Source: Escherichia phage Pondi. From it: a stretch of DNA of 60,610 bases. The stretch is taken from the sequence record OP136151.1. One strand, given 5' to 3'. The translations under genes and the position numbers were made by a program. The notes under the pieces were generated by a model. It saw only the letters and a program-made list of their open reading frames with translations. It was not told the DNA's origin and made no database searches. Within the stretch, counting starts at the first letter, position 1. Each line of letters starts with the position of its first letter. This document shows positions 1 to 60,610 of this stretch, one piece after another.

Positions 1-77
1 GCGCCGGACGTTGGTCCTGTGATAACGTCACCCGGTAGCAGACCTGTAACATCGTCCGTCATGTTGAGGCTGTACAC
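1..77. repeat. 77-bp terminal direct repeat, exact copy of 60534..60610 (circular or terminally redundant genome closed by the assembly)
   Basis: First 77 nt of window are identical to the last 77 nt; a minus-strand reading frame is continuous across the junction. Confidence 0.9.
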
Positions 78-257
78 CACAGTCTCGCTCGGTGCTGGCT
101 GACCGTCGAAACGTTCGTAACCAGCCTCAAGCGCATAGCCGCCATCCGTCTCAGGGGAGAAGTTTGTGGCGGCAGTCAGCGTACCGGGCTGGCGGCTGAG
201 ATAAGGAGTGGCCGTGTCGAGGCCACCTTGCAATGCAAAGCGATCATAATTAGCCAT
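1..257 (-). CDS. Large virion/tail structural protein, N-terminal 85 codons; gene continues through the junction into 58520..60610 (about 756 aa in total)
   Basis: ATG at 257-255 (MANYDRFALQGGLDTATPYLS...); frame stays open to position 1 and is in phase with ORF 58520..60610 through the 77-bp overlap. Confidence 0.7.
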   Translation of the reverse strand, partial: MANYDRFALQGGLDTATPYLSRQPGTLTAATNFSPETDGGYALEAGYERFDGQPAPSETVVYSLNMTDDVTGLLPGDVITGPTSG

Positions 258-260
258 GAT

Positions 261-923
261 TTAGCTCGCTGAAATAGAGAAGAAGTTACCGGACGACTGA
301 TTGGTTGGGAAACCGTCAGGACGTTGGTCAGCTTCAAGCAGGCGCAGGTATTTGTCGTATTCGGCCTGAGACTTAGCTGCCAGTTCCGCCGCGTCGTCGT
401 ACATTGCATACAGCCACAGCGCGTAGGCCACGATTGTGTTGCAGAAGCGCGCGGGTACCAGCGGAGTGTCGGAGTCGTTTACCAACTCTACGGACTCACG
501 GTACCAGGAAAATTGAAAGTTGAATTGCTTGTCAGGGCGCGGGTACATCTGGATGGACGAGTCCGGCATGATGACAAACTGAGTCGGGTATCCCTGTTCC
601 AGCATGGTGCTGTACGGGCTGAAGTTGTGAAATAGTTCCGGGTAGACCAGGTGGTTGTCAAACATGAGACGAGCCTGATCCCAGCGATAATGACCGAGTG
701 GTGGCACGATATGCGTTTCCCCGGTATCGACGGTACCTTCCAGCATACCGCCCCACAGGAAGCGCCAGTCACCCCACAGGTTTTCAATATAAGTGGTGGC
801 GTCCTTCACATACTGCACAATGCGCGCAGCGTCGCCGGACACCACAGCTACCGACTGGATATTGCCGGAATACCCTGCGTCACGGGCAACTCGTTGAGAC
901 ATTCCTAACAGGGTATTCGACAT
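261..923 (-). CDS. Virion structural protein, 220 aa (possible head-tail adaptor or tail protein)
   Basis: ORF in late operon directly upstream of the large tail protein gene; AAGGAG Shine-Dalgarno 6 nt before ATG at 923; function from position only. Confidence 0.5.
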   Translation of the reverse strand: MSNTLLGMSQRVARDAGYSGNIQSVAVVSGDAARIVQYVKDATTYIENLWGDWRFLWGGMLEGTVDTGETHIVPPLGHYRWDQARLMFDNHLVYPELFHNFSPYSTMLEQGYPTQFVIMPDSSIQMYPRPDKQFNFQFSWYRESVELVNDSDTPLVPARFCNTIVAYALWLYAMYDDAAELAAKSQAEYDKYLRLLEADQRPDGFPTNQSSGNFFSISAS

Positions 924-926
924 ATC

Positions 927-1223
927 TTACTCCTTAGTTGGCAGGCCCGGAGGCAGTTGCACTTTTGCTTTCGCTTTCGGCTTCACGGCGGCCACGGGTT
1001 CTTCAACTACCACTGGCACTTCCGGTTCCGGTTCCTTCACAGGGATTACTGGCGCTTCAGGTTCCTTCACAGGAGTAGGATTCAGATCAACATATTCACC
1101 TTTCGGGTCGAAGTAGTGACCGTTCTGATAGAAGGCCAGTTTCACTGCGCCAGTCTGTTGACCACGAATGACACCATACGGTTTGGTTTTATCGAGTTTA
1201 ATAGCCACGTTTCTTTTCTCCAT
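927..1223 (-). CDS. Hypothetical late protein, 98 aa, Pro/Glu/Val-rich C-terminus
   Basis: Internal ATG of ORF 927..1403 (MEKRNVAIKLDK...); overlaps upstream gene by 26 nt; weak RBS. Confidence 0.4.
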   Translation of the reverse strand: MEKRNVAIKLDKTKPYGVIRGQQTGAVKLAFYQNGHYFDPKGEYVDLNPTPVKEPEAPVIPVKEPEPEVPVVVEEPVAAVKPKAKAKVQLPPGLPTKE

Positions 1224-1503
1224 AGCCTTTGTACACAGCCTGCTGATCGTACATCGGTTTGACCGTCGTACCGCAGTCGTCGTGCGGACGGAACGATTCC
1301 AGACCTTTATGCTGCAAATAACCGTCACGAATATTGAAGTTCTCAATATTTGGATGGTCATCTTCAGCGCCGCGAGTACCGTCTGAAGGTGGTAAATAAT
1401 CACCCATGCGACCGTAATCCATTTGGCTGTTCATGGCGTCAACGTCAAACTCTGTACGCTGGCCCCACGAAATCGAATCGTCCTGATTGTATGATGGTTT
1501 CAT
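1198..1503 (-). CDS. Hypothetical late protein, 101 aa
   Basis: Internal ATG of ORF 1198..1557 preceded by GGAGG; protein MKPSYNQDDSISWGQ... Confidence 0.5.
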   Translation of the reverse strand: MKPSYNQDDSISWGQRTEFDVDAMNSQMDYGRMGDYLPPSDGTRGAEDDHPNIENFNIRDGYLQHKGLESFRPHDDCGTTVKPMYDQQAVYKGYGEKKRGY

Positions 1504-1586
1504 AATCACTTCCTCCAGATAGGTCTTCCAATGATACATAATAAAAAGGGGTCGCACAAGGCGACCCCAGTTTGGGATGGTGGCTA

Positions 1587-1988
1587 TTAGTAGCGGCCAA
1601 CGGTGAGTTGCAGACTTGCCAGTACCGCGTCACCGGAGTAGGTCAGCACAAACACCTGCGGGGTGTTGGCTTTGTTGGAAACGCCCATGTGATAACCTTC
1701 TTCAGTCAACACCAGTTTACCCTTCAGTGGGCCGCCAGGTGTAGACGTGCTGTCAACAGTGAACACACCGTAACGGTTAGCGGTAGTACCGTCACCGATA
1801 GCGATGGTACCTGTACCGGAAGTGTAGATGCCGGACAGACCGAGAACTACAGCACCTTCAACCACACGGCTGGCGTCGTGAGACAGTTCAGCGATGGCCG
1901 ATGCAGGCAGAGTGATCGCAGGACTGGATGCGAAGTTCTGTGCACTGTAGTTGTAGTTGGCTAACAGCGGTTTATCGTAAGAGTACAT
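1587..1988 (-). CDS. Virion protein, 133 aa, Gly/Thr/Ser-rich (possible decoration or connector protein)
   Basis: ORF with GGAGG RBS located two genes downstream of the capsid gene. Confidence 0.5.
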   Translation of the reverse strand: MYSYDKPLLANYNYSAQNFASSPAITLPASAIAELSHDASRVVEGAVVLGLSGIYTSGTGTIAIGDGTTANRYGVFTVDSTSTPGGPLKGKLVLTEEGYHMGVSNKANTPQVFVLTYSGDAVLASLQLTVGRY

Positions 1989-2002
1989 TTAGCGAGCCTC
2001 CA

Positions 2003-2203
2003 TTACTGTACGAGTTTGAAGCCGCCACCGACGTCTTCGTTACGCTGACCCGCAGAGAAGCGAGCCTGTTCAGTTACCGGGTATTCTTCCGGTTTGAACT
2101 TTTCCAGACTGGACAGGCCGCATTTTGCGTCGCCAGTGTCTTTTGCGTGTACGCCAGTCGCGCTGTCGTTGATCGGCATACCGTACGCTTTGTTCTGAGC
2201 CAT
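2003..2203 (-). CDS. Hypothetical small late protein, 66 aa
   Basis: ORF immediately downstream of capsid gene; GAAGGAG RBS. Confidence 0.5.
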   Translation of the reverse strand: MAQNKAYGMPINDSATGVHAKDTGDAKCGLSSLEKFKPEEYPVTEQARFSAGQRNEDVGGGFKLVQ

Positions 2204-2221
2204 GTTACTTCTCCTTCAATT

Positions 2222-2237
2222 TGGGGGCCGAAGCCCC
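2222..2237 (-). promoter_or_regulatory. GC-rich stem-loop with UUCG tetraloop (GGGGGC-UUCG-GCCCCC on the transcript) just downstream of the capsid gene
   Basis: Perfect 6-bp GC stem with UUCG loop between capsid stop (2247) and next RBS; no U-tract, so likely an RNA stabiliser or processing site rather than a strict terminator. Confidence 0.5.
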
Positions 2238-2246
2238 CGATTAAAC

Positions 2247-3218
2247 TTAGGACGCTGAGTCCCAACGGATGATGCGGTTCTGAAGTGCCTGCGGATCGTC
2301 AGCCTGAGACTGGTTGTGAACGATACCGAAACCACCCATGTAGTACCACGCAACACCTTTGGAACGACCGTAGTCGGTAGGCAGTTTACCACGAATCTGT
2401 TCAGGATCGGTAACTGCTTCAGTTACGGTATCGCCACCGAAGAAGAACGCTTCGTCAGACTTACCATTGGTCCAGCCTTTGGACGGAATGTTGGTCTGCT
2501 CAACAAAGCGGCAACCTTCGTATTTGCCGATTTCGCCCAGGCGAATGTTACGCCAGCCGCTTTCAACGTACTTAGACAGTTCTTCAATCTCGTTACGAAT
2601 CGGACGGAAAGTCGTCGGACGCGCCAGAGCGAAGTAGTCGTCACCGTCGTAGCCCGGAATGTTACGCTCTTTCATCTCGTCGATGATAGCTTTAACGTGG
2701 TCCAGAGACAGTGCAGCGTCGTTCACAGTCGCAGTATGGTCACCAGCGGCGGCCACAGCTTCGATGTTCACCTGAGTAGCGGAGGTGCCGCTAACCGGGG
2801 AAGCTACCAGACGAGTCTGGTTGAACTGGCTGTACGCTTCGTAGTCGAGGGTCTTAGCACAGTCGTCTTTCAGAGCGGACTGGATAATGTTCTCAACCGG
2901 AACTTTGGACAGGTTGTCCAGTTTTTTGGTGTACGGTACGGAGTTACCGAACTCGTCGATCTGCAAGGAACCCTGGCGGATTTCGAAGTTGGTTTCTGGC
3001 AGAGCCTGACCTTCTTTCAGACGACCGCCCTGGGTACGTACGTTGGTGAAGATGTCCCAATGGAAAATATCACCGCGACCGTAAGTGAACGCTTCTTTCG
3101 CCGAGCAGAACTGGCGGAAACGCATCATCGGCTGTACTTCTTTACGCAGATACTGACTCAGTTGGTCTGAGTACATGAACCCGCCGAGACGCTCAACGCC
3201 CCACAATTGACCTGCCAT
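2247..3218 (-). CDS. Major capsid protein, 323 aa
   Basis: Position directly after the acidic coiled-coil scaffold gene; AAGGAG RBS; followed by stable hairpin; size typical of HK97-fold capsid proteins; no database check. Confidence 0.7.
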   Translation of the reverse strand: MAGQLWGVERLGGFMYSDQLSQYLRKEVQPMMRFRQFCSAKEAFTYGRGDIFHWDIFTNVRTQGGRLKEGQALPETNFEIRQGSLQIDEFGNSVPYTKKLDNLSKVPVENIIQSALKDDCAKTLDYEAYSQFNQTRLVASPVSGTSATQVNIEAVAAAGDHTATVNDAALSLDHVKAIIDEMKERNIPGYDGDDYFALARPTTFRPIRNEIEELSKYVESGWRNIRLGEIGKYEGCRFVEQTNIPSKGWTNGKSDEAFFFGGDTVTEAVTDPEQIRGKLPTDYGRSKGVAWYYMGGFGIVHNQSQADDPQALQNRIIRWDSAS

Positions 3219-3240
3219 AGTGTTACTCTCCTTTCAACGA

Positions 3241-4521
3241 TTAACGTTTAATTGCTGGGGCGGTTCTGCCCTGCGTCAGACCTGAGAAGGCTGCCAACTT
3301 AGCGTCCATTGAAGACGGGCTGCGGCCACCATCCGGTACTGCTGCTTTTTTCGGCGCTTCGCTTTCACGTTGCGCACCGCTACCCAGCACGGTTTGACCT
3401 ACCTGACTCTTACGAGCTTCAACTGCTGCTGCGCGCGAGTTAACCTGCTGCGTTGTGGTAACCTGTTGACCAGTATAACCTAAAGCCGCTGCCAGTTCAC
3501 GAGCTTCGTTACGTGCCATAGTTGCTGCGCGCACCATGATGTCCAGAGGACGGATGTTGTTATCGCGAGCATTACTTTCACGTACCAGTTGCTGAGCGTA
3601 CTGCGCTGCTTTAGCACTGAGTGCCGGGTTACCGACCACATCTGCATATTGCGGATCAGACTCGTAAGCCTGTGCGTCAACTTGCAGGGAGTGATCCCAT
3701 GCTTTACGGTTTTGCTCTACGATTACTTGCTGAACAACCTGAGTGGTATCAACCTGTGGGATGGCCTGTTGGCGTCCTTTTGCCAGGGTATCTACTAGCT
3801 CGTCCAGTGCGCTATCGTCGCCTTCGTTATAAAGGCGTTCAAAACCTTGTCGCAATTTCGCTTTCAGATCAGGGTCAGCGTCCGTACTGGATGGCTGTTG
3901 AGTCTGTTGCGAGGCCAGTCGTAATTGTTCAAGTTCAGCACGTTCGCGTTCTAAACGCTGGCGTTCTTCTGCGGCCTGGCGCAACCGCTCGTCACCTGCT
4001 TCCAGCTTTTGGGCTGCCGCGATAACGCGTGAAGCATCGACTACTTGAACTTTGCCATTTACCAGAAGTTCAACTTTCTGGTTACCGTTGGCGTCGGTGA
4101 AGAAGCGAGGGGCATTGTTATCCACTTGCGGCGCGGCTTCCTGCTGCACCTGAGCTTCCTGCTCTACCTCTGTTCCTTCTTCCTGTACCTGATTGTCCTG
4201 ACTTTCTTCATCGTTGTCAAGACCGTAAAGGTCGAAACCTTCATCTGCACCTTCAGCTAAGTGCTGACGGCGACGTTCGGCGATGCTGGCGAGGAAGTCT
4301 TCGGAATCTTTTGCCTGAGCGGCTTGGTTTTCGCGCACCCGATCAGAGATACTTTTCTTGGCCTCGGCGGTTTGCTCTACGGTATCCAGATTATCACTGG
4401 CTCCATCGATTTCTTGCTGGGTAAATCCAGCGGCCACGGCTGCTGCGTTGTTCTCTTCAATGACCTGTTGCGGCGATACTTCGGTTGCTTTACGGGTCAT
4501 GGCGTCCTGTTGGATAGTCAT
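3241..4521 (-). CDS. Scaffolding protein, 426 aa
   Basis: Highly acidic, Gln/Glu/Ala-rich with predicted coiled coils (ERQRLERERAELEQLRL); lies between portal and capsid genes; ATGA overlap with upstream gene. Confidence 0.65.
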   Translation of the reverse strand: MTIQQDAMTRKATEVSPQQVIEENNAAAVAAGFTQQEIDGASDNLDTVEQTAEAKKSISDRVRENQAAQAKDSEDFLASIAERRRQHLAEGADEGFDLYGLDNDEESQDNQVQEEGTEVEQEAQVQQEAAPQVDNNAPRFFTDANGNQKVELLVNGKVQVVDASRVIAAAQKLEAGDERLRQAAEERQRLERERAELEQLRLASQQTQQPSSTDADPDLKAKLRQGFERLYNEGDDSALDELVDTLAKGRQQAIPQVDTTQVVQQVIVEQNRKAWDHSLQVDAQAYESDPQYADVVGNPALSAKAAQYAQQLVRESNARDNNIRPLDIMVRAATMARNEARELAAALGYTGQQVTTTQQVNSRAAAVEARKSQVGQTVLGSGAQRESEAPKKAAVPDGGRSPSSMDAKLAAFSGLTQGRTAPAIKR

Positions 4522-4916
4522 GCTGTTTCTCCGTCTTCATCTAACTGCTGGTTGTCTAACTGCTGCTTGCTGCTTTCCTTTTCTTCAATCTGAGCGCCAA
4601 TCGTTTCATAGATTTTGATGACGGTCAGGCAGGCAATCTGTGCCTCTACAATTTCGCTAGTGTTCGCCGGGTTAGCTGTGAGTAATTTCTCAAAGCCTGC
4701 GGTGAACTGCTCGCGAAGGCGCACATCGAAATCTGCGCCCAGCAACGTTTGTGTAAAAAAGTGAGCGGCATCCTCACCGATGTTTATCTTACTGTAAAGA
4801 TAATTGACGGGCAAGGTATCCGACATCAAATCGTCTTGCCGCATGTCAATGTGGTTAATGTTGCGCGCATATATTACATGCGCGCTCGTAGGTGATTTAC
4901 TTGACGTTTGACTCAT
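4518..4916 (-). CDS. Hypothetical protein, 132 aa
   Basis: ORF between portal and scaffold; overlaps portal 3' end by 20 nt. Confidence 0.45.
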   Translation of the reverse strand: MSQTSSKSPTSAHVIYARNINHIDMRQDDLMSDTLPVNYLYSKINIGEDAAHFFTQTLLGADFDVRLREQFTAGFEKLLTANPANTSEIVEAQIACLTVIKIYETIGAQIEEKESSKQQLDNQQLDEDGETA

Positions 4917-7278
4917 TGATGACTTCCTGCTGAGTAGGCGTTACCTGCTGGCCGATTTGCTGGGCCTGCTGCATCGCCGTCTGCTGCAATGAGCTTCCGT
5001 GCTGGAGTGCGGTGGTCTGACGCTTGGTCTTGTCCTGTGCTTCGGCAATCCGTAGCCGGGTTTCATTATCCAGCATAGACAGCAACATATCAAGCTGACC
5101 GCGCTTACCTTCCAGTTCTGCGTCGAGTGCCATCTGAATCAGCTTCAGTTCGCGGTCGGCGGCCAGTTGGTTGGCTTGCTTGGTTAACTCCAGTTCAGCT
5201 TTAATCTGCGCTTCCTGCACGCGACCTTTCGCTTCTTCCTGCGCAGCCTGTACCAGCGGATCAACTGGTGGTTCTGACGGAGGCGGCTCCTGGAAGTTCT
5301 TAGCCAGATTCGGGAAGAATTTACTACCGTCGCCCTGACCGAGTGTTGAGAAGATAGCGCTACCGACGGCTTTGCTATCCATGTTGTCAGCCATGCCCGG
5401 TAACTGCATTACCGTCGTAACACCGTACATCAACGTGTTTACACGCTGTACCGGGTCAGTTGCGCCAATACCGGTATCGACTTTCATCTCAAGCTGTTTG
5501 GTCATGAGATCGTCGGTCAGGTCTTCCACGTTGAGGCGCGGGAAGTATGCCGAGTTGTCGACGGCGATGTGCATGATCGTCTCGTCGTTCTCATAATACT
5601 GAACGGTGAGCATGAACAGTTCCAGCACCGGGCGCACGAAGGTGAACACGAAGGTACGGATGTCGAAGTCGTTCACTTTGGTAGCGGCGTTGCTGAGCAA
5701 CTTCATACCACCGACAGTCTCGTTCATCTCGCGGTTGTTGGCTACAGCCTGGCCGCTGAAGGTACCCTGTGCTTCGTTCATCTCCATAGTCAGGCGCTGA
5801 GTTTCCTCATAGCTGCTACTGGTGACGTCGTTCACTTCCTGCGGGATCAGGTCGCCAGCCGGGTCGCTGGTGAAGATTACACCGCCCGGAGTGGAGCGTG
5901 TCAGAGCGGCCAGGTCGATAGATGCACCGCGACGCGCCAGGTAACGCTTGTTCAGTACGAGCTTAACGTTGTCTACGCGCTGGTTGCTGATTTCGTTCAC
6001 TGCGCGCTGCAACTCGCTACCGATATGGGCTTTGGAGTCCGGCACGTTGTTGTGAGATTCAATCATGCAGGTACCGTAGACGAACGGCAGGCGACCGTGG
6101 TGATAGCGGTCCTTCAGTTCTACAGGCTGCTCTAACAGGAACTGAGTACCCATCATGTGATAGGTGTACCAAAGACCATCACGGCGGACGAACACTTCGT
6201 TAACCATTACAGATTCGTAGCGGACATCGGCGTTGTCGTTGTTGATTGGGTCCGGCTTACCTTCACCGCGCTTAGCCTGCTGCGTTGCGTCGTCTTCCAT
6301 CGCCCAGCGGCACGTCAGGATTTCACCTTCGGAAAGCAGGTTCCACTCGCCGCGTTCCATACGCACCATGACGTCATCAACGGACATCATTTTTCTGTGT
6401 ACGAAATACTTGCCAGTACCGACAACATCGTTCGCTTTCGCGGTTGGGTCGAAGATAAAGTTTTCCGGCAGGATCAGGTCGATGTACGGCTCGTCGTGAA
6501 TAACGTTTTCAGTCTTAGTCGTCTCCAGACCAATCAGGTTACCCGCTTCATCGAATACCGGAGTGTCGGTCGTAGTGGTTGTGGTTTCGCGCCACCAGAA
6601 AACTTTAGCGATTGCTGGCCCATTGATGAATGAGTCCTGCGCAGCACCGATACAAATCGGGTACCAGATTTTATCCAGACGAAGGTTTACGATTTCCTTC
6701 AGCACTGCCGCCGCTTTATCCGCATCCTGGTCGGTTACGTTGCGTGGCGAAATGTGCATGTAGTCATCGTTCAGGAAAAGCGCGGTTGCGATGTCTGCTT
6801 CCCAGCTACGGGAGGCCATGCGGGTTAACGGGCGGAAAACTTTCGAGCGGTTGCGGAACGCTTCGCTGTAATATTTGCTGCCCGGTTCGTGGCGACCTTT
6901 GAACAGGTAAGTGTCGTTGATGTGCTGCGTCTGGTAGCCCTGACGATAGAAGGTGCGCCCGGTGTCATAGCAACGACGACCGAGGTCAATCCACTGGGTT
7001 TCAGACATGCCAGCAACGCCGGAGTCGTCCGGTTGATTATAGGTTTGTTCTTCGGCTTGCAGGACATCGCCTTCCTTCTCGAACTGGGAGAATGAGTCCA
7101 TCTCACCGAAGGATGCCTGATTGATGTCCAGTTCAGCGCCGGGGATAATCTGGTTAGCGCGGTACGGGTCGTCGTTTACCTGCGTAATCCCGCGAGCACC
7201 ACCGCCGCCGTAAGGCGACTGGGTGTCCGGCGCGCGACCAACGAGGGAATCACTGATCCCTTTTTGTGCGTTCGGCAT
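4897..7278 (-). CDS. Portal protein (putative), 793 aa
   Basis: Large ORF between terminase and scaffold/capsid genes, the canonical portal position; GAGGA RBS. Confidence 0.6.
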   Translation of the reverse strand: MPNAQKGISDSLVGRAPDTQSPYGGGGARGITQVNDDPYRANQIIPGAELDINQASFGEMDSFSQFEKEGDVLQAEEQTYNQPDDSGVAGMSETQWIDLGRRCYDTGRTFYRQGYQTQHINDTYLFKGRHEPGSKYYSEAFRNRSKVFRPLTRMASRSWEADIATALFLNDDYMHISPRNVTDQDADKAAAVLKEIVNLRLDKIWYPICIGAAQDSFINGPAIAKVFWWRETTTTTTDTPVFDEAGNLIGLETTKTENVIHDEPYIDLILPENFIFDPTAKANDVVGTGKYFVHRKMMSVDDVMVRMERGEWNLLSEGEILTCRWAMEDDATQQAKRGEGKPDPINNDNADVRYESVMVNEVFVRRDGLWYTYHMMGTQFLLEQPVELKDRYHHGRLPFVYGTCMIESHNNVPDSKAHIGSELQRAVNEISNQRVDNVKLVLNKRYLARRGASIDLAALTRSTPGGVIFTSDPAGDLIPQEVNDVTSSSYEETQRLTMEMNEAQGTFSGQAVANNREMNETVGGMKLLSNAATKVNDFDIRTFVFTFVRPVLELFMLTVQYYENDETIMHIAVDNSAYFPRLNVEDLTDDLMTKQLEMKVDTGIGATDPVQRVNTLMYGVTTVMQLPGMADNMDSKAVGSAIFSTLGQGDGSKFFPNLAKNFQEPPPSEPPVDPLVQAAQEEAKGRVQEAQIKAELELTKQANQLAADRELKLIQMALDAELEGKRGQLDMLLSMLDNETRLRIAEAQDKTKRQTTALQHGSSLQQTAMQQAQQIGQQVTPTQQEVINESNVK

Positions 7279-7288
7279 CTCTTAATCC

Positions 7289-7657
7289 TCAGTTTAAACC
7301 AATGATATTACCACGAATGTCGCGCTTGGCTTCTACCAGTTCATGCTCGCGCATACGTCCACGATGCAGCTTAGCGCGTTCCAGGATTTCACCGCCAGCG
7401 CGGAGCACCAGCTTTTTGGCCGCGACAGGTTCTTCCAGATCGGCAATCATCAACGTAGCGCCGGACTCATAGGACACGTCGCCACACAGGATGTTGACGA
7501 TACCACCCTCAATCTCAGCGTTTACACGCCACAGGTAGCCGGAGTATGCGTTATGCAGGCACTCACCAATGATGGAGGCCAGTTCATAGTTTGCAATCTC
7601 GATGGCGTCACTACCTGTACCGCGCGTGTAAATTACTGCATGGTTAACTGTTGTCAT
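7289..7657 (-). CDS. Hypothetical protein, about 122 aa
   Basis: ATG at 7657 (third codon of track ORF, which begins with TTG) with AAGGA upstream. Confidence 0.45.
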   Translation of the reverse strand: MTTVNHAVIYTRGTGSDAIEIANYELASIIGECLHNAYSGYLWRVNAEIEGGIVNILCGDVSYESGATLMIADLEEPVAAKKLVLRAGGEILERAKLHRGRMREHELVEAKRDIRGNIIGLN

Positions 7658-7832
7658 TATCAATATCCTTAGTCCAACGATAGTCGTGACCCGGTAGCGT
7701 CGGCATCTCGGTCTTCACCTTTCCGTTGTCGAAGACGTACACCGCTTCGGGCGTAGTCAGTCGCTTCGGGTCCAGGCGATTCACGATTTCAGTGAAGCTG
7801 CGGGTTGTGTATGAAACTTGACGTCCTGCCAT
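7644..7832 (-). CDS. Hypothetical protein, 62 aa
   Basis: Small ORF with GGAGGT RBS 6 nt upstream of ATG. Confidence 0.45.
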   Translation of the reverse strand: MAGRQVSYTTRSFTEIVNRLDPKRLTTPEAVYVFDNGKVKTEMPTLPGHDYRWTKDIDNDNS

Positions 7833-7864
7833 AGTACACCTCCGTTAATCAGTGCATGATAACA

Positions 7865-9136
7865 TCACTTTAATTTCTCTTCCAGTTCAGCCACGCGCTG
7901 GGTTAACCGCTTGATTGCCGCCAGTGCGTCGAGCAACATTGGTGTCTGGTCCAGATGATAGTAACCGCCGACCTCTTTAACATACTGCGGATCAATGTCT
8001 TTAATCTGCTGGGAAATCACCCCACGACGCGGCGTGACATCCTCATCATCGTTGAACGTAAAGTTCTTGAACTCCATAGCGTTGACATTAGCCAGCGCGA
8101 TGTCCAGGTCAAGATCGCTACCTACAGTCTTCAGTCGGGAGTCAGACGGGGCCGATGTTGTGATTTGTAGCCATGTTCCCCACGACTGGTTGTTGGTCTG
8201 AATACGCGTAAAGATACGGTTTGATGTGTCGAAGAATCGCTGCTGAAACCACTCGCCGGAAACACCTGTCGCCTTAGCATTACCACGACCTACACCCTGC
8301 GTACATTGAGTGAATACCGATCCGTAGCTTGTCCCGGACACAGGAGGGTTAGCGACAGTACCGCCGATTTGCTGCCATCCTTGCGGTACCGTGTTGAAGT
8401 CAGTGGCGTTCGCTGTCGGTACACTGTTCCCGTCGTAGGCCAGACCGCCGTTTAACCCAATGTACGCCGTACCTGTGCGTGAAGGTTTAGTGAGCGAGAT
8501 AGTCCGGCGTGCGGTGTTGTCGGTACCGTTGGCGAAGAAGAACCAAAGCGCCTCACCGTTGCTTTCAATCAGCGCGCGGCGACCGATGTCTGAGATGTTA
8601 AACGGCGTATGGTCCAGCCACAGACCGGGATAACTGGTCGAGATGGTCTGCGTGTTAGTGAACGTGTTGAATGACAGCGACGCGGCGTTGAGATTGGTAC
8701 GTGCATCTACGGCATTGTCTGCACCGGTACCACCGTTGGCGATCGGGAGAACGCCGGACACGCGGGAGTCGAGCGGCAGACTGCCTACAGTATTCGCCAG
8801 GTCGATAGCGGGGCCAGCGGCTACGCCGTCAAGCCATGCGTGCACGTAGAAATTATTGGAGCGTGCGAGCAGTGAGCCGAGCAACACCCAGTTACCGTTA
8901 ACCGGAGGTTTCTTAGGGAAGTAGGGAGTCTTGTCAAGATAACCAGTCGTGAGAGTGTAGTCAGTAGCGCTGCCGCCGTAGCCCAGCACCATTAGCTGAC
9001 TTACCCAACCGCTGGCCTCGTTATACGTCGGGGTACCGTAGGGAACATAGCCGAGTGCGATTAACTCGTTGACCTTATTGATAACTTGAGGCGTCTTGCC
9101 GGGAATGAAGTAGCCGCCAGCGACTGTTAATTCCAT
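7865..9136 (-). CDS. Tail fibre/tailspike protein with C-terminal intramolecular chaperone (peptidase S74-like) domain, 423 aa
   Basis: Fibre-like motif IANGGTGADNAVDARTNLNA; C-terminal SDSRLKTVGSDLDLD resembles the S-D-x-R-x-K autocleavage motif of endosialidase/T5 L-shaped fibre chaperone domains; terminal coiled coil. Confidence 0.65.
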   Translation of the reverse strand: MELTVAGGYFIPGKTPQVINKVNELIALGYVPYGTPTYNEASGWVSQLMVLGYGGSATDYTLTTGYLDKTPYFPKKPPVNGNWVLLGSLLARSNNFYVHAWLDGVAAGPAIDLANTVGSLPLDSRVSGVLPIANGGTGADNAVDARTNLNAASLSFNTFTNTQTISTSYPGLWLDHTPFNISDIGRRALIESNGEALWFFFANGTDNTARRTISLTKPSRTGTAYIGLNGGLAYDGNSVPTANATDFNTVPQGWQQIGGTVANPPVSGTSYGSVFTQCTQGVGRGNAKATGVSGEWFQQRFFDTSNRIFTRIQTNNQSWGTWLQITTSAPSDSRLKTVGSDLDLDIALANVNAMEFKNFTFNDDEDVTPRRGVISQQIKDIDPQYVKEVGGYYHLDQTPMLLDALAAIKRLTQRVAELEEKLK

Positions 9137-9156
9137 GTCATGTACTCCGTGAATAA

Positions 9157-9170
9157 GGGGCCGAAGCCCC
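9157..9170 (-). promoter_or_regulatory. GC-rich UUCG-tetraloop stem-loop (GGGGC-UUCG-GCCCC), second copy
   Basis: Same hairpin as at 2222..2237, between gene 9178..10014 and the S74 fibre gene. Confidence 0.5.
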
Positions 9171-9177
9171 TATGGTA

Positions 9178-10014
9178 TCACAGCGTGGTAATTAACGAGA
9201 ACACCAGGCCAGCGGCTGTAGCGCCACCCAACATAGCCGGGAGTGCGACTAGTCCTACGTTAACCGATGATGTATCGGTCATCTGAGTAATACGGAGGCG
9301 GGTGCCGGACGGGATGTCAACTGCTGATGTCAGCCCGATGACCTGCAAAACGTTGTTACCACCCGCACCGCGAAGGTTGATATAACGTGCGCTCCCGGCT
9401 GTTGGTGTCCACGTTACGCCGTCCGGTGACGTCTCTACCTGAAAACCCCACGTTACCGCAGCGGAACCGCCAGTAGTGCGACGCACCTGACAAGTTATAG
9501 CCAGAGTACCGACAATGCGTCGCGCTGTGGTGAATATACCTGTGGCGTTGTCCAGCGTACCTAGAGCGGCGTTAGGTAATGCCTGAGCATTGAACACCAC
9601 AACCTGCGGGGTGTTGTTGGCGGTAACGTACTGATTCAGCGCAAGACCTGTAGTAGTGAAGGATGCACGAAACACAGCACTTACCGGACGGTTGACATCA
9701 ACGTTATCGCCGTAAGCCTGAATGTAGCGAGCATGTGCATACTGCACGGGTGAAAGGCACACAGCGCCCGGATTAAGGTCGAGTAATTGATTGACGCGCT
9801 GGGTGAACGATACGCTGTCGGCAGCGTCCACGATAAAATAGTTACAGGCGGGAACCTCGGTGGCGTCGGTATCCAGTGTCATTAGCTGAGTGTAGCGAGC
9901 ATTGAAGCAGACCACGCCGCACACAGGGAACCAGCCCATAGCCTGAGCCGCGTTTACAGAGTCGACGAGTTTGTTAGTGGTTTGCTCGGTGATGAGCTTG
10001 ACGGTAACGGTCAT
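9178..10014 (-). CDS. Hypothetical late protein, 278 aa, hydrophobic C-terminus
   Basis: Start moved to internal ATG at 10014, preceded by GGGAGGG; lies between large terminase and tail fibre genes. Confidence 0.5.
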   Translation of the reverse strand: MTVTVKLITEQTTNKLVDSVNAAQAMGWFPVCGVVCFNARYTQLMTLDTDATEVPACNYFIVDAADSVSFTQRVNQLLDLNPGAVCLSPVQYAHARYIQAYGDNVDVNRPVSAVFRASFTTTGLALNQYVTANNTPQVVVFNAQALPNAALGTLDNATGIFTTARRIVGTLAITCQVRRTTGGSAAVTWGFQVETSPDGVTWTPTAGSARYINLRGAGGNNVLQVIGLTSAVDIPSGTRLRITQMTDTSSVNVGLVALPAMLGGATAAGLVFSLITTL

Positions 10015-10073
10015 TAGCTGGCCCTCCCTGGGCGAAGTGGGGCACTCCATGCGCCCCGTGTGATGAGTATATC

Positions 10074-11705
10074 TTAAGCGACATCCGGTTCATAGCTGTC
10101 GTTGTAGCCACCCTCGATAACCGGGAAGGCGAACGTAAGGGCCAGCGCGTCACCAATATCAGGCGAGCGACCGATACGCTTCTTGATTTCGTCCTTCTTC
10201 TCAAGGCGCAGGCGGTCACCATCAAAGCGGTAGGTAGGCGCACAGAGGTCACGGCCCCAGTCATGACCCTGCGGAAGTGAGGCAGCGTTACGCATCCAGT
10301 CACGAATGCGGACCCACATTTCAGCGCGCTTGTTGGCGTACTTGTGTTCCTCGGTAGCCTTCTCTGCAAAGTGTACCATCGTCACATTGTGAGCGGCACC
10401 ACGGGCAGACAGGAGATCATGAACGCCAGTACCGTAACCGCCAGTGCCATCAATGAACGTATGGTTGACGCCGTACAGTTCCCGCAGTACGTGGAGGCGG
10501 TTGGCAATCTCGCCATTGGTCGCCTTGCTCAACTTCTCACAATGCAGGACCACACGACCACGACGCACCACGAAGGCCGTCGAGTCATCGCCCATTGCAG
10601 CAACGTCTACGCCCATAACGGTGGCACCGACAGGATCGAGCTTACCAGATTTCGCCCAGTACAACGCAGAGGCCACCATGTCACCAGTAATAAGCAGGTT
10701 GTCGCCTGTAGCCTGGAAAGCTAGCTCAGCGGTAGCGGGGTAATCTCGGTCAAAGCGTCGGGAGTCGCCATCGAGCAACTTGATTTGCTTACGACGCCAG
10801 AACATCTGGTCACGGTCCAGTCCGTAGAGACGGGCGTACTTTGCTTCCTCGTCGCTGTACACGAAGGAATCAGGAGCCTCGCTGCGGTACTCGTCTTGCC
10901 AGAACCACGGCACGAAGACACGGATAAAGCCGGAGCCGTCCGCATCCGTCAGGCTGTCATTGACCGCAGGTGATGCAAGCATCCACTGGGTATAGAAATA
11001 TCCTGATGCACCGTTGGCGGTTGACTCTAAGTAAACCTCGGTGCCGTCAGCGTTAGGGATGGCCTGCATGATACCTGATGCAATCTCGGCACCGTCATCA
11101 AAGAATCCGACCTCTGACCCGTGGAAGAAGGAAGCAGTAAGGCCACGTCCGGCAGACGTAGAGCCAGCGGTTGCTACTGCGTACTTGCTATCTAACTCAG
11201 GAAAGCTGAGCATCATGCCGTTATCGTGGCCCTTAACAGGCTGCAAGTCTTCCGGGCAATGCTGATGGTAACGCTTGGTCATGTCGAACAGGGCGGAGGA
11301 TGATTTAGCCTGATGCGCCATAATTAGCGAGTGATAAGCCTCGGTGTGAATCGTCTTCCAGTATGCGCGAGCCTGGACCGTGGTACTCATCCCCTGCTGG
11401 CGACCTTTAACGACCACAATACGCACCTTACCCGTGTGGTGCATCTGCCATGCTGCGATTGCATTCATGTATTGCTGAGCTTTGTTAAGCCGGATGGGGG
11501 CGATCGTGTTGTCCTTGCCACGGATAACAAGGCATCGCTCAGCGAAGAATTGGAACTCGGTACGACACTTGAGGAAAAAGGCGTCCATCTCTGAGTCATC
11601 TTCAAAGGTAAAGTTAACGCTATTTGCCTTCTTCTCTAAGTAATCGACCAGCATCCAGACATCGTCATCGGTGTTGGTGAACTCCCATACGTCACGTTTA
11701 GACAT
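10074..11705 (-). CDS. Terminase large subunit, 543 aa
   Basis: Deviant Walker A-like KGRQQGMST near N-terminus, size and domain order typical of large terminases; TAATG overlap with upstream small-terminase candidate. Confidence 0.8.
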   Translation of the reverse strand: MSKRDVWEFTNTDDDVWMLVDYLEKKANSVNFTFEDDSEMDAFFLKCRTEFQFFAERCLVIRGKDNTIAPIRLNKAQQYMNAIAAWQMHHTGKVRIVVVKGRQQGMSTTVQARAYWKTIHTEAYHSLIMAHQAKSSSALFDMTKRYHQHCPEDLQPVKGHDNGMMLSFPELDSKYAVATAGSTSAGRGLTASFFHGSEVGFFDDGAEIASGIMQAIPNADGTEVYLESTANGASGYFYTQWMLASPAVNDSLTDADGSGFIRVFVPWFWQDEYRSEAPDSFVYSDEEAKYARLYGLDRDQMFWRRKQIKLLDGDSRRFDRDYPATAELAFQATGDNLLITGDMVASALYWAKSGKLDPVGATVMGVDVAAMGDDSTAFVVRRGRVVLHCEKLSKATNGEIANRLHVLRELYGVNHTFIDGTGGYGTGVHDLLSARGAAHNVTMVHFAEKATEEHKYANKRAEMWVRIRDWMRNAASLPQGHDWGRDLCAPTYRFDGDRLRLEKKDEIKKRIGRSPDIGDALALTFAFPVIEGGYNDSYEPDVA

Positions 11706-12451
11706 TATTCGCCCCCGTTGCTCTTAAAGTTTGCTTGCAGTCGACGTAAGCGGTCGCGCTGTGTTTCTGCTTCGCCTTGTCCTTGCTCCACGTTATCCCA
11801 GCCTTTGAGGCGTGAGAGTAGCGCACTTGCAGCAATGACCGACTTCGGATCGTATTTACATTGGCCCTCAACTGGTAGACCCGTCAGGTTGTCGAACTCC
11901 TGTTTCAGTTGTAAGCCACGGTCGATGACCTGCCATAGCACGGCTTCGAGATATGCTTTGTTCCTTACAGGTGCGAATAAGCTACGGCCCTTCATGCTCG
12001 CCAGGTAGTCGGCAACGTGAGATGACCGCAATAACTCGGCGGCCTTCTTGTCAGCCAGTTGTTTATTGAATATCTCAAAGCTGGCGGCGGCGGCTGCGGT
12101 GGCGTTCATTCCCCTGAGTACGTTGTTGGCAAAGGATAGCTCGGCGTTATTGAGGTATAGCGCCTTGTTCCTGGCGTCAACAGGCACGGCCTCGGATGAC
12201 TGGAGCGGACTGACCGCCAGATCTTCAGGTTCCAGTGTACTGGTTGCCAGGTGCTGGACTGCGACGGCATGGTTAACACCGCGCTTTAGTCCCCGGTTGA
12301 GTGGTTCCGGCTTGATGATATTCCCGGTTCCGATATGTACGGCGGTCTTAAACTGATAATCATCGAGGCCATACTTTGCAGCCAGTAACGCGTCCGTCAC
12401 TTCGCCATCGAGATAATCAAGAATAAAACTCGCGCGGGTTTCTGGTGTCAT
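11705..12451 (-). CDS. Terminase small subunit (putative), 248 aa
   Basis: First gene of late block, immediately upstream of and translationally coupled to the large terminase; call is positional. Confidence 0.45.
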   Translation of the reverse strand: MTPETRASFILDYLDGEVTDALLAAKYGLDDYQFKTAVHIGTGNIIKPEPLNRGLKRGVNHAVAVQHLATSTLEPEDLAVSPLQSSEAVPVDARNKALYLNNAELSFANNVLRGMNATAAAAASFEIFNKQLADKKAAELLRSSHVADYLASMKGRSLFAPVRNKAYLEAVLWQVIDRGLQLKQEFDNLTGLPVEGQCKYDPKSVIAASALLSRLKGWDNVEQGQGEAETQRDRLRRLQANFKSNGGE

Positions 12452-12550
12452 GGCTTAGTCCCTGCGTAGTTTGTGATCACCTGCATAGCTTAACACTGTG
12501 ATGCAAGTCACACAAATATCGCGCGTCTGCTTAAAAAGGCCAGGTGTCTT

Positions 12551-12836
12551 ACCCTGCTCAACTTTTAGTTTTCGCGTAGCGCTGCGTAGATTGGTTACTT
12601 TTTAACCTGCGAAGGTAGGAATCTAAAAGCTAACGACGAGAACTAAAAGCGCGCGAAGATTTCTCGAAGCCTTCTTGAAGAGGCCACCCGCTAGATATTG
12701 CTTGCAGTCACCCTCAATAATTGAGAAACTAATTCTGTGCTTTTTGACCTTTGAATTATTAACAAGCTTTTAGTTAGTTATTATTTACTTCGCGGGTGAA
12801 AAGTAGTTAGTTAAGTATATAAATCTAACTAAAAGC
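12551..12836. repeat. Iteron-like 9-10 bp motif AACTAAAAGC / GCTTTTAGTT in five copies within the long noncoding region
   Basis: Copies read at about 12551, 12621, 12641, 12766 and 12827 in both orientations in a 451-bp gene-free region. Confidence 0.4.
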
Positions 12837-12878
12837 TTGTAAGTTTAAAGAAGCTCAGAAAGCACAGAATTAGTTTCT
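12724..12878. repeat. Composite imperfect palindrome: 20-bp perfect outer inverted repeat (12724..12743 / 12859..12878) and 15-bp perfect inner inverted repeat (12762..12776 / 12826..12840)
   Basis: Arms verified base by base; ends 10 nt upstream of the RBS of the first early gene; candidate origin, operator or terminus-associated structure. Confidence 0.6.
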
Positions 12879-12902
12879 AAATAACCAAAAGGAGTCTACA
12901 AG

Positions 12903-13583
12903 ATGTCAGACGTAAAAGTGCAGGGTGTAATGTTCCTCGATGAAGCTCGCCGTAGAGGCTTCACAACCTACGACGGGAAAGCGTGCCGTAATTGTGGTGG
13001 AGTGCTTCGCTACGTGTCCAATCGGGGATGCGTGGCGTGCAACCTTGAGCATAAGAAAAGCTATGCTGCGTCGGCTGCATTAAAACGTGAGGCTGCTCGC
13101 CAGGTGCGCAACGATGCAGCGGAAGCCGGGGAGAAGCAATATACCGGATCTCCGTGTAAGAAGTGCAACGGTACAGAGCGCTACACTGTCAATGGTGGTT
13201 GTGTGGCTTGCTCTAAGAAACAGGCAACAACCTTAGATAAAGCAAAGCGCGCTAAATATCACTCAACTGATAGCCTGGTTATGTGGGTAAACGAGCCGCC
13301 AGCGCCCAGCGTTGCACATCTATATAAGCTAATCCCTTTCCTGGCCTCCAACCCGGACGGCGGTAACTGGTCGCTACGTTACACCGATGCTCATCACCTT
13401 GCACCTTCAGGCATGAGATTGTTCACGGGGCGTGATGTCCTGGAGCGTCCGCAAATCATGCAGACCATCCGGGCAGACTACACGCTGAAGGGATACCGGG
13501 GCGGACACTTTGACATCGTTCCGCATATCGGCGAGGCCATGACGCAGGCCATCCGCTTAACTAACCTTGCACGGAGTAAATAA
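12903..13583 (+). CDS. Early protein with duplicated zinc-ribbon motifs, 226 aa
   Basis: Two CxxC-x12-CxxC units (CRNCGG...CVAC and CKKCNG...CVAC); AAGGAG RBS; first gene after the noncoding region. Confidence 0.55.
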   Translation: MSDVKVQGVMFLDEARRRGFTTYDGKACRNCGGVLRYVSNRGCVACNLEHKKSYAASAALKREAARQVRNDAAEAGEKQYTGSPCKKCNGTERYTVNGGCVACSKKQATTLDKAKRAKYHSTDSLVMWVNEPPAPSVAHLYKLIPFLASNPDGGNWSLRYTDAHHLAPSGMRLFTGRDVLERPQIMQTIRADYTLKGYRGGHFDIVPHIGEAMTQAIRLTNLARSK

Positions 13584-13584
13584 A

Positions 13585-13902
13585 ATGACGCAATTATGTT
13601 ACCTGAAGACCAACGTCGGACAGATGTATATTCGCGAGGCGTTGATAATGTCGCCAGATGGTAAAGAGTTTCGCTATACCGGGCGCGAGTGGGTCGACGT
13701 TGAACTGTCAATCGTTAACCTGATCAACATGGGGGCGGTTGAGGTAACAGAGGCAGACGTCAAAGCCTACACCACGATACCCCGCGCCGTGTACAGTACC
13801 GACAAAGGCCGCCACTTTGTGCAGGTTGACGGCAAACACCTGTACGAGTTCAACGACGAGCACGACGCTGTGATCTACGCTAACCGCATTAATGGCTTAT
13901 AA
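13585..13902 (+). CDS. Hypothetical early protein, about 105 aa
   Basis: Internal ATG of track ORF with GGAG upstream; abuts stop of previous gene. Confidence 0.5.
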   Translation: MTQLCYLKTNVGQMYIREALIMSPDGKEFRYTGREWVDVELSIVNLINMGAVEVTEADVKAYTTIPRAVYSTDKGRHFVQVDGKHLYEFNDEHDAVIYANRINGL

Positions 13903-13945
13903 CCTATAGGGGCCATCGCGCCCCACCCTTGACAGGAGACACATC

Positions 13946-14239
13946 ATGACTAATCAAATTATCTACGCTGAAGACGTGCGCTACTTCCGCAAACTTGCAT
14001 TGCGCCCCACCCTGGCCGCTATCTGTCAGCAAATCTTCGACGCTGGTTTTGATTGCCGCAACCAGTTCGCCGCACGCCGGGTATTATCGGCGCGTGACCT
14101 CGGCTACTGGCAGGAGTTCATCGCCTGCGCATTGCCAAGTGACTGGTTAGTTTGGGCGGCTGAGGACGTGAGCCGCAACCTTGAAACTGAAATGATGGAG
14201 TATTACAGTGACGCCATCACTGCTTTGCGCAAAATATAA
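13946..14239 (+). CDS. Hypothetical early protein, 97 aa
   Basis: ORF in early plus-strand array. Confidence 0.45.
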   Translation: MTNQIIYAEDVRYFRKLALRPTLAAICQQIFDAGFDCRNQFAARRVLSARDLGYWQEFIACALPSDWLVWAAEDVSRNLETEMMEYYSDAITALRKI

Positions 14240-14374
14240 CAGTCGGGTAACCACGGTATTTAAAATCACCCTCAACGGCGGGGAGTCCCTCGCCACTGTA
14301 GTCAGCCGCATTAAAGCCCAGCGTGACCGGGCGCGGCTGGTAGGCATTCACTTAGCTATAGAGGATCTCATCAA

Positions 14375-14653
14375 ATGAAAACATTAAAAGAGTTTTACCA
14401 GGCATACGCAGCATGGCTTGACGCTGGCGCACCGGAAGACCAGCCGTTTAGTCGAGCATATGGGTTGTGCGACAACCTTTTTACTCGGGGTTGCTACGAT
14501 ATACTGCGAGAGTTAAAGGGCCATTTCAAAAGTGAAGGTTATGATCCTGCTTACCCGTTTGGTGGGTCGGAAGTGTTCGAAACTGAAATGGATAACGAAG
14601 AGATGCACCTTAACCCTGAGCGCATCAAGTGGGTGAAAGACCATGCAAAATAA
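14375..14653 (+). CDS. Hypothetical early protein, 92 aa, paralogue A
   Basis: Shares FY.AYAAWLDAGAP...QPF...YPF...NPERIKWVKDHA with the next gene; GAGGA RBS. Confidence 0.55.
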   Translation: MKTLKEFYQAYAAWLDAGAPEDQPFSRAYGLCDNLFTRGCYDILRELKGHFKSEGYDPAYPFGGSEVFETEMDNEEMHLNPERIKWVKDHAK

Positions 14654-14939
14654 AACATTACAGCAATTCTATAACGCTTATGCCGCATGGCTTGACGCTG
14701 GCGCGCCACACAAGCAACCATTCTACCGCGATGCGGGATTGTGTCATAACCTGGGCAAGTTCGGCGGCGACCGTGACGCTTATATCGAGATGGGTCGCCA
14801 GTTTGAAGCGGCTGGACTTGATTACAAGTATCCCTTTAATGACGGTGAGGGGGATTATCTCGTTAAGTCATACGAGAGCCATCACCATATCAACCCTGAG
14901 CGAATCAAGTGGGTGAAAGACCATGCAAACAATCAGTAA
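14643..14939 (+). CDS. Hypothetical early protein, 98 aa, paralogue B
   Basis: Tandem paralogue of 14375..14653; 3' ends of the two genes share a near-identical 38-nt stretch. Confidence 0.55.
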   Translation: MQNKTLQQFYNAYAAWLDAGAPHKQPFYRDAGLCHNLGKFGGDRDAYIEMGRQFEAAGLDYKYPFNDGEGDYLVKSYESHHHINPERIKWVKDHANNQ

Positions 14940-15099
14940 CATGAAATTGAAGTTCAGCGGTCGCACTGTAGCTCTGATTACTACATTGATTAACGGTCGC
15001 ACTATATACCAGGTGTTGAGTAACACCTACGAGCCATCGCAGCGTGACATGTGGATTGATGCGGTCATCGCTAAAATACTGGAGGGTAAATTTAAATGA
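14923..15099 (+). CDS. Hypothetical small protein, 58 aa (below ORF-track cutoff)
   Basis: ATG at 14923 inside the repeated 38-nt stretch; fills gap; stop overlaps next start as ATGA. Confidence 0.4.
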   Translation: MQTISNMKLKFSGRTVALITTLINGRTIYQVLSNTYEPSQRDMWIDAVIAKILEGKFK

Positions 15100-15350
15100 C
15101 AGAGTTCGAGAAGTGGATCAACAACGCCCACATGACGGACAAGGACAGCGACCCGACGCAGCGCGATAAGGCCAATCCTTACACGCATCCTTACACTAGC
15201 GGCGCGTTTGACCTGCTCAACAGTGAGTTAGTCAAAGAGCTATTAGTCAACGCGTGGTTTGCAGGTCATGAAACGTCGCAGTATTCGCCCAACGCTTACG
15301 GTGACGCAAAGCGCTACGCCCGTGAGGTCATCGAGGATTTAACCAAATGA
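15096..15350 (+). CDS. Hypothetical early protein, 84 aa
   Basis: GGAGGG RBS; ATGA overlap with downstream gene. Confidence 0.5.
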   Translation: MTEFEKWINNAHMTDKDSDPTQRDKANPYTHPYTSGAFDLLNSELVKELLVNAWFAGHETSQYSPNAYGDAKRYAREVIEDLTK

Positions 15351-15946
15351 AAACGTTAAGCCACTATCAGAAACTGCGTGAAGATTACGCGTGCATCATC
15401 TCTAAGAACGCGCCAGCCTGGGAGCTAATCGAGGCCATCGACGACCTGATCAAGCTGATGACGTCTGATGACGGTCGTAACATGGTGGACGTTGCGCCGG
15501 GTCTGGTAATCGAGATCCCGACAGGTTGGACGCTGAATAAACACGACGTAGGTTATGTGAAGTTCACATTGCACGATCAGGGCGGTGGACGCGGCGGTAT
15601 TAGCGAGCGTGAAAACTGTTTCGTGACAACGTTCGACAATATTACACTGGGTAATTTTTCGAACGCCCGGAGCGCCTTCGATTGCCTGAGTAAGCACGCT
15701 ATGAACTCTGTCAATCAGCCGCACTTTCTCGGCGTACCGGTAAACCTGCCTAAAGGCTGGGGTATCAGTATCCATCACGACAGCAACACGATCAGCCTGC
15801 TCGACCATAACGGCTACAGGGTTGCTGCCGCATACCAGAAAATTAAAGGTAATTACGGGATCTGGTGGGAAGGTAAATATTATACCACTTTGAAAACTCA
15901 GCGAGAGGCCATCGAATGGCTTAACGATAAGGCTAACATATCATGA
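15347..15946 (+). CDS. Hypothetical early protein, 199 aa
   Basis: GAGGA-N9-ATGAAAAC initiation context; C-terminal part loosely similar to next gene (IPxGW...T..L.D). Confidence 0.5.
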   Translation: MKTLSHYQKLREDYACIISKNAPAWELIEAIDDLIKLMTSDDGRNMVDVAPGLVIEIPTGWTLNKHDVGYVKFTLHDQGGGRGGISERENCFVTTFDNITLGNFSNARSAFDCLSKHAMNSVNQPHFLGVPVNLPKGWGISIHHDSNTISLLDHNGYRVAAAYQKIKGNYGIWWEGKYYTTLKTQREAIEWLNDKANIS

Positions 15947-16272
15947 AAACTATTGCAGAGATCCGCGCCGCCCTGGTTGAACTGCTTGCTCAGATTGATG
16001 ATGATAACAACTATTCAATCTTTGAGTATTACGGGCAACAGTTGCGCATCCCTAAAGGCTGGTATATGAAGCGCGAAGGTAAGCACACCGTAACGTATAC
16101 CCTCGTTGACGCCAACAACGTAGCGTACGGCAAGGTGCGCAAGACTACCGAGGGTCACGCGTGGGCCTATGTGGACCGCGATCCGGGTGAAGCAGGGTAT
16201 CACGCTACACAACTGGGAGCGCTGCAAGGACTGATAGATCGCGCCTGGGGGTCACATGACACTACACGCTAA
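15943..16272 (+). CDS. Hypothetical early protein, 109 aa
   Basis: ATGA-coupled ORF. Confidence 0.5.
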   Translation: MKTIAEIRAALVELLAQIDDDNNYSIFEYYGQQLRIPKGWYMKREGKHTVTYTLVDANNVAYGKVRKTTEGHAWAYVDRDPGEAGYHATQLGALQGLIDRAWGSHDTTR

Positions 16273-16462
16273 CCAGCTTAAAGGTGCGCCAGGTTATCGG
16301 CGCTACTCATCCATCCCGGCGGCTATGAGTGCCGCTAAGGCGTGGCAACAATCAACGGGCCGTCACTATGGCCTTGTGCAGACCGCAGGCGATGAGATAG
16401 CGATCCGCGTCCACCGCCCTGATAGCAACCTTAAATTTATGTGGAGTACCCGTTATGCGTAA
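16256..16462 (+). CDS. Hypothetical early protein, 68 aa
   Basis: ORF with G-rich RBS; overlaps upstream gene by 17 nt. Confidence 0.4.
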   Translation: MTLHANQLKGAPGYRRYSSIPAAMSAAKAWQQSTGRHYGLVQTAGDEIAIRVHRPDSNLKFMWSTRYA

Positions 16463-16679
16463 AGTAACCGTTAGTCATGCTGTAAAGCAAAGCCTCAAGT
16501 ATCGCAGCGTGCGCCTGCAATTCACGCCGTTCTCCGTGTACCTGTCTTGTCATAACGATTGGGGGTTAACCGTCAATACCTTTAAGCTGGCGGATCGCTG
16601 CTCGTCATACGTTCCTAAACAGGAGCGCCAGAAGTGGGCCGACAAGGTGCTTAAGGCGTATGGGAGACTGACCAAATGA
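16455..16679 (+). CDS. Hypothetical early protein, 74 aa
   Basis: GGAG RBS; coupled to next gene. Confidence 0.45.
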   Translation: MRKVTVSHAVKQSLKYRSVRLQFTPFSVYLSCHNDWGLTVNTFKLADRCSSYVPKQERQKWADKVLKAYGRLTK

Positions 16680-17011
16680 AAACAGCACGCGCTAATATTA
16701 TCAATGCACTGCACGCCCTGGAGAACGGCAAGTCAGCCGCAGAGGTCACGGCGTGGCTTCAGGATGCTATAGACGAGTTAAAACCTGTAGGGCGCGGCGT
16801 ACGCCTGATGCGCAATCCGGTTATCGAGGGTTACAAACTTACACAGGTGCATAATATCGTGTACGTGGAACACCTGGACGGAGACAAGTTTGCGCACTTC
16901 GTTATCTGTCCTGAGAAGGTGACAATCTATCTCAAGGACCGTACCCCGGTAGACGTCAAGACGCTGGAGGCAGCCATCGACTACATAAAATTGGTAATTA
17001 ATTTAAAATAA
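16676..17011 (+). CDS. Hypothetical early protein, 111 aa
   Basis: GGGAGA-N8-ATGAAAAC initiation context. Confidence 0.5.
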   Translation: MKTARANIINALHALENGKSAAEVTAWLQDAIDELKPVGRGVRLMRNPVIEGYKLTQVHNIVYVEHLDGDKFAHFVICPEKVTIYLKDRTPVDVKTLEAAIDYIKLVINLK

Positions 17012-17015
17012 TTAC

Positions 17016-17044
17016 TTGACGCTAAATCTGTTTAGTAGTATCTT
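17016..17044 (+). promoter_or_regulatory. Sigma70-like promoter candidate (TTGACG-17-TATCTT)
   Basis: -35 and -10 hexamers with 17-nt spacer in the intergenic region upstream of gene 17098. Confidence 0.4.
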
Positions 17045-17053
17045 TAATTCATC

Positions 17054-17073
17054 GGGAGGCAACACCGCCTCCC
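17054..17073 (+). promoter_or_regulatory. Stem-loop in the predicted 5' leader (GGGAGGC-loop-GCCTCCC)
   Basis: 7-bp perfect stem about 10 nt after the predicted -10; possible 5' mRNA-stabilising hairpin. Confidence 0.3.
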
Positions 17074-17097
17074 ACCTCAAATAGAGAGAGAAATAAA

Positions 17098-17337
17098 ATG
17101 CAAACTATCATCACTAAATTCCTGGCTCCTACCAATACCCGTGGCGCTCGCATCGTTGCTAAATGCTGGAACGGTAAAGTGACCATTTCTTACCCTCACA
17201 CTGAGATTAAAGAAGCGCACACCGAAGCGGCCAACGCGCTGGTTGCTGACCTGAAAGCGCGCACCGATATTGAGTGGAACATTATCGCCAGCGGTGAAAC
17301 TCCAGACGGTACCGGATTCGCCTTCATCATCAAGTAA
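17098..17337 (+). CDS. Hypothetical protein, 79 aa, first gene of a promoter-proximal unit
   Basis: ORF downstream of promoter candidate and leader hairpin. Confidence 0.5.
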   Translation: MQTIITKFLAPTNTRGARIVAKCWNGKVTISYPHTEIKEAHTEAANALVADLKARTDIEWNIIASGETPDGTGFAFIIK

Positions 17338-17397
17338 GTAGTTTTATCAGGCATCTTGCGGGGTGCCTTATTAAAACCCCTTAACGGAGAAACAACC

Positions 17398-17712
17398 ATG
17401 AAACAGTTGGAAAATATCGCGGCACTGATGGCGGCAGAAAATATCAACATGCTGGATAGCGAGGCGGTGATCGCTTCCCTCAGAAAAACCGTGTTACCAG
17501 TGCATAACATCCGCGTTTACGAAGACGCGCAGTTGTTCGGTAAGCACATTAGCGCCATCAAGCCGGGCGACACCGTGTTACATAACGGCCAGGTGTGCAC
17601 CGTCACAGCCTCCAACCTGTCACGCGGTGACTTCATGGGCGCGCTGTTGTTCGGCGACTCCTACAGCCTGGGTAACAAGCCCGTAATCGTTATCACTAAC
17701 GTGAGATTTTAA
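17398..17712 (+). CDS. Hypothetical protein, about 104 aa
   Basis: Internal ATG preceded by ACGGAG; ATGAAACA context. Confidence 0.5.
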   Translation: MKQLENIAALMAAENINMLDSEAVIASLRKTVLPVHNIRVYEDAQLFGKHISAIKPGDTVLHNGQVCTVTASNLSRGDFMGALLFGDSYSLGNKPVIVITNVRF

Positions 17713-17714
17713 TC

Positions 17715-17984
17715 ATGACTAACATTAAATACCCAACGCCGCAAGAAGCCCTGGCCTATGCAGAGAACACCGGGCGCGCTAACGTGTTGCCGCTCGGCTG
17801 GGTGATAAAGGCTAATAAAGGTCACTCTATTGAGATTGAATTGTATTATGGCGCTCACCTGATGGCGGTCGCTTACAGCGATCACCTGGTGCGGTTCCGC
17901 AGTAAATATGAAACTGTGCAATGTAAAAGTTTTGATGAAGCAATGGGCCAGATTGTTCATCACGCATGGGAGATGGTGTCATGA
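17715..17984 (+). CDS. Hypothetical protein, 89 aa
   Basis: ORF; ATGA overlap with next gene. Confidence 0.45.
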   Translation: MTNIKYPTPQEALAYAENTGRANVLPLGWVIKANKGHSIEIELYYGAHLMAVAYSDHLVRFRSKYETVQCKSFDEAMGQIVHHAWEMVS

Positions 17985-18244
17985 ATACCTTAATGCGTCA
18001 GGCTCCGGCTGATACCGACTGGTCAATCTTTGTATCAAAGGCCATGCGTCACGCAGTAGCTGACCTGGTGGACCTCGACCGACTGGAGCGTTACGACGAT
18101 AATTTTTTTGCGGCTATCTTCCCGCCGCACCAGTTTACTACGACGCGCCGCCTGTTAGCTATGCACGGCATCAAGTCCACAGTAGCCAACCGCGCTAAGA
18201 TAATGCGCGAGGCTGCCCGGATGGTGAAGGAGGCCAGCCAGTGA
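17981..18244 (+). CDS. Hypothetical protein, about 87 aa
   Basis: ATG at 17981 overlapping upstream stop (ATGA). Confidence 0.45.
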   Translation: MNTLMRQAPADTDWSIFVSKAMRHAVADLVDLDRLERYDDNFFAAIFPPHQFTTTRRLLAMHGIKSTVANRAKIMREAARMVKEASQ

Positions 18245-18299
18245 GCACTACATTAACAATCGGTTTCTATGTAACGCTGGGCTATCTTTCTTTAACGTT

Positions 18300-18674
18300 G
18301 TGGGGGTTCCTGTGAACAACTTGCCGAGATTCATCGCCGCCGTGGCACATATTACCGACTTTCCGATTGAGCGTAGCAAGTACGGCAGTATGCAGGATGA
18401 GATGTACCAGGTGTACACACTCGACGATTTAACGTTAATCGGTTCTACCACGTTTGGCGGCTATCTGATCACTGTTCATAAAGGGCGCAGTGTTCTTTAC
18501 GAACTTCGGGTGTACGGTAACAATGCCATCTATCACCACACGTTACAACGAGCTATCAAGCTGGATAAACGTACCGGTAAATGGGTAACTTACGTTAAGT
18601 TAACCGAAGGCATGGCATTTACTAACCTTTATGATGCAATGATGCACTGCGGGGGTACTCATGGCTGGGTTTAA
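18300..18674 (+). CDS. Hypothetical protein, 124 aa (GTG start)
   Basis: ORF; start uncertain. Confidence 0.4.
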   Translation: MGVPVNNLPRFIAAVAHITDFPIERSKYGSMQDEMYQVYTLDDLTLIGSTTFGGYLITVHKGRSVLYELRVYGNNAIYHHTLQRAIKLDKRTGKWVTYVKLTEGMAFTNLYDAMMHCGGTHGWV

Positions 18675-18969
18675 TGTATTCGCAAGCGCGGCGCTTAAAC
18701 TGTCAATCGCGCTGTTTATTCTGTCGACGCTGTACATCATGACATGTGACTACGGCACCTTTCACGACATCATCACACAGTTAAGGCGGTTGTAATGCAA
18801 GGAATAATTACAGGTCTTGCCTTCTCCCTGACGTTGTGGGTAATGTCAATGGTTGCAGTATGGGCGGTCCTCCGGTTCGTGTTCGGTCTTCCGGTAGACC
18901 TCTGGCGTTAATTTTATGGTCGACGTGGTGGCGGCCTCCTTTCCACTACAAATAATAGGAGCTTCAAAC

Positions 18970-19155
18970 ATGTCTAAATCTATCATCGCTATCATCCTGG
19001 CTACTCTTCTGGCTGGTTGCTCTGCTAACGTCGGGTACAATCCCAACGTATCCGGGCAAACCGGGCGCGCTGAGTCCGACTCACCTAACGCGCAGCAACG
19101 CGCCGAGAACGCTCAGACGTCCCGTGATGCTGCGGCTAAGGGCGGCGAGTGGTAA
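18970..19155 (+). CDS. Small outer-membrane lipoprotein, 61 aa (candidate superinfection-exclusion protein)
   Basis: MSKSIIAIILATLLAGCSANV: signal peptide plus lipobox LAGC with Ser at +2; AGGAG RBS; followed by GC hairpin. Confidence 0.6.
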   Translation: MSKSIIAIILATLLAGCSANVGYNPNVSGQTGRAESDSPNAQQRAENAQTSRDAAAKGGEW

Positions 19156-19163
19156 TGAAGGGC

Positions 19164-19177
19164 GGGGCTTCGGCCCC
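19164..19177 (+). promoter_or_regulatory. GC-rich UUCG-tetraloop stem-loop (GGGGC-UUCG-GCCCC), third copy
   Basis: Same hairpin as at 2222 and 9157, here on the plus strand after the lipoprotein gene. Confidence 0.5.
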
Positions 19178-19182
19178 AAACT

Positions 19183-19377
19183 ATGGCGATCAATTTAAAA
19201 ACCCGTGTGCAATACCTGGCCGAGCGGGAGGCCATAAGTTTATCGGAGGTTGAACGGCGAGCAGGCTGGAAACGTGGCACGCTGTTCATGGTACTAAAAG
19301 CAAACAATCCACGCCTTCAAACGCTGGTATCACTGGCGGCGGCGCTCAACGTAACGGTAGGGGAATTAATATCATGA
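19183..19377 (+). CDS. Helix-turn-helix (XRE/Cro-like) DNA-binding protein, 64 aa
   Basis: LSEVERRAGWKRGTLFMVLKANNPRLQTLVSLAAALNVTVGEL matches the HTH_XRE pattern. Confidence 0.6.
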   Translation: MAINLKTRVQYLAEREAISLSEVERRAGWKRGTLFMVLKANNPRLQTLVSLAAALNVTVGELIS

Positions 19378-19601
19378 TGTCCATCGAGCAAGCATTAGCC
19401 CAAACACCTGGCGGCTTCAAACTGACCAGTTTTGACGGTCGCAACGACTCGGCTGTATGGGAAGACCGCAACGGGAATACGGTCGTTAAGTTTTACGAGG
19501 GGTATTTCGCACGATACAACGGCGAGATGTCGTCAAACTACGACACCATCAACGAGGCTTGCGCCTGGCTGGAATCAAAAAAGAAATGGTGGGGTAAATA
19601 A
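19374..19601 (+). CDS. Hypothetical protein, 75 aa
   Basis: ATGA-coupled ORF. Confidence 0.45.
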   Translation: MMSIEQALAQTPGGFKLTSFDGRNDSAVWEDRNGNTVVKFYEGYFARYNGEMSSNYDTINEACAWLESKKKWWGK

Positions 19602-19602
19602 T

Positions 19603-19788
19603 ATGGCCTGGGCTTACTGTGAGCACTGCGGCGCGCCAGTAGCGCAACCTACCGCACGCGAAATACTGAAAGAAGAAGTCTATTGTTTATCTGGTTGCGG
19701 TAGACCTCAAACCGTACGCGGTGACACACGCAACGATGCTATAGACGAACTGTTCGACCGTCTGGAAAGCCTGGAGAAACGACCGTGA
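19603..19788 (+). CDS. Small zinc-ribbon protein, 61 aa
   Basis: CEHCG...C..GCG (CxxC-x20-CxxxC) pattern. Confidence 0.4.
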   Translation: MAWAYCEHCGAPVAQPTAREILKEEVYCLSGCGRPQTVRGDTRNDAIDELFDRLESLEKRP

Positions 19789-20021
19789 TCGACTTTATGA
19801 AACTGCTGGAAATGGTACACATCGACGGTTTCCGCTGTGAAATCTCAAGCGATGATGATCGTGTTACGTTTGTCTGGCGTGGTTACGATGATGTGCTGGG
19901 TCAAACGTATGGCGTGTCACGCGTTGTCAGTAAGGTAATGATCACTCAGGCGATGGTGCCGGAAGATGTGATCGAACGCCTGGTTGACTGTGCGCGTAAA
20001 GGTCTGGAGAAGATGCAATGA
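19785..20021 (+). CDS. Hypothetical protein, 78 aa (GTG start)
   Basis: GGAG-N8-GTG; GTGA overlap upstream and ATGA overlap downstream. Confidence 0.45.
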   Translation: MIDFMKLLEMVHIDGFRCEISSDDDRVTFVWRGYDDVLGQTYGVSRVVSKVMITQAMVPEDVIERLVDCARKGLEKMQ

Positions 20022-20719
20022 TCCTCTGGTTCCTGTGTGACGGGTCCGGCCTGATGGGTCAGCCGTGGGCGGAGGCGGGTCACACCGTCTACTGCTTCAA
20101 CGCGGACGAGGGCGACCACGGGCCTTATACCCGCTTCGGGTGCCGTGTGGAGCATCCAAACATTCACTACATCAACACCTGGATTGACAGTAAGTTTGTG
20201 ATGAAAGCGATGGCGACCAGTGGCGATAAACCTGATTTAATATTTGCTTTCCCACCGTGCACGGATATTGCCGTATCAGGTGCCCGACACTTCGCCGCTA
20301 AGCTGGCAGCTAACCCAGCGTGTCAGGATGACGCTGTAGCAACTGCGCGCATTGCTGAGCGTTTGGGGCGGTGGTTCAACGTGCCTTACATGATTGAAAA
20401 CCCGGTCAGCGTGATGGCCTCACTGTGGCGCAAACCTGATTTCACTTTCCACCCGTGGGAGTTCTCCGGGTATCTGCCGGAAGGAGATATGCACCCGTTT
20501 TTCCCGGACCTGATTGCAGGTCGGGATCAGTACCCGAAAAAGACTTGCCTGTGGACTGGTAACGGCTTTAAGTATCCGAAGAAACTCCCGGTACCCATTC
20601 CGCCAGGGTACAGCGATCAGTTCCACAAGCTGGGCGGCAAGTCTGCAAAGACAAAAACCATCCGATCACTAACCCCGCGCGGCTTCGCACTCGCGGTATA
20701 TCAAGCAAATAAGGATTAA
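20018..20719 (+). CDS. Putative DNA (cytosine-5)-methyltransferase-like protein, 233 aa
   Basis: Motif I-like WFLCDGSGLMG, catalytic Pro-Cys motif FAFPPCTDIAVSG, ENV-like YMIENPV and GNG motif in the order expected for C5-MTases; short target-recognition region. Confidence 0.45.
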   Translation: MILWFLCDGSGLMGQPWAEAGHTVYCFNADEGDHGPYTRFGCRVEHPNIHYINTWIDSKFVMKAMATSGDKPDLIFAFPPCTDIAVSGARHFAAKLAANPACQDDAVATARIAERLGRWFNVPYMIENPVSVMASLWRKPDFTFHPWEFSGYLPEGDMHPFFPDLIAGRDQYPKKTCLWTGNGFKYPKKLPVPIPPGYSDQFHKLGGKSAKTKTIRSLTPRGFALAVYQANKD

Positions 20720-20722
20720 ACC

Positions 20723-21370
20723 ATGAAACAATCAATTGTAGACGCTATCTTACGCAACGCTGAGCACAAATCCGGTATCGTCGAACGTGACAAGACCATT
20801 TGCGCCCGTCGATCTGCGGTGGCTGTGCGTATCCGTGATTACTTCCTGAAGCAATCCGGTCTGAGCATTGAGGAAATTTTAGCATTAAAGCGTGACGCCG
20901 ATCATATCAATGACAAGCTGAAAGCGTTCGGCTGTGTCAACGCTCAGGTAACAAGCGATTACTTTTATGTAAACGTATGCGGTCACAGCCATAACATTCG
21001 CATTGACGGCCTGCGCTACGGTGGCACGTATGATGATGCGCGTTCATTGTTTGCTGATAGCGGCGCTGACATCGAGCATTGCATCGTACCCGCCTGGCCT
21101 GTTGGTGAAGGTCTGGTGTACCCGTATGAATCCGCACGCGATGAGCTTATGGCGATTGATGCCGACGCTAAGGCGCTGCGCAAGGACTACGACAACCTTC
21201 ACGCCACGCTGAAAGCCCAGCTTAAGCCGTTCCGCACGGTTGCCGCACTGCTGAAAGCCTGGCCGGAAGCGGCTGAATTAATCCCGGCGACCGAGAAACC
21301 GCAGTCAACCGAGATTGCGCTTGATGTGTCCACGCTTAACGCGCTGTGTGGGGTACCATCTGGTAAATGA
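20723..21370 (+). CDS. Hypothetical protein, 215 aa
   Basis: AAGGA RBS; no recognisable motif. Confidence 0.5.
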   Translation: MKQSIVDAILRNAEHKSGIVERDKTICARRSAVAVRIRDYFLKQSGLSIEEILALKRDADHINDKLKAFGCVNAQVTSDYFYVNVCGHSHNIRIDGLRYGGTYDDARSLFADSGADIEHCIVPAWPVGEGLVYPYESARDELMAIDADAKALRKDYDNLHATLKAQLKPFRTVAALLKAWPEAAELIPATEKPQSTEIALDVSTLNALCGVPSGK

Positions 21371-21375
21371 TTTAC

Positions 21376-21404
21376 TTGACGGCATGGAAGCCATCAATTA
21401 TATT
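21376..21404 (+). promoter_or_regulatory. Sigma70-like promoter candidate (TTGACG-17-TATATT)
   Basis: Good -35/-10 match with 17-nt spacer just after the stop of gene 20723..21370. Confidence 0.4.
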
Positions 21405-21435
21405 TAGTTCACCAACAACACAGAGGGCTAATCGA

Positions 21436-21702
21436 GTGAACGTAAACGAAGCACTGAGTATCGCACCGGAAGGCTGGGAACTGATCAGCTTTGACAATAT
21501 GGGCGCTTGTCAATACAAACGCGAGTCGCATTTATTGAAGCGTTATCGTAACGGTACATGGGTATGCGTTGCTCGCGCTAACGATGAGCGTGAGTACGAA
21601 AGTAACGCATACCTGACAGCACAAGACGCGATCGACGACTGTCGCCGGGCGTTTGAGTCGCGCCGCGAAAAACTTTTCATATCACTGAGGAATTTAAAAT
21701 GA
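21436..21702 (+). CDS. Hypothetical protein, about 88 aa (GTG start)
   Basis: GTG preceded by AGAGGG; the longer upstream extension would contain the promoter candidate. Confidence 0.4.
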   Translation: MNVNEALSIAPEGWELISFDNMGACQYKRESHLLKRYRNGTWVCVARANDEREYESNAYLTAQDAIDDCRRAFESRREKLFISLRNLK

Positions 21703-21986
21703 AATATATCACCTGGATTCTCGCAGCATACGCCGCACTGGCTATCGGTATGAACGTAGCGCACGCGGCTGTACTCAAGACTCACACCTACAGTTTCACC
21801 ACAACCTACATCGTGACGGATACTGACAAGATCCCGGCGTGCATTATCTATGGCGGCGGTATGCCACTGGTCACACCAAACGCCTGTGATCGTGCCGTAC
21901 GCGTCATGGCTGAGCTTATCCGCAAGGATGACCCGACGGCACTCCTTGACTTCACTCTGGATGGTCTGGAGTTAAGCAAGTCATGA
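21699..21986 (+). CDS. Predicted secreted/periplasmic protein, 95 aa
   Basis: N-terminal signal peptide MKYITWILAAYAALAIGMNVAHA with an AxA cleavage site. Confidence 0.55.
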   Translation: MKYITWILAAYAALAIGMNVAHAAVLKTHTYSFTTTYIVTDTDKIPACIIYGGGMPLVTPNACDRAVRVMAELIRKDDPTALLDFTLDGLELSKS

Positions 21987-22252
21987 TGCGCGGCTATGTG
22001 CTGACGGTCGAGCTTAAAGCGGGTGCGAAGCTGTACCACTACCCGCAGCAAGTAGGCGGCCACCGCTGGGCGCTGACAGGGGCGAAGGTTGTCCCCGCCA
22101 GTCTTGATGAAACGTGCGACCAACTGGTTAAAGAAGGCTGGCTGGTACCGGGCGATGAGAGAAACGAGTGGGTACTATGGCAGACGGCATCATCAAATTC
22201 AAAATCTACCCCGGAAAACTCCGGGTCTACTTCAGCCTTGAAAAATACCTGA
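21983..22252 (+). CDS. Hypothetical protein, 89 aa
   Basis: ATGA-coupled ORF; 3' end overlaps next gene by about 76 nt, so C-terminus uncertain. Confidence 0.35.
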   Translation: MMRGYVLTVELKAGAKLYHYPQQVGGHRWALTGAKVVPASLDETCDQLVKEGWLVPGDERNEWVLWQTASSNSKSTPENSGSTSALKNT

Positions 22253-22509
22253 AGGACTTCCCGGACCGCAAAAGCGATGAGTACGCGTTAACAAACGCTT
22301 TTGCTACCGTTGAGCACATAGGGCCATGCGTGGTGTATATCAGGGAGCCTTCACCGTCGCTGGTGATGCACGAAGCTATACACTCAGCATGGGATGTTTT
22401 AAATCACGTAGGGATCAAGGTTGAATATGACAACCACGAAGCATTAACCTACCTGGCCGAGTATATTTTTACGGAGACTTTAAAGCTATGGACTCGCTAT
22501 TCGCGTTAA
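22177..22509 (+). CDS. Small protein with HExxH zinc-metallopeptidase-like motif, about 110 aa
   Basis: VMHEAIHSAWD contains HExxH; start set at internal ATG. Confidence 0.4.
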   Translation: MADGIIKFKIYPGKLRVYFSLEKYLKDFPDRKSDEYALTNAFATVEHIGPCVVYIREPSPSLVMHEAIHSAWDVLNHVGIKVEYDNHEALTYLAEYIFTETLKLWTRYSR

Positions 22510-22564
22510 TAGTTTTTATCGTACTGTGCTACGGGTTCTATAAAATACTGGAGATGATACTGAA

Positions 22565-23059
22565 ATGATTTACATCTGTGATTTGGACGGTACCTTGTAC
22601 GACAATCGCCACCGCGCGCACCTGATGCCGACTGGCGACAAACGCAACGACACCGAAGCCTGGGCGCAGTTTAACGGGGCGTGCCGTGGTGATAAGCCGA
22701 TCCCTAATATGCTGGCTATCATCAAGCAACTGTTGGCTAGTGGTGAATATGTGCGATTCCTCACCGGGCGCGGCAAGTCTGCCTACCTGCCGACGATGGA
22801 CCGCCTGCATAACGATCTGGAGTTAAGCCGCACGCTTATCGAATTACAGATGCGCCCTATGGATGACCACCGAAGCGCGGCTGAGTTCAAGTGTGATATA
22901 CTGCGCCGCCTGCTGAAGACCTACGGAACTGAAAAGTTTACGTGCTTTGAGGATGACCCTGAAGTTTGCGCAGCATTCGAAGCGCTTTCAGACCGGGTGA
23001 TCGTGGTGCAGGTTGATAGCCTGTGCGCTGCTGTACTGGATGGGGATAGTAATAAGTGA
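22565..23059 (+). CDS. HAD-superfamily phosphatase, 164 aa (polynucleotide 3'-phosphatase/nucleotidase-like)
   Basis: Motif I ICDLDGTL (DxDGT), motif II LTGR, conserved Lys, motif IV FEDD. Confidence 0.65.
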   Translation: MIYICDLDGTLYDNRHRAHLMPTGDKRNDTEAWAQFNGACRGDKPIPNMLAIIKQLLASGEYVRFLTGRGKSAYLPTMDRLHNDLELSRTLIELQMRPMDDHRSAAEFKCDILRRLLKTYGTEKFTCFEDDPEVCAAFEALSDRVIVVQVDSLCAAVLDGDSNK

Positions 23060-23292
23060 AAACAGTTGAATACTTTGGTTACGCGGTGGACGTACCGAAT
23101 AGAGCCACACACCTGGCGGCTGACGGTGACGGAACGGTTTACGCGTTTGTCGGTAAACCGTTCATTTTAGCTTACGTATGGTGGCCTCGAAACGGTTATG
23201 GTGCTGTCGAAACCTGTTACGTTACCGACTGCCCGAAACTCGATACACAAGCTATCGACTGGCGCGACTCACTGAAGGAGATTAAATCGTGA
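23056..23292 (+). CDS. Hypothetical protein, 78 aa (GTG start)
   Basis: GTGAAAAC context; coupled to neighbours. Confidence 0.45.
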   Translation: MKTVEYFGYAVDVPNRATHLAADGDGTVYAFVGKPFILAYVWWPRNGYGAVETCYVTDCPKLDTQAIDWRDSLKEIKS

Positions 23293-23918
23293 GCAATATT
23301 CACGTAATGGCAGACGTTGAGAACCTCAGCGTCGAGCCAAACGGACCTGTACTGACCATCGGCCTGGTAGCGTTCGACATTACCAGCGGTGAGATTGTGG
23401 CGGAGTTTTACGAGCGCATGGATCGCAATCTGGCGCAGAAATACGGCACGCCCAGCCTTTCTACCCTGAAGTGGTGGGAAGGTCAGGACGAGGCGGCCAG
23501 GGCTGAAGCGTACAACGGTACCAGCGACCCGCGCAACGTGGCGCGTAGCCTGCGTGAGTGGTTCGTCAAATACAACCTGGGTAACTCCGGCATTTGGGGC
23601 AACGGATCTGTAATGGACATCGCCCAGCTTGAATGGTGGCTACGTCAAACCAACCCTGTGATCGGTAAGTACGGGCAGGAATACCCGTGGAAATACAGGA
23701 ATATCTACGACATGCGCACAATCATGATGCTTGCAGGTATGCAGATGCCCCGCACGCGCCCGGCGCACATCCAGTATCATAACGCGCTGCATGATGCCCG
23801 GTACCAGGTTGAGTGGGTGTGCAAGGCTTACGCCAAACTCAATAACAAACCTGCCGTAATGCAGCAACAGCCGGACACGTGGCCGCCGGATGTAGATTCA
23901 TTCATTACTGCTGATTAA
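23289..23918 (+). CDS. DEDDh-family 3'-5' exonuclease (DnaQ-like), 209 aa
   Basis: Exo I MADVENL (D-x-E), Exo II GNGSVMDIAQL, Exo III YHNALHDARY (Y-x3-H-D). Confidence 0.7.
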   Translation: MSNIHVMADVENLSVEPNGPVLTIGLVAFDITSGEIVAEFYERMDRNLAQKYGTPSLSTLKWWEGQDEAARAEAYNGTSDPRNVARSLREWFVKYNLGNSGIWGNGSVMDIAQLEWWLRQTNPVIGKYGQEYPWKYRNIYDMRTIMMLAGMQMPRTRPAHIQYHNALHDARYQVEWVCKAYAKLNNKPAVMQQQPDTWPPDVDSFITAD

Positions 23919-23922
23919 TTAC

Positions 23923-23951
23923 TTGACAGTCAGGGACGACTATACTAAATT
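23923..23951 (+). promoter_or_regulatory. Sigma70-like promoter candidate (TTGACAGTCAG... -10 TAAATT)
   Basis: -35 TTGACA, 17-nt spacer; shares the extended TTGACAGTCAG with the candidate at 25852. Confidence 0.3.
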
Positions 23952-23986
23952 CATTATTCTACAAACGCGACAATAGGAAAATCAAA

Positions 23987-24169
23987 ATGAGCTTATTTGA
24001 CTTAGTATTCAATGCTTTCCAACCTGCGCCTGAAATCGGTAACACGTACCACGGTACCCGCACCGAGATCGTAACGTACACGAAGCGCTATACCCGTAAA
24101 GGTGTTCGCATCATTCCTTTAGAAGTCCGTGCGCTCCCTGGCAATAGCCGTGGTAAGGCGCGTCGCTAA
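23987..24169 (+). CDS. Hypothetical basic protein, 60 aa
   Basis: AGGAAAA RBS; TAATG coupling downstream. Confidence 0.4.
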   Translation: MSLFDLVFNAFQPAPEIGNTYHGTRTEIVTYTKRYTRKGVRIIPLEVRALPGNSRGKARR

Positions 24170-24660
24170 TGGCGATCACCTGTAACACACTGGACGAGGC
24201 CATCAAGCAGGCTGAACGCATGTCTGCGGTACTCGGTAAACCTTATTGCGTCGTGACGTATAAGGGGAAATACCGGGCAGTCCAGCGCGTTAACAAGCTG
24301 TACAGGCTGCGGGTAGTCTGGCAGAACTGGGAGCCTATCGAACGGTATCGCGTCCCAGTAGCCAACACGCCGATGAACAGAATGATTGTCGAGCGTAAAC
24401 CACGTGTTGAAGCTGCCGAATTACTGGGGATTCTCCCGCGACAGCTTGATACTGTGCGCAAGAAATACGGCTGGAAAAGTCCTGAGAAGGGCGTAAAGAT
24501 TGACCTTAATCATCTGCGTCACGCGATGCTAACCATGACCGCCAGCGATTACGCTGGTGAGATTGGGGTGTACCCTGAACGCATTTACAAGCTGTGCAAA
24601 CAGCATAACATCACGCGTCACGTCACGCGGCCACGGGGGAGTCGTAAAAATGGCAATTAA
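24169..24660 (+). CDS. Putative DNA-binding protein with two HTH-like segments, 163 aa
   Basis: AAELLGILPRQLDTVRKKYG and ASDYAGEIGVYPERIYKLCKQH resemble helix-turn-helix units. Confidence 0.4.
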   Translation: MAITCNTLDEAIKQAERMSAVLGKPYCVVTYKGKYRAVQRVNKLYRLRVVWQNWEPIERYRVPVANTPMNRMIVERKPRVEAAELLGILPRQLDTVRKKYGWKSPEKGVKIDLNHLRHAMLTMTASDYAGEIGVYPERIYKLCKQHNITRHVTRPRGSRKNGN

Positions 24661-24904
24661 TATTGAAGCTACAGCAACGAGTGTAGAGGTGGGTACGTCT
24701 ACCTACAACGAGATCAGCGTTAATATCGTACACTTGAACCTGGCCGAGTATGTGAGCGCTGAGGCAATTGTCGCTGAATACAGTGCATCTTCGCTACTAG
24801 ATGCGATCGGCGGCTTTGACGACTGGGTAGAAGAGGGGCGCGTCCGTGAATCAGACGTTGCTGAATGGCTGGCAGAACGTGGTTATAAAGTGGAGAAAGA
24901 ATAA
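24650..24904 (+). CDS. Small strongly acidic protein, 84 aa
   Basis: Internal ATG with GGGGGAG RBS; net charge about -12. Confidence 0.45.
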   Translation: MAINIEATATSVEVGTSTYNEISVNIVHLNLAEYVSAEAIVAEYSASSLLDAIGGFDDWVEEGRVRESDVAEWLAERGYKVEKE

Positions 24905-25104
24905 TGGGTAAGTTATCAGGTATCATTGCAATAGGTGCAATTTGGGGTGTTATTCTGGCTGGTATCACAGGCTGGTTCTTGAACCTGGCGCACTGCCTGT
25001 CGTATATTGGTGGAGGCCATCCAGATGATACCACCGCCGAAGTAGTGATGCGCATCGTAGGAATTTTCACCTTCTTACCTGGCGCGATTGCTGGCTGGCT
25101 GTAG
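24904..25104 (+). CDS. Small membrane protein, 66 aa, two predicted TM helices
   Basis: Two hydrophobic stretches; TAATG coupling. Confidence 0.45.
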   Translation: MGKLSGIIAIGAIWGVILAGITGWFLNLAHCLSYIGGGHPDDTTAEVVMRIVGIFTFLPGAIAGWL

Positions 25105-25150
25105 TAAATGATGGGCGCAATTCCGCGCCCCTCTCAAACGAGGTGCCTTT

Positions 25151-25846
25151 ATGAGTAAGAAACGTAATACCGCCGAAGTTGTCGAACTCAACACCACACC
25201 ATCCCCCGTTATCCGCGCAGATAAATCGCCCATTGAACCACGCACCGCAAACCAGGAATCGTATCTCGAAGCCATCCGAACCAAATCCCTTATTTTCGCC
25301 AGCGGTGAAGCCGGATGCGGGAAGACATTTATCGCGGCATGTAAAGCGGCTGAGTATTTATCTGACAAAGTTGTCGAACGGATCGTCGTCACCCGACCTG
25401 TACTCAACGCGGATGAAGACATGGGCTTCTTGCCTGGCGGACTTGCTGAAAAGTTCGACCCCTACTTCAGACCAGTCAAAGACACCTTAATCAAACGCCT
25501 GGGTGAGACGCACTTCAAATACTGCATGGACCACGGCAAGATTGAGATTGCACCGTTCGCCTACATGCGGGGCCGCAGCTTTGACAACGCGTTCATCATC
25601 CTCGACGAAGCGCAGAACGTCACACCTAAGCAAATGAAACTCTTCCTGACGCGTATCGGTGATAACTGCATCGTGGTCGTCAACGGTGACATCACTCAGT
25701 GCGACTTACCGAAGGGGACTCAAGACGGACTCAGCGATGCGTTAGCCCGTTTCCCCGACTCCGATGACGTGGCCGGGATTCTCTTCCACAAAAATGATTG
25801 CGTTAGATCACATATTTGTAGACTTGCATTAGAAGCCTACGAATAA
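25151..25846 (+). CDS. phoH: PhoH-like ATPase, 231 aa
   Basis: Walker A GEAGCGKTFIA and the PhoH-family FIILDEAQN...GD.TQCDLP motif. Confidence 0.8.
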   Translation: MSKKRNTAEVVELNTTPSPVIRADKSPIEPRTANQESYLEAIRTKSLIFASGEAGCGKTFIAACKAAEYLSDKVVERIVVTRPVLNADEDMGFLPGGLAEKFDPYFRPVKDTLIKRLGETHFKYCMDHGKIEIAPFAYMRGRSFDNAFIILDEAQNVTPKQMKLFLTRIGDNCIVVVNGDITQCDLPKGTQDGLSDALARFPDSDDVAGILFHKNDCVRSHICRLALEAYE

Positions 25847-25851
25847 ATCTA

Positions 25852-25880
25852 TTGACAGTCAGATTTAACTAACCTATATT
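25852..25880 (+). promoter_or_regulatory. Sigma70-like promoter candidate (TTGACA-17-TATATT)
   Basis: Strong -35/-10 match between phoH stop and next gene. Confidence 0.45.
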
Positions 25881-25915
25881 TACCCTATCGCTAACGAGCA
25901 ATGGGGTAAATAGTC

Positions 25916-26182
25916 ATGTTCAGATTCCAAATCAATATCCTGCGTGAAGCAGAAGCAACCTACCACATCAAACGTGAAGCCGCTGGCTACTACGTTGTCG
26001 ATGACAATCACCGTCGTATCACTCAAACCACACCTGATAAGGAGCAAGCCGTGATCTGGTTGCGCGTAATGGTCGTGCGCCTGGCATTGAAGAAACTCAA
26101 ATTACCTGCATCACCTACCGCCGGACTGCTGGCGGCCAACACCTACTCAGCATTTGCCTACGAAGTGGAGCGTATTAAATGA
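25916..26182 (+). CDS. Hypothetical protein, 88 aa
   Basis: ORF downstream of promoter candidate. Confidence 0.45.
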   Translation: MFRFQINILREAEATYHIKREAAGYYVVDDNHRRITQTTPDKEQAVIWLRVMVVRLALKKLKLPASPTAGLLAANTYSAFAYEVERIK

Positions 26183-26850
26183 AAACTATCACCCTTACAT
26201 CAAACGAAGCACTGGTCCTGATTGCCGAAGGTATGACGATGAATAACGTCAAGTCGCTGGCTAACAAGCTGCGTAACGCTGACGCACCTGTCGCGGCTAC
26301 CAATACTCAGTTCACGCAGTATGACAACGAAGTTGTAAAGCAAAACCTGAAGTTAGCAAATCAACAGGTGTACGACTACGAGCGTGCACTGGAGAAAACC
26401 AAAGCCCAGTCGAAAACATGGGAGCAGTCTTATCACGACGCTATGGTAAACCTGGAGAAAGCCAAACAGACTGAAAGCACACTGCGGAAAGCATTGGCTG
26501 AAGAAGGTGAACGCTTAAGCAGAATGACATCAAAAATTCGCGACCTGGAAAACGACGCCCGACAGGATGCCGAATCACTGACGTATTTCCGCAAGTGGGT
26601 GGAAGATTTCCGTATCAAGGCGGGTTACGCTGAAGGTGTGACACCTGCAACGGTGTTCAGTGATGTTATGGAATCCCTTAAACAGAACAAAGAAGCCTGT
26701 AAGCGTGCCGCTGACCTGGAATCCAAACTGGTGAAAGCCAACGACGTGATCGCTAACGTCAAAGGTGTTTATGATTCTGCACATGATTACGCTGAAATCA
26801 TGGTTGATAACATCAAGGTGCACGTGGAGGCTTACTACCGTGGCAATTAA
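26179..26850 (+). CDS. Coiled-coil protein, 223 aa
   Basis: GGAG-N8-ATGAAAAC start; long heptad-like helical segments. Confidence 0.5.
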   Translation: MKTITLTSNEALVLIAEGMTMNNVKSLANKLRNADAPVAATNTQFTQYDNEVVKQNLKLANQQVYDYERALEKTKAQSKTWEQSYHDAMVNLEKAKQTESTLRKALAEEGERLSRMTSKIRDLENDARQDAESLTYFRKWVEDFRIKAGYAEGVTPATVFSDVMESLKQNKEACKRAADLESKLVKANDVIANVKGVYDSAHDYAEIMVDNIKVHVEAYYRGN

Positions 26851-26878
26851 GGTGTTCACACCAGGCGAAGATTACCAG

Positions 26879-27091
26879 ATGGCGCAGCACAAGATTAACG
26901 TGTTCGGTCGTTACCTGCTATGCTGTATAGCATCGGCTGACGCACCTGTAACGTTCGATGAACTGGCCTCCTATACCGGCTACGACAAAGAGCATGTGCG
27001 CAAGGCGGTAAAGAAACTTGAAACGGCTGGAGTCGTTACTATTCACAAACCGCATCGTAAGGAGGCTCAAATTGTCGCAACATTTATTTGA
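26879..27091 (+). CDS. Small winged-helix-like DNA-binding protein, about 70 aa
   Basis: DELASYTGYDKEHVRKAVKKLETAGVV resembles a wHTH; start uncertain (weak RBS). Confidence 0.35.
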   Translation: MAQHKINVFGRYLLCCIASADAPVTFDELASYTGYDKEHVRKAVKKLETAGVVTIHKPHRKEAQIVATFI

Positions 27092-27560
27092 GCATCATTT
27101 CAGATACGACCCCGTTACCGGGAAACTGTTCTGGAAAAGGCCAACGGCGAATTGCATGAAGCCGGGTGATGAGGTAGGCGCTGTAAACTTTGACGGTTAT
27201 CGCCAGTGTTATTTCAAGTGTAAGCAGTATAAAGTTCATCGCATAATATGGGAGATGTGTCACGGTACGGCACCCGATGGATTCATCGACCATATCAACG
27301 GTATACGTGATGACAATCGTATTGAAAATTTAAGAATCGCAACATCCGCTGACAACGGGAGGAATAGAGAACGTTTATATCGAAACAAGCTGGGTGTTAA
27401 AGGGTTGTGTGTAGGTAACGGATCGTACTGCGCTTATGTGTGCGACAATCGAAAATACTTCCCTTTAACTGAAGAAGGTAAACGCCTCGCCGTGGAATGG
27501 TTACAGGCTCAACGACTGGCACATGGAGAATTTGCCAACCACGGAGAACACAAAGCATGA
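27072..27560 (+). CDS. HNH homing-type endonuclease, about 162 aa (TTG start)
   Basis: RYDPVTGKLFWKR and HRIIWEMCHG...IDHINGIRDDNRIENLR match the HNH motif; AGGAGG 6 nt upstream of TTG. Confidence 0.7.
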   Translation: MSQHLFEHHFRYDPVTGKLFWKRPTANCMKPGDEVGAVNFDGYRQCYFKCKQYKVHRIIWEMCHGTAPDGFIDHINGIRDDNRIENLRIATSADNGRNRERLYRNKLGVKGLCVGNGSYCAYVCDNRKYFPLTEEGKRLAVEWLQAQRLAHGEFANHGEHKA

Positions 27561-27868
27561 TTTTATTAATCGACGGGCCGCGAGTAGGTGATCGCGTTAC
27601 CAATTTACCTAAAGGATACAGGTGTTGCTTTCATCTTGATAACCACCCGGACATCGCCAGCTTTAACCGGGAGTATGACCGCCACAAATTCATCGTCGAC
27701 CTGATTGACGGCGTGGAAGTGATGACGGATGAGAACACCGCGATTAACGTGGTGAACCAGGCGCGACACGGTAATCTGACCGTACTCGCAAAGCATGTGG
27801 TGGATCTCATTGTCGCCACAAATGAAGCAATCATTGACGCACAGGAGGCCAGCCGCCATGTCAAATGA
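27557..27868 (+). CDS. Hypothetical protein, 103 aa
   Basis: ATGA-coupled to HNH gene. Confidence 0.45.
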   Translation: MILLIDGPRVGDRVTNLPKGYRCCFHLDNHPDIASFNREYDRHKFIVDLIDGVEVMTDENTAINVVNQARHGNLTVLAKHVVDLIVATNEAIIDAQEASRHVK

Positions 27869-28109
27869 ACCTAAACATATTGATCTTTGCGTTAACCCAA
27901 ACGGGCTGGGAGACGTGCTGAGCGACATGCTCAGTATCGTAAACAGTGACCGCAGTCAGGGAGTCTTTGCTGTACTGGGTGTGGTTGACGGTGTGCAACT
28001 GGTGCTGGCGGCGAGTGATGTCGATGAGTATCAGGTACATGATGAAGAACTGGAGATTCAGCTTGATGATCCGGTAATCTTTGAGCAACTCAAACTAACG
28101 TTTCACTAA
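27858..28109 (+). CDS. Small strongly acidic protein, 83 aa
   Basis: AGGAGG RBS; about 17 Asp/Glu versus 3 Lys/Arg. Confidence 0.5.
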   Translation: MSNEPKHIDLCVNPNGLGDVLSDMLSIVNSDRSQGVFAVLGVVDGVQLVLAASDVDEYQVHDEELEIQLDDPVIFEQLKLTFH

Positions 28110-28118
28110 GAGGTAATT

Positions 28119-28313
28119 ATGTTTTCTGTAGCCATAATTTTATCGTCGTTCGCGTGCCTGATGTTCAGTGTAGTGGCTTACATCCTGGCTGAAACATTCG
28201 AGAGTGTTAGCTGGCGTGAGCGTACATTGGGTGCGATCAGTGGGTCATTCATTGGAATACTAACCGGACTGGGCGTTGCAGCAATTCAAGTGTTGATACA
28301 CCTGGCATCATAA
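28119..28313 (+). CDS. Small membrane protein, 64 aa
   Basis: Two hydrophobic helices; AAGAGG RBS; last gene before terminator. Confidence 0.45.
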   Translation: MFSVAIILSSFACLMFSVVAYILAETFESVSWRERTLGAISGSFIGILTGLGVAAIQVLIHLAS

Positions 28314-28342
28314 AAACTAAGGGCGCTTATGCGCCCCTTTTT
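28313..28342. terminator. Bidirectional rho-independent terminator between convergent genes
   Basis: A-tract, stem GGGCGC/GCGCCC with TTAT loop, then T5 tract; lies between plus gene ending 28313 and minus gene ending 28327. Confidence 0.65.
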
Positions 28343-28515
28343 GCAACCTCACGTAACAACCGCAGTGTCCCGTCGTCTTCCTCCAGCACAAACGTAGCGC
28401 CCTTCACTTTGTTCAAAGCAAACGACAGGTTTTGTTTTGGAACGTCGAGCACTTCAGCCGCAGCCGTTAACGAGCGGTGACCTTCAATCCATTCCTTCAG
28501 TGGTGTGATTTTCAT
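28327..28515 (-). CDS. Small HTH DNA-binding protein (Cro-like), 62 aa
   Basis: RSLTAAAEVLDVPKQNLSFALNK resembles an HTH; GGAGG RBS. Confidence 0.45.
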   Translation of the reverse strand: MKITPLKEWIEGHRSLTAAAEVLDVPKQNLSFALNKVKGATFVLEEDDGTLRLLREVAKRGA

Positions 28516-28542
28516 ACATCCTCCTTTGTCAAGTAATCCATT

Positions 28543-29037
28543 CTACTTGGTTCCTTTGAAAGTGCCAATTCTTTTTTCGCCCAGCTTACCCGGTTCAAAC
28601 ACAAACAGCACTTGTCCCAGGTTGTTTCCGGCTACACGCTTTCCGGTAACGGGGTGAATGAAGGCCACACGCCCGATACTAAACCTGGCCTCTGAGCAAG
28701 CCTCCAGCGCCTTGTGAAACCAGCGAGCACCAGTCTGTGCGTTGACGATTGACACCACGCCACGGTCCGATTCGCTGCACTGTATCCACTGATCCACCCA
28801 CGGGTCCACGAAGGAGAACGGCGGGTTGTTCCATACCCATTTACCTTCCGGGCAGAAGTCCGCCCAGTTAAAACCTAACCCCTGCTTAAAATACAGGGGG
28901 AACTTTCTGTTGTGCTCATCTGCCGCCGCGTCGATTGCGAAATCGAACTCCAGCGACAGGCGATCAATCAACCACTGGGGCGTACCCCAGCAATCGCGTA
29001 ACTCCTTTGGTGTCTTGCTTGCGTAGAAAGGTTTCAT
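28543..29037 (-). CDS. DNA N6-adenine methyltransferase, phage Dam family (T1-type), 164 aa
   Basis: CWGTPQWL...FDFAIDAAA...WVWNNPPFS matches the compact phage Dam-family signature with NPPF catalytic motif; ATGA-coupled to primase-helicase. Confidence 0.7.
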   Translation of the reverse strand: MKPFYASKTPKELRDCWGTPQWLIDRLSLEFDFAIDAAADEHNRKFPLYFKQGLGFNWADFCPEGKWVWNNPPFSFVDPWVDQWIQCSESDRGVVSIVNAQTGARWFHKALEACSEARFSIGRVAFIHPVTGKRVAGNNLGQVLFVFEPGKLGEKRIGTFKGTK

Positions 29038-31445
29038 TCGTACAGTATCCCGTTGTCTGGTTCTTCAATCGGTCGAATAAACGCACCACGCAGTACGCGA
29101 GTATCACCCTCGTATCCGACTTCAATTTCGTCCATAGCATCAATCATACGGGCGAATGCGCCGAGACTACGGGTACCGCCGCCGTCATTATCAGCCGCCC
29201 AGTCACGGTAGCGTTTGAAGACGTCAGACAATGGTGCCCAGGTACCTTCACGAACAATCAGCGCTGACTGCACGAACACGTCAAGTGGAGACGTTGCCGC
29301 TTTGAATACGCGGATGCGTTCTTCCATACATTCGTGATTCTTCAGGCGCTTAACTTCACGCAGCTTTTTAAGACCTGCAATAGCCCAGTTGATGATACCC
29401 GGCATTTCCGCACGCAGCTTTTCAGTAAGGTCTGAATCTTCACGACCTTTAAATGAGCGCGGCGTGTGGAAGAACAGACCACGCTCGACCATTGCTGACG
29501 ATGACTCTGACAGGTTAGGGATGGCGTTACATGTCATGTTCAGACGACAGCGCATCGTAACTTCAATCGTTGACTGATATTTACGGTTGATGCGCACGTC
29601 GTCCTGGCCGACGATGTTTTTGATACGGTTGACCACGGCTGTACGGTTAGCCGGAGACGGATCGGATACGTCGTTCAGGAACGCGCCGAGTTTATCGTAC
29701 ATACCTTGCAGGTGCGCTTCGTTGGTCAGGTTGTCCAGCGTAGGCGACGCGCAGTTGTGGCTACCTAACATGGCGTGAAGGATACGCATCATTGTCGACT
29801 TACCGGAACGGGCCACGCCTGACATAATAAGCATCTTCTGCTGGGAAATATCATCCGTAAGCATGTAACCGAACCACATCTGCAACTGTTCAATGAGCGG
29901 TTCATATTTAGACTGGCCCCATACGCGATACAGGAACGCTTCCCACTGCGGACATGTCGCGGTAGGGTCGTAAGAGTACGGCAGGTGTGCACGAATACGG
30001 ATGTCCGGGCTATGAGCGATCATAGTGTTGCCATTGTTGATGTCCAGGATACCGTTGTCGAATGCTATCAAACCGGAAGTGTCGCGGTCAGGATCGTTCT
30101 TAAACTCAGGCCATTTAGCCGGAGCCTGTACGATGAGATGGTTTTTAATCATGCTCACTGTACCTTTAACGTCGGAGTCGCTCGGTGCTACCAGTTCCAT
30201 CTCACGGGCAACCATACCGTTAATCCAGCCGGGGGCCACGCTTTTGAATACTTTACCGTCGAACATGTAGAACTGATCTTCGCAGATGATGATCTCACCT
30301 TGTGCCGAGTTCTCAAGCAAGAATTTCTGAGCGTTCGTTGTATGGTTTTTGCTGTAGTCGATAGTGTCAACCAGCACCTTACCACTTTTACGCGCTTCAA
30401 CCACTGCGGCAGAAATGTCGGCAGCTTTCGGTGCTACTGCGGTTACGGTTTCCGGCACATAGATAGCCTGCTCAACTGGAGTCAGTGACATACCCGGCAG
30501 TATTGCGGCCTGCTCAGTGAGACGTGCAGCAAACGAGCGTGCACCCACACCATTCTGGCTGTACTTGTAAACGTTCTGGACGGTCGGCCACATCTCATCG
30601 CCCCACGGCGGTTCGTTGTTAGCGTCCCAGTAGTCAATCATTAACTCGTAGGTTTTCTGCGGTGACAGTTGGTAGTCACGTCCGGCTGCGGCAGTCTTAA
30701 ACAGCACATGGTTACCACCCTGGCCGCTAATGGATTGCTCGGCGCGCTCCTTCAGGTAGGTGATAAACTGTTTGCAGTTGTGATCGTTGTCGTCGAAGTC
30801 ATCCATCCCGCCCACGTACTGAGCGCTGCGCTGGCGTACCCACTCGCCCATCTTCATCATCTTCTCGTCGGTCAACGTGAAGCGTGAGATAACGTCGCGC
30901 AGTTTGTAGCGTGGTATGTCAGCGTGGAGTTCCGCCAGTTCGTAGAGAACGCGGTTGTCCAGTGACTTCTGGTGCATGAATCCCGGTACACGCATAACGC
31001 GGTCAGGGTTTACCATTGACTCGTCGCTACCGAAGTGCAGAGCGATCTGCTTCTGTGCGATCATCCACTCCATAGCAGAGCAGTCGCCGTCGATAAACCA
31101 GTAAGCGTGGAAGTGCGTGTCGTCGCGCTTGACGATAGCGTGTGGCGGAATAGGCCACTGGTCCGGGAACGGAGCACCGTCACTGTCCATGAAGACAGCG
31201 CGGAAGATGTCGATGTCATTCTTACCACGACCGCCTGTAGTCGAACCATTGACAGACGTGAACACGCCACAGCCGCGAGCCTGAAGGTCAGCCAGCTTTG
31301 TCGGATTCATATACGCGTATTCCCAGCCAGCCAGGTCGCGTCGGTCTTTGTCATAGTCACAGAACCACTGCCATACAAGCGGCGGGTTTTGCATTCCAGT
31401 TAGCGCGGCATAAAACAACTGCGCCTGTTCAGGCTTATAGGTCAT
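29034..31445 (-). CDS. Bifunctional DNA primase / SF3-type helicase (prim-pol N-terminus, D5/P4-like C-terminus), 803 aa
   Basis: N-terminal Asp- and His-rich primase-like region; C-terminal Walker A GVARSGKST and P-loop NTPase architecture. Confidence 0.65.
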   Translation of the reverse strand: MTYKPEQAQLFYAALTGMQNPPLVWQWFCDYDKDRRDLAGWEYAYMNPTKLADLQARGCGVFTSVNGSTTGGRGKNDIDIFRAVFMDSDGAPFPDQWPIPPHAIVKRDDTHFHAYWFIDGDCSAMEWMIAQKQIALHFGSDESMVNPDRVMRVPGFMHQKSLDNRVLYELAELHADIPRYKLRDVISRFTLTDEKMMKMGEWVRQRSAQYVGGMDDFDDNDHNCKQFITYLKERAEQSISGQGGNHVLFKTAAAGRDYQLSPQKTYELMIDYWDANNEPPWGDEMWPTVQNVYKYSQNGVGARSFAARLTEQAAILPGMSLTPVEQAIYVPETVTAVAPKAADISAAVVEARKSGKVLVDTIDYSKNHTTNAQKFLLENSAQGEIIICEDQFYMFDGKVFKSVAPGWINGMVAREMELVAPSDSDVKGTVSMIKNHLIVQAPAKWPEFKNDPDRDTSGLIAFDNGILDINNGNTMIAHSPDIRIRAHLPYSYDPTATCPQWEAFLYRVWGQSKYEPLIEQLQMWFGYMLTDDISQQKMLIMSGVARSGKSTMMRILHAMLGSHNCASPTLDNLTNEAHLQGMYDKLGAFLNDVSDPSPANRTAVVNRIKNIVGQDDVRINRKYQSTIEVTMRCRLNMTCNAIPNLSESSSAMVERGLFFHTPRSFKGREDSDLTEKLRAEMPGIINWAIAGLKKLREVKRLKNHECMEERIRVFKAATSPLDVFVQSALIVREGTWAPLSDVFKRYRDWAADNDGGGTRSLGAFARMIDAMDEIEVGYEGDTRVLRGAFIRPIEEPDNGILYE

Positions 31446-31454
31446 GAGATAACC

Positions 31455-31649
31455 TTATTTATTAGAGTTCAGTACCGTGATAGCAATGTTCAGGCGCGCG
31501 TCAGGGATAACACCGCAATGGCCTTTCATGTATACCGCCAACGTGCTGATCTTATATCCGGTAGCGGCCATCACTTTTTCAAAGCCAAACTCTTCGATAA
31601 GTTCAGCCAGCTTCTGGTTGTTCGGGTGTAACTCTTTATTACTTGCCAT
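31455..31649 (-). CDS. Hypothetical small protein, 64 aa (possible HTH)
   Basis: ORF between VRR-NUC-like and primase genes. Confidence 0.4.
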   Translation of the reverse strand: MASNKELHPNNQKLAELIEEFGFEKVMAATGYKISTLAVYMKGHCGVIPDARLNIAITVLNSNK

Positions 31650-32049
31650 TTTTAAATTCCTGAATGTAGTAGTCGATATGGGTTACGTCGGTTACGAAGC
31701 CTGCGATACCACCTGCCTGTCGCCAGTCGAGGATGCAGGCGTGCTGGGCTTTCGCTCGTTTGTCTCCCGGTGTCATGTGCCAGCCTGGTTTCTTAAATTC
31801 GAATCCGGTTAACACAAGAAACGTGCGACCTACCATCTCAGGCGTAATGGTGATTGGCGTGCCGCCGATGGAGTCGGGTGACTTCCACACTTCGTTGAGT
31901 TGCTTGGAGTCATTGCCGAGTCCAAAGCGAACAAGCGTACCGTTGCGGTCTGGCAATGCACCGGAGTTGTTGCGATACAACAAACCCTTGTACTCGCGCT
32001 GCATCTTCATCGCGCTGTGGTCGAATAGCTTTTTCTCTGCTTGTGACAT
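31639..32049 (-). CDS. PD-(D/E)XK nuclease, VRR-NUC-like, 136 aa
   Basis: PD...FEFKK (PD-ExK) followed by QHACILDWRQAGG (Q-x3-L-x3-G) typical of VRR-NUC; GGAGG RBS. Confidence 0.4.
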   Translation of the reverse strand: MSQAEKKLFDHSAMKMQREYKGLLYRNNSGALPDRNGTLVRFGLGNDSKQLNEVWKSPDSIGGTPITITPEMVGRTFLVLTGFEFKKPGWHMTPGDKRAKAQHACILDWRQAGGIAGFVTDVTHIDYYIQEFKNGK

Positions 32050-32177
32050 GGTAATTCCTCCAGTGAGAAACCGAGCATACAGTATTTAAAATACTTTGAA
32101 AAGAATTTTATAAGCCGTAAAGTAAATCAATCACGAAACATGCGATGACCGTACTGACAAACACCCACTCCCATAAT

Positions 32178-34046
32178 TTACGCATAGGTCAAGCCTCCTT
32201 TGGCATGAATCTCTTCGAGGTGTGCTTTGATTTTCTCAATCAGTTCAAAGCACTCTTTAGGTTTCAGCACCTGCGCATAGTAGACGTTGATGCCGAAGCG
32301 GTTTAAGAAAAGCTGTTGTGCGGCTTCCTTAGTTACATCACCTTTCTGGTGGTGCTCCATCCATTCGTCCTGTAATAGTTGACGAGTAGCGTGCATTGCG
32401 CGCCAGCGGCGATGGTTATTGATCTGAGTGTTCTTAGCGATAGCTGGTACGTGCATCCGGGTTACGTATTCTTCGGGTGACATCTTCAGTTTGAGTAAAT
32501 CTTCCTGAATCTCCTGACGCCACACCGCAGCCTGGTCGCTGATGGACTCGTCACCCGCTCGCATCTTTGCCAGTTCTTCCGCCGACACTTCTACTAATTG
32601 ACCTTTAACCATGACGGGTTCACCACGCGGGGCCAGAGGCTGTCGGCAGCCGCAATCAGGACAGCGTGACTCGGTAATTTCGTAGATATATCCACACGGT
32701 CGAATCCCGTTGTTAAATTGTTCGTCAGCCGACATAACTGCACATTGCTCAGGTGTGAACCTGCCGGACTTGTCGACAGGGACACGACAACGGGTAACCG
32801 GAACTGTGTCATCATCGCTGCTCGAAGACTTGCCACCTTTTCGGTCTGCCATTGACCAGACGCGGGGCTTATCGGGAAGGCCATGCTCCCGCCAGTTTCC
32901 CACATGGTCGAGTATAATCGCATAATCTTTACCGGGCGAAGGGCGAAGCACCCTGCCGAACGCCTGCATGAACCAGGATAAAGACATTGTGCGTCGCAGA
33001 AATTGTGCTGCCTCAATTGCAGGTAAGTCGAACCCTTCTGAGACAAGATCAACGGTAACGAGCACAAGTATTTCACGGCGCTCGAAAGCCTGGAGGGTCT
33101 TGAAACGTGTAGATTCATCATCGCCTCCGTGGAGTACGGCGGCTGGTATCCCTGCTCGCTGGTAAGCATTGGCCACAGACTGAGCGTGGGAGATGTCACA
33201 GCAAAATACAATTGTGAGTTTTCCATTGATGAGTTCCTGGTAGTGGCGCACTACATCGCCAGTGATTTTAGCCTTGTCCATCTCACGCGCCTGGTCCTGC
33301 TGGTTGTAGTCACCTCCAGCCGTCACACGCACCTTAGTAAAGTCCGCCTGTTCCGTAGGTGGCTCATAAATTTTATAGTCGCACAAGTTTCCTTCGTCAA
33401 TCAGCCAGCGCATCTCTGGCCCTTTGATTACCACGTCGACGATTCCGCTACCGTTGAGCGCTACACTCCCCATACCTTTACCGTCGGCACGTTCCGGTGT
33501 TGCAGTCACCAGCAAATAGCGCGCTTGAGGATTCATATATTGCAGAGGGCGACCGAAGGTGTTGTCGCGTGTCAGGTGGTGCGACTCATCGAACACACCA
33601 AAGGTGCAGCGCATTAATAACCGAAGCGTGGCCTCGCGCATGGCTTTGCGCTGTGGGGTAGCCTTCGGATTTTCTTTCAGTCGGGCGTTGACGGTCTGCA
33701 CAGAGGCCACGATCACTGGTGCACCTGGGCGATAGAATGTACGTCCGAACTTTGCCTGCTGTACGTTACCGCAGATAGCGCGAGTCTTCTCACTGCATAT
33801 AAAGTCGTGATGCAAATCTTGTGTCGCCAGACTTTCTGATATTTGACGCACCAGTTCCGAACGGTGACAGAAGATGATGCACATGTGACCAGCGTTGACC
33901 ATCTGTTCTACTATGCTGGTGAAGCAAAAAGTTTTACCTGCGCCCGTACTCATTATGATGACAGGTGCCTTATAGCCTGAGTGTAGGCAGGTGAAATACT
34001 CATTGATAACCTTCGCCTGATAGGGGCGCGCGGTACGTTTTGCCAT
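32178..34046 (-). CDS. SF2 DExH-box DNA helicase with C-terminal Cys-rich zinc-finger region, 622 aa
   Basis: Motif I MSTGAGKT, motif II DESHH, motif VI QAFGRVLR; C-terminal CRVP...CPDCGC. Confidence 0.8.
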   Translation of the reverse strand: MAKRTARPYQAKVINEYFTCLHSGYKAPVIIMSTGAGKTFCFTSIVEQMVNAGHMCIIFCHRSELVRQISESLATQDLHHDFICSEKTRAICGNVQQAKFGRTFYRPGAPVIVASVQTVNARLKENPKATPQRKAMREATLRLLMRCTFGVFDESHHLTRDNTFGRPLQYMNPQARYLLVTATPERADGKGMGSVALNGSGIVDVVIKGPEMRWLIDEGNLCDYKIYEPPTEQADFTKVRVTAGGDYNQQDQAREMDKAKITGDVVRHYQELINGKLTIVFCCDISHAQSVANAYQRAGIPAAVLHGGDDESTRFKTLQAFERREILVLVTVDLVSEGFDLPAIEAAQFLRRTMSLSWFMQAFGRVLRPSPGKDYAIILDHVGNWREHGLPDKPRVWSMADRKGGKSSSSDDDTVPVTRCRVPVDKSGRFTPEQCAVMSADEQFNNGIRPCGYIYEITESRCPDCGCRQPLAPRGEPVMVKGQLVEVSAEELAKMRAGDESISDQAAVWRQEIQEDLLKLKMSPEEYVTRMHVPAIAKNTQINNHRRWRAMHATRQLLQDEWMEHHQKGDVTKEAAQQLFLNRFGINVYYAQVLKPKECFELIEKIKAHLEEIHAKGGLTYA

Positions 34047-34104
34047 CTCGATGTTCTCTTATATGTGTGTTGACGATGAGGATAATAAAATTTTTAAAAA
34101 AGTA

Positions 34105-34134
34105 TTGCAATCGGTTTTTGGTTGAGTGTATGAT
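34105..34134 (+). promoter_or_regulatory. Promoter candidate in divergent intergenic region (TTGCAA-18-TATGAT)
   Basis: AT-rich 140-bp region between divergently transcribed helicase and gene 34187. Confidence 0.3.
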
Positions 34135-34186
34135 TCATTCCGTCAACACGACACAGCAAAACTTTAATCAACCTGGAGTAATACAA

Positions 34187-34951
34187 ATGTCTGGAATCTT
34201 TGAATCTATCGCATCGAACAACGAGAAAACTGTAGGTGTTCTGGAAGCGCTCGTAGAACAAAACACCAAAATCATTTCTCTGCTGGAAGTCATCGCTGGC
34301 GCTTACGGTAAACAATCTTACAACGGTCCGTTAACTGGCAACCAACAGTCATTCGCTGATGCGGCTGACGAAGTTGCTGAAGAAGTAGCTCAGTTAATCG
34401 GCCAGGAAACGGATGCTACCACGCTGGATAAGAACGGTCTACCGTGGGACTCCCGTATTCACTCTGCCGCTAAGACCTTCAACGCAGACGGCACCTGGAA
34501 ATATCTGCGTGGTGTTGATCGTGAAGTGCTGGTACCGCAGGTTGAAGCTGAACTGCGTGGTGATAAAGAGCGTGAAGATTACGCTACCGAAATCGAAGCC
34601 GGGATGAATGCACCAGTAGTACCTGCCGTTGAAGCGCCACAGGCACCTGTTGCACCGCAACCGGGTTTACCGCCGCTGACTGGTGTAGGTCTGCCGCCGC
34701 TGGTACCACAAATGCCTGTTGCGATCGACTTCCCGGCAATCGATGATGAGTCCGGTGCTACCGACGAAGCGATGGAACAGACCGCTGCGGCGCTGGCCCA
34801 TAAGCATGGTGCCGATGCACTGGAAAAACTGTATGGCCTGTTTGGTATCGCTGGCGGTAAGACTGCGAAAGACATCCAGGCTGGTTATAAATTTACCTTC
34901 TGGCGGTACGCCACCAACGATGACTTCCTGCGCAGCCAGTCAGTTATCTAA
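34187..34951 (+). CDS. Hypothetical replication-module protein, 254 aa, Pro-rich C-terminal segment
   Basis: Internal ATG with GGAG RBS; PQPGLPPLTGVGLPPLVPQMP low-complexity region. Confidence 0.5.
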   Translation: MSGIFESIASNNEKTVGVLEALVEQNTKIISLLEVIAGAYGKQSYNGPLTGNQQSFADAADEVAEEVAQLIGQETDATTLDKNGLPWDSRIHSAAKTFNADGTWKYLRGVDREVLVPQVEAELRGDKEREDYATEIEAGMNAPVVPAVEAPQAPVAPQPGLPPLTGVGLPPLVPQMPVAIDFPAIDDESGATDEAMEQTAAALAHKHGADALEKLYGLFGIAGGKTAKDIQAGYKFTFWRYATNDDFLRSQSVI

Positions 34952-34963
34952 GGGGATCACTCG

Positions 34964-36139
34964 ATGGAACACTTTATAACCGGACCGTCGAGTGCCGAAT
35001 TGTGGTCGAACTGTAAAGCCTATCTCCAGATGCGCCGCAACTGCCCGGAAGAAGAATCCGGGTACGCGGCCCAGGAAGGTACTACCGCTCACCACTTTTC
35101 AGAAGAAGCAATCAAGCGCGGTCATTACGATGTTCATCAATTTGTTGGACAAGTCTATGACCGCACAGGGATAGAATGCACTGAGGAAATGGCAGAGTTC
35201 TGCAACGTGTACACTGGCCGCGTCAAGCAACTAGTCGACATGTGTAGCGCTTTGGATGTTCCGGTCGACATTAGATCGGAGTATCGGGTCGACCTGACCC
35301 ACATTCACCCAGGCTTCTTCGGCACCCGAGATTTACATGCGATTGCGATACACAGTAACTGGGCCATTGTTGCGGATCTAAAATTCGGCAGGACGTTTGT
35401 GTCGGCTGAAGATAACCGCCAGCTAATGTGCTATGCGCTGGACATCGTATTGCGTTACCCGAACGTGGAGGAAGTACGCTTTGAAATCATCCAGCCACGC
35501 TGCCTCGGCGCAACGGGAGCAATACGCACAGCAACGTATACGCGTGCTGAACTGGAGTTATTTGCAGGTGTGGCGGCAGAATATCAAACCGCTAACCACA
35601 GCAACGAAATCCAGTTAGCAACCGCTGGCCCACACTGTATCTGGTGTGAAGCTATCGGTCGGTGCCGCGCTAATGCTGAGTATGTCATGAGCATGGCTGA
35701 GCCAGTGAAGTTTAACCCGAACCTGCTGTCGTCGGACGAAGTTCAGAAAATCATCAAACAATCAAAATTGGTGAAGAATTTTATTGACGGGGCGTACCAG
35801 TGGGGATTACAGTTAGCGCGTCAAGGCACGGTGATGAAAGACCTGAAGATGGTCAAAGTAAAATCCAGGGAAGCGCCTAAGAAAAACATCACGGTCGAGG
35901 AAGCGGCCAAAGCAATTAAGCTGGTGACCGGGATGGAACCAGACATGGACAAGATAGCACCGCGTAAGATTGGGGCGCTGTCAGAAATAAGGAAGACGTA
36001 CGGTGACGCCGTGGCTAAGATGCTGAGCGAACCGAAAACCGAAACGTTGGCGCTACGTGGTATCGAAGAAGCTGGTACCCCGGAACAAAGCCCGATGATG
36101 ATTGCACTAAACCAACCTATTACAAAACTGGAGAAGTAA
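34964..36139 (+). CDS. PD-(D/E)XK exonuclease, Cas4/RecB-like with Fe-S cluster cysteines, 391 aa
   Basis: Nuclease motifs GTRDLHAI and IVADLKFG (D...D-x-K); one N-terminal Cys plus CIWCEAIGRC as in Cas4/AddB Fe-S domains. Confidence 0.6.
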   Translation: MEHFITGPSSAELWSNCKAYLQMRRNCPEEESGYAAQEGTTAHHFSEEAIKRGHYDVHQFVGQVYDRTGIECTEEMAEFCNVYTGRVKQLVDMCSALDVPVDIRSEYRVDLTHIHPGFFGTRDLHAIAIHSNWAIVADLKFGRTFVSAEDNRQLMCYALDIVLRYPNVEEVRFEIIQPRCLGATGAIRTATYTRAELELFAGVAAEYQTANHSNEIQLATAGPHCIWCEAIGRCRANAEYVMSMAEPVKFNPNLLSSDEVQKIIKQSKLVKNFIDGAYQWGLQLARQGTVMKDLKMVKVKSREAPKKNITVEEAAKAIKLVTGMEPDMDKIAPRKIGALSEIRKTYGDAVAKMLSEPKTETLALRGIEEAGTPEQSPMMIALNQPITKLEK

Positions 36140-36142
36140 TTA

Positions 36143-37183
36143 ATGGCTATTCAAAACTCTGCTGATCAATTCCTGACTGGTACTGGCATCCTGGTATCCG
36201 GCGACCCGTTCCGCGCTAACACCACTGGCTTCCAGGGCGTTGCGCTGAAGGACGGTCGTGAGGAATATTTTTGCGCAGTGGCCTTCCCGAAAGACCAGCC
36301 AGCGGCCACGCGCTTTGATGAACTGTATGCGCTGATGCAACAGGAAGCGGCTAAGCATAAATACGCTGCGTCATATCAGGCGACTCAGTGGGTAGGTTTC
36401 CACTGGAAGATGGAAGATGGCGACGCTCCGCAAAACGTGAACAAGCCTGGTTGGAAAGGTTGCTGGGTTATCAAATTCAAGAACGGCTTCCAGCCACAGG
36501 TGTTCGACGTCGATCAGTCTGCGGTACCGTCTCCGTACAACGACACCGTTGGTCCTGACGGTAAGAAAGTGCAACAGCTTAAAGGCGCTCACACTTTCCC
36601 GTGCGGCCACTATGTTCGCGTGCTGTGCTCTATCAAGTGCAACGACTCAGCACCACCGCAGTCCGGCATCTACATTAACTTCCACATGATTCAGCGTGTG
36701 GGTTACGGTACGCCGATCGTGAGCGGTCCTGACTACACCAGCATTCTGAATCAGGCACCTGCGGCATCACTGGCTGGCATGAGCACTATGCCTGTAGGCG
36801 GTACTACTCCGGCGATGAGTGCACAACCGGGTATGCCTCCGGCTGCTGGCGGGATGCCTGGTTTACCTGGCGCTGGTATGCCTCCGGCAACTCCCGCTGC
36901 TCCGGTTGTTCCGGGTGCTGGTCTACCTCCTGCTGCTCCTGCACCTGCCGCCGCTCCTGCTGTACCTCCTGCTGCGCCTGTAGCACCGACGCCGCAGAGC
37001 CGCATGATTGCGACTGATTACACTTACGATCAGTACATCTCAAGCGGCTGGACAGAAGAAGCCCTGGTCGCTAACGGTAAGATGCAACCTGCGGCAGCCG
37101 CAGCACCGATGGCACCTCCGGCAGCACCGATGGCACCTCCGGCTGCACCTGCTGCACCTGGCGGACACCCTTACAACGCGTAA
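36143..37183 (+). CDS. Putative ssDNA-binding protein (DUF2815-like), 346 aa, Pro/Ala-rich C-terminal tail
   Basis: Sits immediately after the Cas4-like exonuclease, a pairing recalled from other phages; long PAAGGMPGLPGAGMPP tail; assignment from memory. Confidence 0.35.
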   Translation: MAIQNSADQFLTGTGILVSGDPFRANTTGFQGVALKDGREEYFCAVAFPKDQPAATRFDELYALMQQEAAKHKYAASYQATQWVGFHWKMEDGDAPQNVNKPGWKGCWVIKFKNGFQPQVFDVDQSAVPSPYNDTVGPDGKKVQQLKGAHTFPCGHYVRVLCSIKCNDSAPPQSGIYINFHMIQRVGYGTPIVSGPDYTSILNQAPAASLAGMSTMPVGGTTPAMSAQPGMPPAAGGMPGLPGAGMPPATPAAPVVPGAGLPPAAPAPAAAPAVPPAAPVAPTPQSRMIATDYTYDQYISSGWTEEALVANGKMQPAAAAAPMAPPAAPMAPPAAPAAPGGHPYNA

Positions 37184-37229
37184 CCAACCCACGGCCCCGC
37201 AAGGGGCCAACACTGAAGAGGAAAACACC

Positions 37230-37541
37230 ATGTACAACGAGAAAGAATTGAAAGCTGCTTTAGAATCACAATACAACGATCAAGCTAAAGTCAAGCAGAC
37301 CCTGACCGATGAACTTCAGGATCATCTGAATAACATCTCTATGAGTCAGGACCGTATCGAATGTCTGCTTGATGCTGTGTACGGTCGTATCTTCGGCAAC
37401 AATCCGACAACGGCTGGGACAGTCGGAGAACCTGTAGCTGATGGTACAAGTCTCGTCAGTCTGAACCGTCAAGCACGCGATCTGTCGGTCAAGCTGAACG
37501 AAATGGGCGACAAACTGACGTACCTGCTTAATAGCCTGTAA
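37230..37541 (+). CDS. Hypothetical protein, 103 aa
   Basis: Internal ATG with GAAGAGGAAAA upstream. Confidence 0.45.
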   Translation: MYNEKELKAALESQYNDQAKVKQTLTDELQDHLNNISMSQDRIECLLDAVYGRIFGNNPTTAGTVGEPVADGTSLVSLNRQARDLSVKLNEMGDKLTYLLNSL

Positions 37542-37568
37542 CAATCCCCACGCCACGGATGGCGTTTT

Positions 37569-38249
37569 ATGGAATCCGAAATCATGGCACAACGAATCGC
37601 TGCAATACACCTCATCCCCGCCAACTCTGCATTAGGTTCCCCCATTATCGCTGCATCCATCTCAATCTTCGGTGAAGAGAAACACCGCTACGATTACGTG
37701 TTGCAGGACTGGGAGAAAGTTACAGACCACTACGGTGATGACGTTTTCAAAAAGTTCATTTACTCCAACGTGCAGACGCTGGTAAACTCCGGGGCCGAAT
37801 TGATTGGTGCCAATATGATGGCCTCCCGCATCGTCGGTCGCCAGACTCAGCACCAGTGCAACGCTACCATCTGGCAGAATCACTACGAGTCACACGTCAG
37901 CCACTACGCTTATCTGTACGCGGTGACGAATGACAAGAAGCAACTGATGCTGAAGGGTCACAACTTTGACGGCTCGACACTTAACGCGGCCAACCGTTTT
38001 GTGGCTGAGCAAGAACGCAGTATCCCGACGATGACCGATAGCCCGGACAAAGGTCTGATGATGTTGGAAGAACTTTTCTACAAAGCTAAGAAGCTGCTGG
38101 GGCATGACGTTGACAGTCCGAACGTGAAGATCCTGAAGACTGCCGCACCGTCACTGGCGACACCATCGTTACCACCGAAGCTACCGGGCGCACCAGGTTT
38201 ACCACCACTGCCGGGCGCACCAGGTTTACCACCGCTGCCGAAAATGTAA
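37569..38249 (+). CDS. Hypothetical protein, 226 aa, C-terminal LPGAPGLPPLP repeats
   Basis: ORF directly upstream of DNA polymerase; tandem LPGAPGLPPLP x2 at C-terminus. Confidence 0.5.
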   Translation: MESEIMAQRIAAIHLIPANSALGSPIIAASISIFGEEKHRYDYVLQDWEKVTDHYGDDVFKKFIYSNVQTLVNSGAELIGANMMASRIVGRQTQHQCNATIWQNHYESHVSHYAYLYAVTNDKKQLMLKGHNFDGSTLNAANRFVAEQERSIPTMTDSPDKGLMMLEELFYKAKKLLGHDVDSPNVKILKTAAPSLATPSLPPKLPGAPGLPPLPGAPGLPPLPKM

Positions 38250-38258
38250 GGACTTAAA

Positions 38259-40466
38259 ATGGATGCTCGCGATTACACCTACGACATAGAGACGTACCCG
38301 AATACGTTTACCTTCAGTGCTCGTCACGTTGCGACAGGTAACCGTTATCGCTACGAAATCTCTGACCGCCGCGATGACCGGGAGAAGATGTTCTACTTCC
38401 TGAACTACCTGCGGAATAACGATCAGCGTATGGTGGGATTCAACAACCTGTGGTTCGACTGGGAAGTGGTCCAGTGGATCTATGAGAATCCCTGGTGTTC
38501 AGTCGCGGGTATCTACAATAAGGCCATGTCCCGCATCAAAGGTGATAACGCTTATCCGATGTGGGCCGACGCTCGACTCGTCAAGCAGATTGACCTACTG
38601 AAGATTCACCACTATGACAACAAGGCGAAGGCTACCAGCCTGAAGTCGCTTGAGATTGCCATGCGCATGAAGCAGGTGGAAGACCTGCCGTTCCCGGTCG
38701 GTACCCATCTCACCAACGAACAGAAAGATATTCTGTGGGCTTACAACGACCACGATGTTGATGCCACCACCGACTTCTACATCAAGTCCTACGACATGAT
38801 TGCGTTCCGTGAAGAACTGTCCGAGAAATATGGGTCGGACTTCATGAACCTGAACGATACGAAGATCGGCAGTGAGGTATTGATTCACGCCCTGGAGAAA
38901 GCCGGGGTGCAGTGCTACGGCAAACTCGGTGGTAAGCGTGTGCCGCGCCAGACTCCGCGCTCACAAATCGCACTGGCCGAGTGCATCCTGCCTTACATCC
39001 GCCTGGAACATCCGGCATTCCAGATGGTGCAGAAATACCTGATGGAGCAGACCATCAAGGAAACTAAAGGTGTGTTCTCCGACATCCGGTGTACACCTGA
39101 GATGGTCAAGTGGATGGACCCGAAGCGTGTGAAGGTCTGGCTGAAGGGTGTTAAGAAGCCACGCCGCCTGGCGCATATTCCGGCTGACGCTGACCTGACA
39201 GGGGCGAAGTTTGTGGCGGTCAGCTTGCATTGTCGCATCGACGGCTTTAACTATGACTTCGGTACCGGGGGATTGCACGCATCCCTCCACCGTCAGATTG
39301 TGCGTACCGGTAATGGTTTTACCATCGTCGACCTGGACGTGGCAAGTTACTATCCGAACCTGTCAATCAAGAACCGCATCTTCCCGGCGCACCTGTCAGA
39401 AGTTTACTGCGACGTATCGGAGTTCTTGTTTGACGAACGTAACCGCGTAGGTAAAAAGACAATGATGGGTGGCGCGTACAAGCTGGCCCTCAACGGTACG
39501 TATGGTAACAGCAACAACGAATACAGCGTGTTCTATGACCCGATGTACACCATGAAGATCACAATCAACGGGCAGCTTTCTCTGTGTATGCTGGTTGAGC
39601 AATTGCTGAAGGTACCGGGGTTACAGATGATTCAGTGTAACACTGACGGTATCACCTTCCATTGCCCTGACCAGTACCTGGAGCACGCCAACAATCTGCG
39701 CGTGTGGTGGGAGCAGGTTACCAAACTGGAACTGGAAGAGAACCGCTATGACCGCTTCTTTATCCGTGACGTGAACTCATACATCGCCGAGTACAGTGAA
39801 GGCTACTACAATCCTGAGAAGCCAGACAGCCGCTACAAGCGTAAGGGCGCATACGAATACAAACGTGAGTGGCATAAAGATCACTCCGCCCTGGTGGTGC
39901 AGAAGGCGGTTGAAGCGCGCATGGTCCACGGTGCTGACATGACGTCATTCATTATCAACCACCGTGACGAGTTTGACTTTATGATCCGTGGTAAGGTCAA
40001 CCGTGACTCGTCGCTGCATCTGGTTTACCCGGACGGCCACGAAGAGAAGTTGTCCAACACTATCCGGTATTACGTCACGCAGTCCGGCGGCACACTGATT
40101 AAGCGCACGGCACCGAAGGGTACGCCCGGAACGTGGAAGCGTAAGAACAAACTGACGGACCAGTATTACGACAGCGTGGTTGCGGAACTACAAGCGTCAG
40201 TACGGGACACCACCACGTACGCGGGTAAAGCCGGGATATTGAATGACGGGCGTATGGTTGCTATTGACGCTGCCGGGGTACCGCACGACGAGCGCATCCA
40301 CACGAAGAATAAAAGTCAGTGGGGCCTGGTAACTGAGTCCAACATGTGTTCCGGTCAGACCGTGGCCGACTGTAGCGACTTCAGCAAGTTCGACTGGAGC
40401 AAGGTTAACTATCTGTGGTACGTGTTTGAAGCGTGCAAATTATTAATTGTCGACAAAAAGACTTGA
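38259..40466 (+). CDS. Family B DNA polymerase with N-terminal 3'-5' exonuclease domain, 735 aa
   Basis: Exo I YDIETY, Exo II FNNLWFDWEVV, motif A DVASYYPNLSI, motif B KLALNGTYGN, motif C CNTDGI; motifs closest to phi29-type PolB. Confidence 0.8.
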   Translation: MDARDYTYDIETYPNTFTFSARHVATGNRYRYEISDRRDDREKMFYFLNYLRNNDQRMVGFNNLWFDWEVVQWIYENPWCSVAGIYNKAMSRIKGDNAYPMWADARLVKQIDLLKIHHYDNKAKATSLKSLEIAMRMKQVEDLPFPVGTHLTNEQKDILWAYNDHDVDATTDFYIKSYDMIAFREELSEKYGSDFMNLNDTKIGSEVLIHALEKAGVQCYGKLGGKRVPRQTPRSQIALAECILPYIRLEHPAFQMVQKYLMEQTIKETKGVFSDIRCTPEMVKWMDPKRVKVWLKGVKKPRRLAHIPADADLTGAKFVAVSLHCRIDGFNYDFGTGGLHASLHRQIVRTGNGFTIVDLDVASYYPNLSIKNRIFPAHLSEVYCDVSEFLFDERNRVGKKTMMGGAYKLALNGTYGNSNNEYSVFYDPMYTMKITINGQLSLCMLVEQLLKVPGLQMIQCNTDGITFHCPDQYLEHANNLRVWWEQVTKLELEENRYDRFFIRDVNSYIAEYSEGYYNPEKPDSRYKRKGAYEYKREWHKDHSALVVQKAVEARMVHGADMTSFIINHRDEFDFMIRGKVNRDSSLHLVYPDGHEEKLSNTIRYYVTQSGGTLIKRTAPKGTPGTWKRKNKLTDQYYDSVVAELQASVRDTTTYAGKAGILNDGRMVAIDAAGVPHDERIHTKNKSQWGLVTESNMCSGQTVADCSDFSKFDWSKVNYLWYVFEACKLLIVDKKT

Positions 40467-40491
40467 CGGTGAATTGCTGGCGGGGTACATT
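40463..40491 (+). promoter_or_regulatory. Promoter candidate (TTGACG-17-TACATT) inside an 8-bp inverted repeat (CTTGACGG...CCGTCAAG)
   Basis: -35 overlaps the polymerase stop codon; inverted repeat 40462..40469 / 40496..40503. Confidence 0.3.
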
Positions 40492-40642
40492 AGCCCCGTC
40501 AAGTAAACCAGTTAGGAAAATACAATGGCTATCTTATGGCTTAACGATTTACGGAAGTGTGGCGAGCACGGTCATTACAGTGCTAAACGGTGGGGTGAAG
40601 ATTGCCCTGTATGTAGTGGTAAAATCGGTCGTAAAAAGGGGA

Positions 40643-41092
40643 ATGAAAAAGATGAGCATTAATCCGATCAAAGCTGAAGATGGGAAAGTGGAAGTTGAGT
40701 CTGAAGTGATGGGTTGCAAGCGTGTCGAGTCGGCCAGCACCGAACTGTACCGCAGTATCCCGTTCGCTATCCTGCAACGTCGCATCCACCGTCAGAATCG
40801 TCAGATGGGTTGGTGGGATAAGCCGCGTGAAATGGGTACCCTGTTGTGCCTGGTGCACAGCGAGATCTCTGAAGCGATGGAAGGTGCACGTAAGAACCTG
40901 ATGGATGACCACCTGCCACACCGCTCCATGATGGAAGTGGAACTGGCCGACGCAATCATCCGCATTCTCGACATCGCCGAAAGCGAAAACCTGGATGTGA
41001 TCGGGGCCATCATTGAGAAGGTTGCTTACAACCGTAAGCGTGCCGACCATCAACCTGGCGCTCGCGCTGAAGCACATGGGAAGAAATTCTGA
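40643..41092 (+). CDS. mazG: MazG-like nucleoside triphosphate pyrophosphohydrolase, about 149 aa
   Basis: LVHSEISEAMEGARK...EVELADAIIRILDIAESENLDVIGAIIEKVAYNRKRA matches the all-alpha MazG/dimeric dUTPase motif. Confidence 0.6.
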   Translation: MKKMSINPIKAEDGKVEVESEVMGCKRVESASTELYRSIPFAILQRRIHRQNRQMGWWDKPREMGTLLCLVHSEISEAMEGARKNLMDDHLPHRSMMEVELADAIIRILDIAESENLDVIGAIIEKVAYNRKRADHQPGARAEAHGKKF

Positions 41093-41610
41093 TGGCTGAC
41101 CAAACTTTAACAAGTTGGTGTGCTGGTTGCGGTACATTTCACAAAGCTGACGAATGTCCGTGGAAGCCTGCGGTCAGTGGTATATATGAACACTACGCGC
41201 CGCACGTTGTTGCACCTAACGTTAACCCGCATCACCATGAAATTACTAAAGGATGTACGCTGTGCGGCGGACCACATTCGGTAATGTTCTGTCCGCTCAC
41301 ACCACCTTATGTCCACAACGGTGGGTCCGTCAGTACGGCGGTGTTCAAAGCAGATCCTGCGGTCGAACATGTACCGCTGAAAGACACGCCTGTCAATCCG
41401 TGGGATAACCAGGTGGGCGGCCAGCACTATAAGAAAGGTATTCAGCCTTTCGAATATGCAATGGCGAATAACCTGAGTAGCCTGGAGTTCAGCGTGGTTA
41501 AATACCTGCGCAAGACAGGCGACAAGGCGAAGCGTCTGGAAGATTTGAACAAGGCGAAAGACTGCCTGGAAAAATTAATCTGGTGGGAAGAACATGACGG
41601 CAAAATTTAA
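41092..41610 (+). CDS. Cys/His-rich protein with C-terminal DUF3310-like domain, 172 aa
   Basis: C-terminal QHYKKGIQPFEYAMANNL...VVKYLRKTGDKAKRLEDLNKAKDCLEKLI resembles DUF3310 (HYK...KY..R...DL.KA); N-terminal CxxC/CxxC/His cluster. Confidence 0.5.
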   Translation: MADQTLTSWCAGCGTFHKADECPWKPAVSGIYEHYAPHVVAPNVNPHHHEITKGCTLCGGPHSVMFCPLTPPYVHNGGSVSTAVFKADPAVEHVPLKDTPVNPWDNQVGGQHYKKGIQPFEYAMANNLSSLEFSVVKYLRKTGDKAKRLEDLNKAKDCLEKLIWWEEHDGKI

Positions 41611-42448
41611 AGTCACCGCGTTCACGGTCGAGAAGGAACTCGACCTGTCGAAGCCGAATGAGGATGCGTACTTCAAACCGTGCACTGCCGGGAACGAAGA
41701 AAGCATTGGCCTCATCGCGGCTAACCCTATGCAGGATGAGATGACCTGGATACACAAGGGTATCACCTTCCTACAGTTCCAGTACCAGAAACGCAAGGTA
41801 CCAGACAAATGGTTGCGTGCTGAGTTCGCTCGCCGCACCAAAGATAAAACCTTCAACCGGGATGAGGCCAATACCATTTATGAACAAGTTAAAGCGGAAA
41901 TGTGGGAGAATGTACTGCCTTCTAACGACTACGGCTGGGTGGCGTATGATCCAGATCGAGATGCTCTTTTTGTGGGCGCTTCTCCCCGTGTGGTTGAAAA
42001 GGTCACGCAACTCTTACGCCAGGCGTTTAACAGCCTGCCGATCGAAAGTTATCTCCAACCTACGGCGTTTTGTCAAATGGTACGAGCTACGCTGAATATC
42101 GACCGGGAAGATGAGCACCCGCTGGAACTGGGCGACAGTCTGGACCTGTACGGTGCTTTCAAAGCTACAGCAACCTTCCGCAAAATGGACAACCTGTCAG
42201 GTAACGATAAGGTGTTTTCCACGCTGAAGGACTTCCCGAATGTGCAGGCGGCCAACTTCACGTACGCTGGTGACGAAGGTTATTTTGCGTGTACCCGGTA
42301 CACCGACATGGTGATCCCGTACGAAAAGGATAAGGAAGCTGATGACTGCGGCGACATCCTGTTGCAGTACGACAAGGCCAGTCAGTATCTTGACATACTC
42401 GCTGAAGTTTGCGAGCCATACGTAACTGAAAAAGGAGCGAAGCTATGA
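41594..42448 (+). CDS. rdgC: RdgC-like recombination-associated protein (putative), 284 aa
   Basis: N-terminal pattern MTAKFKVTAF...FKPCTAGNEE and a C-terminal DREDE segment recall E. coli RdgC; from memory. Confidence 0.35.
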   Translation: MTAKFKVTAFTVEKELDLSKPNEDAYFKPCTAGNEESIGLIAANPMQDEMTWIHKGITFLQFQYQKRKVPDKWLRAEFARRTKDKTFNRDEANTIYEQVKAEMWENVLPSNDYGWVAYDPDRDALFVGASPRVVEKVTQLLRQAFNSLPIESYLQPTAFCQMVRATLNIDREDEHPLELGDSLDLYGAFKATATFRKMDNLSGNDKVFSTLKDFPNVQAANFTYAGDEGYFACTRYTDMVIPYEKDKEADDCGDILLQYDKASQYLDILAEVCEPYVTEKGAKL

Positions 42449-42975
42449 CAAGTATAAATGAAATTATCGACGAGATTATTCGCGTTGAAGGTGGATATGT
42501 AGACCATCCGAATGATCCGGGCGGTGCTACCAAATATGGCATCACTGAAAAGGTTGCCCGTGCTGCTGGGTATAAAGACCATATGAAAGACTTACCGTAT
42601 GGTATCGCACGTAACATCTACTACACTGACTATGTGGTTAAACCGGGTTTCGACAAGCTGGCTGAGATCAACGCTGACATCGCGGCTGAAGTGGTAGACA
42701 CTGGCGTGAACATGGGTCCGACGGTGGCTGGTAAATTCCTCCAGCGTGCACTCAACGCTGTGTCAGGCGCTGGCCTCGTAGTGGACGGTGCTGTCGGTAA
42801 GCGTACAGTGAATGCCCTCGCAGACTTCCTGCGTTCACGCGGTAGCGTTGGCGCTAAAGTATTACTGAAAATGCTTAACAGTCTCCAGTGCGTACGGTAT
42901 ATTGAGCTTACCGAAAGTAACGCCAAAAACCGCTCATTCATTTATGGATGGGTCGCCAACCGCGTGAACATCTAA
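42445..42975 (+). CDS. Endolysin: glycoside hydrolase family 108 domain plus peptidoglycan-binding domain, 176 aa
   Basis: N-terminal EGGYVDHPNDPGGATKYGIT is the GH108 signature; C-terminal PG_binding_3-like region; AAAGGAG RBS. Confidence 0.8.
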   Translation: MTSINEIIDEIIRVEGGYVDHPNDPGGATKYGITEKVARAAGYKDHMKDLPYGIARNIYYTDYVVKPGFDKLAEINADIAAEVVDTGVNMGPTVAGKFLQRALNAVSGAGLVVDGAVGKRTVNALADFLRSRGSVGAKVLLKMLNSLQCVRYIELTESNAKNRSFIYGWVANRVNI

Positions 42976-43031
42976 GCGGCCAGTCGAGGTCGTCAATCCC
43001 GGCAAGGACGCCAATGTAAGGAGCTTAACAG

Positions 43032-43265
43032 ATGGACAAATCCAAAGCGCTGCACGACGCTGGTATCACTATCGGTATCGCTGTGACCACCGTGTTAACC
43101 ACGGTACCGGACGCCGCGTTAGTAGTGTGGCAGACTGCCCCGCATTTATTCCAGGCTGTGGTACCGGAAGAATATCTCCCGGTCGTGTCTGGTGTCATTA
43201 CTTTACTGGTGGCAATCAGTCGCGTCATCAAAGCTAAGAAAGCTAAGGCGGAGAAGAATGGCTAA
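43032..43265 (+). CDS. Holin (class II-like, two TM helices), 77 aa
   Basis: Two hydrophobic helices and Lys-rich C-terminus, immediately downstream of endolysin. Confidence 0.55.
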   Translation: MDKSKALHDAGITIGIAVTTVLTTVPDAALVVWQTAPHLFQAVVPEEYLPVVSGVITLLVAISRVIKAKKAKAEKNG

Positions 43266-43458
43266 GGGACTCCGTATTACCAGACGTGAAGGTCAGAGCG
43301 TCTACATCGGTAACGATATTGTCGTGACGGTAGAGAACTCCGAGAACGGTAACGTCGGTCTACGCATTTCCGCACCGTCGGATGTAGGTATTCACCGCGA
43401 TCCTGACCGTGTACCTGTGCAGTTAAAAATTGCAGCGAGTATTAAAAAGGGGCGTTAA
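43258..43458 (+). CDS. csrA: CsrA/RsmA-like RNA-binding protein (carbon storage regulator homologue), 66 aa
   Basis: MAKGLRITRREGQSVYIGNDIVVTVEN...GNVGLRISAPSDVGIHRD aligns with E. coli CsrA [25 protein letters not shown]...VRIGVNAPKEVSVHRE; GGAG RBS; overlaps holin 3' end. Confidence 0.65.
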   Translation: MAKGLRITRREGQSVYIGNDIVVTVENSENGNVGLRISAPSDVGIHRDPDRVPVQLKIAASIKKGR

Positions 43459-43470
43459 GCCCCTTTGTTT
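43444..43470. terminator. Bidirectional rho-independent terminator
   Basis: A5, stem GGGGC/GCCCC with GTTAA loop containing the csrA-like stop codon, then TTTGTTT; sits between convergent genes. Confidence 0.65.
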
Positions 43471-43688
43471 ACTAAGCGTTCCACTTCTTCCCTCAAGTGC
43501 TCGATAGTCTGTTCCGCCCTCGCCAGTTTAGCCGACAGCAAAACAATCCTTTCGTTCGTGGCCTCTTCCGCAGCTTCCTTCTTACGTTCGTTGTGAAGAT
43601 TCAACGCATGGCGCACCAGGTTGAATAACACAGCGATGGCAATGAAAGGTAACGGCGCATCCACAGGAATTGAACTAAGTTCGAACAT
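43455..43688 (-). CDS. Membrane-anchored coiled-coil protein, 77 aa (i-spanin-like)
   Basis: N-terminal TM helix PFIAIAVLFNLV followed by charged helical ERKKEAAEEATNERIVLLSAKLARAEQ. Confidence 0.4.
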   Translation of the reverse strand: MFELSSIPVDAPLPFIAIAVLFNLVRHALNLHNERKKEAAEEATNERIVLLSAKLARAEQTIEHLREEVERLVNKGA

Positions 43689-44049
43689 GAGCCAACTCCC
43701 ATAAAGTGACGCCAGCGGTAGACCAGAAAATCAGGATGGGAACTACTCCGACTGCGGCGGCTTGTGCGGCCATGCCGAGATAACACCAGAAGATACAACT
43801 GAAGAACGCTACACACCAGTGGCTGAATGTTCCCATCCATCGCTCAGGGTTGCGGGAGATATAGATCTGAGCGCCACCGATCACAATGCCTGAGAATACC
43901 CACCATGCGCCAGGCATGATACCAGTTAACTCATCAATAATGACTGGCTGTTTGAATACTGCCGCCACGATTGACCACGTTAATGTCACCATGCCGACAA
44001 GCATTTCCACTCTAATCTGCTTGTTCATGTTGTAATATCCCATGTCCAT
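43675..44049 (-). CDS. Integral membrane protein, 124 aa, 3-4 TM helices (holin/antiholin-like or exclusion protein)
   Basis: Multiple hydrophobic helices; GGAG RBS; downstream of the terminator that ends the giant gene. Confidence 0.45.
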   Translation of the reverse strand: MDMGYYNMNKQIRVEMLVGMVTLTWSIVAAVFKQPVIIDELTGIMPGAWWVFSGIVIGGAQIYISRNPERWMGTFSHWCVAFFSCIFWCYLGMAAQAAAVGVVPILIFWSTAGVTLWELAHVRT

Positions 44050-44094
44050 ATGAAATGCTCCATGCCCTTAGAACTCCCACCAAAAGCATAGCAC

Positions 44095-44125
44095 AAAAAA
44101 AAGCCCTAACCAAAGTGGAAAGGGC
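44095..44125 (-). terminator. Rho-independent terminator after the giant virion gene
   Basis: On the minus-strand transcript: interrupted stem GCCCT...AGGGC followed by U8; 40 nt after stop at 44166. Confidence 0.5.
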
Positions 44126-44165
44126 GCGCTATCAATCTACAGGGAATGTCATCGAGATCTAAATA

Positions 44166-47100
44166 TTAAAACAACATCCAATATTTGTCACTCAATTCTT
44201 TCGCCAGTTCGTTCTTCTTGACCTGCAAGGCATCCAGTTCTGCACGCTTCGCTTCAGGTGACATACCGTCGTTCGCGTAAATCTCTTTCGTCTGGCGGTT
44301 GTACTTCTGCATCCGGGCAACGCCTTTCTCAATTGACTTACGGGCAGACAACACGCTGGCCTTCTCGGTCTTAAACTCCCGATACGCCTGCATGTTCTTC
44401 TGGTCTTTGTACGCCTTCAGGGTACCGTACGTTTGACCAGCCTTCTCGCTCATCTGGTACAGACGGTCGGTGTATTTGTCGCCGGACACACCGCCACGTA
44501 CGAAAGTTTTTACCACCGGGTAATCAAAATCCTTTTTAGCCGGGGCAACTTTTTCGGTACCCGTTCCTTTGCGATAGGCCACGTCCGTTACACCGACGAT
44601 GTACTGACCGACTGTCCCGGTGTAACCCTCAATCATATGCTGGAGACGCAGCGGACTACGCATCCATTCCGGGGCAGCTTCAGGTAACGCCTTGCTCATA
44701 TCCTTAATCCACTCAGGCGTCGTGGTGCTGTGCTGCTGGTTAGCTTCCAGACGTTGCAGTGACTGCGGTACGATTGGACGCTGAGTAAAGCTATTCATGT
44801 TGGTCTGGTCTTCGTAGATCGGCTTGAAGAACTGAGGCCAGTCTGCCGCAAACGTGTTAGACAACATGAAGCCCAGGCGTGCACCAAACATACGGTCGTC
44901 ACGGTACAGCGCTTCGAATGCACGCTCAGGAATAGTGCCGAACAGTGCGCCCAGTTCGAACGGTTTCGGGATACGGTAGCGAGTGTCGCCAGCGAAGATG
45001 ATCCAGAAGGAATCACGCTCATGTTCTGGCAGCGCCCAGTAACGTTCGTCGTCCGCGTTCATTGCCATAAGGGCCATCGTTGCACCAACAAGTAGAGCAC
45101 CTTTCAGCATGAACGCTTTCGGGTTCTCTTTACCACCACGTACCATACGGTCCAGACCCTGCACACGGGCATTCAGGAACGGTATCATCGCCATCGCTGC
45201 TTTGGTTACACGGCTGCTACCACGGCGGCTGAAGTTCAGCACATCGTTAGACTGGTATGCAGCTTCCACCGGATCGCCAGTGTGCTTCAGGACGTCTTCG
45301 TACACACCCATGCGAGTGGCCTGTTCGGATGCCGTCAGCAACTTACTGTACATTTCCCACAGCTTCTTAGGTGAGTTAACGATGGTGCCGCCTTTCTCCA
45401 GCTTGCGCAGGTTTTTGGCAACCGACTCAGGACGGGAGTTATCGTAACCGCCCATCATGCCGCCAGCGACGTGGTAGTCGACAGCCATCGAGTCGTTGCG
45501 GATGGAACGCATCGCACCCTGGAACGCTTTGAAGAACGGGCGGAACGTCAGGACGTCTTTAGTGATAGCAGACATTCCGTTGCGGCCAGCGGCTTTAGTC
45601 ATCTGCACATAGTTACCCATTACGTCACGCACGAAGTTGGTCATAACGAAGTTAGGCGTTGACGTCACGGCTGCTGTGAATACACGTTTAGGCCAGCCGA
45701 GAATGTTGATGAGGGTATCGACGGCTTCCGGGCCAACACCTGCGATTGCTTCCAGCAACTGCGGGTCGGTCACTTCGTAATACTTCGCCTTGCCACCTTC
45801 ACGCACGGAGATAATGTTAGCGCCCTGCGGTGCTACTGCGGTGAACAGGTTGGAGTATTGCGCCATCTGCTCAGCGGTCATACCTTCAACCTTCAGGCCC
45901 AGGTTGGTCAGCGCACGTTTCATCTGCTCGTTGCTGATACCGACAGGCTTGAAGTTGTGCGGCACTTCTTCCAGCGCTGCGTTGATGGTAATGTCGCGCA
46001 CCTTCTGCATGGCCGCGTTCTTGTAGCCGGACGAGATCATGTGGTTAACGTTACGCGCCATGTTCTCCAGGATGTCCATTTTACCAGCGCCACCCTTCAG
46101 ACGGCGGATGCCGGAAGACTGATCAGCGAGGCCACGTTTTCCAGACGGTGCTGTTACACGGTCCACTTCCTCATCCACACGGTAGAACGGAACGTAGTCG
46201 TCGGATTCGAACAGTTTACGCTGCTCAGGATCTACGATGCCAGTTTGCTCACCGAAGTCGAGGATGGCTTTGTTAAACTCACGCCAGTCTTTGTGCGCCT
46301 GGTTGAATACCTTACGCATTTCCGGGCGACGGTTAACATAGTCGATGATGTCTTTAATCTGCTTCTCGGTGTACAGGTTTTCGCGGCCTTCTTCCATCAA
46401 GCGTTTGGCACGCACAGCACCCGCCCAGTATTCCCACACTGGCAGCATATTACCTTTCATCTCCAGCACTGGATTGAAGATTTCAGTGAAGCCTTTGGTG
46501 TTCTTGTTCAGGCTGATGCCACCGTCTTTGTATACCGGAGCGCCGTGGTTCATTGCGACGGCCACGGTGCTGTTCACGTTCTTCGCCAGCATTGCCATCT
46601 TGTACGCCGACTCTTTACCCTGACGCAGTTCACCGTTGTTACCAGCCTTCTCATATTTGGCGATGGTGTACAGGTCATCCACGCCTTTCTGATACAAGCC
46701 TTCCATCGTCAGACCGTTGTCTTTCATGATGTCTTTGATGCGCTGGAACAGAGAGCGGTCATCGCGGTACATGGTGTCACGCATACCCTGCTTGATGTCT
46801 TCGTCCACTTCCGCAGACTCGATGTCGTTTTTCTTTTTCAGGCTGGCGGCAAAGTTACGCGGCGCGCTGTACTGCATCGGCGGCAGAGATTTACGCACGT
46901 CGTCACGGTTGACAGTGTTGTCACGCAGGTACTGAGCATTGGCCTGAATAAGCTGGCGTACAGACTCCATGCTGGCGCGACCGTCAATCAGCTTGGCTTT
47001 AATCATCAACTGACGCAGAGCTTCCAGCACGCGGGTAATGACGTTGGACTTCTCCAGGATAGCTGGGTTTTCCGCAGCCAGCGCTAGGACTTCTTCAGCC

Positions 47101-50100
47101 ATCATACGCTGCGCGTCAGGTGACGACATGTCGTACAGTTCGCTGTAGCTCTCGCGCACTTCTTTGAAATACTTCGCCAGCGCCGGGGACTTATCGGCGG
47201 CCAGGATTTTATCCATCTCAGCGTCGTATTCCGGTTTAGACAGGCGAGCACGCAGACCGTAGTGTACGACAATCTCATGACGCAACAGAGCTTCCACTTC
47301 TTCCTTGCTGGTCAGGTTTTCGGAGATCAGTTTAGCGCTCACGTTGCCAGCGTCATAGAAGCCGAGCAGGACGCTACCTTCCGGCAGGTCGATACCCATA
47401 TCTTCCTGACGCTGCATGACGGTCATGTCTACAGCCTGCGCGCCTTTGAACTTCTTCAGGAAGTCGGCGGCAACCACAGCCACATCTTCCGGTGACATAC
47501 CTTGCTTATCAGACGCAGGTTTAACGCTGGCAGCACCGGACTGTTTGTCAATCTTACGCTTAGCGTAGTCCTTACCGAAAATCTCACGACGACCTTTTGA
47601 GTCTTCAGTAGCCAGGTACGTGTCGTGGATAGACTTAACGGTGAACGTCTCGCCGTCTTCCTCGAAAGTCTTACCTACCAGCGTGTGATAGTCGACATTA
47701 GGGGTAACGTCCGGCTTGTCAGTCTTCTTCGGTACGCGAGCTTCTTTGTAGGCCACGTAATGTTTGGCTGGCGCTGACATGTCACGGGAGTCAACCTTAT
47801 CACCACGGGCATACGCGCGGTCGATGGTTTCCTTCAGTGTGATACCGTCAGGTTGCATCTTCTCCAGGGCGCGGACGTAGTTGCGACGTACCAGTGGCTT
47901 CATACCACGTGTGAAATCTTCCAGTGACTTCTCGAAAGATTCAGTGCGCGCGGCAGACTTCTCACGCAGACGGTCAGCCGTCGCCTGACTTTCTTTACTC
48001 AGACCTTTCGGTGACGGTTCAGCGATACTGGACATGCGTTCTTCCAGTTCCTTACGCATGGTCGCGCGAGTCTTACCTTTCAGTGGCGCGTACAGATGAC
48101 GGTCGGATTCCGGTACCTGCGTTTCCATAGCGGCCAGGGTCTCACGCACTTTGTTCAGCGGACGCTTGGTATCGTTGACTTCATGCAGCACACCTTGCAG
48201 CGTATTAGCGTTGACACGGCTTTCCGAAGACATCCCTAAACGATCACCTTTGCCCGGCGCGTCCATCACGTTGCTGTCACCACCGCGACGAATCATGACA
48301 TCGCCGTTGTCCAGCACGAAGCGACGACCTTGCACACCAGTGATCTTGCGGACTTCACCGTGGGAGTCTTTCGCATACTTCCCGTCCAGGTCGGTACCTT
48401 CCACTGGCCCAAAACCAACACGACCTTCAACGTCGGTAACGCGAGTAGACTCACCTTCGATTGCGGCGTTATCCTTTTCCTTCTCTGCGATCATCTCACC
48501 CAGGTCACGCTGGACTTCGGCAGACTGCGCCAGTACATCGTCGGTCGCCTGCTGTGCATCGGTAACCATCTCACCCAGGTTGCGCTCGTCTTCGAACTCT
48601 ACAGGGGCTAGGTCATAACGCTCACGGGCATCTTTGGTTTCCTGAGACACACGCTTCATACCTTCCGGTACCACAGACGGCACGTTGATTTCACGGGCGT
48701 CGACAATGTGACCGTTGCCGTTCTCATCAACCAGACGTACAGCGCGGCCCTGGAATTTATCGACGGAATACTCCTTGCCGTTCCAGTTCACTTTGTTGCC
48801 GACGTCAACGCCACGCTCGTTGGCTTCCTTCAGGATCTTGTTGGTAACCTGAATAGCTGGCTGCTTCTTGCCAGGTAACGCCGGACGCACAGATTCACGC
48901 TCGATGTATTTCGCTACAGCCTCGTCACCTTTCGCCTTTAGTTCTGCCTGACGTGCTTCTTCGGCGGCCAGCGCTTCTGTATCGACTTCTGGCGCGGCTT
49001 TCTTTTTGGTACGGGCAAACAGTGCTGACTTCGGTTTAACCTCGGCAGCGGCTGGCTCAGCGGCGGGAACGGTCGGTTCCAGTGCAGCGGCTACGTCAAT
49101 CTGCGGCAGCGGCGGTGGAGTCACTTTATCTTTCGGCGGCAGTGCTGGCGGTACCACAGCTTCGGTAACCTGCGGTAATGCTGGCGCTTCCAGTTTCTGC
49201 TGTACTGCTGCCAGTACCGGAGACTCTTCAGCGACACCGCGTGGATTGTAACCAGTGGCCTCTTTAACCTGCGCAACTGGACCGGGCATAGCGATGGTGG
49301 AAGTTTGCCCCGGAGACGGCAGACCTTTAGTTTCACCCGGCAGCGGACCGACGTCACCCTGCGCTACCTGCTGCTGTACCATCTGAGCTACAGACTGCGG
49401 TGCGTTAGTGGCGCTCGCCTTGTTCGCATAGTAGATAGAGTCCGGGGAGTCGAATAGTTCGCTGACCATCTGATCCATAGCGTCGACTTCACCGACATCA
49501 CGGGATGCGGCCATCGCTTCAGCCGGAGACATACCCTGAGCGCGCGCTTCCATGTAGGCAGACTTGCGAGCTTCAGTGATTGCAGGAGACGCCTGTTCAA
49601 CCATCTGGTCCAGCACGTCACCGCCGCCCATCTCAGCACGCACAGCGTCGTATTCGTTCGGGTCCACACCTTCAACAGCCTGACCGGACTCAGCCGCAGC
49701 GTCACCGATAGCGTTGTTAACAGAGCGGTTATCCTTCCAGTCTTTGACCATGCCGGGAGCTTGCACCGCGCCATGCAGAGTAGCACCTACGCCAGCACCA
49801 GTTACACCGGAGAACGCCACGTCATTCAGGAACTGGCCTACCGTCATGTCTTCGTCGAGCACGCCGATGTCGTAACCATTCTGGATAGCCTGGGTAGCGG
49901 ATTCCTGAATACCTTCAGCTATTGCAGATTTGCCGAGATCAGTAAGGCTGTGGGCACCTTTCTTCATGATGAGGCCCAGCGGTACCGCTTCAGTAATCGG
50001 TTCCAGTGCGGCGAACATGGTTGCGCGGTTGTCGGCTTCTGCCGGAGACAGACCTTTGTCGATTGAGTCCTGATAGTAGGAACCGTACGCCTGACCAGTC

Positions 50101-50744
50101 ATCTCAGCGAGGCCAGCGACCGGGCGCTTCAACAGGATGGACGTCAGGATTGCCGGAGACATGTCCTGCGCGCCCGTGAGGATTGTGGATACCAGGTTTT
50201 TAGCTGACCACTCGTCGCCAGTCTTCGGTGCAGTTTTGGCAATTTCGTTTGACAGGCGAAGACCTTCGTCACGCGCGGCAACAAAGTCGGCATCCTTATT
50301 CAGTTCTGCGGCCTTCGCTTTATCAATAGCGGCGTAGAGAGCTTTATTCTTTTGCAGTTTGGTCGCATACGTGTCGCCTTCGGCAGCGGTAAAGGTAGCT
50401 GGGTCAATCCCCAGTTCGGCAGCATATGACGGATCGTTACGCAGGCGTTCAGCCAGCACCCCGTCAGTCAGGTCTTGACCTTTGACGGCCACGCCTTGTT
50501 TGATACCCTGCCATGAACGTTGCATACGCTCAGGCATCGCGGCGAGAGATTTGTAAATTACGTCGCCCCAACTATCTTCTTTTGCTGGTTCTGTGACGGC
50601 TGTCTCACTTCCGATACCGGAAAAGTCTACGTCACCCAGGTCGAAGTTAACTGTCGACAGGTCGATGTCAGATTTAGGTTTTGATGCAGGTTGTTGATTT
50701 GGCTGGGATAAGTCCAGTCCAGAAAGGTCGATGTTGCTTGCCAT
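44166..50744 (-). CDS. Giant virion-associated protein, about 2192 aa (putative internal/ejection protein; function unknown)
   Basis: Start at ATG 50744 preceded by AGGGGGAG (track ORF extends 13 codons further); last gene of the late operon; no Walker A, RNA polymerase or peptidase motif recognised by eye. Confidence 0.6.
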   Translation of the reverse strand: MASNIDLSGLDLSQPNQQPASKPKSDIDLSTVNFDLGDVDFSGIGSETAVTEPAKEDSWGDVIYKSLAAMPERMQRSWQGIKQGVAVKGQDLTDGVLAERLRNDPSYAAELGIDPATFTAAEGDTYATKLQKNKALYAAIDKAKAAELNKDADFVAARDEGLRLSNEIAKTAPKTGDEWSAKNLVSTILTGAQDMSPAILTSILLKRPVAGLAEMTGQAYGSYYQDSIDKGLSPAEADNRATMFAALEPITEAVPLGLIMKKGAHSLTDLGKSAIAEGIQESATQAIQNGYDIGVLDEDMTVGQFLNDVAFSGVTGAGVGATLHGAVQAPGMVKDWKDNRSVNNAIGDAAAESGQAVEGVDPNEYDAVRAEMGGGDVLDQMVEQASPAITEARKSAYMEARAQGMSPAEAMAASRDVGEVDAMDQMVSELFDSPDSIYYANKASATNAPQSVAQMVQQQVAQGDVGPLPGETKGLPSPGQTSTIAMPGPVAQVKEATGYNPRGVAEESPVLAAVQQKLEAPALPQVTEAVVPPALPPKDKVTPPPLPQIDVAAALEPTVPAAEPAAAEVKPKSALFARTKKKAAPEVDTEALAAEEARQAELKAKGDEAVAKYIERESVRPALPGKKQPAIQVTNKILKEANERGVDVGNKVNWNGKEYSVDKFQGRAVRLVDENGNGHIVDAREINVPSVVPEGMKRVSQETKDARERYDLAPVEFEDERNLGEMVTDAQQATDDVLAQSAEVQRDLGEMIAEKEKDNAAIEGESTRVTDVEGRVGFGPVEGTDLDGKYAKDSHGEVRKITGVQGRRFVLDNGDVMIRRGGDSNVMDAPGKGDRLGMSSESRVNANTLQGVLHEVNDTKRPLNKVRETLAAMETQVPESDRHLYAPLKGKTRATMRKELEERMSSIAEPSPKGLSKESQATADRLREKSAARTESFEKSLEDFTRGMKPLVRRNYVRALEKMQPDGITLKETIDRAYARGDKVDSRDMSAPAKHYVAYKEARVPKKTDKPDVTPNVDYHTLVGKTFEEDGETFTVKSIHDTYLATEDSKGRREIFGKDYAKRKIDKQSGAASVKPASDKQGMSPEDVAVVAADFLKKFKGAQAVDMTVMQRQEDMGIDLPEGSVLLGFYDAGNVSAKLISENLTSKEEVEALLRHEIVVHYGLRARLSKPEYDAEMDKILAADKSPALAKYFKEVRESYSELYDMSSPDAQRMMAEEVLALAAENPAILEKSNVITRVLEALRQLMIKAKLIDGRASMESVRQLIQANAQYLRDNTVNRDDVRKSLPPMQYSAPRNFAASLKKKNDIESAEVDEDIKQGMRDTMYRDDRSLFQRIKDIMKDNGLTMEGLYQKGVDDLYTIAKYEKAGNNGELRQGKESAYKMAMLAKNVNSTVAVAMNHGAPVYKDGGISLNKNTKGFTEIFNPVLEMKGNMLPVWEYWAGAVRAKRLMEEGRENLYTEKQIKDIIDYVNRRPEMRKVFNQAHKDWREFNKAILDFGEQTGIVDPEQRKLFESDDYVPFYRVDEEVDRVTAPSGKRGLADQSSGIRRLKGGAGKMDILENMARNVNHMISSGYKNAAMQKVRDITINAALEEVPHNFKPVGISNEQMKRALTNLGLKVEGMTAEQMAQYSNLFTAVAPQGANIISVREGGKAKYYEVTDPQLLEAIAGVGPEAVDTLINILGWPKRVFTAAVTSTPNFVMTNFVRDVMGNYVQMTKAAGRNGMSAITKDVLTFRPFFKAFQGAMRSIRNDSMAVDYHVAGGMMGGYDNSRPESVAKNLRKLEKGGTIVNSPKKLWEMYSKLLTASEQATRMGVYEDVLKHTGDPVEAAYQSNDVLNFSRRGSSRVTKAAMAMIPFLNARVQGLDRMVRGGKENPKAFMLKGALLVGATMALMAMNADDERYWALPEHERDSFWIIFAGDTRYRIPKPFELGALFGTIPERAFEALYRDDRMFGARLGFMLSNTFAADWPQFFKPIYEDQTNMNSFTQRPIVPQSLQRLEANQQHSTTTPEWIKDMSKALPEAAPEWMRSPLRLQHMIEGYTGTVGQYIVGVTDVAYRKGTGTEKVAPAKKDFDYPVVKTFVRGGVSGDKYTDRLYQMSEKAGQTYGTLKAYKDQKNMQAYREFKTEKASVLSARKSIEKGVARMQKYNRQTKEIYANDGMSPEAKRAELDALQVKKNELAKELSDKYWMLF

Positions 50745-50785
50745 TAGAAATGCTCCCCCTTGTTGATAGGGGAAGCATAGCATAT

Positions 50786-51637
50786 TTATTTGAACATTGG
50801 TGCATATTGCGGATTAGAGCGAATGGCCGCTGCAATCTGATCGTCTGACGCGTCAGGGTACTTCTCTTTCACGCGAGCAATCATGGCTTGCTGGTTAGCG
50901 GTGTATCCTTTCTCAGCTTCCTTAGTCGCCAGATCTGCGCCCTCCTGGAACTTAGGACCGCTGCCCGGTAACTCTTCATCGCTGCCACCTTTGTTCTTGT
51001 TGAGGTACTCAGCTTTGTAGGCTTCCTTCGCTTTCGTGCGGCTACCACCGTAGTCTTTAAAGTCTTCAGCGTCAGTAGACAGGAGGCCAGCTTTTTCGTT
51101 GATACGTTTATCAGCGTAAGTGTTAGCTTCAGTTTCACGCTGCGCCTTGCTGGCTTTGGTATCAGCTTCGCCACCCGGCAGATCGTCAATAGCTTTAACC
51201 TGCACGGTACCGTCACGGTAGGTAAAGATCATACGGCCCGTCATGTTGCCGTCTTCATCTTTCTCCATCTGCGGTGTGCCTTGCAGACGCTTACCGTTAG
51301 GACCAACACCGTCCTTACCTTCAGTCGCAGCGCGTGACTTAGCGTTCTCACCAGCCTGGAAGGACTGAGAAGCCTGACGCTCGGACGACTGGAAGTCACG
51401 GTCTTTCTGCTTCTCGGCAGAGTCGTAAACCTGAGTATCCTTGCGCTCGGACGTACCGTAAGCCTGACTGGCCTCGCGCTCGGACGTCTGGTACTTCTGC
51501 TGGAGTGCCATCATTTTCAGTTCGCGTGCTTCTGCCAGACGAGCTTTTTCTTCGTCACGGATTTCAGTAGCACGGTTACCCGCCGCTTCGCCTGCCGCAC
51601 CTGCAAACATTGAAGCCAGTGCTTCACCGATACTCAT
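50786..51637 (-). CDS. Hypothetical virion protein, about 283 aa, charged and Lys/Glu-rich
   Basis: ATG at 51637 overlapping upstream stop (TGATG). Confidence 0.5.
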   Translation of the reverse strand: MSIGEALASMFAGAAGEAAGNRATEIRDEEKARLAEARELKMMALQQKYQTSEREASQAYGTSERKDTQVYDSAEKQKDRDFQSSERQASQSFQAGENAKSRAATEGKDGVGPNGKRLQGTPQMEKDEDGNMTGRMIFTYRDGTVQVKAIDDLPGGEADTKASKAQRETEANTYADKRINEKAGLLSTDAEDFKDYGGSRTKAKEAYKAEYLNKNKGGSDEELPGSGPKFQEGADLATKEAEKGYTANQQAMIARVKEKYPDASDDQIAAAIRSNPQYAPMFK

Positions 51638-52323
51638 CACATGCCTCCCATTGCAGCGGTCATGCCCTGCTGTTTCTCTGCCATATCAACATCGGTCTGC
51701 GCTTCCATCTCTTCAGCGCTGTCGTCCGGTGCACCCATCTCTTCAACTTCTTCGATGGCATCCTCGGCACCTTCCTCAGCGATTTCCTGAGCGTTCGGTG
51801 ATGCGTTGATCACAGCCTTAACGATGTCGGCATATTCCTGTTTCTCTTCAGGTGCCATCTGGCTACCGCCCTGGGCGATGAGAACTTCCAGACCGATCAG
51901 TGCGCCAGCGTCTGCGGTATCGTCCGCTTCTTCCGGGGAGATCAGTTTCAGCATAAGCGCCAGGTCAGTAAGCTGACTCGACGTCTCTGCGGCAGCACCA
52001 ACGATAACCACAGGCGGGAACGAGCCGCCGCTAGTTTTAGCGGCAGCGGTAGCCATCATGAGATAGAAGCCTGTGAACTTACCGACAACCTCGGCAGGTT
52101 CAGAGTCATCTTCCATCAACTGTTGAGATACCATGTCGGCACCCTGACCTTCCCAAATCTCAGAAGAGATCAGCGCCATAACTTTATTATATAGCTTCTC
52201 CATTTCCGCCGGGTCATCACCGCCCATACGCAAAGTTTGCTGGTTCATTGGTTGAGTTTCAGGTGCCTGCATTTCCTGCTGCGGAGGCTGGCCGCCCATA
52301 CTCATTGCATCCATCATTGACAT
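51637..52323 (-). CDS. Acidic virion protein, 228 aa
   Basis: Strongly acidic (many E/D); AAGGGG RBS. Confidence 0.5.
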   Translation of the reverse strand: MSMMDAMSMGGQPPQQEMQAPETQPMNQQTLRMGGDDPAEMEKLYNKVMALISSEIWEGQGADMVSQQLMEDDSEPAEVVGKFTGFYLMMATAAAKTSGGSFPPVVIVGAAAETSSQLTDLALMLKLISPEEADDTADAGALIGLEVLIAQGGSQMAPEEKQEYADIVKAVINASPNAQEIAEEGAEDAIEEVEEMGAPDDSAEEMEAQTDVDMAEKQQGMTAAMGGM

Positions 52324-52338
52324 AATTCGCCCCTTAAT

Positions 52339-52896
52339 TTATTGACCGATAGACTTTAACACACGTTGCTGTACGGAAGCCAGATTAACCGGAGTCCGGT
52401 TTCCCTGCCACGCGTTCTGTTTGGAGGCCACGGGTTTTACGTCACTGGAGTCAGCGAACTGTTTACCTGTGGCACTCTTCATTGCGGCAGCCATACCTTT
52501 GTCCGTGTTACCCATACCCTGACCAGCTTGTGACGCTTCGGTACCGCCACGCACGCGGGTATCGGTACCCACGCGAGTCTGTGATGTCGAACCACGGTAG
52601 CGCACAGCTTCAGTAGAGTTGCCGCTGCTATTGCTGCCGGAACTTGCTGTGTTGATGGGGGTGCCATCTTCGTTACGCTGTGACGCCGGGACAACACCCT
52701 GTGTTGCTTTGGTGTCAGCGTTCTGAGGCTTGTAACCTGTGGTGTCAGCGTTCCGGGCAACGTTACGTTCGCCTGCGGCCCAGTCAGCTTCCGCCTTTTT
52801 CCAGGCTGCATTGTGGCTCATACCGTTGGCTTTGTATGCCTGTACTGCGTCAGCGTAGTATTTCTGCTGATCGATATATTCCTGACTAACGCCCAT
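52339..52896 (-). CDS. Hypothetical virion protein, 185 aa
   Basis: TAATG coupling with upstream gene. Confidence 0.5.
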   Translation of the reverse strand: MGVSQEYIDQQKYYADAVQAYKANGMSHNAAWKKAEADWAAGERNVARNADTTGYKPQNADTKATQGVVPASQRNEDGTPINTASSGSNSSGNSTEAVRYRGSTSQTRVGTDTRVRGGTEASQAGQGMGNTDKGMAAAMKSATGKQFADSSDVKPVASKQNAWQGNRTPVNLASVQQRVLKSIGQ

Positions 52897-53852
52897 TAGA
52901 TGATGCCCCCTAAGTTGAGGTTGTCCACTTTACGCTGCTCACTGAAATCGTCAGCCGACTGGAAGCCTGCGCCCGGTTGAGCGGCGGCGCTCATGGATGA
53001 CATCATGTTGCTGCTATTGTTGGTACCGGAACTAGCACCAGTCGCATCGTACTGATCGGAACTGCTGGTACCCGCCTGCTGACCGAACGTAGCGCGGTTG
53101 GCAATCTGCTGTGGTGTAGCGGCCATCGCTTGTGGGTTAGCTGCTTTGGCCGCCTGGTCATTAGCGATACCCAGCGCAAAACCAGCCAGCGCGGAACCGA
53201 TAGGACCACCGAGAATACCGCCAGCCAGGCTTGCCGCCATACTCACAGTTTTGCTGGGACCGACGCTGTTAGCCCACGCCTTACCAACGTTGTGGTTAGC
53301 GCTCAGGTCACTACCTTCAGTTGGTGCAGCACCAGCCGTCAGGTTGCTTGCCACGCCGCCAACGGCAGCACCAATACTACCGAGGCCACCCATTGTTGCT
53401 GCGGTGGTTTTGGCGTTAGCTGTGTCACGGAAGCCCTGGTCACGCGCGGCAATGTTTGCTGCTGCTGAATGGCTTTCCGAGTCAATACCAGCAACGTCGG
53501 ACGCCGACAAGGCACCTTGCGGTGCGCTGGTTGACGGTGCGGCTGCTGCGGTGCGTGAAGAACGTGCGCTATCCACCGCCGACTTCAGGCCGCCCATGAG
53601 GCTGCCGCCAGTCTGCTTAGAGTCACCTGCCGCTGCTGCCGTTGCACCTGCCGCTGCTGCGCCTGCTGAAGCCCCACTGGCCGCATTGCTCGACGTAGCG
53701 TTACCTTTGCTGTTACCCGCGTTATTGCTGCCGCCGTTGCTACCACCGAGGCCGCCGCCTAAGCCGCCGCCACGCGAAGATGCGTCAGCACCCAGGCTAC
53801 CGTTGCCACGGGTTGATGAGCTACCTGCGGTACCGCCTTCTGCTTGTGCCAT
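52896..53852 (-). CDS. Gly/Ala/Ser-rich low-complexity virion protein, 318 aa
   Basis: GGGLGGGLGGSNGGSNNAGNSKGN...; TAATG coupling. Confidence 0.5.
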   Translation of the reverse strand: MAQAEGGTAGSSSTRGNGSLGADASSRGGGLGGGLGGSNGGSNNAGNSKGNATSSNAASGASAGAAAAGATAAAAGDSKQTGGSLMGGLKSAVDSARSSRTAAAAPSTSAPQGALSASDVAGIDSESHSAAANIAARDQGFRDTANAKTTAATMGGLGSIGAAVGGVASNLTAGAAPTEGSDLSANHNVGKAWANSVGPSKTVSMAASLAGGILGGPIGSALAGFALGIANDQAAKAANPQAMAATPQQIANRATFGQQAGTSSSDQYDATGASSGTNNSSNMMSSMSAAAQPGAGFQSADDFSEQRKVDNLNLGGII

Positions 53853-54154
53853 TATTGCGCTCCTTGTTTCATTGCGTCGGCCATGCTGCCTGACAGTAAA
53901 GCTGAGTTAGCCTGCTGCCCCGGAGGGATGGAGTTGTCGTAGCTGTCGATAACACCGTGCGTGTCATCCCAGCGACGCTGCTCATTCTCCTGCTGCTTCT
54001 GCATCAATTTCATCTGCTGGTTACCCTGCTTGTACTGCATGTAAGCGCCGTAACCTTTCGCAGCACCAGAGATTAAATCCAGTGCCGCCTTGTTGTTACC
54101 CAGCCAGTTGAAGGCGCTGGAAGCGGTGTCAAGAAAACTACCGAAGAAACTCAT
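53852..54154 (-). CDS. Hypothetical virion protein, 100 aa
   Basis: AAGGAG RBS; TAATG coupling downstream. Confidence 0.5.
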   Translation of the reverse strand: MSFFGSFLDTASSAFNWLGNNKAALDLISGAAKGYGAYMQYKQGNQQMKLMQKQQENEQRRWDDTHGVIDSYDNSIPPGQQANSALLSGSMADAMKQGAQ

Positions 54155-54163
54155 AGCTGCTCC

Positions 54164-55282
54164 TTATTTCAGTTTGTCGGACCAGGTGGTAACACTACCA
54201 TAAAGTGACTGCAAATACTTCAGGTCGTTGTTACGGTTGCTCAGTTCCTGTGAGATCAACTTGTTCTTCTGGTCCGTGGTTAAGTCCGGGTTAGAAGAGA
54301 TGTTGTTGATGTTCACTGAACTGTTGTTTAACAGGTTGTTCACCGAGTCCGTATAACTACCACGGGCGTTGGCCTGAATAGACGTTGCGAACTGTGCGGC
54401 GTCCTGCTTCAGCTTGGCGTTCTCCAGACCGAGGTTGGCGTTGAACTCAAACTGTTGTTGCTTCAGGGAATCTTTAAACTGCGACGCCTGATTCTTAATC
54501 TGCTCGGCAGCCTGCGCTTCTGTCACTTTACCGGAGCGGATTTGCTCGGCCAGGCTTTGGCTGAACTGTGACGCCTGGTTGTTGATCTGCTGCTGGGCTT
54601 GCTGCTCGCTGACCTTACCGGAACGAATCTGTTCTTCTAAAGACTTTGCGAACTGTGACGCCTGGTTGGTGATTTGCTGTTGTCCTTGCCCTTCTTGCAC
54701 CAGGGCGGCACGTTCGGCTTCTGTCAATTGACGATCCGTCTGACCTTCCTTTACCTGTGTGGCGCGTTCAGCTTCCGTCTGGCTGCGATTGTACTGCGCT
54801 TGACCTTGCGACTGGGTAGCCATCTGCGACGCCATGTTTTGTGCAGCCGCATCCGTGGCCGCCTGACCCATGCCTACAGCCATAGACGAGTTACCCATAC
54901 CTCGACGTGCTGCCTGACGCTGTGCAGTAGCTGCCGCCTGCTGCATCATCGGACTGTTCTGCGCCGTCAACTGATTGTACGCCTGATCCACAGTCTGGTA
55001 ATTGTTGGCAGCGTTGGCGTTATTGTTGTTTGCTACGGCACCATTGGTCACCTGCTGCGGTGCTGGCTGTGACGCAACGGGTACCGCCTGCTGCTGCTGC
55101 TGCTGAGCCTGTGCCGCCTGCGCCATTGACGAGGCCACATTCGACTGCTGTGACGCGTCGTTCTGAATGTTGCTCGCACCCAGCGCACCGGACGTGGACG
55201 AAGGGGTGCTCGTAGCGAGCACCTGATCCGGCTGGTTAGTAGTGGTGCTATCCGACTGTGCCGGGTTAGTTAATCCTGACAT
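54164..55282 (-). CDS. Gln-rich virion protein with internal repeats, about 372 aa
   Basis: Start at ATG 55282 (TAATG overlap with fibre stop); repeats QASQF(A/S)(K/Q)SL(E/A)EQIRSGKV x2-3; poly-Q tract. Confidence 0.5.
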   Translation of the reverse strand: MSGLTNPAQSDSTTTNQPDQVLATSTPSSTSGALGASNIQNDASQQSNVASSMAQAAQAQQQQQQAVPVASQPAPQQVTNGAVANNNNANAANNYQTVDQAYNQLTAQNSPMMQQAAATAQRQAARRGMGNSSMAVGMGQAATDAAAQNMASQMATQSQGQAQYNRSQTEAERATQVKEGQTDRQLTEAERAALVQEGQGQQQITNQASQFAKSLEEQIRSGKVSEQQAQQQINNQASQFSQSLAEQIRSGKVTEAQAAEQIKNQASQFKDSLKQQQFEFNANLGLENAKLKQDAAQFATSIQANARGSYTDSVNNLLNNSSVNINNISSNPDLTTDQKNKLISQELSNRNNDLKYLQSLYGSVTTWSDKLK

Positions 55283-56898
55283 TATGCGCTCCTGTACCAT
55301 GCAACTAAGATTAGAGACGATTCTACCACGCCAAAGGACGTACCGGAACCAGTGTTGCTTAACGACAATGTGGCACTATGTCCGTGACTGCCGTAAGCCA
55401 CTGTGTGGCTGTGCGCTCCCAAAGCTACAGTGTGCGTGTGACTGCCGACCGGGAAGGTGTGAGTGTGCGCACCTAAAGCTACAGTGTGCGTGTGCGCACC
55501 GAGGTCGAGTGTATGCGTGTGGTTATCAGCACTTGATGTGGTGACGTTACCCGCTGACGTAGAGTCGTTTGCTGCTGCGCGTAATCTCGCTCCCGGTCCG
55601 TCGACTGTATACGCAGTGAACGTGTGATTGTGACCGCCAGCACCACTGGTGGTGATAGCACTAGGATCGTAACCTGATGTGGTTTTGGTACCGTAGTCGA
55701 AGCTGGATGTGGTTTTCGCTGCGATGGTAGTGTTATCCAGAGTGTCGGTACCCAGGTCAACAGATGCCAGAGTGTCGGTACCCAGGTCGGTGCTGCTCAC
55801 GGTACCCATTGTCACTGAATGGTTGTGCGAGGCCAGGTTGTTTGTCGAAAGCGTCACACTGTCAGCGCCTGTCGTTCCGTTAACGTCACTGCCCGTGGCG
55901 TTGGACATACGTAATGATGTCGACGCTGGTAAGCGTACCCATGTGGTACCCGGATACTTAACGTTAGGATCGATGTCAGCGTCAAAGAACTCGGTACAGC
56001 CGGGGAACAGTTCCAGTTCAAGAATAGCCGCCTGCACGCGGTCGAGAAAGTTCGGCGCGTTAACGATGTCGATAGCTTCCTGCGCGTAAGTTGCCGCGTC
56101 CGCCGCACTACCTGCCGCTGCCGTTGCGGAGTTTGCCGCTGCCGTTGCGCTGGCGTCGGAAGCCGTAGCAGAGTTCGCCGCTGCCGTCGCAGAGTTCGCC
56201 GCTGCCGTGGCGCTGCTGGCGGCGTTACCCGCAGATGTGTTTGCCGCAGACGCAGAGTTTGCCGCTGCCGTGGCGCTGCCGGACGCTGCCGTGGCGCTGC
56301 CGGACGCTGCCGTGGCGCTACCTGCTGCTGAATCTTTGGACGCGGTGATAGCGTTTGCTGACGCTAGAGCATTCGCTGCTGACGCCGCTGCTACGTTACG
56401 CTCACTCAGTGCCGTAGCTTCACTGGCCGCCGCGAGCGCTGCCTTAGCCTGGGCAATTGAAAGCTGCTCAAAGGCGGTAGTGTAATAGCGTGCACCCATC
56501 TCCAGAATCTGGAAACGCTCACCGTTATAGACGAATGTGTAGACACCTTCGGCAAACAGGTCACCTGCTGCCACCGCACCAAACACTGACAGCGTGACAT
56601 TTTTAGCGGCCAGGTCGTTTACGCTCAGGGTAGACGGTCCGGTAGACGCATCGTTGATTCGGAGCGCAACGTTACTCCCGGCAACATAGTCGGTATCAAA
56701 GTCATCCAGCGTGGCGATGTGATCGTTCCCGGTACCCGTATCCGTTGAGTAGTTCAGGGTACCGGAAGTTAACTGGGAAGCAGGCGGGACCACCGAGAAA
56801 GCCTCGGTGATCTTTTCCATCTCACGGTTGTAGTCGAACGGGTCGACAATCGTACCCGCTTCAGCCGGATTAATAAAGTTGTAATATTCGTTACTCAT
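55282..56898 (-). CDS. Tail fibre protein 2, 538 aa, Ala/Ser-rich repeats and C-terminal HxH repeats
   Basis: Paralogue of 56895..58520; NHTHTLDLGAHTHTVALGAHTHTFPVGSHTHTVALGAHSHTV recalls metal-binding HxH motifs of fibre tips; ATGA coupling. Confidence 0.65.
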   Translation of the reverse strand: MSNEYYNFINPAEAGTIVDPFDYNREMEKITEAFSVVPPASQLTSGTLNYSTDTGTGNDHIATLDDFDTDYVAGSNVALRINDASTGPSTLSVNDLAAKNVTLSVFGAVAAGDLFAEGVYTFVYNGERFQILEMGARYYTTAFEQLSIAQAKAALAAASEATALSERNVAAASAANALASANAITASKDSAAGSATAASGSATAASGSATAAANSASAANTSAGNAASSATAAANSATAAANSATASDASATAAANSATAAAGSAADAATYAQEAIDIVNAPNFLDRVQAAILELELFPGCTEFFDADIDPNVKYPGTTWVRLPASTSLRMSNATGSDVNGTTGADSVTLSTNNLASHNHSVTMGTVSSTDLGTDTLASVDLGTDTLDNTTIAAKTTSSFDYGTKTTSGYDPSAITTSGAGGHNHTFTAYTVDGPGARLRAAANDSTSAGNVTTSSADNHTHTLDLGAHTHTVALGAHTHTFPVGSHTHTVALGAHSHTVAYGSHGHSATLSLSNTGSGTSFGVVESSLILVAWYRSA

Positions 56899-58520
56899 GC
56901 TGTACGTCTCCAGCCGACGAGGATAGTAGATTTTGCCACGATGCTGAAAGCCTGATCAATACCCGTGTTACCGATGCTGGCTGTCACTGTATGGTTGTGA
57001 CTTCCCACCGCTACCGTGTGAGTGTGGCTTCCCACATCTACCGTGTGACTGTGTGTACCCAGCGACACAGTGTGTGTATGTGCACCGATACCAACAGTGT
57101 GGTTGTGTGACGGTAGGTCGAACGTATGCGTGTGGTTACCAACGCTGGATGTGGCGACGTTACCCGCAGACGATGAGTCGTTTGCTGCTGATTTAAGTTT
57201 TGCCGTAGTACCGGTACCGTTAATAGCGGGTACGGTATGACTGTGACTGCCTGCGGCACTTGATGTGGCGTTGGCGTAATCATAGCTGGATGACGTAAGG
57301 TCACCGTAGTCAAAGCTGGATGATGTCAGGTTACCGTAGTCTTTGCTGCTGGATGTTTTGGTACCGTAGTCAAAGCTGGTTGACGTCTTGTTACCTAAAT
57401 CCGTATTGGCAATTGTCGCGGTACCAGTATGGTTGTGCGATGGTAGGTTGGCTGTTACCAGTGTCACAGTGTCAGAGCCTACCGTGGTCATGACGTCGCT
57501 TGCTGTGGCGTTGGATGTGCGGATGCTTTGCGATACCGGGAGACGTACCCAGGTGGTGCCGGGGTATTTGGTGTTAAGGTTAATGTTCAGCGCATAGAAT
57601 TTGACGACACCCACGTCCAGCGTACTGGTTAACAGGACACCCATTACCGCCGCCTTAAACGACGCGTCACCGATAGCGTTGAGCGCAGTCTGAGCGCTGG
57701 CCGCCGCTGCCGTTGCTGAGTTTGCCGCTGCCGTTGCTGAGTTTGCCGCTGCCGTGGCACGAGTGTTAGCCGTACTGGCGCTACCTGCCGCTGCCGTGGC
57801 GCTACCTGCTGCTGACGTGGCGCTGCCGGACGCTGCCGTGGCGCTGCTGGCGGCGTTACCCGCAGATGTGTTTGCCGCAGACGCAGAGTTTGCTGCATTG
57901 GTTGCAGACGTCGATGCGGCGCTGGCAGAGTTTGCTGCGGTTGTCACACCCGAAGCTGCGGCGCTGGCGCTGCTGGCTGCATTACTCGCGCTTGTCGCTG
58001 CGGCGCTGGCGCTATTGGCTGCGTTGGTGGCGGATGTGCCAGCGTTTGTGGCGGCGGTAGTCGCTTGGGTAGCTGCGGTCTGCGATGCGTTTACCGCACC
58101 GGAAACAGTGTTGACTACCTGGAAACGGGTACCGTCATAACGGATGGAATAGATGGTGCCTGCACGCAGATCGTTAGCCACCAGTGGACCGAGCGCTGTA
58201 GTCAGGTTGACGAGCGGCTTAGGGCCGAGTCCGTTAATGTTGAGCGTGGCCTCCCCGGTGTTATTAACGTGAATATTGAGCAACACCTGCATACCCGTGA
58301 TATAACCGAACCTGCCGTCGAAGCGCGGTAGAGTTACGGTGTACGCCGTAGATGTACCCTGCGAACGGGCATAGTTTCCGGTGTTGGAGGCCAGTGCATC
58401 TGGCGACGGCAGGATGTCGAAAGCACGGGCAATCGCGGAGAAGTCGCCGTTGTATTTTGTTGACTCCAGACGGTCGCCCGGTTCCACCGGGTCCATGTAG
58501 TTGAAATAAGTGTTAGCCAT
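56895..58520 (-). CDS. Tail fibre protein 1, 541 aa, Ala/Ser-rich repeats and C-terminal HxH repeats
   Basis: Ala/Ser/Thr/Asn-rich repeats; GAHTHTVSLGTHSHTVDVGSHTHTVAVGSHNHTV; TAATG coupling with upstream large tail protein. Confidence 0.65.
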   Translation of the reverse strand: MANTYFNYMDPVEPGDRLESTKYNGDFSAIARAFDILPSPDALASNTGNYARSQGTSTAYTVTLPRFDGRFGYITGMQVLLNIHVNNTGEATLNINGLGPKPLVNLTTALGPLVANDLRAGTIYSIRYDGTRFQVVNTVSGAVNASQTAATQATTAATNAGTSATNAANSASAAATSASNAASSASAAASGVTTAANSASAASTSATNAANSASAANTSAGNAASSATAASGSATSAAGSATAAAGSASTANTRATAAANSATAAANSATAAAASAQTALNAIGDASFKAAVMGVLLTSTLDVGVVKFYALNINLNTKYPGTTWVRLPVSQSIRTSNATASDVMTTVGSDTVTLVTANLPSHNHTGTATIANTDLGNKTSTSFDYGTKTSSSKDYGNLTSSSFDYGDLTSSSYDYANATSSAAGSHSHTVPAINGTGTTAKLKSAANDSSSAGNVATSSVGNHTHTFDLPSHNHTVGIGAHTHTVSLGTHSHTVDVGSHTHTVAVGSHNHTVTASIGNTGIDQAFSIVAKSTILVGWRRTA

Positions 58521-60610
58521 TATCGTACCTTTCTACGTGGTGACCATTCGAATGATAAATCCTCTGCGGTAAACTGCGGATGGATTCGTGACCGGATGTA
58601 CAGCATCGTGCTGACGTCAAAACCTAAGCCGTCAATGTCAGATGAGATTGTCGGGTTTTCCGTGGCATCCCAGTAGACCTGCCCCCACAGCGACAAATCC
58701 CAGCGACCGCCGCCGGACACTAACAGGCCAGATTCGACCGATGCCTGCGGAGTGGATGCGCCTTTATTGTACGAGAAAACGACACGCGCGTTAAGGTAAG
58801 ATTGTGCGCGGATACTCATGTCCATACGGCGGTACCGCTTACGGGTATCCGGGTCACCCTGGTTGGCGAAGGAAGTACGGAATACTGATGACCGTTCACC
58901 GCCATCGTTACTGGCCCCTACGGAATCCTGATAGACGTATCCGGTATCCGAGATGAAGAAGATACGACCGTACGGGTTGACCGCAGCACGCACCGTCAGA
59001 CCGCCGTAGTCAAACATCGAGAAGCCGATCACATTCCCCTGATTAGTGGAAAGGGCGATGTTGACGTCTCCCTCAAAGTGGAGTCGGTACTGCCCTCGAC
59101 TCTTCCTTGCCATTGCGCAAGTGCAGCGAGAATAGTTAGGTACGATGGTGTCTCTGATGACGTCGCTGATAGTACCGTCGCTAAAGTTACCAAATTGGTC
59201 AGTCCGGTCGATACTAATGATGCCTGCCTGGGCGAGTACGAGTGATTGAGACTGGTACACCCCAGTAAATTTAGAGATACCAGTATGCTGAGTAATAACC
59301 TCTTTTTGCCAGTCATCAATGCTGCTCCCCTCAAGACTTTGGATGTCTTTATCTGTACAAATAATAAGCGATTTTGGTGCCGGAATCAGTGAAGAGATTT
59401 CCGAACCTACGCCGACCGCCAGTGCGCCGAGGCCACCGCTCCAGTCCATCGGGCTACCCAGCACGCTGTGTTGCAGGCTACCTTTCGGGAACGCGAAGAA
59501 CAGATGGTCTTTGTATTCCACTACATCGAACGGGGTATCCGTGTCAGCCTGCGTCGGGATAAAGGAGAAGCCATGCGTCTCGTCGTAAACGAAGCCGTTG
59601 CTCACACCGTTCACGCCGTACATTGCGAACGTGTTCATACCGCCGAAAAAGTTGTGGTTGGTGAAGCGGTACAGACCGTTAGCCGGGAGAACGTTAGGCG
59701 TGGCCGCCGCCGTCACTTCACCGATGTCAACGTTATACGTATCGTTGTGAATCACTTCGCCAGCCTGGAACGTTCCGGTCACGTCAGTGAACGTCAGGTA
59801 ACCGGACGAGTGGTCCTGAGCGATGTAACCTACCCAGCCGACGGTTGCCGTAGCGCCGGACGTCACACCACGGATTGTATCGCCCGGACCGAGTTCGTCG
59901 TCAGTGGTGGTAGACGGGCGCGTATCCCATCCCATCGTAAAGCCCAGGTCGACTTCCTGCCAGCCTGTCACCGTACTGCGATACATTTTAGTGCTGTTGG
60001 CGTCAGCGTCACGGAACGAGTACACGACACCTTCCAGATCCCATACACCGCGCACACTGTTGATACCCGGCACCACGCCAATCTTAGCGCGACGTAATTC
60101 ACTCAGGTAGAAGAAGACACCTGCGGGAGTATCCGGGGAGGCCAGCATCGGTTCCACTTCATACTCACCGTTGACCTTATACTCGGTACCGTCACCCTTC
60201 ACCATAGTCTCGCCAACCTGCACCGCACCAGCCAGCGTGGACACGTACACCCACATGTCAGCGTTGGTAACTTTGATGATGTTCACTTCCACTGTAGCGG
60301 CTGAGGATAAGCCCAGTAACGCATTGCCGACTTCCAGCGTGTTAGCCGCCAGCGGTGACATCAACAGAATCGTAGTGCGTGTAGCTGTCGGACTGTAGCT
60401 GCGTTGGTCAATAGCTTCCGTCGAGAGGTACTCGATAACGTTAGCGCCGATATTCTCACCCGGCATGAATGTGACACCATTAGTGACATCACACCAGATT
60501 TCTTTACCGAAAACCGCGCCGACAGTTGCTACCGCGCCGGACGTTGGTCCTGTGATAACGTCACCCGGTAGCAGACCTGTAACATCGTCCGTCATGTTGA
60601 GGCTGTACAC
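58520..60610 (-). CDS. Large virion/tail structural protein, C-terminal 696 codons of the junction-spanning gene (5' end is 1..257)
   Basis: Track ORF runs to window edge and begins with an internal GTG; in frame with 257..1 across the 77-bp overlap; lies between adaptor-like gene and the fibres. Confidence 0.65.
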   Translation of the reverse strand: MYSLNMTDDVTGLLPGDVITGPTSGAVATVGAVFGKEIWCDVTNGVTFMPGENIGANVIEYLSTEAIDQRSYSPTATRTTILLMSPLAANTLEVGNALLGLSSAATVEVNIIKVTNADMWVYVSTLAGAVQVGETMVKGDGTEYKVNGEYEVEPMLASPDTPAGVFFYLSELRRAKIGVVPGINSVRGVWDLEGVVYSFRDADANSTKMYRSTVTGWQEVDLGFTMGWDTRPSTTTDDELGPGDTIRGVTSGATATVGWVGYIAQDHSSGYLTFTDVTGTFQAGEVIHNDTYNVDIGEVTAAATPNVLPANGLYRFTNHNFFGGMNTFAMYGVNGVSNGFVYDETHGFSFIPTQADTDTPFDVVEYKDHLFFAFPKGSLQHSVLGSPMDWSGGLGALAVGVGSEISSLIPAPKSLIICTDKDIQSLEGSSIDDWQKEVITQHTGISKFTGVYQSQSLVLAQAGIISIDRTDQFGNFSDGTISDVIRDTIVPNYSRCTCAMARKSRGQYRLHFEGDVNIALSTNQGNVIGFSMFDYGGLTVRAAVNPYGRIFFISDTGYVYQDSVGASNDGGERSSVFRTSFANQGDPDTRKRYRRMDMSIRAQSYLNARVVFSYNKGASTPQASVESGLLVSGGGRWDLSLWGQVYWDATENPTISSDIDGLGFDVSTMLYIRSRIHPQFTAEDLSFEWSPRRKVR
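60534..60610. repeat. 77-bp terminal direct repeat, exact copy of 1..77
   Basis: Identical to the first 77 nt of the window. Confidence 0.9.

Follow-up and report, generated by a model that had tools for sequence, protein, structure and literature searches.

An orphan PF05869-family adenine methyltransferase gene behind the primase-helicase of a Xuquatrovirus genome and its at most narrow contribution to anti-restriction

The minus-strand open reading frame at positions 28543..29037 of the window (the whole stretch of 60,610 bp analysed here) codes, with high confidence, for an adenine DNA methyltransferase of the PF05869 family, as it matches both PF05869 and phrog_111, shares 30-37% identity with characterised Dam enzymes, and has all family-conserved residues intact. 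Taken as a whole, the explanation that we consider probable from sequence comparisons is a PF05869 Dam enzyme coupled to its operon, directed at GATC, and playing an accessory role. The protein would be a small single-domain AdoMet-dependent DNA N6-adenine methyltransferase, most likely producing m6A at GATC on newly replicated phage DNA. Such methylation would top up or replace that of the host Dam, with a narrow benefit: phage DNA might be shielded from methylation-sensitive GATC-cutting restriction enzymes where hosts have them, and, replicating fast, it might be kept fully methylated instead of hemi-methylated.

The window is an essentially complete Xuquatrovirus genome. It is collinear with phage PTXU04 throughout (77-96% nucleotide identity, in the reverse orientation and permuted), and also matches HelliStehle/Bas95. 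The gene and its motifs are located as follows.

28543..29037, minus strand: predicted CDS of the Dam-type N6-adenine methyltransferase (PF05869), 164 aa, ATG start
28978-28992, minus strand (aa 16-20): CWGTP, the N-terminal family motif WxTP, read from the translation
28921-28947, minus strand (aa 31-39): FDFAIDAAA, the family motif with D36 followed by A-A
28813-28833, minus strand (aa 69-75): WNNPPFS, the catalytic motif IV, (D/N)PP(Y/F), of amino-methyltransferases

Thus, the three motifs named in the original prediction are all carried by one minus-strand frame of 164 aa. In the alignment of 85 family members, the WxTP motif is strongly conserved (W17, 87%; T19, 95%; P20, 98%), D36 is invariant with A38/A39 conserved at 78-88%, and N71, P72 and P73 of WNNPPFS are conserved at 99-100%. 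The presumed AdoMet-binding loop, FDFAIDAAA, is aligned with LDAAAS in T1 Dam and LDSAAS in the Stx-phage Dam. The window protein retains the near-invariant residues both in the N-terminal and central part (W17, T19, P20, D36, A38, A39, N43, L54, N71-P72-P73) and towards the C-terminus (S75, W106, G122, R123, F126, P129); taken by motif, the residues of WxTP, D-x-A-A, motif IV and G122-R123 are conserved at 87-100% and all are present. Among positions of this kind, it departs from the family at two, Q52 and W84. The former, occupied by Asp in 84% of the family, was considered as a possible defect and dismissed, as T1 Dam likewise has Gln. The ATG start is well supported, the N-terminus M(K/R)PFYASKTPKELRD being common to 17 homologues. 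A terminator-like hairpin, a consensus match only, lies inside the gene over codons 46-53 (28879-28899, minus strand).

The original prediction had assigned the protein to the T1-type phage Dam family and suggested a search with the PF05869 profile. This search yielded a match well over the gathering cutoff (E 2.6e-29; 102.5 bits vs 28.1; profile positions 2-148 of 169), and PF05869 includes T1 Dam as well, so that the assignment was borne out. The best PHROGs match is consistent with it (phrog_111, 'DNA methyltransferase', 8e-43). On the other hand, the score against the NCBIfam equivalog TIGR01712 (phage_N6A_met) was 96.5 bits with the cutoff at 97.05, that is, 0.55 bit short; by this score we have a divergent relative, short of a certified equivalog. 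Its divergent position in PF05869 is also seen from the bits given by the same model, 102 for the window protein vs 236 for T1 Dam and 218 for the VT2-type Dam of Stx phages. The family itself is large: a profile search at E <= 0.001 yielded 30,660 cluster representatives (50% identity), and tblastn found the family in 1,626 phage records.

The AlphaFold2 model built from the 85-sequence alignment (mean pLDDT 92.3) consists of one alpha/beta Rossmann domain, with a separate DNA-recognition domain absent. The window protein hence has the compact single-domain architecture (about 150-240 aa, Rossmann fold). A sequence search of PDB chains with the window protein gave no match, and no solved structure of the family was found. 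Foldseek with the model gave no match better than E 1e-3; the nearest solved folds are N6-adenine methyltransferases, distant ones at 10-14% identity, and these matches seem mostly to mirror the common Rossmann core.

Two close orthologues have the same length and the same operon. PTXU04_00045 (gp45) is identical at 162 of the 164 residues (98.8%) and has the same junction with the primase gene as the window; Bas95_0049 of HelliStehle is identical at 160 of 164, and differs in having a GTG start, so that its overlap with the primase gene reads GTGA. Hence, only 2-4 substitutions separate these proteins from the window methyltransferase, whereas the helicase half of the adjoining primase is strongly different. 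The two genes are annotated as 'putative N-6-adenine-methyltransferase' and 'DNA methyltransferase', respectively, and the former was described as a putative Dam with pfam05869 by Korf et al. in 2019 (PMC6563267). In the CRISPRi-ART knock-down of 2025 (PMC11879866, supplementary file 16), PTXU04_00045 was scored 'Not Fit', that is, non-essential, and the primase came out as 'Semi-Fit'. As this orthologue is dispensable, the window gene is likely accessory, or dispensable, on laboratory E. coli, a host with a Dam of its own.

Among characterised enzymes, the closest type is the M.EcoVT2Dam-type Dam of Stx phages (175 aa; phage PA50 was taken as the representative), with 37% identity over 145 columns, a similarly compact size and GATC as the reported target. 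Its gene lies in the nin region of temperate phages, between ninB and ninE, while the window gene belongs to a virulent podovirus and lies 3' of a primase gene. T1 Dam (237 aa) is 30% identical over 171 columns and shares the WxTP, DAAA, NPP(Y/F)S and GR motifs, but is extended by ~43 aa at the N-terminus and carries ~15 additional residues in front of the GR motif; its gene is likewise found in a neighbourhood of replication genes, following a helicase and ST21. E. coli Dam, T4 Dam and DpnM belong to another sequence family of about 260-280 aa with a separate DNA-recognition domain, and only ~100-110 of their residues can be aligned with the window protein, at ~10% identity.

The gene is the penultimate one in a leftward operon, whose elements are listed below in the order of transcription.

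34082..34110, minus strand: promoter-like site, candidate operon promoter, in the divergent region that precedes the helicase gene; a consensus match only
32178-34046, minus strand: SF2 helicase gene, upstream in the operon
31639-32049, minus strand: gene of a 136-aa endonuclease-like protein, upstream in the operon
31455-31649, minus strand: gene of a 64-aa protein, upstream in the operon
29034..31445, minus strand: primase / D5-like SF3 helicase gene, 803 aa, with RepB_primase, D5_N and DUF5906 (Pfam) and matches to PHROG DNA primase families
29034..29037, minus strand: ATGA stop/start overlap of the primase-helicase and methyltransferase genes (TGA at 29034-29036, ATG at 29035-29037)
28327..28515, minus strand: the last operon gene, 62 aa, with weak HTH similarity and a strong AAGGAGG ribosome-binding site
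28319..28338: hairpin resembling a bidirectional terminator (GGGCGC-TTAT-GCGCCC plus T runs); the PTXU04 annotation likewise has a terminator here

Positions 28327-34046 are occupied by one block of minus-strand genes, with plus-strand genes on either side, and the domains of the primase-helicase were found immediately upstream of the methyltransferase, in agreement with the inverted replication block that had been proposed. Consensus matches place promoter-like sites in the divergent region near 34082-34134, and the hairpin at 28319-28338 closes both the operon and the rightward early genes that converge on it. The methyltransferase gene has no Shine-Dalgarno match of >=4 nt to AGGAGGT within 25 nt upstream of its ATG; together with the overlap at 29034-29037, this fits the translational coupling suggested by the original prediction. 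Most likely, the enzyme is made by ribosomes re-initiating after the primase, as there is no own ribosome-binding site and the ATG lies on the primase stop; such re-initiation would provide a low level of the methyltransferase, timed with phage DNA replication.

The product of the 62-aa gene matches HTH_20 in Pfam at E 0.0057, below the cutoff, and its PTXU04 orthologue, gp46, is a 'transcriptional repressor' by HHpred; the gene also follows Dam in the relatives L006-L009. Just 5' of it, a sigma-70-like site with 10 of 12 consensus positions (TTGGCA-17-TAGAAT; 28540-28568, minus strand; consensus match only) is seen within the methyltransferase gene, preceding the strong ribosome-binding site of the 62-aa gene. 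No cognate restriction endonuclease is found next to the methyltransferase, whose neighbours are the primase-helicase and this HTH-like protein; the enzyme is an orphan without a partner nuclease. At the other end of the operon, the Bas95 helicase gene (L001, 11876-14740; 2,865 nt) is annotated with an intein; in the window and in PTXU04, the gene lacks it and has 1,869 nt.

T1 Dam and HP1 Dam, both of the PF05869 type, are GATC-specific. GATC is also the reported target of M.EcoVT2Dam (PMC6602927). The 30-37% identity to the GATC-methylating T1 Dam and VT2-type Dam makes GATC the likely target of the window enzyme. The genome provides substrate in its 169 GATC sites, evenly spread, with the observed/expected ratio of 0.61-0.72; this mild under-representation counts against the target reading, not being what a fully protected site would need. 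Regulatory clusters of GATC resembling oriC or pac were rejected (maximum 4 sites per 200 bp, p about 0.9).

An active adenine methyltransferase directed at some other short motif, or with relaxed and nearly non-specific recognition, seems unlikely to us, but it has several observations on its side. Identity of 30-37% is in the range where the specificity of methyltransferases often shifts, the protein is a divergent member by its bits on PF05869, it falls just under the TIGR01712 equivalog cutoff, and its model is a single catalytic domain without a discrete recognition domain. Against the last argument, the T1, VT2 and HP1 Dam enzymes are equally compact and yet GATC-specific, and near non-specific methylation would fit poorly with the strong restriction sensitivity reported for Bas95, which carries the same gene. 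Still far less probable is that the protein is no DNA methyltransferase in vivo, being either inactive or acting on adenine in RNA: none of the family-conserved residues is lost, DNA Dam enzymes are what defines the sequence family, and the fold matches are distant and mostly come from the shared Rossmann core. A different question is whether the enzyme is linked to the primase-helicase functionally, for example by joint action at the replication fork, and not just by co-expression. Metagenomic relatives of ~60 kb, with a Dam at 47-56% identity, have kept the operon, the position of Dam behind the primase persists down to 47% identity, and the overlap of the primase stop with the Dam start, in the absence of a Shine-Dalgarno sequence, could be read in the same way. 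We nevertheless regard such a link as quite improbable. The junction in the relatives is variable, with a 1-nt overlap in L008 and L009, whereas L006 and L007 have two small ORFs inserted between the two genes; family members elsewhere adjoin helicase/ST21 in T1 and NinB/NinE in Stx phages; and 4-nt overlaps are common genome-wide, found in a crude gene set of the window at 17 of the 70 same-strand junctions, with 1-nt overlaps at 6 more. Compared with PTXU04 and Bas95, the primase-helicase has 96-100% identity over residues 1-330 and only 30-80% over residues ~330-803, while the methyltransferase stays at 98-99%, so the helicase half was exchanged with no sign of co-adaptation. The coupling is hence generic and not specific to this pair of genes. 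The mosaic itself (29034-30450, minus strand, comprising the linker, D5_N and the SF3 helicase half) points to a recombinational domain swap in the primase-helicase.

The original prediction had also mentioned a C5-like enzyme, which almost certainly is the first of two adjacent genes situated outside the operon.

20018-20719, plus strand: C5-cytosine-methyltransferase-like gene, 233 aa
20723-21370, plus strand: Nmad5 gene ('nucleotide modification associated domain 5'; E 6.6e-27 in Pfam; phrog_1965), directly 3' of the C5-like gene

The C5-like assignment is supported by phrog_757 ('DNA methyltransferase', 1e-87), by motifs and by the fold. The protein has FDGSG-like, FPPC and ENP motifs, with PPC and ENP invariant in its family, and its AlphaFold2 model (pLDDT 89.4) has the DNMT3A/3B catalytic domains as the best PDB matches (E 3e-6). 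Pfam gave nothing for this protein at E 0.01 or better, PF00145 included, and it carries a variant motif, PPCT, not the canonical PCQ. The absence of a C5-like enzyme, suggested by the canonical PCQ scan and the empty Pfam result, was overturned by the PHROGs match, the fold search and the re-annotation of PTXU04_00066 as 'cytosine DNA methyltransferase'. This family is also widespread (6,404 matches; 1,511 phage records), and a PF05869 Dam is often found alongside it, as in Dhillonvirus slur05. By sequence, therefore, the window has two methyltransferase-like genes, and such pairing is common in coliphages. The C5-like and Nmad5 genes may act as a pair in base modification, as opposed to a plain Dcm-like enzyme; Dhillonvirus phages can escape the Tmn defence system through a point mutation in nmad5 (PMC11846954). 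In the distant ~60-kb relatives, a canonical 341-aa C5 DNA methylase with PF00145 was observed among early genes (L008, 9829-10854; L009, 9647-10672), on top of the Dam behind the primase.

The genome shows pronounced avoidance of restriction sites. Among the 64 hexamer palindromes, 21 are absent from the 60,610-bp window with 13-21 copies of each expected, including GAATTC, GATATC, GGATCC, CTGCAG, CCCGGG, CCATGG, GAGCTC and TCTAGA. Non-palindromic hexamers are missing in 56 of 4,032 cases in the window; GAGGAG/CTCCTC, CAAGAG/CTCTTG, GCCCGC/GCGGGC and CCCAGA/TCTGGG are absent in both orientations, and GGTCTC/GAGACC is found 1/0 times. The EcoP15I site is oriented one way: on the plus strand we observed CAGCAG 0 times and CTGCTG 82 times, across five strand blocks and any gene direction; similarly, CATCAG is found 0 times vs 27 for CTGATG in the window. 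The EcoP15I bias is common to PTXU04 and Bas95 (L001-L004) and absent in the ~60-kb relatives L006-L009; phage T7 is a known case that it resembles. Special sparing of GATC and CCWGG through the two enzymes was considered and dropped, because 4-bp and 5-bp sites are generally unpurged; the observed/expected ratio of CCWGG in the window is 1.23. The KpnI site GGTACC, with 60 copies vs about 16 expected (e.g. at 454, 29172 and 55747), was rejected as a repeat, having no common flanks and being scattered in coding DNA. Its excess probably reflects GGT-ACC (Gly-Thr) in preferred codons, and the site is clearly not selected against.

From the Dam-type and C5-like enzymes together, broad restriction protection had been proposed. 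Both genes are indeed present, and orphan methyltransferases of phages are a recognised anti-restriction device; nonetheless, we consider broad protection very improbable, and the proposal found no support. According to the paper completing the BASEL collection (PMC11990801), HelliStehle/Bas95 'is very sensitive to RM systems' and seemingly without potent genome protection; it carries the same Dam gene. Drexlerviridae carry both kinds of methyltransferases, and no pattern was found that links them to restriction resistance, and the Dam and C5 pair is common in coliphages, slur05 having both. Furthermore, the characterised members of the Dam family considered here (M.EcoVT2Dam, T1 Dam and HP1 Dam) act on GATC only, the PTXU04 orthologue is dispensable, and the massive site avoidance would be needless if methylation were broadly protective. 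Thus, the contribution of the methyltransferase to anti-restriction is narrow at most. Short of broad protection, one may imagine that the enzyme methylates a shorter or degenerate adenine motif and forms a methylation layer together with the C5-like enzyme and its Nmad5 neighbour. We give this idea a low probability; if true, the layer would complement the site avoidance and the type III orientation bias by covering short sites that cannot be purged.

Two further genes of the window deserve mention.

27018-27560, plus strand: ORF of 180 aa that carries an HNH-type motif (HINGIRDDNRIENLR); Bas95_0054 is annotated as an HNH endonuclease
44166-50783, minus strand: 2,205-aa ORF, orthologue of PTXU04_00025

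The HNH-motif ORF is present in Bas95 and missing at the corresponding place in PTXU04, and is likely a homing endonuclease insertion. The giant protein PTXU04_00025 was essential ('Fit') by CRISPRi-ART and was discussed as a putative polyvalent protein (PMC11879866).

The window Dam gene is thus already known, as a dispensable orphan of a very common family annotated in PTXU04 in 2019. Taken alone, it matters little: a version 98.8% identical was annotated in 2019 and found dispensable in 2025, and the family is tens of thousands strong. The lesson is a negative one: the presence of methyltransferases of the Dam and C5 types is no ground for assuming broad anti-restriction. For this phage group, the genome-wide avoidance of sites is far more telling about how the phages cope with restriction.

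Follow-up and report, generated by a model that had tools for sequence, protein, structure and literature searches.

Proline-rich linkers and a clade-restricted GLPP-type motif in three proteins of the replication/recombination module of Escherichia phage Pondi

Three proteins encoded in the replication/recombination module of Escherichia phage Pondi, here named gX, SSB and p226, contain Pro-rich segments that are best read as flexible linkers bearing a clade-specific short motif, which in gX and p226 is most likely a low-affinity docking site; we put the probability of this reading at about one half. The sequence of the segments, their conservation, predicted disorder and module context are observations, from which we infer the docking function and any partner. 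The window, that is, the whole stretch of 60,610 nucleotides analysed (OP136151.1), belongs to a Xuquatrovirus with 94.7% DNA identity to PTXU04. The genes of the module relevant here are as follows.

34187-34951, + strand: gX, 254 aa, homologue of PTXU04 gp40; an ORF preceded at 8 nt by a ribosome-binding site, CTGGAG
34964-36139: DUF2800 exonuclease, between gX and SSB
36143-37183: SSB
37230-37541: small protein of 103 aa, between SSB and p226
37569-38249, + strand: p226, 226 aa, homologue of PTXU04 gp36; DnaQ/DEDD-like exonuclease fold, helical region and Pro-rich C-terminal tail

The module of gX, DUF2800 exonuclease, Gp2.5-like SSB, small protein, exonuclease-like p226 and DNA polymerase is conserved, and the helicase is transcribed divergently. 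The sequence-only reading had described Pro/Gly/Leu-rich tails on three consecutive proteins. The segments are real, and the peptides quoted for them were found within gX (APQPGLPPLTGVGLPPLVPQMP), within SSB (QPGMPPAAGGMPGLPGAGMPPATPAAPVVPGAGLPPAAP) and at the end of p226 (PSLPPKLPGAPGLPPLPGAPGLPPLPKM), but the genes are three out of five in a row, with the DUF2800 exonuclease and the 103-aa protein intervening. The word "tail" holds for p226, where the segment is truly C-terminal, but not for gX, where it is an internal linker, and in SSB it forms part of a composite extension of 142 aa. In a CRISPRi-ART screen the PTXU04 homologues of gX and SSB were scored as Fit and that of p226 as 'Not Fit'; thus, the p226 tail cannot be essential in the laboratory.

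The pattern G[LM]PP[LA], which was defined after inspection of the data so that the following expectation and shuffle figures are inflated, occurs seven times in the likely genes of the window, against 0.049 copies expected from residue frequencies, and all seven copies are confined to gX, SSB and p226; the three linkers contain 2, 3 and 2 copies, against means of 0.01, 0.03 and 0.04 after shuffling each linker separately with its composition preserved, and 0 of 20,000 shuffles gave at least one copy in all three at once. The sharing of an exact substring was significant for gX and p226 (PGLPPL, P about 0.009) and not significant for SSB with gX or p226 (P 0.16 and 0.81). The clustering of Pro-rich proteins per se (three of five neighbouring genes, with six such proteins in the window) was not significant after scanning all windows, at ~0.1-0.2 by our own hypergeometric estimate.

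The product of gX belongs to PHROG 11133, a family of unknown function, and 80 homologues were found. It consists of an N-terminal helix, a conserved WDxRIH motif, a helix, the Pro-rich linker and a folded C-terminal domain, for which Foldseek gave no match in PDB.

34412-34519, + strand: conserved motif TLDKNGLPWDSRIHSAAKTFNADGTWKYLRGVD (aa 76-111), mean column conservation 0.80
34559-34723, + strand: internal Pro-rich linker (aa 125-179), pLDDT below 50 at aa 139-154 and 156-169
34655-34702, + strand: linker motif block APQPGLPPLTGVGLPPL (aa 157-172), with two GLPPL units
34724-34948, + strand: C-terminal helical domain (aa 180-254, 75 aa), pLDDT mostly 84-92

A tblastn search with gX gave matches in 109 phage records, mostly spanning the TLDKNGLPWDSRIHSAAKTFNADGTWKYLRGVD region only, in proteins annotated as RecT, recombinase or hypothetical; in P0097-P0101 the matching protein also bears an Rv2179c-like exonuclease domain. 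Some gX homologues carry odd annotations ('pyruvate dehydrogenase E1 component', 'topoisomerase II domain-containing protein'), probably explained by likeness of Pro/Ala-rich composition.

The motif block of the linker (PGLPP..GLPP) reaches a column conservation of 0.68, close to the 0.66 of the folded C-terminal domain and above the 0.38 of the linker outside the block; relatives at 41-55% identity retain the block to the same degree as the folded domain. Residues P159, P162 and P163 each reach 90% conservation or more, and PGLPP[LIVTA] is found in nearly all distinct linkers taken from the 80 homologues, while the flanks and the linker length (41-73 aa between two sequence anchors) vary. The codons behave differently: several Pondi units encode their first Leu by TTA, nearly all units of the more distant relatives have a different Leu codon there, CTG in most cases, and the Pro codons of the units likewise differ between relatives. 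Since the codons turn over while the peptide stays, constraint acts on the protein.

The same preservation is seen at the end of p226. This protein has an exonuclease fold lacking the ExoI DxE motif, with AAIHLI in its place, and therefore, judging from the sequence, is probably not an active two-metal exonuclease.

38142-38246, + strand: C-terminal tail AAPSLATPSLPPKLPGAPGLPPLPGAPGLPPLPKM (aa 192-226), pLDDT below 50
38226-38240, + strand: terminal LPPLP motif (aa 220-224), per-column conservation 0.8-1.0

All 22 homologues of p226 possess the tail, whose length ranges widely (about 25-70 aa by our own count), and its LPPLP terminus is nearly invariant among them down to 41% identity, with P221 invariant and L223 and P224 at least 90% conserved. 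The tail is underlain by a 27-nt tandem DNA repeat (38184-38240, 2.1 copies, 96% matches).

SSB differs from these two proteins in that its Pro-rich units follow a looser pattern, PG[MLV]P[PG], and resemble an ordinary disordered linker in their behaviour.

36143-36754, + strand: OB-fold core (aa 1-204), Gp2.5-like/Enc34-type, PHROG 7011 with E=4e-48
36755-36997, + strand: linker 1 (aa 205-285, 81 aa), disordered; Pro 28%, Ala 28%, Gly 14%, Met 7%
36998-37084, + strand: conserved C-terminal module SRMIATDYTYDQYISSGWTEEALVANGKM (aa 286-314), the GWT module, invariant bar one residue in Pondi, PTXU04 and Bas95
37085-37162, + strand: linker 2 (aa 315-340, 26 aa), Ala/Pro-rich, with a 21-nt tandem repeat
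37163-37180, + strand: non-acidic C-terminal tip GHPYNA; pattern GH.Y[NT][AQ] in relatives L007, L010 and L011

The tail of about 90 aa proposed earlier for SSB thus resolves into a Pro-rich segment of 81 aa, the conserved module, a second Pro/Ala stretch and the conserved tip, the whole extension being non-acidic with only four Asp/Glu residues. Linker 1 contains G[LM]PPA three times and GMPGLPG, and differs by indels between Pondi, PTXU04 and Bas95; the number of PG[MLV]P[PGA] units varies from relative to relative. Tandem Repeats Finder located the repeat of linker 2 at 37100-37149 (period 21, 2.4 copies, 96% matches), with another copy number in PTXU04. The conserved elements of the extension are the GWT module and the tip, which reads PHAYNQ in L008 and THAYNA in L009, and the Pro-rich part is not among them. 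Of the 150 best family representatives, 97 matched a loose pattern for the terminal module, in most cases right at the C-terminal end; the median tail length in the family is 125 aa, and the tails contain about 20% Pro and 22% Ala. Long antisense ORFs extend across the SSB linker (e.g. 36751-37005, minus strand).

Disorder prediction, which the sequence-only reading had proposed as a check, was run on the gX linker and the p226 tail with AlphaFold pLDDT as a proxy for disorder, and values below 50 were obtained across both segments modelled. Together with variable length, frequent indels, local tandem DNA repeats and the presence of linkers of other sequence in distant phages, this supports well the suggestion that the segments are flexible linkers; in the comparison of Pondi, PTXU04 and Bas95, and by Tandem Repeats Finder, indels and tandem repeats are restricted to the Pro-rich segments. 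The companion suggestion of a shared docking motif has indirect support from gX PGLPP..GLPP and p226 LPPLP, which are conserved like folded domains while flanks and codons turn over.

We propose that the Pro-rich segments are intrinsically disordered, probably extended like polyproline-II helices, and act as flexible tethers within the module. The gX linker would connect the WDxRIH motif region to the small folded C-terminal domain; that of SSB would connect the OB-fold core to the GWT module and the GH.Y[NT][AQ]-type tip, which would take the place of the acidic tail of characterised T7-type SSBs; in p226 the linker would itself form the end of the protein. In addition, the gX linker would bear a short linear motif, [small]-G-L-P-P-hydrophobic, and that of p226 hydrophobic-P-P-L-P at its C-terminus, both subject to purifying selection at the amino-acid level in the Xuquatrovirus-like clade and most likely a docking site of low affinity that a common component of the replication/recombination machinery would recognise. 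In SSB the PG[MLV]P[PG] units may represent the motif in weak, multivalent copies, or be simply linker. The GLPP-type motif is restricted to one clade, so its co-occurrence in three proteins counts as a single evolutionary event, which could come from shared ancestry, replication slippage or sequence exchange between genes of one genome.

It is possible, if doubtful, that the segments are pure entropic spacers without a binding role, whose function depends solely on length, flexibility and Pro/Ala/Gly composition, the GLPP-type units having arisen through slippage during replication, similarity of composition and occasional gene conversion between linker DNAs of the same genome. The 21- and 27-nt repeats and the variation of copy number among Pondi, PTXU04 and Bas95 agree with this explanation, as do the unrelated linkers found at the same positions in 9NA, SppYZU01, P106B, RHph_X2_24, AAM22, JustaPhage and Vibrio 142E35-1. 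These linkers, in the same module, are Pro-, Ala- or Gln-rich: that of the 9NA SSB contains ATPAPVAAPV repeated seven times, and other genera have MQPQQSAP five times, SQAPVTQ four times or a QQP-rich sequence. Proteus PM-CJR has a Gln-rich repeat in SSB and a gX without the Pro-rich linker. In rigallicviruses, strings of 8-9 residues recur in both the gX and the SSB linker with 22-26 of 24-27 nt identical, as DNA exchange would give, and in distant lineages the similarity of same-genome linkers is largely due to composition (P about 0.1, corrected). The PxxP motifs of the E. coli SSB linker bind no partner and are dispensable (PMC7145534, PMC10164576), which calls for caution in taking every PxxP as a docking site. 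Spacers alone, however, do not account for a gX block and a p226 terminus conserved like folded domains at 41-55% identity when the adjoining linker residues are not, and the turnover of codons means that recent DNA exchange cannot explain the retention of the motif. Within the clade, moreover, gX and SSB linkers share more 4-mers in the same genome than across genomes after correction for composition (P about 0.012).

This modest concordance would also suit an unlikely explanation, in which the Pro-rich repeats are multivalent 'stickers' that co-condense SSB, gX and p226 on ssDNA into a replication/recombination compartment through linker-linker or linker-OB-fold contacts. SSB contains 14 PxxP motifs together with PG[MLV]P units in repeated copies, L008 carries elastin-like PGVPG/GVPVGG units, and E. 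coli SSB undergoes phase separation (PMC7584906), which can be tuned by engineering of the disordered linker (PMC12143593). The concordance is weak, however, and absent in L011, the segments of gX and p226 are short, at 35-55 aa, and hold just 2-3 copies of the motif, and for E. coli SSB the linker/OB-fold model is in dispute.

A role at the level of nucleic acid or translation, such as EF-P-dependent pausing at Pro-Pro to tune expression or folding, a DNA signal, or an ORF that overlaps the GC-rich repeat or runs antisense to it, is very improbable. Pro-Pro occurs 2, 7 and 3 times in the three proteins, the GLPP units of Pondi are enriched for TTA, a rare Leu codon, and the antisense ORFs over the SSB linker could be taken in the same sense. 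However, relatives conserve the peptide and not the TTA codon or the DNA sequence, low-complexity GC-rich coding sequence is expected to give rise to such ORFs anyway, and Pro-Pro followed by Leu or Ala is not known as a strong EF-P-dependent stalling context.

With a docking motif still the preferred reading, the layout is a variant of the known SSB-type hub architecture. E. coli SSB likewise has an OB-fold core and a long low-complexity disordered linker (Pro/Gly/Gln-rich, of variable length and with PxxP motifs), and it terminates in a short conserved element for interactions, the acidic SSB-Ct tip DDDIPF; in the phage SSB family, 22 of the 150 best representatives resemble this host tip in ending with ..PF, and some of these with ..DDIPF. 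The Pondi protein differs in its core, which is of Gp2.5/Enc34 type rather than of the bacterial tetramer type, in its non-acidic tip and in the extra GWT module between two linkers; furthermore, the conserved Pro-rich motif in Pondi sits in gX and p226, not in SSB. T7 gp2.5 and ORF6 (DUF2815) of Enterobacter phage Enc34 share the homologous core, through PHROG 7011 and more weakly PF10991 (24.3 bits, under the 26-bit cut-off) and the Enc34 SSB entries 5odk/5odj, the only PDB sequence matches (E about 0.2). They also have an unstructured C-terminal region with presumed protein contacts, but the characterised tails are short and strongly acidic (in Enc34 ORF6, acidic residues make up 16 of the final 29, PMC5686142), in contrast to the long Pro/Ala/Gly/Met-rich extension of Pondi.

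For p226 the nearest comparison is with DnaQ, the epsilon subunit of DNA polymerase III, in which a DEDDh exonuclease domain is followed by a flexible linker and a C-terminal peptide docking on the polymerase alpha subunit, although p226 lacks the ExoI DxE and its linker is Pro-rich. In composition the segments resemble the Ala/Pro-rich inter-domain linkers of 2-oxo acid dehydrogenase E2 and the Pro/Gln-rich linkers of ZipA, FtsK and TonB, extended flexible spacers between folded modules, for which we know of no conserved motif common to different proteins of one pathway. Eukaryotic PxxP and PPLP ligands of SH3 and WW domains and the repeats of formin FH1 show a resemblance in pattern only (hydrophobic-P-P-hydrophobic-P, in tandem within a disordered region), and we do not claim membership; we know of no SH3, WW or profilin-like receptor that has been recognised in the phage or suggested for E. 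coli. The phage Pro-rich units are often followed by Lys within two residues (LPPLPGK, LPPLPKM, ALPPKL).

The Pro-rich segments lie in the replication and recombination module of Pondi, which comprises the following genes:

32178-34046, minus strand: SF2 helicase
34187-34951, plus strand: gX, a 254-aa protein with no assigned function
34964-36139, plus strand: DUF2800 PD-(D/E)XK exonuclease
36143-37183, plus strand: Gp2.5-like ssDNA-binding protein (SSB)
37230-37541, plus strand: 103-aa protein
37569-38249, plus strand: p226, a 226-aa protein with no assigned function
38259-40466, plus strand: DNA polymerase

Over positions 34000-40500, DNA identity is 94.7% with Xuquatrovirus PTXU04 and 89.4% with HelliStehle Bas95. 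This gene order, p226 excepted, is shared by Salmonella phage 9NA, Shewanella phage SppYZU01, the Rhizobium phages P106B and RHph_X2_24, Pantoea phage AAM22, Klebsiella phage JustaPhage, Proteus phage PM-CJR and Vibrio phage 142E35-1. The biology of the podoviruses of the Pondi/PTXU04 group has been called largely enigmatic (PMC11990801), and most of the fitness-relevant genes of Xuquatroviruses have no known function (PMC11879866). A scan for promoters and terminators gave nothing above shuffled expectation. The Pro/Gly/Leu-rich peptides quoted in the sequence-only reading are present in all three proteins that it named, but these are three of five genes in a row rather than three consecutive genes. 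The word "tails" is appropriate only for p226, where the segment forms the C-terminus (aa 192-226); in gX it is an internal linker, and in SSB an 81-aa linker followed by further elements.

The disorder expected for these segments was borne out by the AlphaFold models of gX and p226. With pLDDT below 50 used as a proxy for disorder, the low-scoring stretches cover aa 139-154 and 156-169 of gX, and aa 137-221 and 223-226 of p226. The in-frame indels separating Pondi, PTXU04 and Bas95 fall in the Pro-rich segments, and segment length varies among relatives, which, together with the low pLDDT, supports the proposed flexible linkers. The segments can thus be regarded with high confidence as disordered, extended linkers. 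A collagen-like reading was rejected, as the Gly-X-Y register is not sustained.

Among the likely genes of the window, the motif G[LM]PP[LA] is confined to gX, SSB and p226, where it occurs in seven copies against 0.049 expected from residue frequencies; shuffling of each Pro-rich segment gave 0.01-0.04 copies against the 2, 3 and 2 observed, although these figures are overstated, since the motif was chosen with the data already in view. By exact-substring sharing, gX and p226 are the sole significant pair (PGLPPL, P ~0.009), and the likeness of SSB to both is restricted to the degenerate motif.

Conservation among relatives is the central result. Among the 80 gX homologues found, the linker measures 41-73 aa and aligns poorly, yet almost all distinct linkers contain PGLPP[LIVTA], as a rule twice with a few residues in between (one homologue, P0091, is of an IPAIP type, on a contig that ends before p226). 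In Pondi the motif peptide is APQPGLPPLTGVGLPPLVPQ. Mean column conservation is 0.68 for the PGLPP..GLPP block, close to the 0.66 of the folded C-terminal domain, and 0.38 (with 27% gaps) for the rest of the linker; conservation of a block inside a diverging disordered segment is the behaviour expected of a short linear motif. The disordered tail of p226 behaves similarly. Each of the 22 homologues, the most distant at 41% identity, has a tail composed of PxLP-type units, about 25-70 aa long by our own count, which finishes with a nearly invariant LPPLP (0.8-1.0 per column) and one to three further residues; the Pondi peptide is LPGAPGLPPLPGAPGLPPLPKM. The p226 protein is restricted to the Xuquatrovirus-like clade, as is the GLPP motif, and in five relatives with genomic context (L007-L011) gX contains the motif and p226 has an LPP-type tail.

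At the DNA level, the segments contain local tandem repeats of 27 nt (2.1 copies, 38184-38240) and 21 nt (2.4 copies, 37100-37149), and the GLPPL units of different genes have GGTTTACCNCCNCTG in common, with 87-93% identity over 15 nt. This string includes the rare Leu codon TTA, with which several GLPP units of Pondi encode their first Leu. In relatives that are 41-55% identical, however, the Leu codons of nearly all units are different ones, mostly CTG, and the Pro codons are variable too, while the peptide is kept, so the constraint acts on the protein and not on the DNA. A DNA-level constraint was rejected on these grounds, and explanations at the level of nucleic acid or translation are unlikely. 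As judged from these alignments, the gX and p226 linkers hold a short motif under selection at the amino-acid level. We consider it most likely that this motif serves as a docking site, with moderate confidence (about 0.5).

The strongest alternative, which we regard as less likely, is that the segments are pure spacers and that the repeated motif is a product of slippage, shared composition and intragenomic DNA exchange. In Escherichia coli the PxxP motifs of the SSB linker neither bind a partner nor matter in vivo (PMC7145534, PMC10164576). In distant phages a linker occupies the equivalent position of gX, with sequences unrelated to GLPP: PTPAVPVAPASTVPAAPV... in 9NA, IPVPPLPVPPV in AAM22, STPAPPASEPTPAAPAQPAAP in SppYZU01 and Gln/Pro-rich linkers in the rigallicviruses. 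The Pro-rich spacer is ancient and generic; GLPP is particular to the Xuquatrovirus-like clade. Concordance of linker type within genomes across distant genera (P ~0.001 at k=3) was largely lost, to P ~0.1, after correction for amino-acid composition. Two observations speak against pure spacers: the motif is conserved at domain level while its codons have turned over, and 4-mers common to linkers of the same genome remain in excess within the clade (P ~0.012).

In the rigallicviruses RHph_X2_24 (L012 4854-5564 and 6727-7692) and P106B (L005 3071-3517 and 4992-5930), the linkers of gX and SSB have long strings in common within each genome. QPVQQYQQP in one of these phages is identical at 25-26 of 27 nt and YPAQQPQQ in the other at 22-23 of 24 nt, which looks like DNA exchange and agrees with the spacer explanation; the string differs between the two phages, though they are related. 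These strings suggest concerted evolution or gene conversion between linker-coding segments and, with the within-clade 4-mer signal, are what remains as a hint of coordinated change. The gX homologue of P106B (L005 3071-3807) is annotated as two ORFs, P106B_54 and P106B_53, and the frame break is located inside the Gln/Pro-rich linker; it may stem from a frameshift, from missequencing of the repeat or from a true split.

Known Pro-rich or replisome-binding consensus patterns were compared with the motifs. Several p226 homologues, ending in LPPLPGK or LPPLPVK, match the SH3 class II consensus PxxPx[KR], while Pondi p226 (LPPLPKM) and homologues ending in LPPLPGQ do not. The beta-clamp-binding pattern is QL[SD]LF. 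A beta-clamp-binding role of QPGLPPL was rejected by inspection, since its Gln is not conserved in the clade and its hydrophobic pattern does not fit.

In gX the linker is followed by a 75-aa domain with pLDDT mostly of 84-92, for which a Foldseek search of the PDB returned nothing below E=2. A tblastn search with gX matched 109 phage records, mostly over a region of about 45 aa around the WDxRIH motif alone, with the consensus (L)DxxG(L/I/F)PWDxRIHxxxKxxxxDGxWKxxRGVD (34412-34519, gX aa 76-111). The matching proteins are annotated as RecT, recombinase or hypothetical, and some metagenomic relatives (P0097-P0101) combine the matching region with an Rv2179c-like 3'-5' exonuclease domain (PF16473) in one protein.

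SSB matched PHROG 7011 over aa 7-315 (E=4e-48) and Pfam PF10991 with 24.3 bits (E=2.7e-5), which is under the gathering cut-off of 26 and makes it a member of a divergent subfamily. Its sequence matches in the PDB were the Enc34 SSB entries 5odk and 5odj only, with E ~0.2. By sequence, SSB is a Gp2.5-like, Enc34-type protein with a predicted homologous OB-fold ssDNA-binding core. Directly downstream of the core is the conserved LAGMSTMPVGG; the 81-aa linker is followed by a conserved GWT module, SRMIATDYTYDQYISSGWTEEALVANGKM (aa 286-314), a second Ala/Pro stretch of 26 aa and the tip GHPYNA, which reads GH.Y[NT][AQ] in most relatives. The conserved elements of the C-terminal part thus sit outside the Pro-rich repeats, and in the relatives L007-L011 the linkers consist of PG[MLV]P[PGA] units varying in number.

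SSBs of prokaryotes and phages are described as typically having an acidic C-terminal tail (PMC5686142). The 142-aa tail of the Pondi SSB, with four Asp/Glu, two Lys/Arg and the end GGHPYNA, is not of this type. An exhaustive HMMER search collected 770 representative homologues at E<=1e-3, and the best 150 of these were used for statistics. The median length of their C-terminal extensions is 125 aa, with about 20% Pro, 22% Ala and 11% Gly; an acidic end (at least five Asp/Glu in the last 15 residues) was found in none of the 114 family tails analysed. A loose pattern for ...TYEQ[FY]I..GWTD.QL...G[YFLM]M was present in 97 of the 150 best representatives (P0103-P0252), lying a median of four residues from the C-terminus in those that match, and 22 of the 150 end in ..PF, several of them in ..DDIPF like the host SSB tip. 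On this survey, the combination of a long disordered linker rich in Pro and Ala with a conserved module at the end is a family trait, in contrast to the short acidic tails of the two characterised T7-type SSBs, T7 gp2.5 and Enc34 ORF6 (PMC5686142).

The p226 protein (Pondi_00066, 100% identical) is annotated as hypothetical, and remained of unknown function in the HHpred-based re-annotation by the PTXU04 authors. Its model has an RNase H-like DnaQ fold. Inspection did not find the catalytic DEDD residues with the ExoI DxE on strand 1, which reads I-A-A-I-H-L-I, with A11, A12 and H14 conserved in the 22 homologues; in a weak, non-significant hhalign alignment H14 and I16 are paired with the D and E of the exonuclease of 9NA. 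The ExoIII-like H112-x-A-x-L-[YFW]-A likewise has no Asp. Searches of Pfam, NCBIfam and PHROG gave no relevant match to an exonuclease family, and a profile search of the PDB gave nothing relevant. A sequence link to Rv2179c-like phage exonucleases was dismissed (hhalign probability at most 1%, not significant), so that similarity of fold alone stands; matches to Pfam TraG-D_C (E=0.003, below the cut-off) and NCBIfam PglB (E=0.078) were taken as noise. Since the DnaQ/DEDD-like fold lacks DxE, p226 is probably a pseudo-exonuclease. No obvious Shine-Dalgarno sequence precedes its annotated ATG at 37569 (37545-37590), and the start in relatives corresponds to the second ATG (37584, Met6). The short interval just upstream, which follows the stop codon of the 103-aa gene, holds a small hairpin, ACGCCA-CGGA-TGGCGT followed by TTTT, which the terminator scan did not call.

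Fitness calls for the homologous genes are available from a transcriptome-wide CRISPRi-ART screen of PTXU04 (PMC11879866, supplementary file 16). The homologues of gX (gp40; 1.81, P=9.6e-5), SSB (gp38; 2.06) and the helicase (gp41) were scored Fit, that of the 103-aa protein (gp37) Semi-Fit, and those of p226 (gp36), the exonuclease (gp39) and the DNA polymerase (gp35, PTXU04_00035) Not Fit; the authors of the screen concede false negatives (PMC11879866). The Not Fit polymerase, against Fit calls for SSB, gX and the helicase, reflects either a knockdown false negative or a polymerase that limits the phage less than one would expect.

Hub proteins of the SSB type are well known to have disordered Pro-rich linkers, and the basic feature is therefore ordinary. 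Within the literature searched, three aspects appear to be new: the clade-specific GLPP/LPPLP motif, conserved in gX and p226 and echoed in SSB; a large Gp2.5-like SSB subfamily built on a non-acidic arrangement of linker, GWT module and tip; and the exonuclease-like fold of p226. Three handles are provided: PGLPP..GLPP of gX, the widespread SSB subfamily with linker and GWT module, and p226, encoded next to the polymerase gene. If the motif is a docking site, it would reveal how the replisome is wired in a non-model phage and would be a counter-example to the irrelevance of PxxP motifs in SSB linkers; if not, the Pro-rich segments are ordinary flexible linkers.

A bolder extension of the docking-site reading, which we consider improbable, is a private proline-motif code of Xuquatrovirus-like phages, in which one receptor surface would assemble the replication and recombination machinery by reading hydrophobic-P-P-hydrophobic(-P) peptides on the disordered arms of the essential gX, of SSB and of the catalytically dead, exonuclease-like p226. 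The receptor might be the OB fold of SSB, the polymerase, the helicase/primase or a host protein. Such a code would also entail concerted evolution of the linkers from the different proteins of a genome, as is hinted at by the same-genome 4-mers in the clade and the 8-9-mers of rigallicviruses. It would be a bacterial-virus counterpart of SH3/PxxP hubs, in which linker motifs matter, unlike in E. coli SSB. A role of the segments in a condensate, as also proposed in the sequence-only reading, is an improbable explanation drawn by analogy with E. coli SSB (PMC7584906, PMC12143593).

Pro-rich stretches were also observed elsewhere in the window:

44166-50783, minus strand: giant polyvalent protein of 2205 aa
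927-1403, minus strand: contains a further Pro-rich stretch
4897-7278, minus strand: contains a further Pro-rich stretch

The stretch in the giant protein (aa 529-578, ...APALPQVTEAVVPPALPPKDKVTPPPLPQ...) holds ALPPK and PPPLP, like units of the p226 tail; by size and position the protein matches PTXU04 gp25 (about 2,198 aa), which is Fit. The p226 profile also matched PDB 5yrx, the nucleoid-associated protein Rv3716c of Mycobacterium tuberculosis, which has a very similar tail. The match is compositional and does not reflect homology; PGMPG-type tails thus recur on unrelated DNA-associated proteins.

Other features were noted among the relatives. In Bas95 the helicase gene contains an intein (L002 183-3047) and the CDS of the DNA polymerase consists of two joined parts (L002 7204-9466), both insertions being absent from Pondi and PTXU04. 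Downstream of the polymerase, relatives (L007, L008 and L011) encode a small protein (L011 8908-9099) that weakly matches the Acb2/Tad1 hairpin domain of an anti-defence family, RdgC-like proteins and a CsrA homologue; the CsrA homologue is Semi-Fit in PTXU04.

Follow-up and report, generated by a model that had tools for sequence, protein, structure and literature searches.

A divergent CsrA/RsmA-family gene linked to the lysis genes of Xuquatrovirus-like Escherichia phages, and a candidate CsrA site in the holin leader

We have analysed a 60,610-nucleotide stretch of DNA from Escherichia phage Pondi (OP136151.1; hereafter the window, with positions counted from its first letter) and find that a gene at 43258..43458 on the + strand encodes a 66-residue protein that very probably belongs to the CsrA/RsmA family of RNA-binding regulators. 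The gene, here called csrA, keeps its place behind the endolysin and holin genes throughout its clade, and the leader of the holin gene carries a conserved hairpin of the kind that CsrA recognises. This combination of gene order and leader sequence suggests that the phage protein may tune translation of the holin.

The csrA gene and its transcription unit

The csrA open reading frame runs from an ATG at 43258-43260 to a TAA at 43456-43458 and its product is MAKGLRITRREGQSVYIGNDIVVTVENSENGNVGLRISAPSDVGIHRDPDRVPVQLKIAASIKKGR. It lies directly 3' of two lysis genes. The endolysin, of 176 residues (42445..42975, + strand), has GH108 and PG_binding_3 domains (PF05838, 2.1e-22; PF09374, 1.1e-15; phrog_315). 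The holin, of 77 residues (43032..43265, + strand), matches DUF7940 (30 bits against a Pfam cut-off of 27) and the holin family phrog_1356, and the record of Escherichia phage PTXU04 describes gp29 as a putative holin with 2 TMDs. Because the holin TAA is at 43263-43265 and the csrA ATG at 43258, holin and csrA have 8 nt in common (ATGGCTAA). The original prediction had placed a CsrA-like frame immediately after the endolysin and holin, with its start over the holin stop, and the reading-frame coordinates and the Pfam and PHROG families of the neighbours bear out both points. It had also described the gene as embedded in the lysis cassette; the adjacency to endolysin and holin stands, but csrA is the terminal gene of a rightward unit made up of replication genes, endolysin and holin, and does not lie inside the cassette.

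The csrA stop codon falls in the five-base loop of a hairpin, AAAGGGGC-GTTAA-GCCCCTTT (43446..43466, both strands), that resembles a bidirectional terminator. On the + strand the hairpin folds at -19.8 kcal/mol with z -3.5, and on the - strand at -16.2 kcal/mol with z -3.1; the GenBank record of PTXU04 (NC_048193) annotates a terminator at the homologous position. A simple terminator scan passed over this hairpin, probably owing to pairing between its A and T tracts; folding on both strands and the PTXU04 annotation support it, and with it the earlier claim that csrA ends within a terminator loop. A convergent gene of 77 residues (43455..43688, - strand), taken from the list of open reading frames and encoding a protein with a membrane segment at its N terminus and a coiled coil after it, ends at 43455-43457, so that its stop codon and that of csrA share the palindrome TTAA. 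No Pfam or PHROG family matched this convergent gene; a homologue lies beside csrA in every clade locus, and its counterpart in PTXU04 is gp27. The terminator hairpin is likewise kept in all relatives, with changes in the stem such as GGGCC/GGCCC in locus L005. The C-terminal K-G-R/H of the CsrA protein owes its conservation to the terminator, whose 5' stem arm encodes it.

Family membership and predicted structure

A profile search, one of the checks suggested with the original prediction, gives a significant match to the Pfam CsrA family (PF02599) at 48 bits, against a gathering cut-off of 27, with E = 1.2e-12, and so confirms the 66-residue CsrA-like reading frame. In this match residues 5-48 align with positions 2-45 of the 53 in the profile. 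PHROG 9500, 'CsrA-like regulator', is matched with E = 4e-9, and phmmer against the PDB returns RsmE (2jpp, 8.5e-7), RsmA and E. coli CsrA (1y00, 9.7e-6), the matches spanning 8.5e-7 to 1e-5. Identity to E. coli CsrA is 36% over 44 residues. As judged from these comparisons of sequence, the similarity to CsrA is well above the level of chance.

The protein is nevertheless a divergent member of the family. Its scores fall below the cut-offs of the NCBIfam equivalogs NF002469 (37.2 bits against 73) and TIGR00202 (29.4 against 70.1), which makes it a family member yet no equivalent of the host gene. A search with a profile of the clade reaches 4194 CsrA-superfamily clusters at E <= 1e-3, aligned mainly over profile positions 5-49, the β-strand core. 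Just one cluster is reached at E <= 1e-30, and we conclude that the protein represents a small, distinct branch of the CsrA family.

Structure prediction, also proposed at the outset, yields a fold compatible with that of CsrA. The AlphaFold model is of a single chain, built on 21 clade sequences, with pLDDT 73 and pTM 0.53. When it is compared with the PDB by Foldseek, the top 15 matches are all CsrA, RsmA or RsmE structures, with TM scores of 0.51-0.68 (target-normalised) and probabilities of 0.77-1.00 (1.00 for the top 13); despite this uniformity the E-value is ~7e-3 at best. Most of the matches align over 37-47 residues with an rmsd of 1.9-3.2 Å (typically ~45 residues at ~2.2 Å), and three NMR or complex chains in the list align over 52-63 residues with an rmsd of 4.0-8.1 Å.

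The fold matched by Foldseek is the five-stranded protomer of CsrA, RsmA and RsmE. Strands β2-β4 are the only ones called in the monomer model, as expected, because β1 and β5 pair with the other subunit. After β5 the model shows helix over just three residues, 49-51, and its pLDDT drops under 55 past residue 50. Where CsrA has its C-terminal helix, the phage protein appears to have a proline-containing, clade-specific tail, L-x-I-A-A-S-x-K-K-G-R, modelled at low confidence, whose A-A-S motif is invariant in the clade.

RNA-binding residues

RNA binding by E. coli CsrA is most strongly impaired by changes at R44, V42, L2, I47, V40, L4, R6 and R7 (Mercante 2006, cited from PMC6692469). Seven of these eight are kept or conservatively replaced in the phage protein, with L5, I7, R9, R10, V43, I45 and R47 corresponding to E. 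coli L2, L4, R6, R7, V40, V42 and R44. The sole position lost is I47, the equivalent of which is an aspartate (D50). R9, I45 and R47, and also H46, are invariant in 21 of 21 clade members. The csrA product is probably a functional, although divergent, CsrA/RsmA protein, small, presumably dimeric and able to bind GGA-motif RNA.

Conservation of gene order

The clade was sampled through 19 loci from Logan, NCBI, IMG/VR and metagenome contigs, with CsrA identities from 100% to 48%. The order endolysin, holin, csrA is found in all 19, down to the 48% level. Where contigs extend far enough, the order is an RdgC-like protein, GH108 endolysin, DUF7940 holin and csrA; beyond csrA come two convergent small membrane-protein genes and then a gene for an LPD38 polyvalent protein of ~2200 residues. 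Within the core sub-clade csrA starts before the holin gene has ended, with an overlap of 1, 4 or 8 nt. A distant sub-clade (L005, L012, L029 and L030) has an i-spanin gene and an embedded lipoprotein o-spanin gene between the holin and csrA, the o-spanin having a lipobox (LLTGC or LLSGC) and a reading frame that extends into the csrA start. No homologue of these spanins was found in the whole window, and the lysis cassette of the window group is without spanin genes.

Linkage to lysis genes is not a general trait of phage CsrA genes, since the Pseudomonas phages F116 and phi297 carry theirs in the early region, beside the repressor. The contrast identifies the linkage as a stable trait of the present clade, in which csrA belongs to the stably inherited core genes of these Xuquatrovirus-like podophages of E. 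coli.

Role in infection

The DNA of this region is 93% identical to that of PTXU04 (genus Xuquatrovirus) and 92% identical to that of HelliStehle_Bas95. The same protein is publicly annotated as a "CsrA-like regulator" in the latter phage (Bas95_0033, 100% identical) and as a "translational regulator" in phage Pondi. Its orthologue in PTXU04, gp28 (PTXU04_00028 / HOV50_gp28), is 94% identical, has the same position after the holin and is followed by the same terminator. This orthologue was named as a csrA homologue by Adler et al. (2025), and scored as Semi-fit in their transcriptome-wide dCas13d screen (PMC11879866). Plaques were smaller when it was knocked down, and complementation was prevented because the gene, when expressed in E. 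coli, proved toxic or disturbed infection (PMC11879866).

The small plaques seen on knockdown of the orthologue support a real role for csrA in infection. In the PTXU04 screen the holin gp29 was scored as Not fit, as were gp26 and gp27, and the endolysin gp30 as Semi-fit (PMC11879866). Since knockdown of the holin was Not fit and that of csrA Semi-fit, the csrA phenotype is not simply one of reduced holin; the contrast does not discriminate between the mechanism proposed below and its rivals.

Phage homologues of CsrA and RsmA were surveyed by Campa et al. (2021), who proposed that they manipulate the host, and such genes are carried preferentially by phages that infect CsrA-bearing hosts (PMC8450108). 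With the orthologue published and the protein annotated in public records, the presence of a csrA homologue and its main interpretation are already known. The clade-wide linkage to lysis genes, the terminator with its shared stop codons and the CsrA-type hairpin of the holin leader appear to be new.

A candidate CsrA site in the holin leader

The holin leader, from the endolysin stop to the holin start, comprises 56 nt and contains two hairpins. HP1 (CGGCC-AGTCGA-GGTCG; 42979..42995, + strand) lies directly 3' of the endolysin stop and is predicted in the leaders of the window, Bas95 and PTXU04. HP2 (GGC-AAGGAC-GCC; 43001..43012, + strand) presents a GGA in a hexaloop on a 3-bp stem and is the candidate CsrA site. 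The holin Shine-Dalgarno sequence, read as AAGGAG at 43019..43024 (+ strand), places a second GGA 16 nt 3' of that in HP2, and a third GGA overlaps the holin start codon (ATGGAC, 43032-43037).

Both the sequence and the shape of HP2 agree with what is known of CsrA ligands. The SELEX consensus for CsrA is RUACARGGAUGU, with most ligands forming hexaloops on stems of <=4 pairs, and one CsrA dimer bridges two sites that are 10-63 nt apart (PMC7652899). HP2 fits the consensus and the short-stem hexaloop rule, and the 16-nt spacing from its GGA to that of the Shine-Dalgarno sequence is within the range that a dimer can bridge. The version of HP2 found in locus L009 contains CACGGAUG, which we take to be the core of the RsmE site in hcnA, as in structure 2JPP. 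A review describes 2JPP as the RsmE-hcnA complex and gives no sequence for the site (PMC7652899).

The core of HP2, GCA-N-GGA-Y-GC, is present in 12 of 13 core-clade lineages, around which the outer stem varies, and it is kept in relatives whose endolysin and holin have just 39-71% protein identity. The window group has an outer stem GGC/GCC and the core GCAAGGACGC; L003 and L010 have CCGC/GCGG with GCAGGGACGC, L007 has GCA/UGC with GCAUGGAUGC, and L009 has UCGCA/UGCGA with GCACGGAUGC. The changes in the stem thus include GGC/GCC to CGC/GCG and UCGCA/UGCGA. In an anchored alignment of the 13 lineages two pairs are invariant, one is C-G in seven lineages and G-C in five, and another is C-G, U-A or U-G according to lineage. 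The covariation score, 0.241 compared with 0.108 in shuffles, was reached by none of 500 shuffles and falls away once the pairing partners are shifted, but the covariation reflects essentially one or two evolutionary events. Locus L067 keeps the hairpin, with a loop UUGA replacing the GGA. HP2 is absent from the holin leaders of the distant sub-clade (L005, L012, L029 and L030), which still have GGA motifs. HP1 is also conserved, with different stems in L008 (AGCCC/GGGCU) and L067 (AACC/GGUU); its loop has UGGA in L003, L007, L009 and L010 and is without it in the window group.

The motif GCA-N-GGA-Y-GC has a single occurrence in the window, which is HP2, and the HP2 site accounts for 16 of its 24 occurrences across 321 kb of fetched loci. 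A general enrichment of CsrA sites was rejected as an idea, since the window has 177 GGA-loop hairpins, no enrichment over the 208 +/- 14 of shuffles, and CANGGAYG is depleted there (8, compared with 17 +/- 4 expected). The combination of a GGA-loop hairpin with a Shine-Dalgarno GGA is found in 3 of 88 genes on a list that omits the holin, or ~4 of 89 with the holin included; because all good Shine-Dalgarno sequences contain GGA, the Shine-Dalgarno part of the argument is nonspecific.

Two other readings of the local sequence were considered and set aside. The leader element is not a repeated phage promoter, since the sequences of HP1 and HP2 are unique in the window even when 3 mismatches are allowed. 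An autoregulatory CsrA site at the start of csrA was suggested by the codons for K3-G4-L5, which read AAG-GGA-CU in the window and resemble a CsrA site; the glycine codon is GGA in six and GGU in three of nine clade sequences, so that no RNA-level constraint is apparent, and the idea was dropped. An IMG/VR scan with the holin alignment returned PTXU04 alone, and gave no phage with the same holin and no csrA for comparison. An Rfam scan of the whole window brought no family to its gathering score, and thus no sponge RNA like CsrB, CsrC, RsmY or RsmZ.

A possible feedback on holin translation

We propose, tentatively and as something that falls a little short of probable, that the csrA product is a GGA-binding regulator, made with the holin, that binds the holin leader and feeds back on lysis time. 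The proposal builds on the family membership of the protein, the conserved gene order, the conserved hairpin and the fitness effect in the PTXU04 orthologue. The original prediction had suggested that a phage CsrA could either rewire host regulons or time lysis; for the second of these ideas the CsrA-type hairpin of the holin leader offers indirect support. Translation of csrA would be coupled to that of the holin, so that CsrA would be made together with it. The phage CsrA, alone or with host CsrA, would then bind HP2 and the Shine-Dalgarno GGA downstream, and a single dimer bridging the two would limit ribosome entry on the holin mRNA. As translation of csrA would itself depend on translation of the holin, the outcome would be a negative feedback loop governing how fast the holin builds up and hence when lysis occurs. 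RNA binding by the phage protein, the holin leader as its target and the direction of the effect are the parts of this scheme that we infer. Host CsrA is abundant and could be the sole ligand of HP2, and the targets of host CsrA are likely to be affected too.

An alternative is that the phage protein is a mimic of host CsrA whose main targets are host mRNAs, with the holin leader not a specific target; the added CsrA activity would keep the cell in a glycolytic, growth-like state, or would dampen stress and defence systems. Such a function has been proposed for phage CsrA/RsmA homologues (PMC8450108; PMC11879866), and it would agree with the retention of the RNA-binding residues, with the toxicity or interference seen on expression of PTXU04 gp28 (PMC11879866) and with the preference of phage csrA genes for phages of CsrA-bearing hosts (PMC8450108). 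The position of csrA at the end of the lysis-gene unit, coupled to the holin, suggests late synthesis, however, which would leave little time for reprogramming of the host; the linkage to lysis genes is clade-wide, whereas the CsrA genes of temperate Pseudomonas phages lie in the early region beside the repressor; and the conserved GGA hairpin of the holin leader would be left unexplained. We regard this alternative as possible but somewhat unlikely. The protein might instead antagonise host CsrA, by soaking up or displacing CsrB and CsrC, by competing at common sites or by forming inactive mixed dimers. Its divergent C-terminal tail and lack of an I47 equivalent on a retained β-strand core are compatible with such a role, as are its scores under the equivalog cut-offs, and the depletion of CANGGAYG could reflect avoidance of CsrA sites. 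Against this, mixed dimers of an interlocked fold seem unlikely at 36% identity to E. coli CsrA, and the Rfam scan found no CsrB-like RNA in the window, and we think antagonism improbable.

It is also conceivable that the CsrA fold has been kept while binding of GGA-RNA has been lost, for example in favour of a protein partner, in which case the hairpins of the holin leader would have nothing to do with CsrA and would serve in stability, processing or standby. The L067 hairpin without GGA could be read in this way, as could the clade-specific C-terminal region with its invariant A-A-S motif and the moderate confidence of the model with its weak Foldseek E-value. The equivalents of R44, R6, R7, L2, L4, V40 and V42 are, however, invariant or conservatively replaced in the 21 clade members, a degree of conservation that is hard to explain without RNA binding; we regard this explanation as very improbable.

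To return to feedback on the holin, its broadest form would be that Xuquatrovirus-like phages carry a self-contained post-transcriptional lysis clock, in which a holin-coupled CsrA binds the leader hairpin and the Shine-Dalgarno sequence. As a whole this seems unlikely to us. Host CsrA, and by way of it the metabolic state of the host, might also feed into such a clock. We know of no catalogued phage CsrA homologue with a defined target, and a clock of this kind would provide the first, together with a new mode of lysis timing. The small-plaque knockdown in PTXU04 is the sole functional datum for this clade, and the holin linkage and leader hairpin narrow the general notion that the protein manipulates the host to a specific question, that of whether the holin leader is bound and repressed. 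If it is, lysis timing would be set by translation and could sense host physiology via the Csr system, with a bearing on burst-size control and phage engineering; if the leader is not bound, csrA would be another annotated phage CsrA homologue.

Comparison with known systems

The orthologue in PTXU04 shows no substantive difference; the window is a separate isolate, with ~93% nucleotide identity to PTXU04 over the region. E. coli CsrA and the Pseudomonas proteins RsmA and RsmE have in common with the phage protein the β1-β5 core, the key RNA-binding residues, small size and the Pfam family. The phage protein differs from E. coli CsrA, to which it is 36% identical, in having three extra N-terminal residues (M-x-K-G-L), Asp in place of I47 and, apparently, the clade-specific tail in place of the C-terminal helix. 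Unlike the E. coli Csr and Pseudomonas Rsm systems, the phage window yielded no CsrB/CsrC-like RNA.

Among phage-encoded proteins of the family, F116 gp24, phi297 gp21 and their relatives are 46-54% identical over the core. They are longer, at ~123 residues, and belong to temperate phages of another host genus, Pseudomonas, in which they are encoded in the early region beside the repressor. Plasmid RsmQ and the CsrA homologues of mobile elements (PMC9928087; PMC8450108) offer a further parallel, in that an element brings its own CsrA-family regulator, which can act on host translation. These are carried by plasmids and integrative elements with long residence in the host, whereas the present csrA is lysis-linked and belongs to a podophage of virulent type.

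A clear precedent for the proposed regulation comes from the colicins. Host CsrA represses the lysis gene cel of colicins E2 and E7 and so sets the time of lysis (PMC7055308). It does this by binding the Shine-Dalgarno region of the lysis-gene mRNA, which delays lysis, and the same logic is proposed here for the holin. In the colicin case the regulator is the CsrA of the host acting on a plasmid element, whereas the phage would use a CsrA of its own, coupled to the gene that is its candidate target.

Features of the lysis region

Directly 3′ of the endolysin stop codon, on the plus strand, lies a hairpin (CGGCC-AGTCGA-GGTCG, 42979-42995) that is kept across the core clade, with compensatory stem changes in loci L008 and L067. 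No T run follows it, and a role in processing or stability is possible. Alternatively, in those lineages in which the loop reads UGGA, its sequence could make it a weaker candidate CsrA site.

The distant sub-clade (L005, L012, L029 and L030) carries two additional genes between holin and csrA: one is i-spanin-like, and the other is an embedded ORF for a lipoprotein resembling an o-spanin; in L005 they lie at 5567-5893 and about 5790-6040. The o-spanin-like protein has a signal peptide and, after it, a lipobox, LLTGC or LLSGC, and its reading frame extends beyond the csrA start. No homologue of either gene is present in the window or its close relatives. The early region of the window contains a short ORF (18970-19155, plus strand) whose product starts with MSKSIIAIILATLLAGCSANVG, which comprises a signal peptide and then a lipobox; instead of being a spanin, this product may be a lipoprotein that serves superinfection exclusion or blocks a receptor.

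CsrA-site-like motifs across the window

The CsrA-site-like motif CANGGAYG is rarer than expected in the window as a whole, with 8 occurrences compared with 17 ± 4 in shuffled sequences, all 100 of which gave at least 8 matches. This depletion could mean that CsrA binding is avoided, or composition could account for it. A scan of the window gene list found three genes besides the holin that have both a GGA-loop hairpin upstream and a GGA in the Shine-Dalgarno sequence. These hairpins are at about 10030-10060 (minus strand), upstream of the gene starting at 10014 (minus strand); at about 23929-23942 (plus strand; AGUC-AGGGAC-GACU), before a 60-aa gene starting at 23987 (plus strand); and at about 27025-27045 (plus strand), upstream of the gene starting at 27072 (plus strand).

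Comparison with related phages

The DNA polymerase CDS of phage Bas95 (L001 1-1231) is annotated as a join of two pieces, and a gap separates its two matching parts in tblastn, whereas the polymerase of the window (38259-40466) is a single unbroken ORF of 735 aa; the comparison of these sequences suggests that the Bas95 gene carries an intron or other insertion. Downstream of the polymerase gene in one relative, L007, is a 63-aa gene (718-909) with a weak match to Acb2_Tad1_hairpin, an anti-CBASS/anti-Thoeris sponge family.

Two small minus-strand genes convergent to csrA adjoin it in every clade locus. In the window, the 77-aa product of one (43455-43688) has a membrane segment at its N-terminus as well as a coiled coil, and the 124-aa product of the second (43675-44049) has several membrane segments; searches of Pfam and PHROG gave no family for either. 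Their counterparts in the related phage PTXU04, gp27 and gp26, both scored 'Not fit' in a dCas13d knockdown screen (PMC11879866). In the same screen gp25 scored 'Fit' (PMC11879866); its orthologue in the window is a 2205-aa protein (44166-50783, minus strand) with an LPD38 'large polyvalent protein' domain at its C-terminus.

Follow-up and report, generated by a model that had tools for sequence, protein, structure and literature searches.

Two adjacent, repeat-rich genes in a 60,610-nucleotide stretch of Escherichia phage Pondi (OP136151.1; hereafter the window) raise the question of what kind of fibres they encode, and whether their DNA repeats vary the host range, as the initial annotation had proposed.

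Two overlapping fibre genes of a Xuquatrovirus-type podovirus

Both genes exist as open reading frames on the minus strand, as do all features located below. The first encodes a class 17 product of 541 aa (gene 17; 56895..58520; from MANTYFNY... to ...GWRRTA) and the second a class 18 product of 538 aa (gene 18; 55282..56898; from MSNEYYNF... to ...AWYRSA). The gene 17 stop and the gene 18 start share a 4-nt ATGA overlap that is kept at all related loci. The gene 17 product is 93.5% identical to gp17 of PTXU04 and matches PHROG tail-fibre families (E 3e-27), the gene 18 product is the orthologue of PTXU04 gp18, and the two loci share 91.5% nucleotide identity. In PTXU04 these orthologues (HOV50_gp17 and HOV50_gp18, labelled only ‘hypothetical protein’ in GenBank or ‘virion tail protein’) have the same order, equal lengths of 541 and 538 aa, and about 93-95% amino acid identity to the window proteins. 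The earlier proposal that the genes are paralogous tail fibres is supported: the products are homologous over their N-terminal 140 aa (36% identity, E 5e-26) and over their C-terminal 255 aa (53%, E 2e-77), and both carry the Ala/Ser/Thr/Asn-rich arrays and the C-terminal GxHxHTV repeats described before, with eight HxH motifs each. Judged from sequence, both reading frames are real and encode paralogous tail fibres of a PTXU04-like E. coli podovirus (Xuquatrovirus); the kind of fibre is already known, and the pair is an ordinary, well-documented case. We put at roughly 0.8 the probability that these are two translationally coupled fibres of a Xuquatrovirus-type podovirus, sharing a four-part build with a T4-like needle, and each product most likely assembles into a homotrimeric fibre of its own.

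In PTXU04, knock-down of gp17 received the score ‘Fit’ and that of gp18 ‘Semi-Fit’, phenotypes that may in part be due to polar effects. Mass fingerprinting of PTXU04 identified only gp7, gp10, gp11 and gp12, and that gp17 and gp18 are not among the proteins so identified counts against the model; in Pondi, flexible tail fibres are visible by cryo-ET.

The gene order (SU10_adaptor, a protein of about 760 aa, fibre 17, fibre 18) is kept in six other phage contigs. The window adaptor matches PF24175 (E 2.9e-11), which places it in the SU10_adaptor family, and as in Kuravirus SU10 two fibre genes lie next to a putative nozzle gene. The SU10 tail comprises an adaptor, a nozzle and two sets of six fibres, one long and one short, and the Pondi tail lengthens on ejection, like that of SU10. 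The SU10 fibres differ in having no sequence similarity to the window fibres, which are paralogues of equal length. An N-terminal segment and a beta bead would dock each fibre on such an SU10-like adaptor and nozzle. These elements make up the N-terminal domain of gene 17 (aa 1-140; 58101..58520) and, by homology and family alignment, that of gene 18 (aa 1-136; 56491..56898). The family profile of this domain matches residues 239-332 of the Pa193 tail fibre gp47 (PDB 9b45, E 3e-16); the AF2 model of the gene 17 domain has beta strands at 50-135 (pLDDT 73-87), and its best Foldseek match is 9b45_2 (E 2e-5). The bead of both window fibres thus resembles that of Pa193 gp47, although Pa193 is a myovirus whose fibre, about 500 Å long, carries several beads rather than one.

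An alanine stalk and a putative metal-binding needle

The stalk follows the N-terminal domain in gene 17 (aa 141-285; 57666..58100) and in gene 18 (aa 137-281; 56056..56490). In gene 17 it consists of 19 unbroken heptads with Ala at positions a and d, as indicated by conservation, AF2 and tandem-repeat analysis (TRF). Across 20 sequences the alanines at 153+7k and 157+7k are invariant or nearly so, AF2 models a single helix at 140-284, and there is a weak match to the T7 gp17 coiled coil. We suggest for both fibres a rigid alanine-zipper coiled coil of 19 heptads, which at 1.5 Å per residue would be about 21 nm long. Stalk identity is only 34-48%, yet no indel occurs in the heptad stalk across the 20 proteins, which were drawn from about 10 phages, and the spacer between N-terminal domain and collar is 192 residues in 18 of the 20 proteins and 194 in the other two. 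A length match of paralogues to the residue is not obviously needed for independent fibres and counts against the proposed model.

Beyond the stalk, a long beta needle appears to be inserted in a collar domain, in the manner of D11 in D10 of T4 gp37, which holds seven Fe ions (PMC6957217). The first collar half of gene 17 (aa 286-360; 57441..57665), which includes KFYALNINLNTKYPGTTWVRLP, aligns with T4 gp37 D10 and with Bas95_0020, a needle-less fibre of phage HelliStehle (Bas95). The chain then descends through a stem in which HxH boxes 1 and 2 flank four 10-residue FDYG-type repeats (aa 361-428; 57237..57440; TRF and 2XGF alignment), reaches a tip between HxH 2 and HxH 3 (aa 429-462; 57135..57236) that aligns with residues 932-959 of the T4 gp37 tip, and ascends through six GxHxHTVxx units (aa 463-512; 56985..57134) with HxH motifs at 463, 472, 481, 490, 499 and 508. 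It returns to the collar in the second half (aa 513-541 plus stop; 56895..56984; ending ...ILVGWRRTA), where AF2 places a strand at 534-539 and the C-terminus aligns with ...NIAFNYIVRLA of T4 and lambda and with that of Bas95_0020. In gene 18 the tip lies at aa 426-459 (55522..55623) and the ascending stem, again of six GxHxH units, at aa 460-509 (55372..55521), an extent inferred from P0013-P0015, which are as long as the gene 18 product. The AF2 monomer model of gene 17 is uninformative for the needle (pLDDT <50 over residues 331-532), and the window fibres did not reach E 0.1 against the Pfam Collar family (PF07484); both points weigh against the model.

The likeness of the HxH tips to T4 gp37, which the initial annotation had pointed out, reflects true homology to its metal-binding needle. 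Both needles match PDB 2XGF (E 1.2e-13 for gene 17, 2.1e-12 for gene 18), aligned through FDYGTK and the HxH boxes, and tblastn matches the C-termini of T4 gp37 (E 4e-21 and 7e-16) and lambda Stf (E 6e-19 and 9e-18). Each window fibre has two HxH motifs upstream of the tip and six at an exact 9-residue spacing. All 20 family proteins have eight boxes, though in two class 18 members one box is degenerate; of the 16 histidines in these boxes, 14 are invariant and the remaining two at least 90% conserved. By analogy with T4, eight axial metal ions would staple the three chains, with three HxH motifs per ion.

In T4 gp37, as in the window fibres, the collar is interrupted by a needle that runs down and up again, its tip flanked by HxH boxes, and the C-terminus lies once more in the collar. 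T4 gp37 differs in having seven HxH motifs (three down, four up) rather than eight (two down, six up), and the window stem is longer by about 16 residues down and 13 up; T4 gp37 is also a 1026-aa distal half-fibre of a myovirus, whereas the window fibres belong to a podovirus, have about 540 aa and include a coiled-coil stalk. Lambda Stf (orf-314) has the same needle-type C-terminus and Ala/Ser/Thr-rich heptad regions upstream, but the N-terminal anchor of lambdoid fibres is PF08400, unlike that of the window fibres, and the assembly gene Tfa lies directly downstream of Stf. No gp38 or Tfa chaperone homologue was detectable in the window although T4 gp37 assembly requires both gp38 and gp57A (PMC6957217), which counts against the model. 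The best-scoring phage matches for residues 297-541 are fibres of Ounavirinae (Felix O1-like, e.g. SUSP1 agp026; about 33-36% identity). These share the collar start (PN..GxTW) and end (...AWVRTA) and likewise lack a Tfa-like gene downstream, but belong to myovirus baseplates, measure about 780 aa and contain fewer HxH and FDYG units.

Exchange between the genes and the variable tip

The initial annotation had reported an identical block of about 62 nt shared by the two genes. The block exists, but is 63 nt long (56200..56262, identical to 57831..57893). In gene 18 it encodes ANSASAANTSAGNAASSATAA; in gene 17 it covers aa 210-230, and the tract is present in all three gene 17 alleles examined, exactly in the window and at 62 nt in PTXU04 and L035, which makes gene 17 the donor by parsimony. 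The gene 18 tract is identical to window gene 17 at 63/63 positions, to PTXU04 gp17 at 62/63 and to PTXU04 gp18 at only 50/63, whereas the flanking sequence shares 82% of its positions with the orthologue and 46% with the paralogue in the same register. With flank identity this low, and no exact match of at least 20 nt between the paralogues of five other genomes, the block lies far beyond chance. We interpret it as a probable gene conversion from gene 17, shifted by one heptad. The suggestion of recombination was borne out, and the process recurs: the independent metagenome contig L034 carries the same tract (66 nt exact) in its gene 18, and in L033 gene 18 contains a different gene 17 tract of 76 nt. 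Short tracts have thus passed between the genes on more than one occasion, in phase and without a change of length. Such occasional copying probably occurs because the stalk arrays are so alike, and only copies that preserve heptad phase and total length would survive. Divergence from PTXU04 is mosaic, as PTXU04 lacks the 63-nt tract of window gene 18 and has a different tip. The two mismatch hot spots of gene 18 against PTXU04 are this tract and the tip, with 30 mismatches in 55482..55681 and none in 55282..55481.

On the alignments, variation across the family is concentrated in the tip, whose length (36-40 residues) is the only length variation of the needle and whose identity among class 17 orthologues is 3-32%. 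This hypervariable distal tip, the presumed receptor-binding site, would bind a cell-surface receptor; similar tips occur in 582 phage records, mainly of Felixounavirus and T-even types. The two tips of the window are 55% identical, and tip identity is 55-76% within genomes against 3-33% between them. Selection on both tips to bind one receptor or related ones, rather than sequence exchange, could possibly explain this likeness, a reading we consider the less probable. It accords with the tip codons, where about 50-56% of identical residues use the same codon, no more than in the rest of the genes; any tip exchange must on this account be old. The gap between within- and between-genome identity, a 35-nt exact match at the tips of the L035 pair and the demonstrated conversion in the stalk make exchange the simpler reading, and the two are compatible.

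Possible pairing of the fibres and the role of the repeats

The paralogues might instead be obligate partners, in one heterotrimeric fibre or in two matched six-fibre rings on adaptor and nozzle docks that jointly trigger tail extension, which we regard as unlikely. Consistent with such a partnership are the 192-residue spacer in both classes, the shared HxH register, the ATGA overlap kept everywhere, the presence in SU10 of two kinds of fibre that dock separately, on adaptor and nozzle, and a Pondi tail that measures 26.6 nm in full particles and 51 nm in empty ones. Moreover, in Xuquatrovirus both genes are long and encode a needle, whereas both are short and needle-less in HelliStehle, whose Bas95_0020 and Bas95_0021 (219 and 215 aa) represent the same two classes in the same position, with the same N-terminal domains and both collar halves, but with a stalk of a few turns and the needle wholly missing; HelliStehle depends strictly on O-antigen. 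Gene conversion alone could, however, account for this joint presence and absence. In the three genomes L027-L029 the paralogue tips are only 9-20% identical and unequal in length, which is hard to accommodate in one intertwined trimeric tip; the N-terminal domains are about 30% identical, each class being conserved separately, and the fibres have no detectable similarity to those of SU10.

The initial annotation had further described an internal tandem repeat of about 24 nt near 56262..56330, and proposed that expansion and contraction of repeats could drive host-range variation. The repeat is present in gene 18 at 56263..56319, adjoining the converted tract and absent from PTXU04 gp18, but its period is 21 nt (TRF; 2.7 copies, 100% match, encoding (GSATAAS)2-GSATAAA). 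We also found repeats missing from that annotation: 27-nt repeats coding for HxH boxes (55395..55500 and 56996..57061), 30-nt repeats coding for SSFDYGxxTS (57275..57386), and a 22-nt exact repeat with copies 30 nt apart (55737..55788). The 21-nt periodicity reflects, at the DNA level, the a/d alanine coiled coil and is not a contingency repeat; the 27- and 30-nt periods likewise mirror the 9-residue GxHxHTVxx and 10-residue FDYG units. That the repeats are contingency loci setting fibre length, and with it host range, is very improbable, even though perfect 21-nt tandem copies exist and HxH number varies across distant families (7 in T4, 8 in the window fibres, 7-9 in T-even relatives). Within the family, the stalk is free of indels in 20 homologues with its spacer fixed, HxH number is constant at eight, needle length varies only at the tip, and the window and PTXU04 genes are equal in length despite 8.7% nucleotide divergence; the sole allele of 539 aa was found on a contig whose coverage is 0.88. 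That the 63-nt block is an assembly artefact of a repetitive, GC-rich, low-complexity region is least probable of all, given the tracts in L034 and L033 and the two path switches needed, which would have to leave reading frame and gene length intact. The conversion tracts sit in the stalk, outside the receptor-binding tip, and a link between stalk repeats and host range is not supported; the biggest receptor-binding difference between the window and PTXU04 is found in the gp04-like gene, which encodes a third fibre.

Two paralogous fibre genes and their probable docking on an SU10-like tail

The two adjacent tail-fibre genes reported in the initial annotation are both present on the minus strand, gene 17 at 56895..58520 (541 aa) and gene 18 at 55282..56898 (538 aa), and overlap by 4 nt (ATGA). 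Their products are homologous over the entire length, with 36% identity in the N-terminal 140 aa (E 5e-26) and 53% in the C-terminal 255 aa (E 2e-77). The window is related to Escherichia phage PTXU04 (genus Xuquatrovirus), a podovirus, and the gene 17–gene 18 region is 91.5% identical, with zero gaps, to PTXU04 gp17 and gp18. These proteins are labelled hypothetical in GenBank, where notes mention that they partly resemble fibre and baseplate proteins of Citrobacter phage, and "virion tail protein" in an HHpred re-annotation. They scored Fit (gp17) and Semi-Fit (gp18) in the PTXU04 CRISPRi-ART screen. Mass fingerprinting of the PTXU04 virion identified only four proteins, gp17 and gp18 not among them. 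In our searches both fibres fall in tail-fibre families of PHROGs, and a Pfam scan of the two fibres and four neighbours returned no family at E 0.1 or better.

The 60.6-kb window seems to be a complete, circularly permuted genome, because a gene 16-like ORF upstream of gene 17 (58520..60610, minus strand) runs off its end and apparently resumes at its start (1..~260). This ORF, about 756 aa in PTXU04, encodes a putative nozzle. The adaptor gene at 261..923 (minus strand) was assigned on the basis of the Pfam family SU10_adaptor (PF24175), and neither the putative nozzle nor the adaptor had a significant match in PDB searches. The gene order is the same at every contig looked up (SU10-type adaptor, ~760-aa protein, fibre 17, fibre 18), and the 4-nt overlap is kept.

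The reading that we favour, with a probability of about 0.8, is that the two products are separate homotrimeric fibres, each of which would dock on an SU10-like tail through its paralogous N-domain. The SU10 tail offers six docks at the adaptor and another six at the nozzle. Cryo-electron tomography of Pondi, itself a Xuquatrovirus, has revealed flexible fibres and a tail that measures 26.6 nm in full and 51 nm in empty particles (PMC9888219). This lengthening on ejection is similar to the way the nozzle of Kuravirus SU10 extends, a process in which the SU10 short fibres take part.

The N-terminal domain is a bead of the type described for the Pa193 tail fibre gp47, to which it is similar in both sequence and fold. 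A profile built from the N-terminal ~150 residues matches residues 239–332 of gp47 (PDB 9b45; E 3e-16), which belong to the modelled part of that protein (1–340), a beads-on-a-string arrangement in which three four-stranded sheets build each bead. AlphaFold2 (AF2) places beta strands at residues 50–135 (pLDDT 73–87), and the best Foldseek match of the model is the same 9b45 chain (E 2e-5, probability 1.0). The AF2 monomer is good for the bead and the following helix only, and the fold search is therefore informative for the bead only.

Residues 140–284 are modelled as a single helix. In the 20 aligned family members, positions 153+7k and 157+7k are occupied invariantly or almost invariantly by alanine through 19 consecutive heptads. 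The stalk is an a/d alanine zipper, and its DNA therefore has a 21-nt period. The uninterrupted heptads and the helical prediction resemble the trimeric alpha-helical coiled-coil shaft of T7 gp17, the oligomeric state here being putative; direct matches to T7 gp17 are weak (E 0.019–0.23). Long plus-strand ORFs such as 57754..58140 and 56207..56485, with Ala/Leu/Val-rich products, run antisense to the heptad arrays; they are a by-product of GCN-rich repeat codons and are unsupported as genes.

A predicted metal-binding needle inserted in the collar

The C-terminal parts align with the tip of the T4 long tail fibre protein gp37, whose domain limits, topology and seven irons have been described (Islam et al. 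2019, PMC6957217). Residues ~286–360 and 513–541 correspond to the two halves of the gp37 collar (D10) and residues 361–512 to the needle inserted in it (D11). Phmmer comparison with PDB 2XGF gave E 1.2e-13 for gene 17 and 2.1e-12 for gene 18, and tblastn returned E 4e-21 and 7e-16 with the T4 gp37 C-terminus and 6e-19 and 9e-18 with that of lambda Stf (orf-314). Each protein carries eight HxH boxes, two on the descending arm, which also bears 10-residue FDYG-type repeats, and six on the ascending arm at a spacing of exactly 9 residues. Among 20 sequences with an overall C-terminal identity of 24–60%, 14 of the 16 box histidines are invariant and the remaining two at least 90% conserved. In gene 18, a 22-nt exact direct repeat with copies 30 nt apart (55737..55788, minus strand) encodes a duplicated peptide, DLGTDTL, which stands in place of two FDYG-type units of gene 17.

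The fibres thus share sequence similarity, HxH boxes on both arms and a collar-insertion topology with the needle tips of T4 gp37 and lambda Stf, and this homology predicts a trimeric needle that would hold eight axial metal sites. The gp37 tip is a homotrimer with axial Fe(II) in octahedral His6 sites, features that are at most predicted here. AF2 strands are present in both collar halves (306–310, 324–326 and 534–539), but the monomer has pLDDT below 50 throughout 331–532 and its needle model is useless. Neither fibre reaches the gathering score of the Pfam Collar family (PF07484) or matches it at E 0.1; the family is present in two more distant homologues (P0046 and P0054).

That the needle is an insertion, with the C-terminus completing the collar, is supported by the gp37 alignment and also by a natural variant. 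In the more distant relative HelliStehle (Bas95), the same genomic position holds a pair of fibres of only 219 and 215 aa (16328..17631). These still have the N-domain of their class (17 or 18), a few turns of helix, the first collar half (KFFDPTLDPNLSYPGTTWVQL; KFF..YPGTTW) and the last collar strand GWRRTA, and lack the long stalk and the entire needle. A collar without a needle fits the gp37 topology. HelliStehle is reported to be strictly dependent on O-antigen, and PTXU04 was assayed on BL21. Being an E. coli B strain, BL21 is rough. This comparison of two phages gives just a hint that the needles may serve the recognition of a receptor other than O-antigen, and Xuquatrovirus with and HelliStehle without the needle form a natural pair for testing its role on rough and O-antigen-bearing hosts.

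For T4 gp38 and lambda Tfa, the chaperone gene usually lies just downstream of the fibre gene. Here, tblastn with either chaperone gave no match below E 1 across the whole window, and the HHpred re-annotation of PTXU04 lists no chaperone. The fibre of SUSP1 (Ounavirinae; 3246..5594 of its contig) likewise has no Tfa-like gene downstream, and because that fibre too does without one, a chaperone gene does not define the needle fold.

HxH needle tips are well known from T-even, lambdoid and Felix O1-like fibres, and a podovirus fibre with HxH motifs was pointed out earlier. The genes are orthologues of sequenced, poorly annotated PTXU04 genes, and their tip is of a known type. The analysis provides a specific annotation for two "hypothetical" genes in an enigmatic coliphage group, whose PTXU04 versions scored as important for fitness, and would place a metal needle of the T4 gp37/lambda Stf kind on a podovirus fibre with no recognisable gp38/Tfa chaperone. 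Its useful side results are the fixed geometry, the needle-less variant and recurrent in-phase conversion.

Fixed geometry, variable tips and tract copying between paralogues

A search of a large protein collection yielded ~19 full-length family members from metagenomes; a scan of IMG/VR found only distant N-domain relatives and no close relative usable for copy-number comparison. Between genomes, N-domain identity is 59–83% within class 17 and 36–65% within class 18, against ~30% between the two, each paralogue class being conserved on its own. Between the end of the N-domain and the collar motif PGTTW, 18 of the 20 proteins have 192 residues (194 in the other two), HxH1 and HxH2 lie 63–65 residues apart, and 79–81 residues run from HxH3 to the C-terminus. 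The tip between HxH2 and HxH3 (36–40 residues) is the sole needle segment to vary in length, and its identity between genomes is 3–33%. Variability would accordingly be localised to what we presume to be the receptor-binding tip. For fibre engineering, stalk and stem lengths are strictly fixed and all variation sits in the 36–40-residue tip, which points to where changes may be tolerated.

Gene 18 mismatches between the window and PTXU04 concentrate in two hot spots, the tip and the stalk tract that contains a 63-nt block identical in both paralogues, and both adjoin stretches of 200–300 nt with at most one difference. Within one genome, the paralogue tips are 55%, 55% and 76% identical in three cases, well above the between-genome values. 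In the window, recent conversion behind this similarity is ruled out by the synonymous sites, which are no more similar in the tip than elsewhere in the genes; either any exchange there dates far back, therefore, or selection for related receptors has a share in the similarity.

The shared geometry also bears on an alternative in which gp17 and gp18 form an obligate matched pair, either as one heterotrimeric, metal-stapled fibre or by occupying the adaptor and nozzle docks of the SU10-like tail. Spacer length (192 residues) and HxH register are common to both classes, each lineage has the needle in both genes or in neither, and the translational coupling of the genes has been kept. The paralogue tips of three related loci (L027–L029) are very different, which argues against a heterotrimer, and we regard the obligate pair as unlikely. 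Were it true, recurrent in-phase gene conversion would keep the two fibres in step, and, on two docks, gp17 and gp18 would act together to set off the doubling of tail length observed in Pondi.

The internal tandem period, put at ~24 nt in the initial annotation, is 21 nt, with 2.7 perfect copies at 56263..56319 (Tandem Repeats Finder and a repeat finder), and two further periods had not been separated from it, one of 27 nt (55395..55500 and 56996..57061) and one of 30 nt (57275..57386). The repeats described in the initial annotation were suggested there as a possible driver of recombination or of expansion and contraction. Expansion and contraction, as at a contingency (phase-variable) locus, is contradicted by the near-invariant geometry and by the absence of any repeat copy-number change among the 20 homologues, which makes it very improbable. 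What stands is recombination in the form of short, in-phase, length-neutral copying between the paralogues. The further step to host-range variation finds no footing, as the copied tracts lie in the stalk, a region not expected to set host range.

The identical block between the genes is real and 63 nt long, one more than first estimated (56200..56262 = 57831..57893). Gene 18 matches gene 17 of the window at 63/63 positions in the block and at 46% in the 168-nt flanks (same register); against PTXU04 gene 17 the values are 62/63 and 53% (89/168), and against its own orthologue PTXU04 gp18 50/63 and 82%. In the positional alignment the two copies of the block are offset by one heptad. Gene 18 of an independent metagenome contig (L034, 562..2178) carries the same tract, 66 nt exact, and this rules out a private recent event of the window lineage; that the block is an assembly artefact is hardly credible. 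Within the gene-18 population, the tract is polymorphic.

In another contig (L033, 66..1682) gene 18 contains a different gene-17 stalk tract, 76 nt exact and displaced by six heptads, and the pair of a third (L035, 629..3870) shares 35 nt exactly at the tip; PTXU04 and four other paralogue pairs have no common exact match of 20 nt or more. Conversion products are all 538 aa, except for one 539-aa allele (contig coverage 0.88). Across samples, the gene 18 stalk is a mosaic. The locus is a small and clear-cut case of ectopic gene conversion, in phase and length-neutral, between paralogues that encode coiled coils.

A third fibre and the genes downstream

A further fibre gene, gp04-like, lies at 7865..9136 (minus strand) and encodes 423 aa with a C-terminal Peptidase_S74 intramolecular chaperone at residues 331–387. 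As read from the printed sequences, its first 108 residues show one difference from PTXU04 gp04 (482 aa); the two have unrelated receptor-binding parts and are only 35% identical in the C-terminal chaperone region. This is a module swap. No other receptor-binding difference between the window phage and PTXU04 is as large, and the swap is probably the main host-range difference between them.

Downstream of gene 18, a gene at 54164..55300 (minus strand) encodes a Gln/Ala/Asn-rich protein of 378 aa with three copies of a ~30-residue unit (NQASQF..SL.EQIRSGKV.E) and no Pfam or PHROGs match; its PTXU04 orthologue, gp19, scored Fit. A start at the ATG at 55300 gives an overlap of 19 nt with gene 18, compared with 1 nt between gp19 and gp18 of PTXU04, and the true start of the 378-aa protein may therefore be further downstream. 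Next to it, a run of low-complexity proteins (51637..54154, minus strand; 100, 318, 185 and 228 aa) is rich in Gly, Ala, Ser, Gln or acidic residues, and the first two, those scanned, fall in no Pfam or PHROGs family. Their position ahead of a giant protein suggests that they are internal or ejection proteins. The giant protein has 2197 aa by its GenBank coordinates and 2198 aa in the CRISPRi-ART paper.
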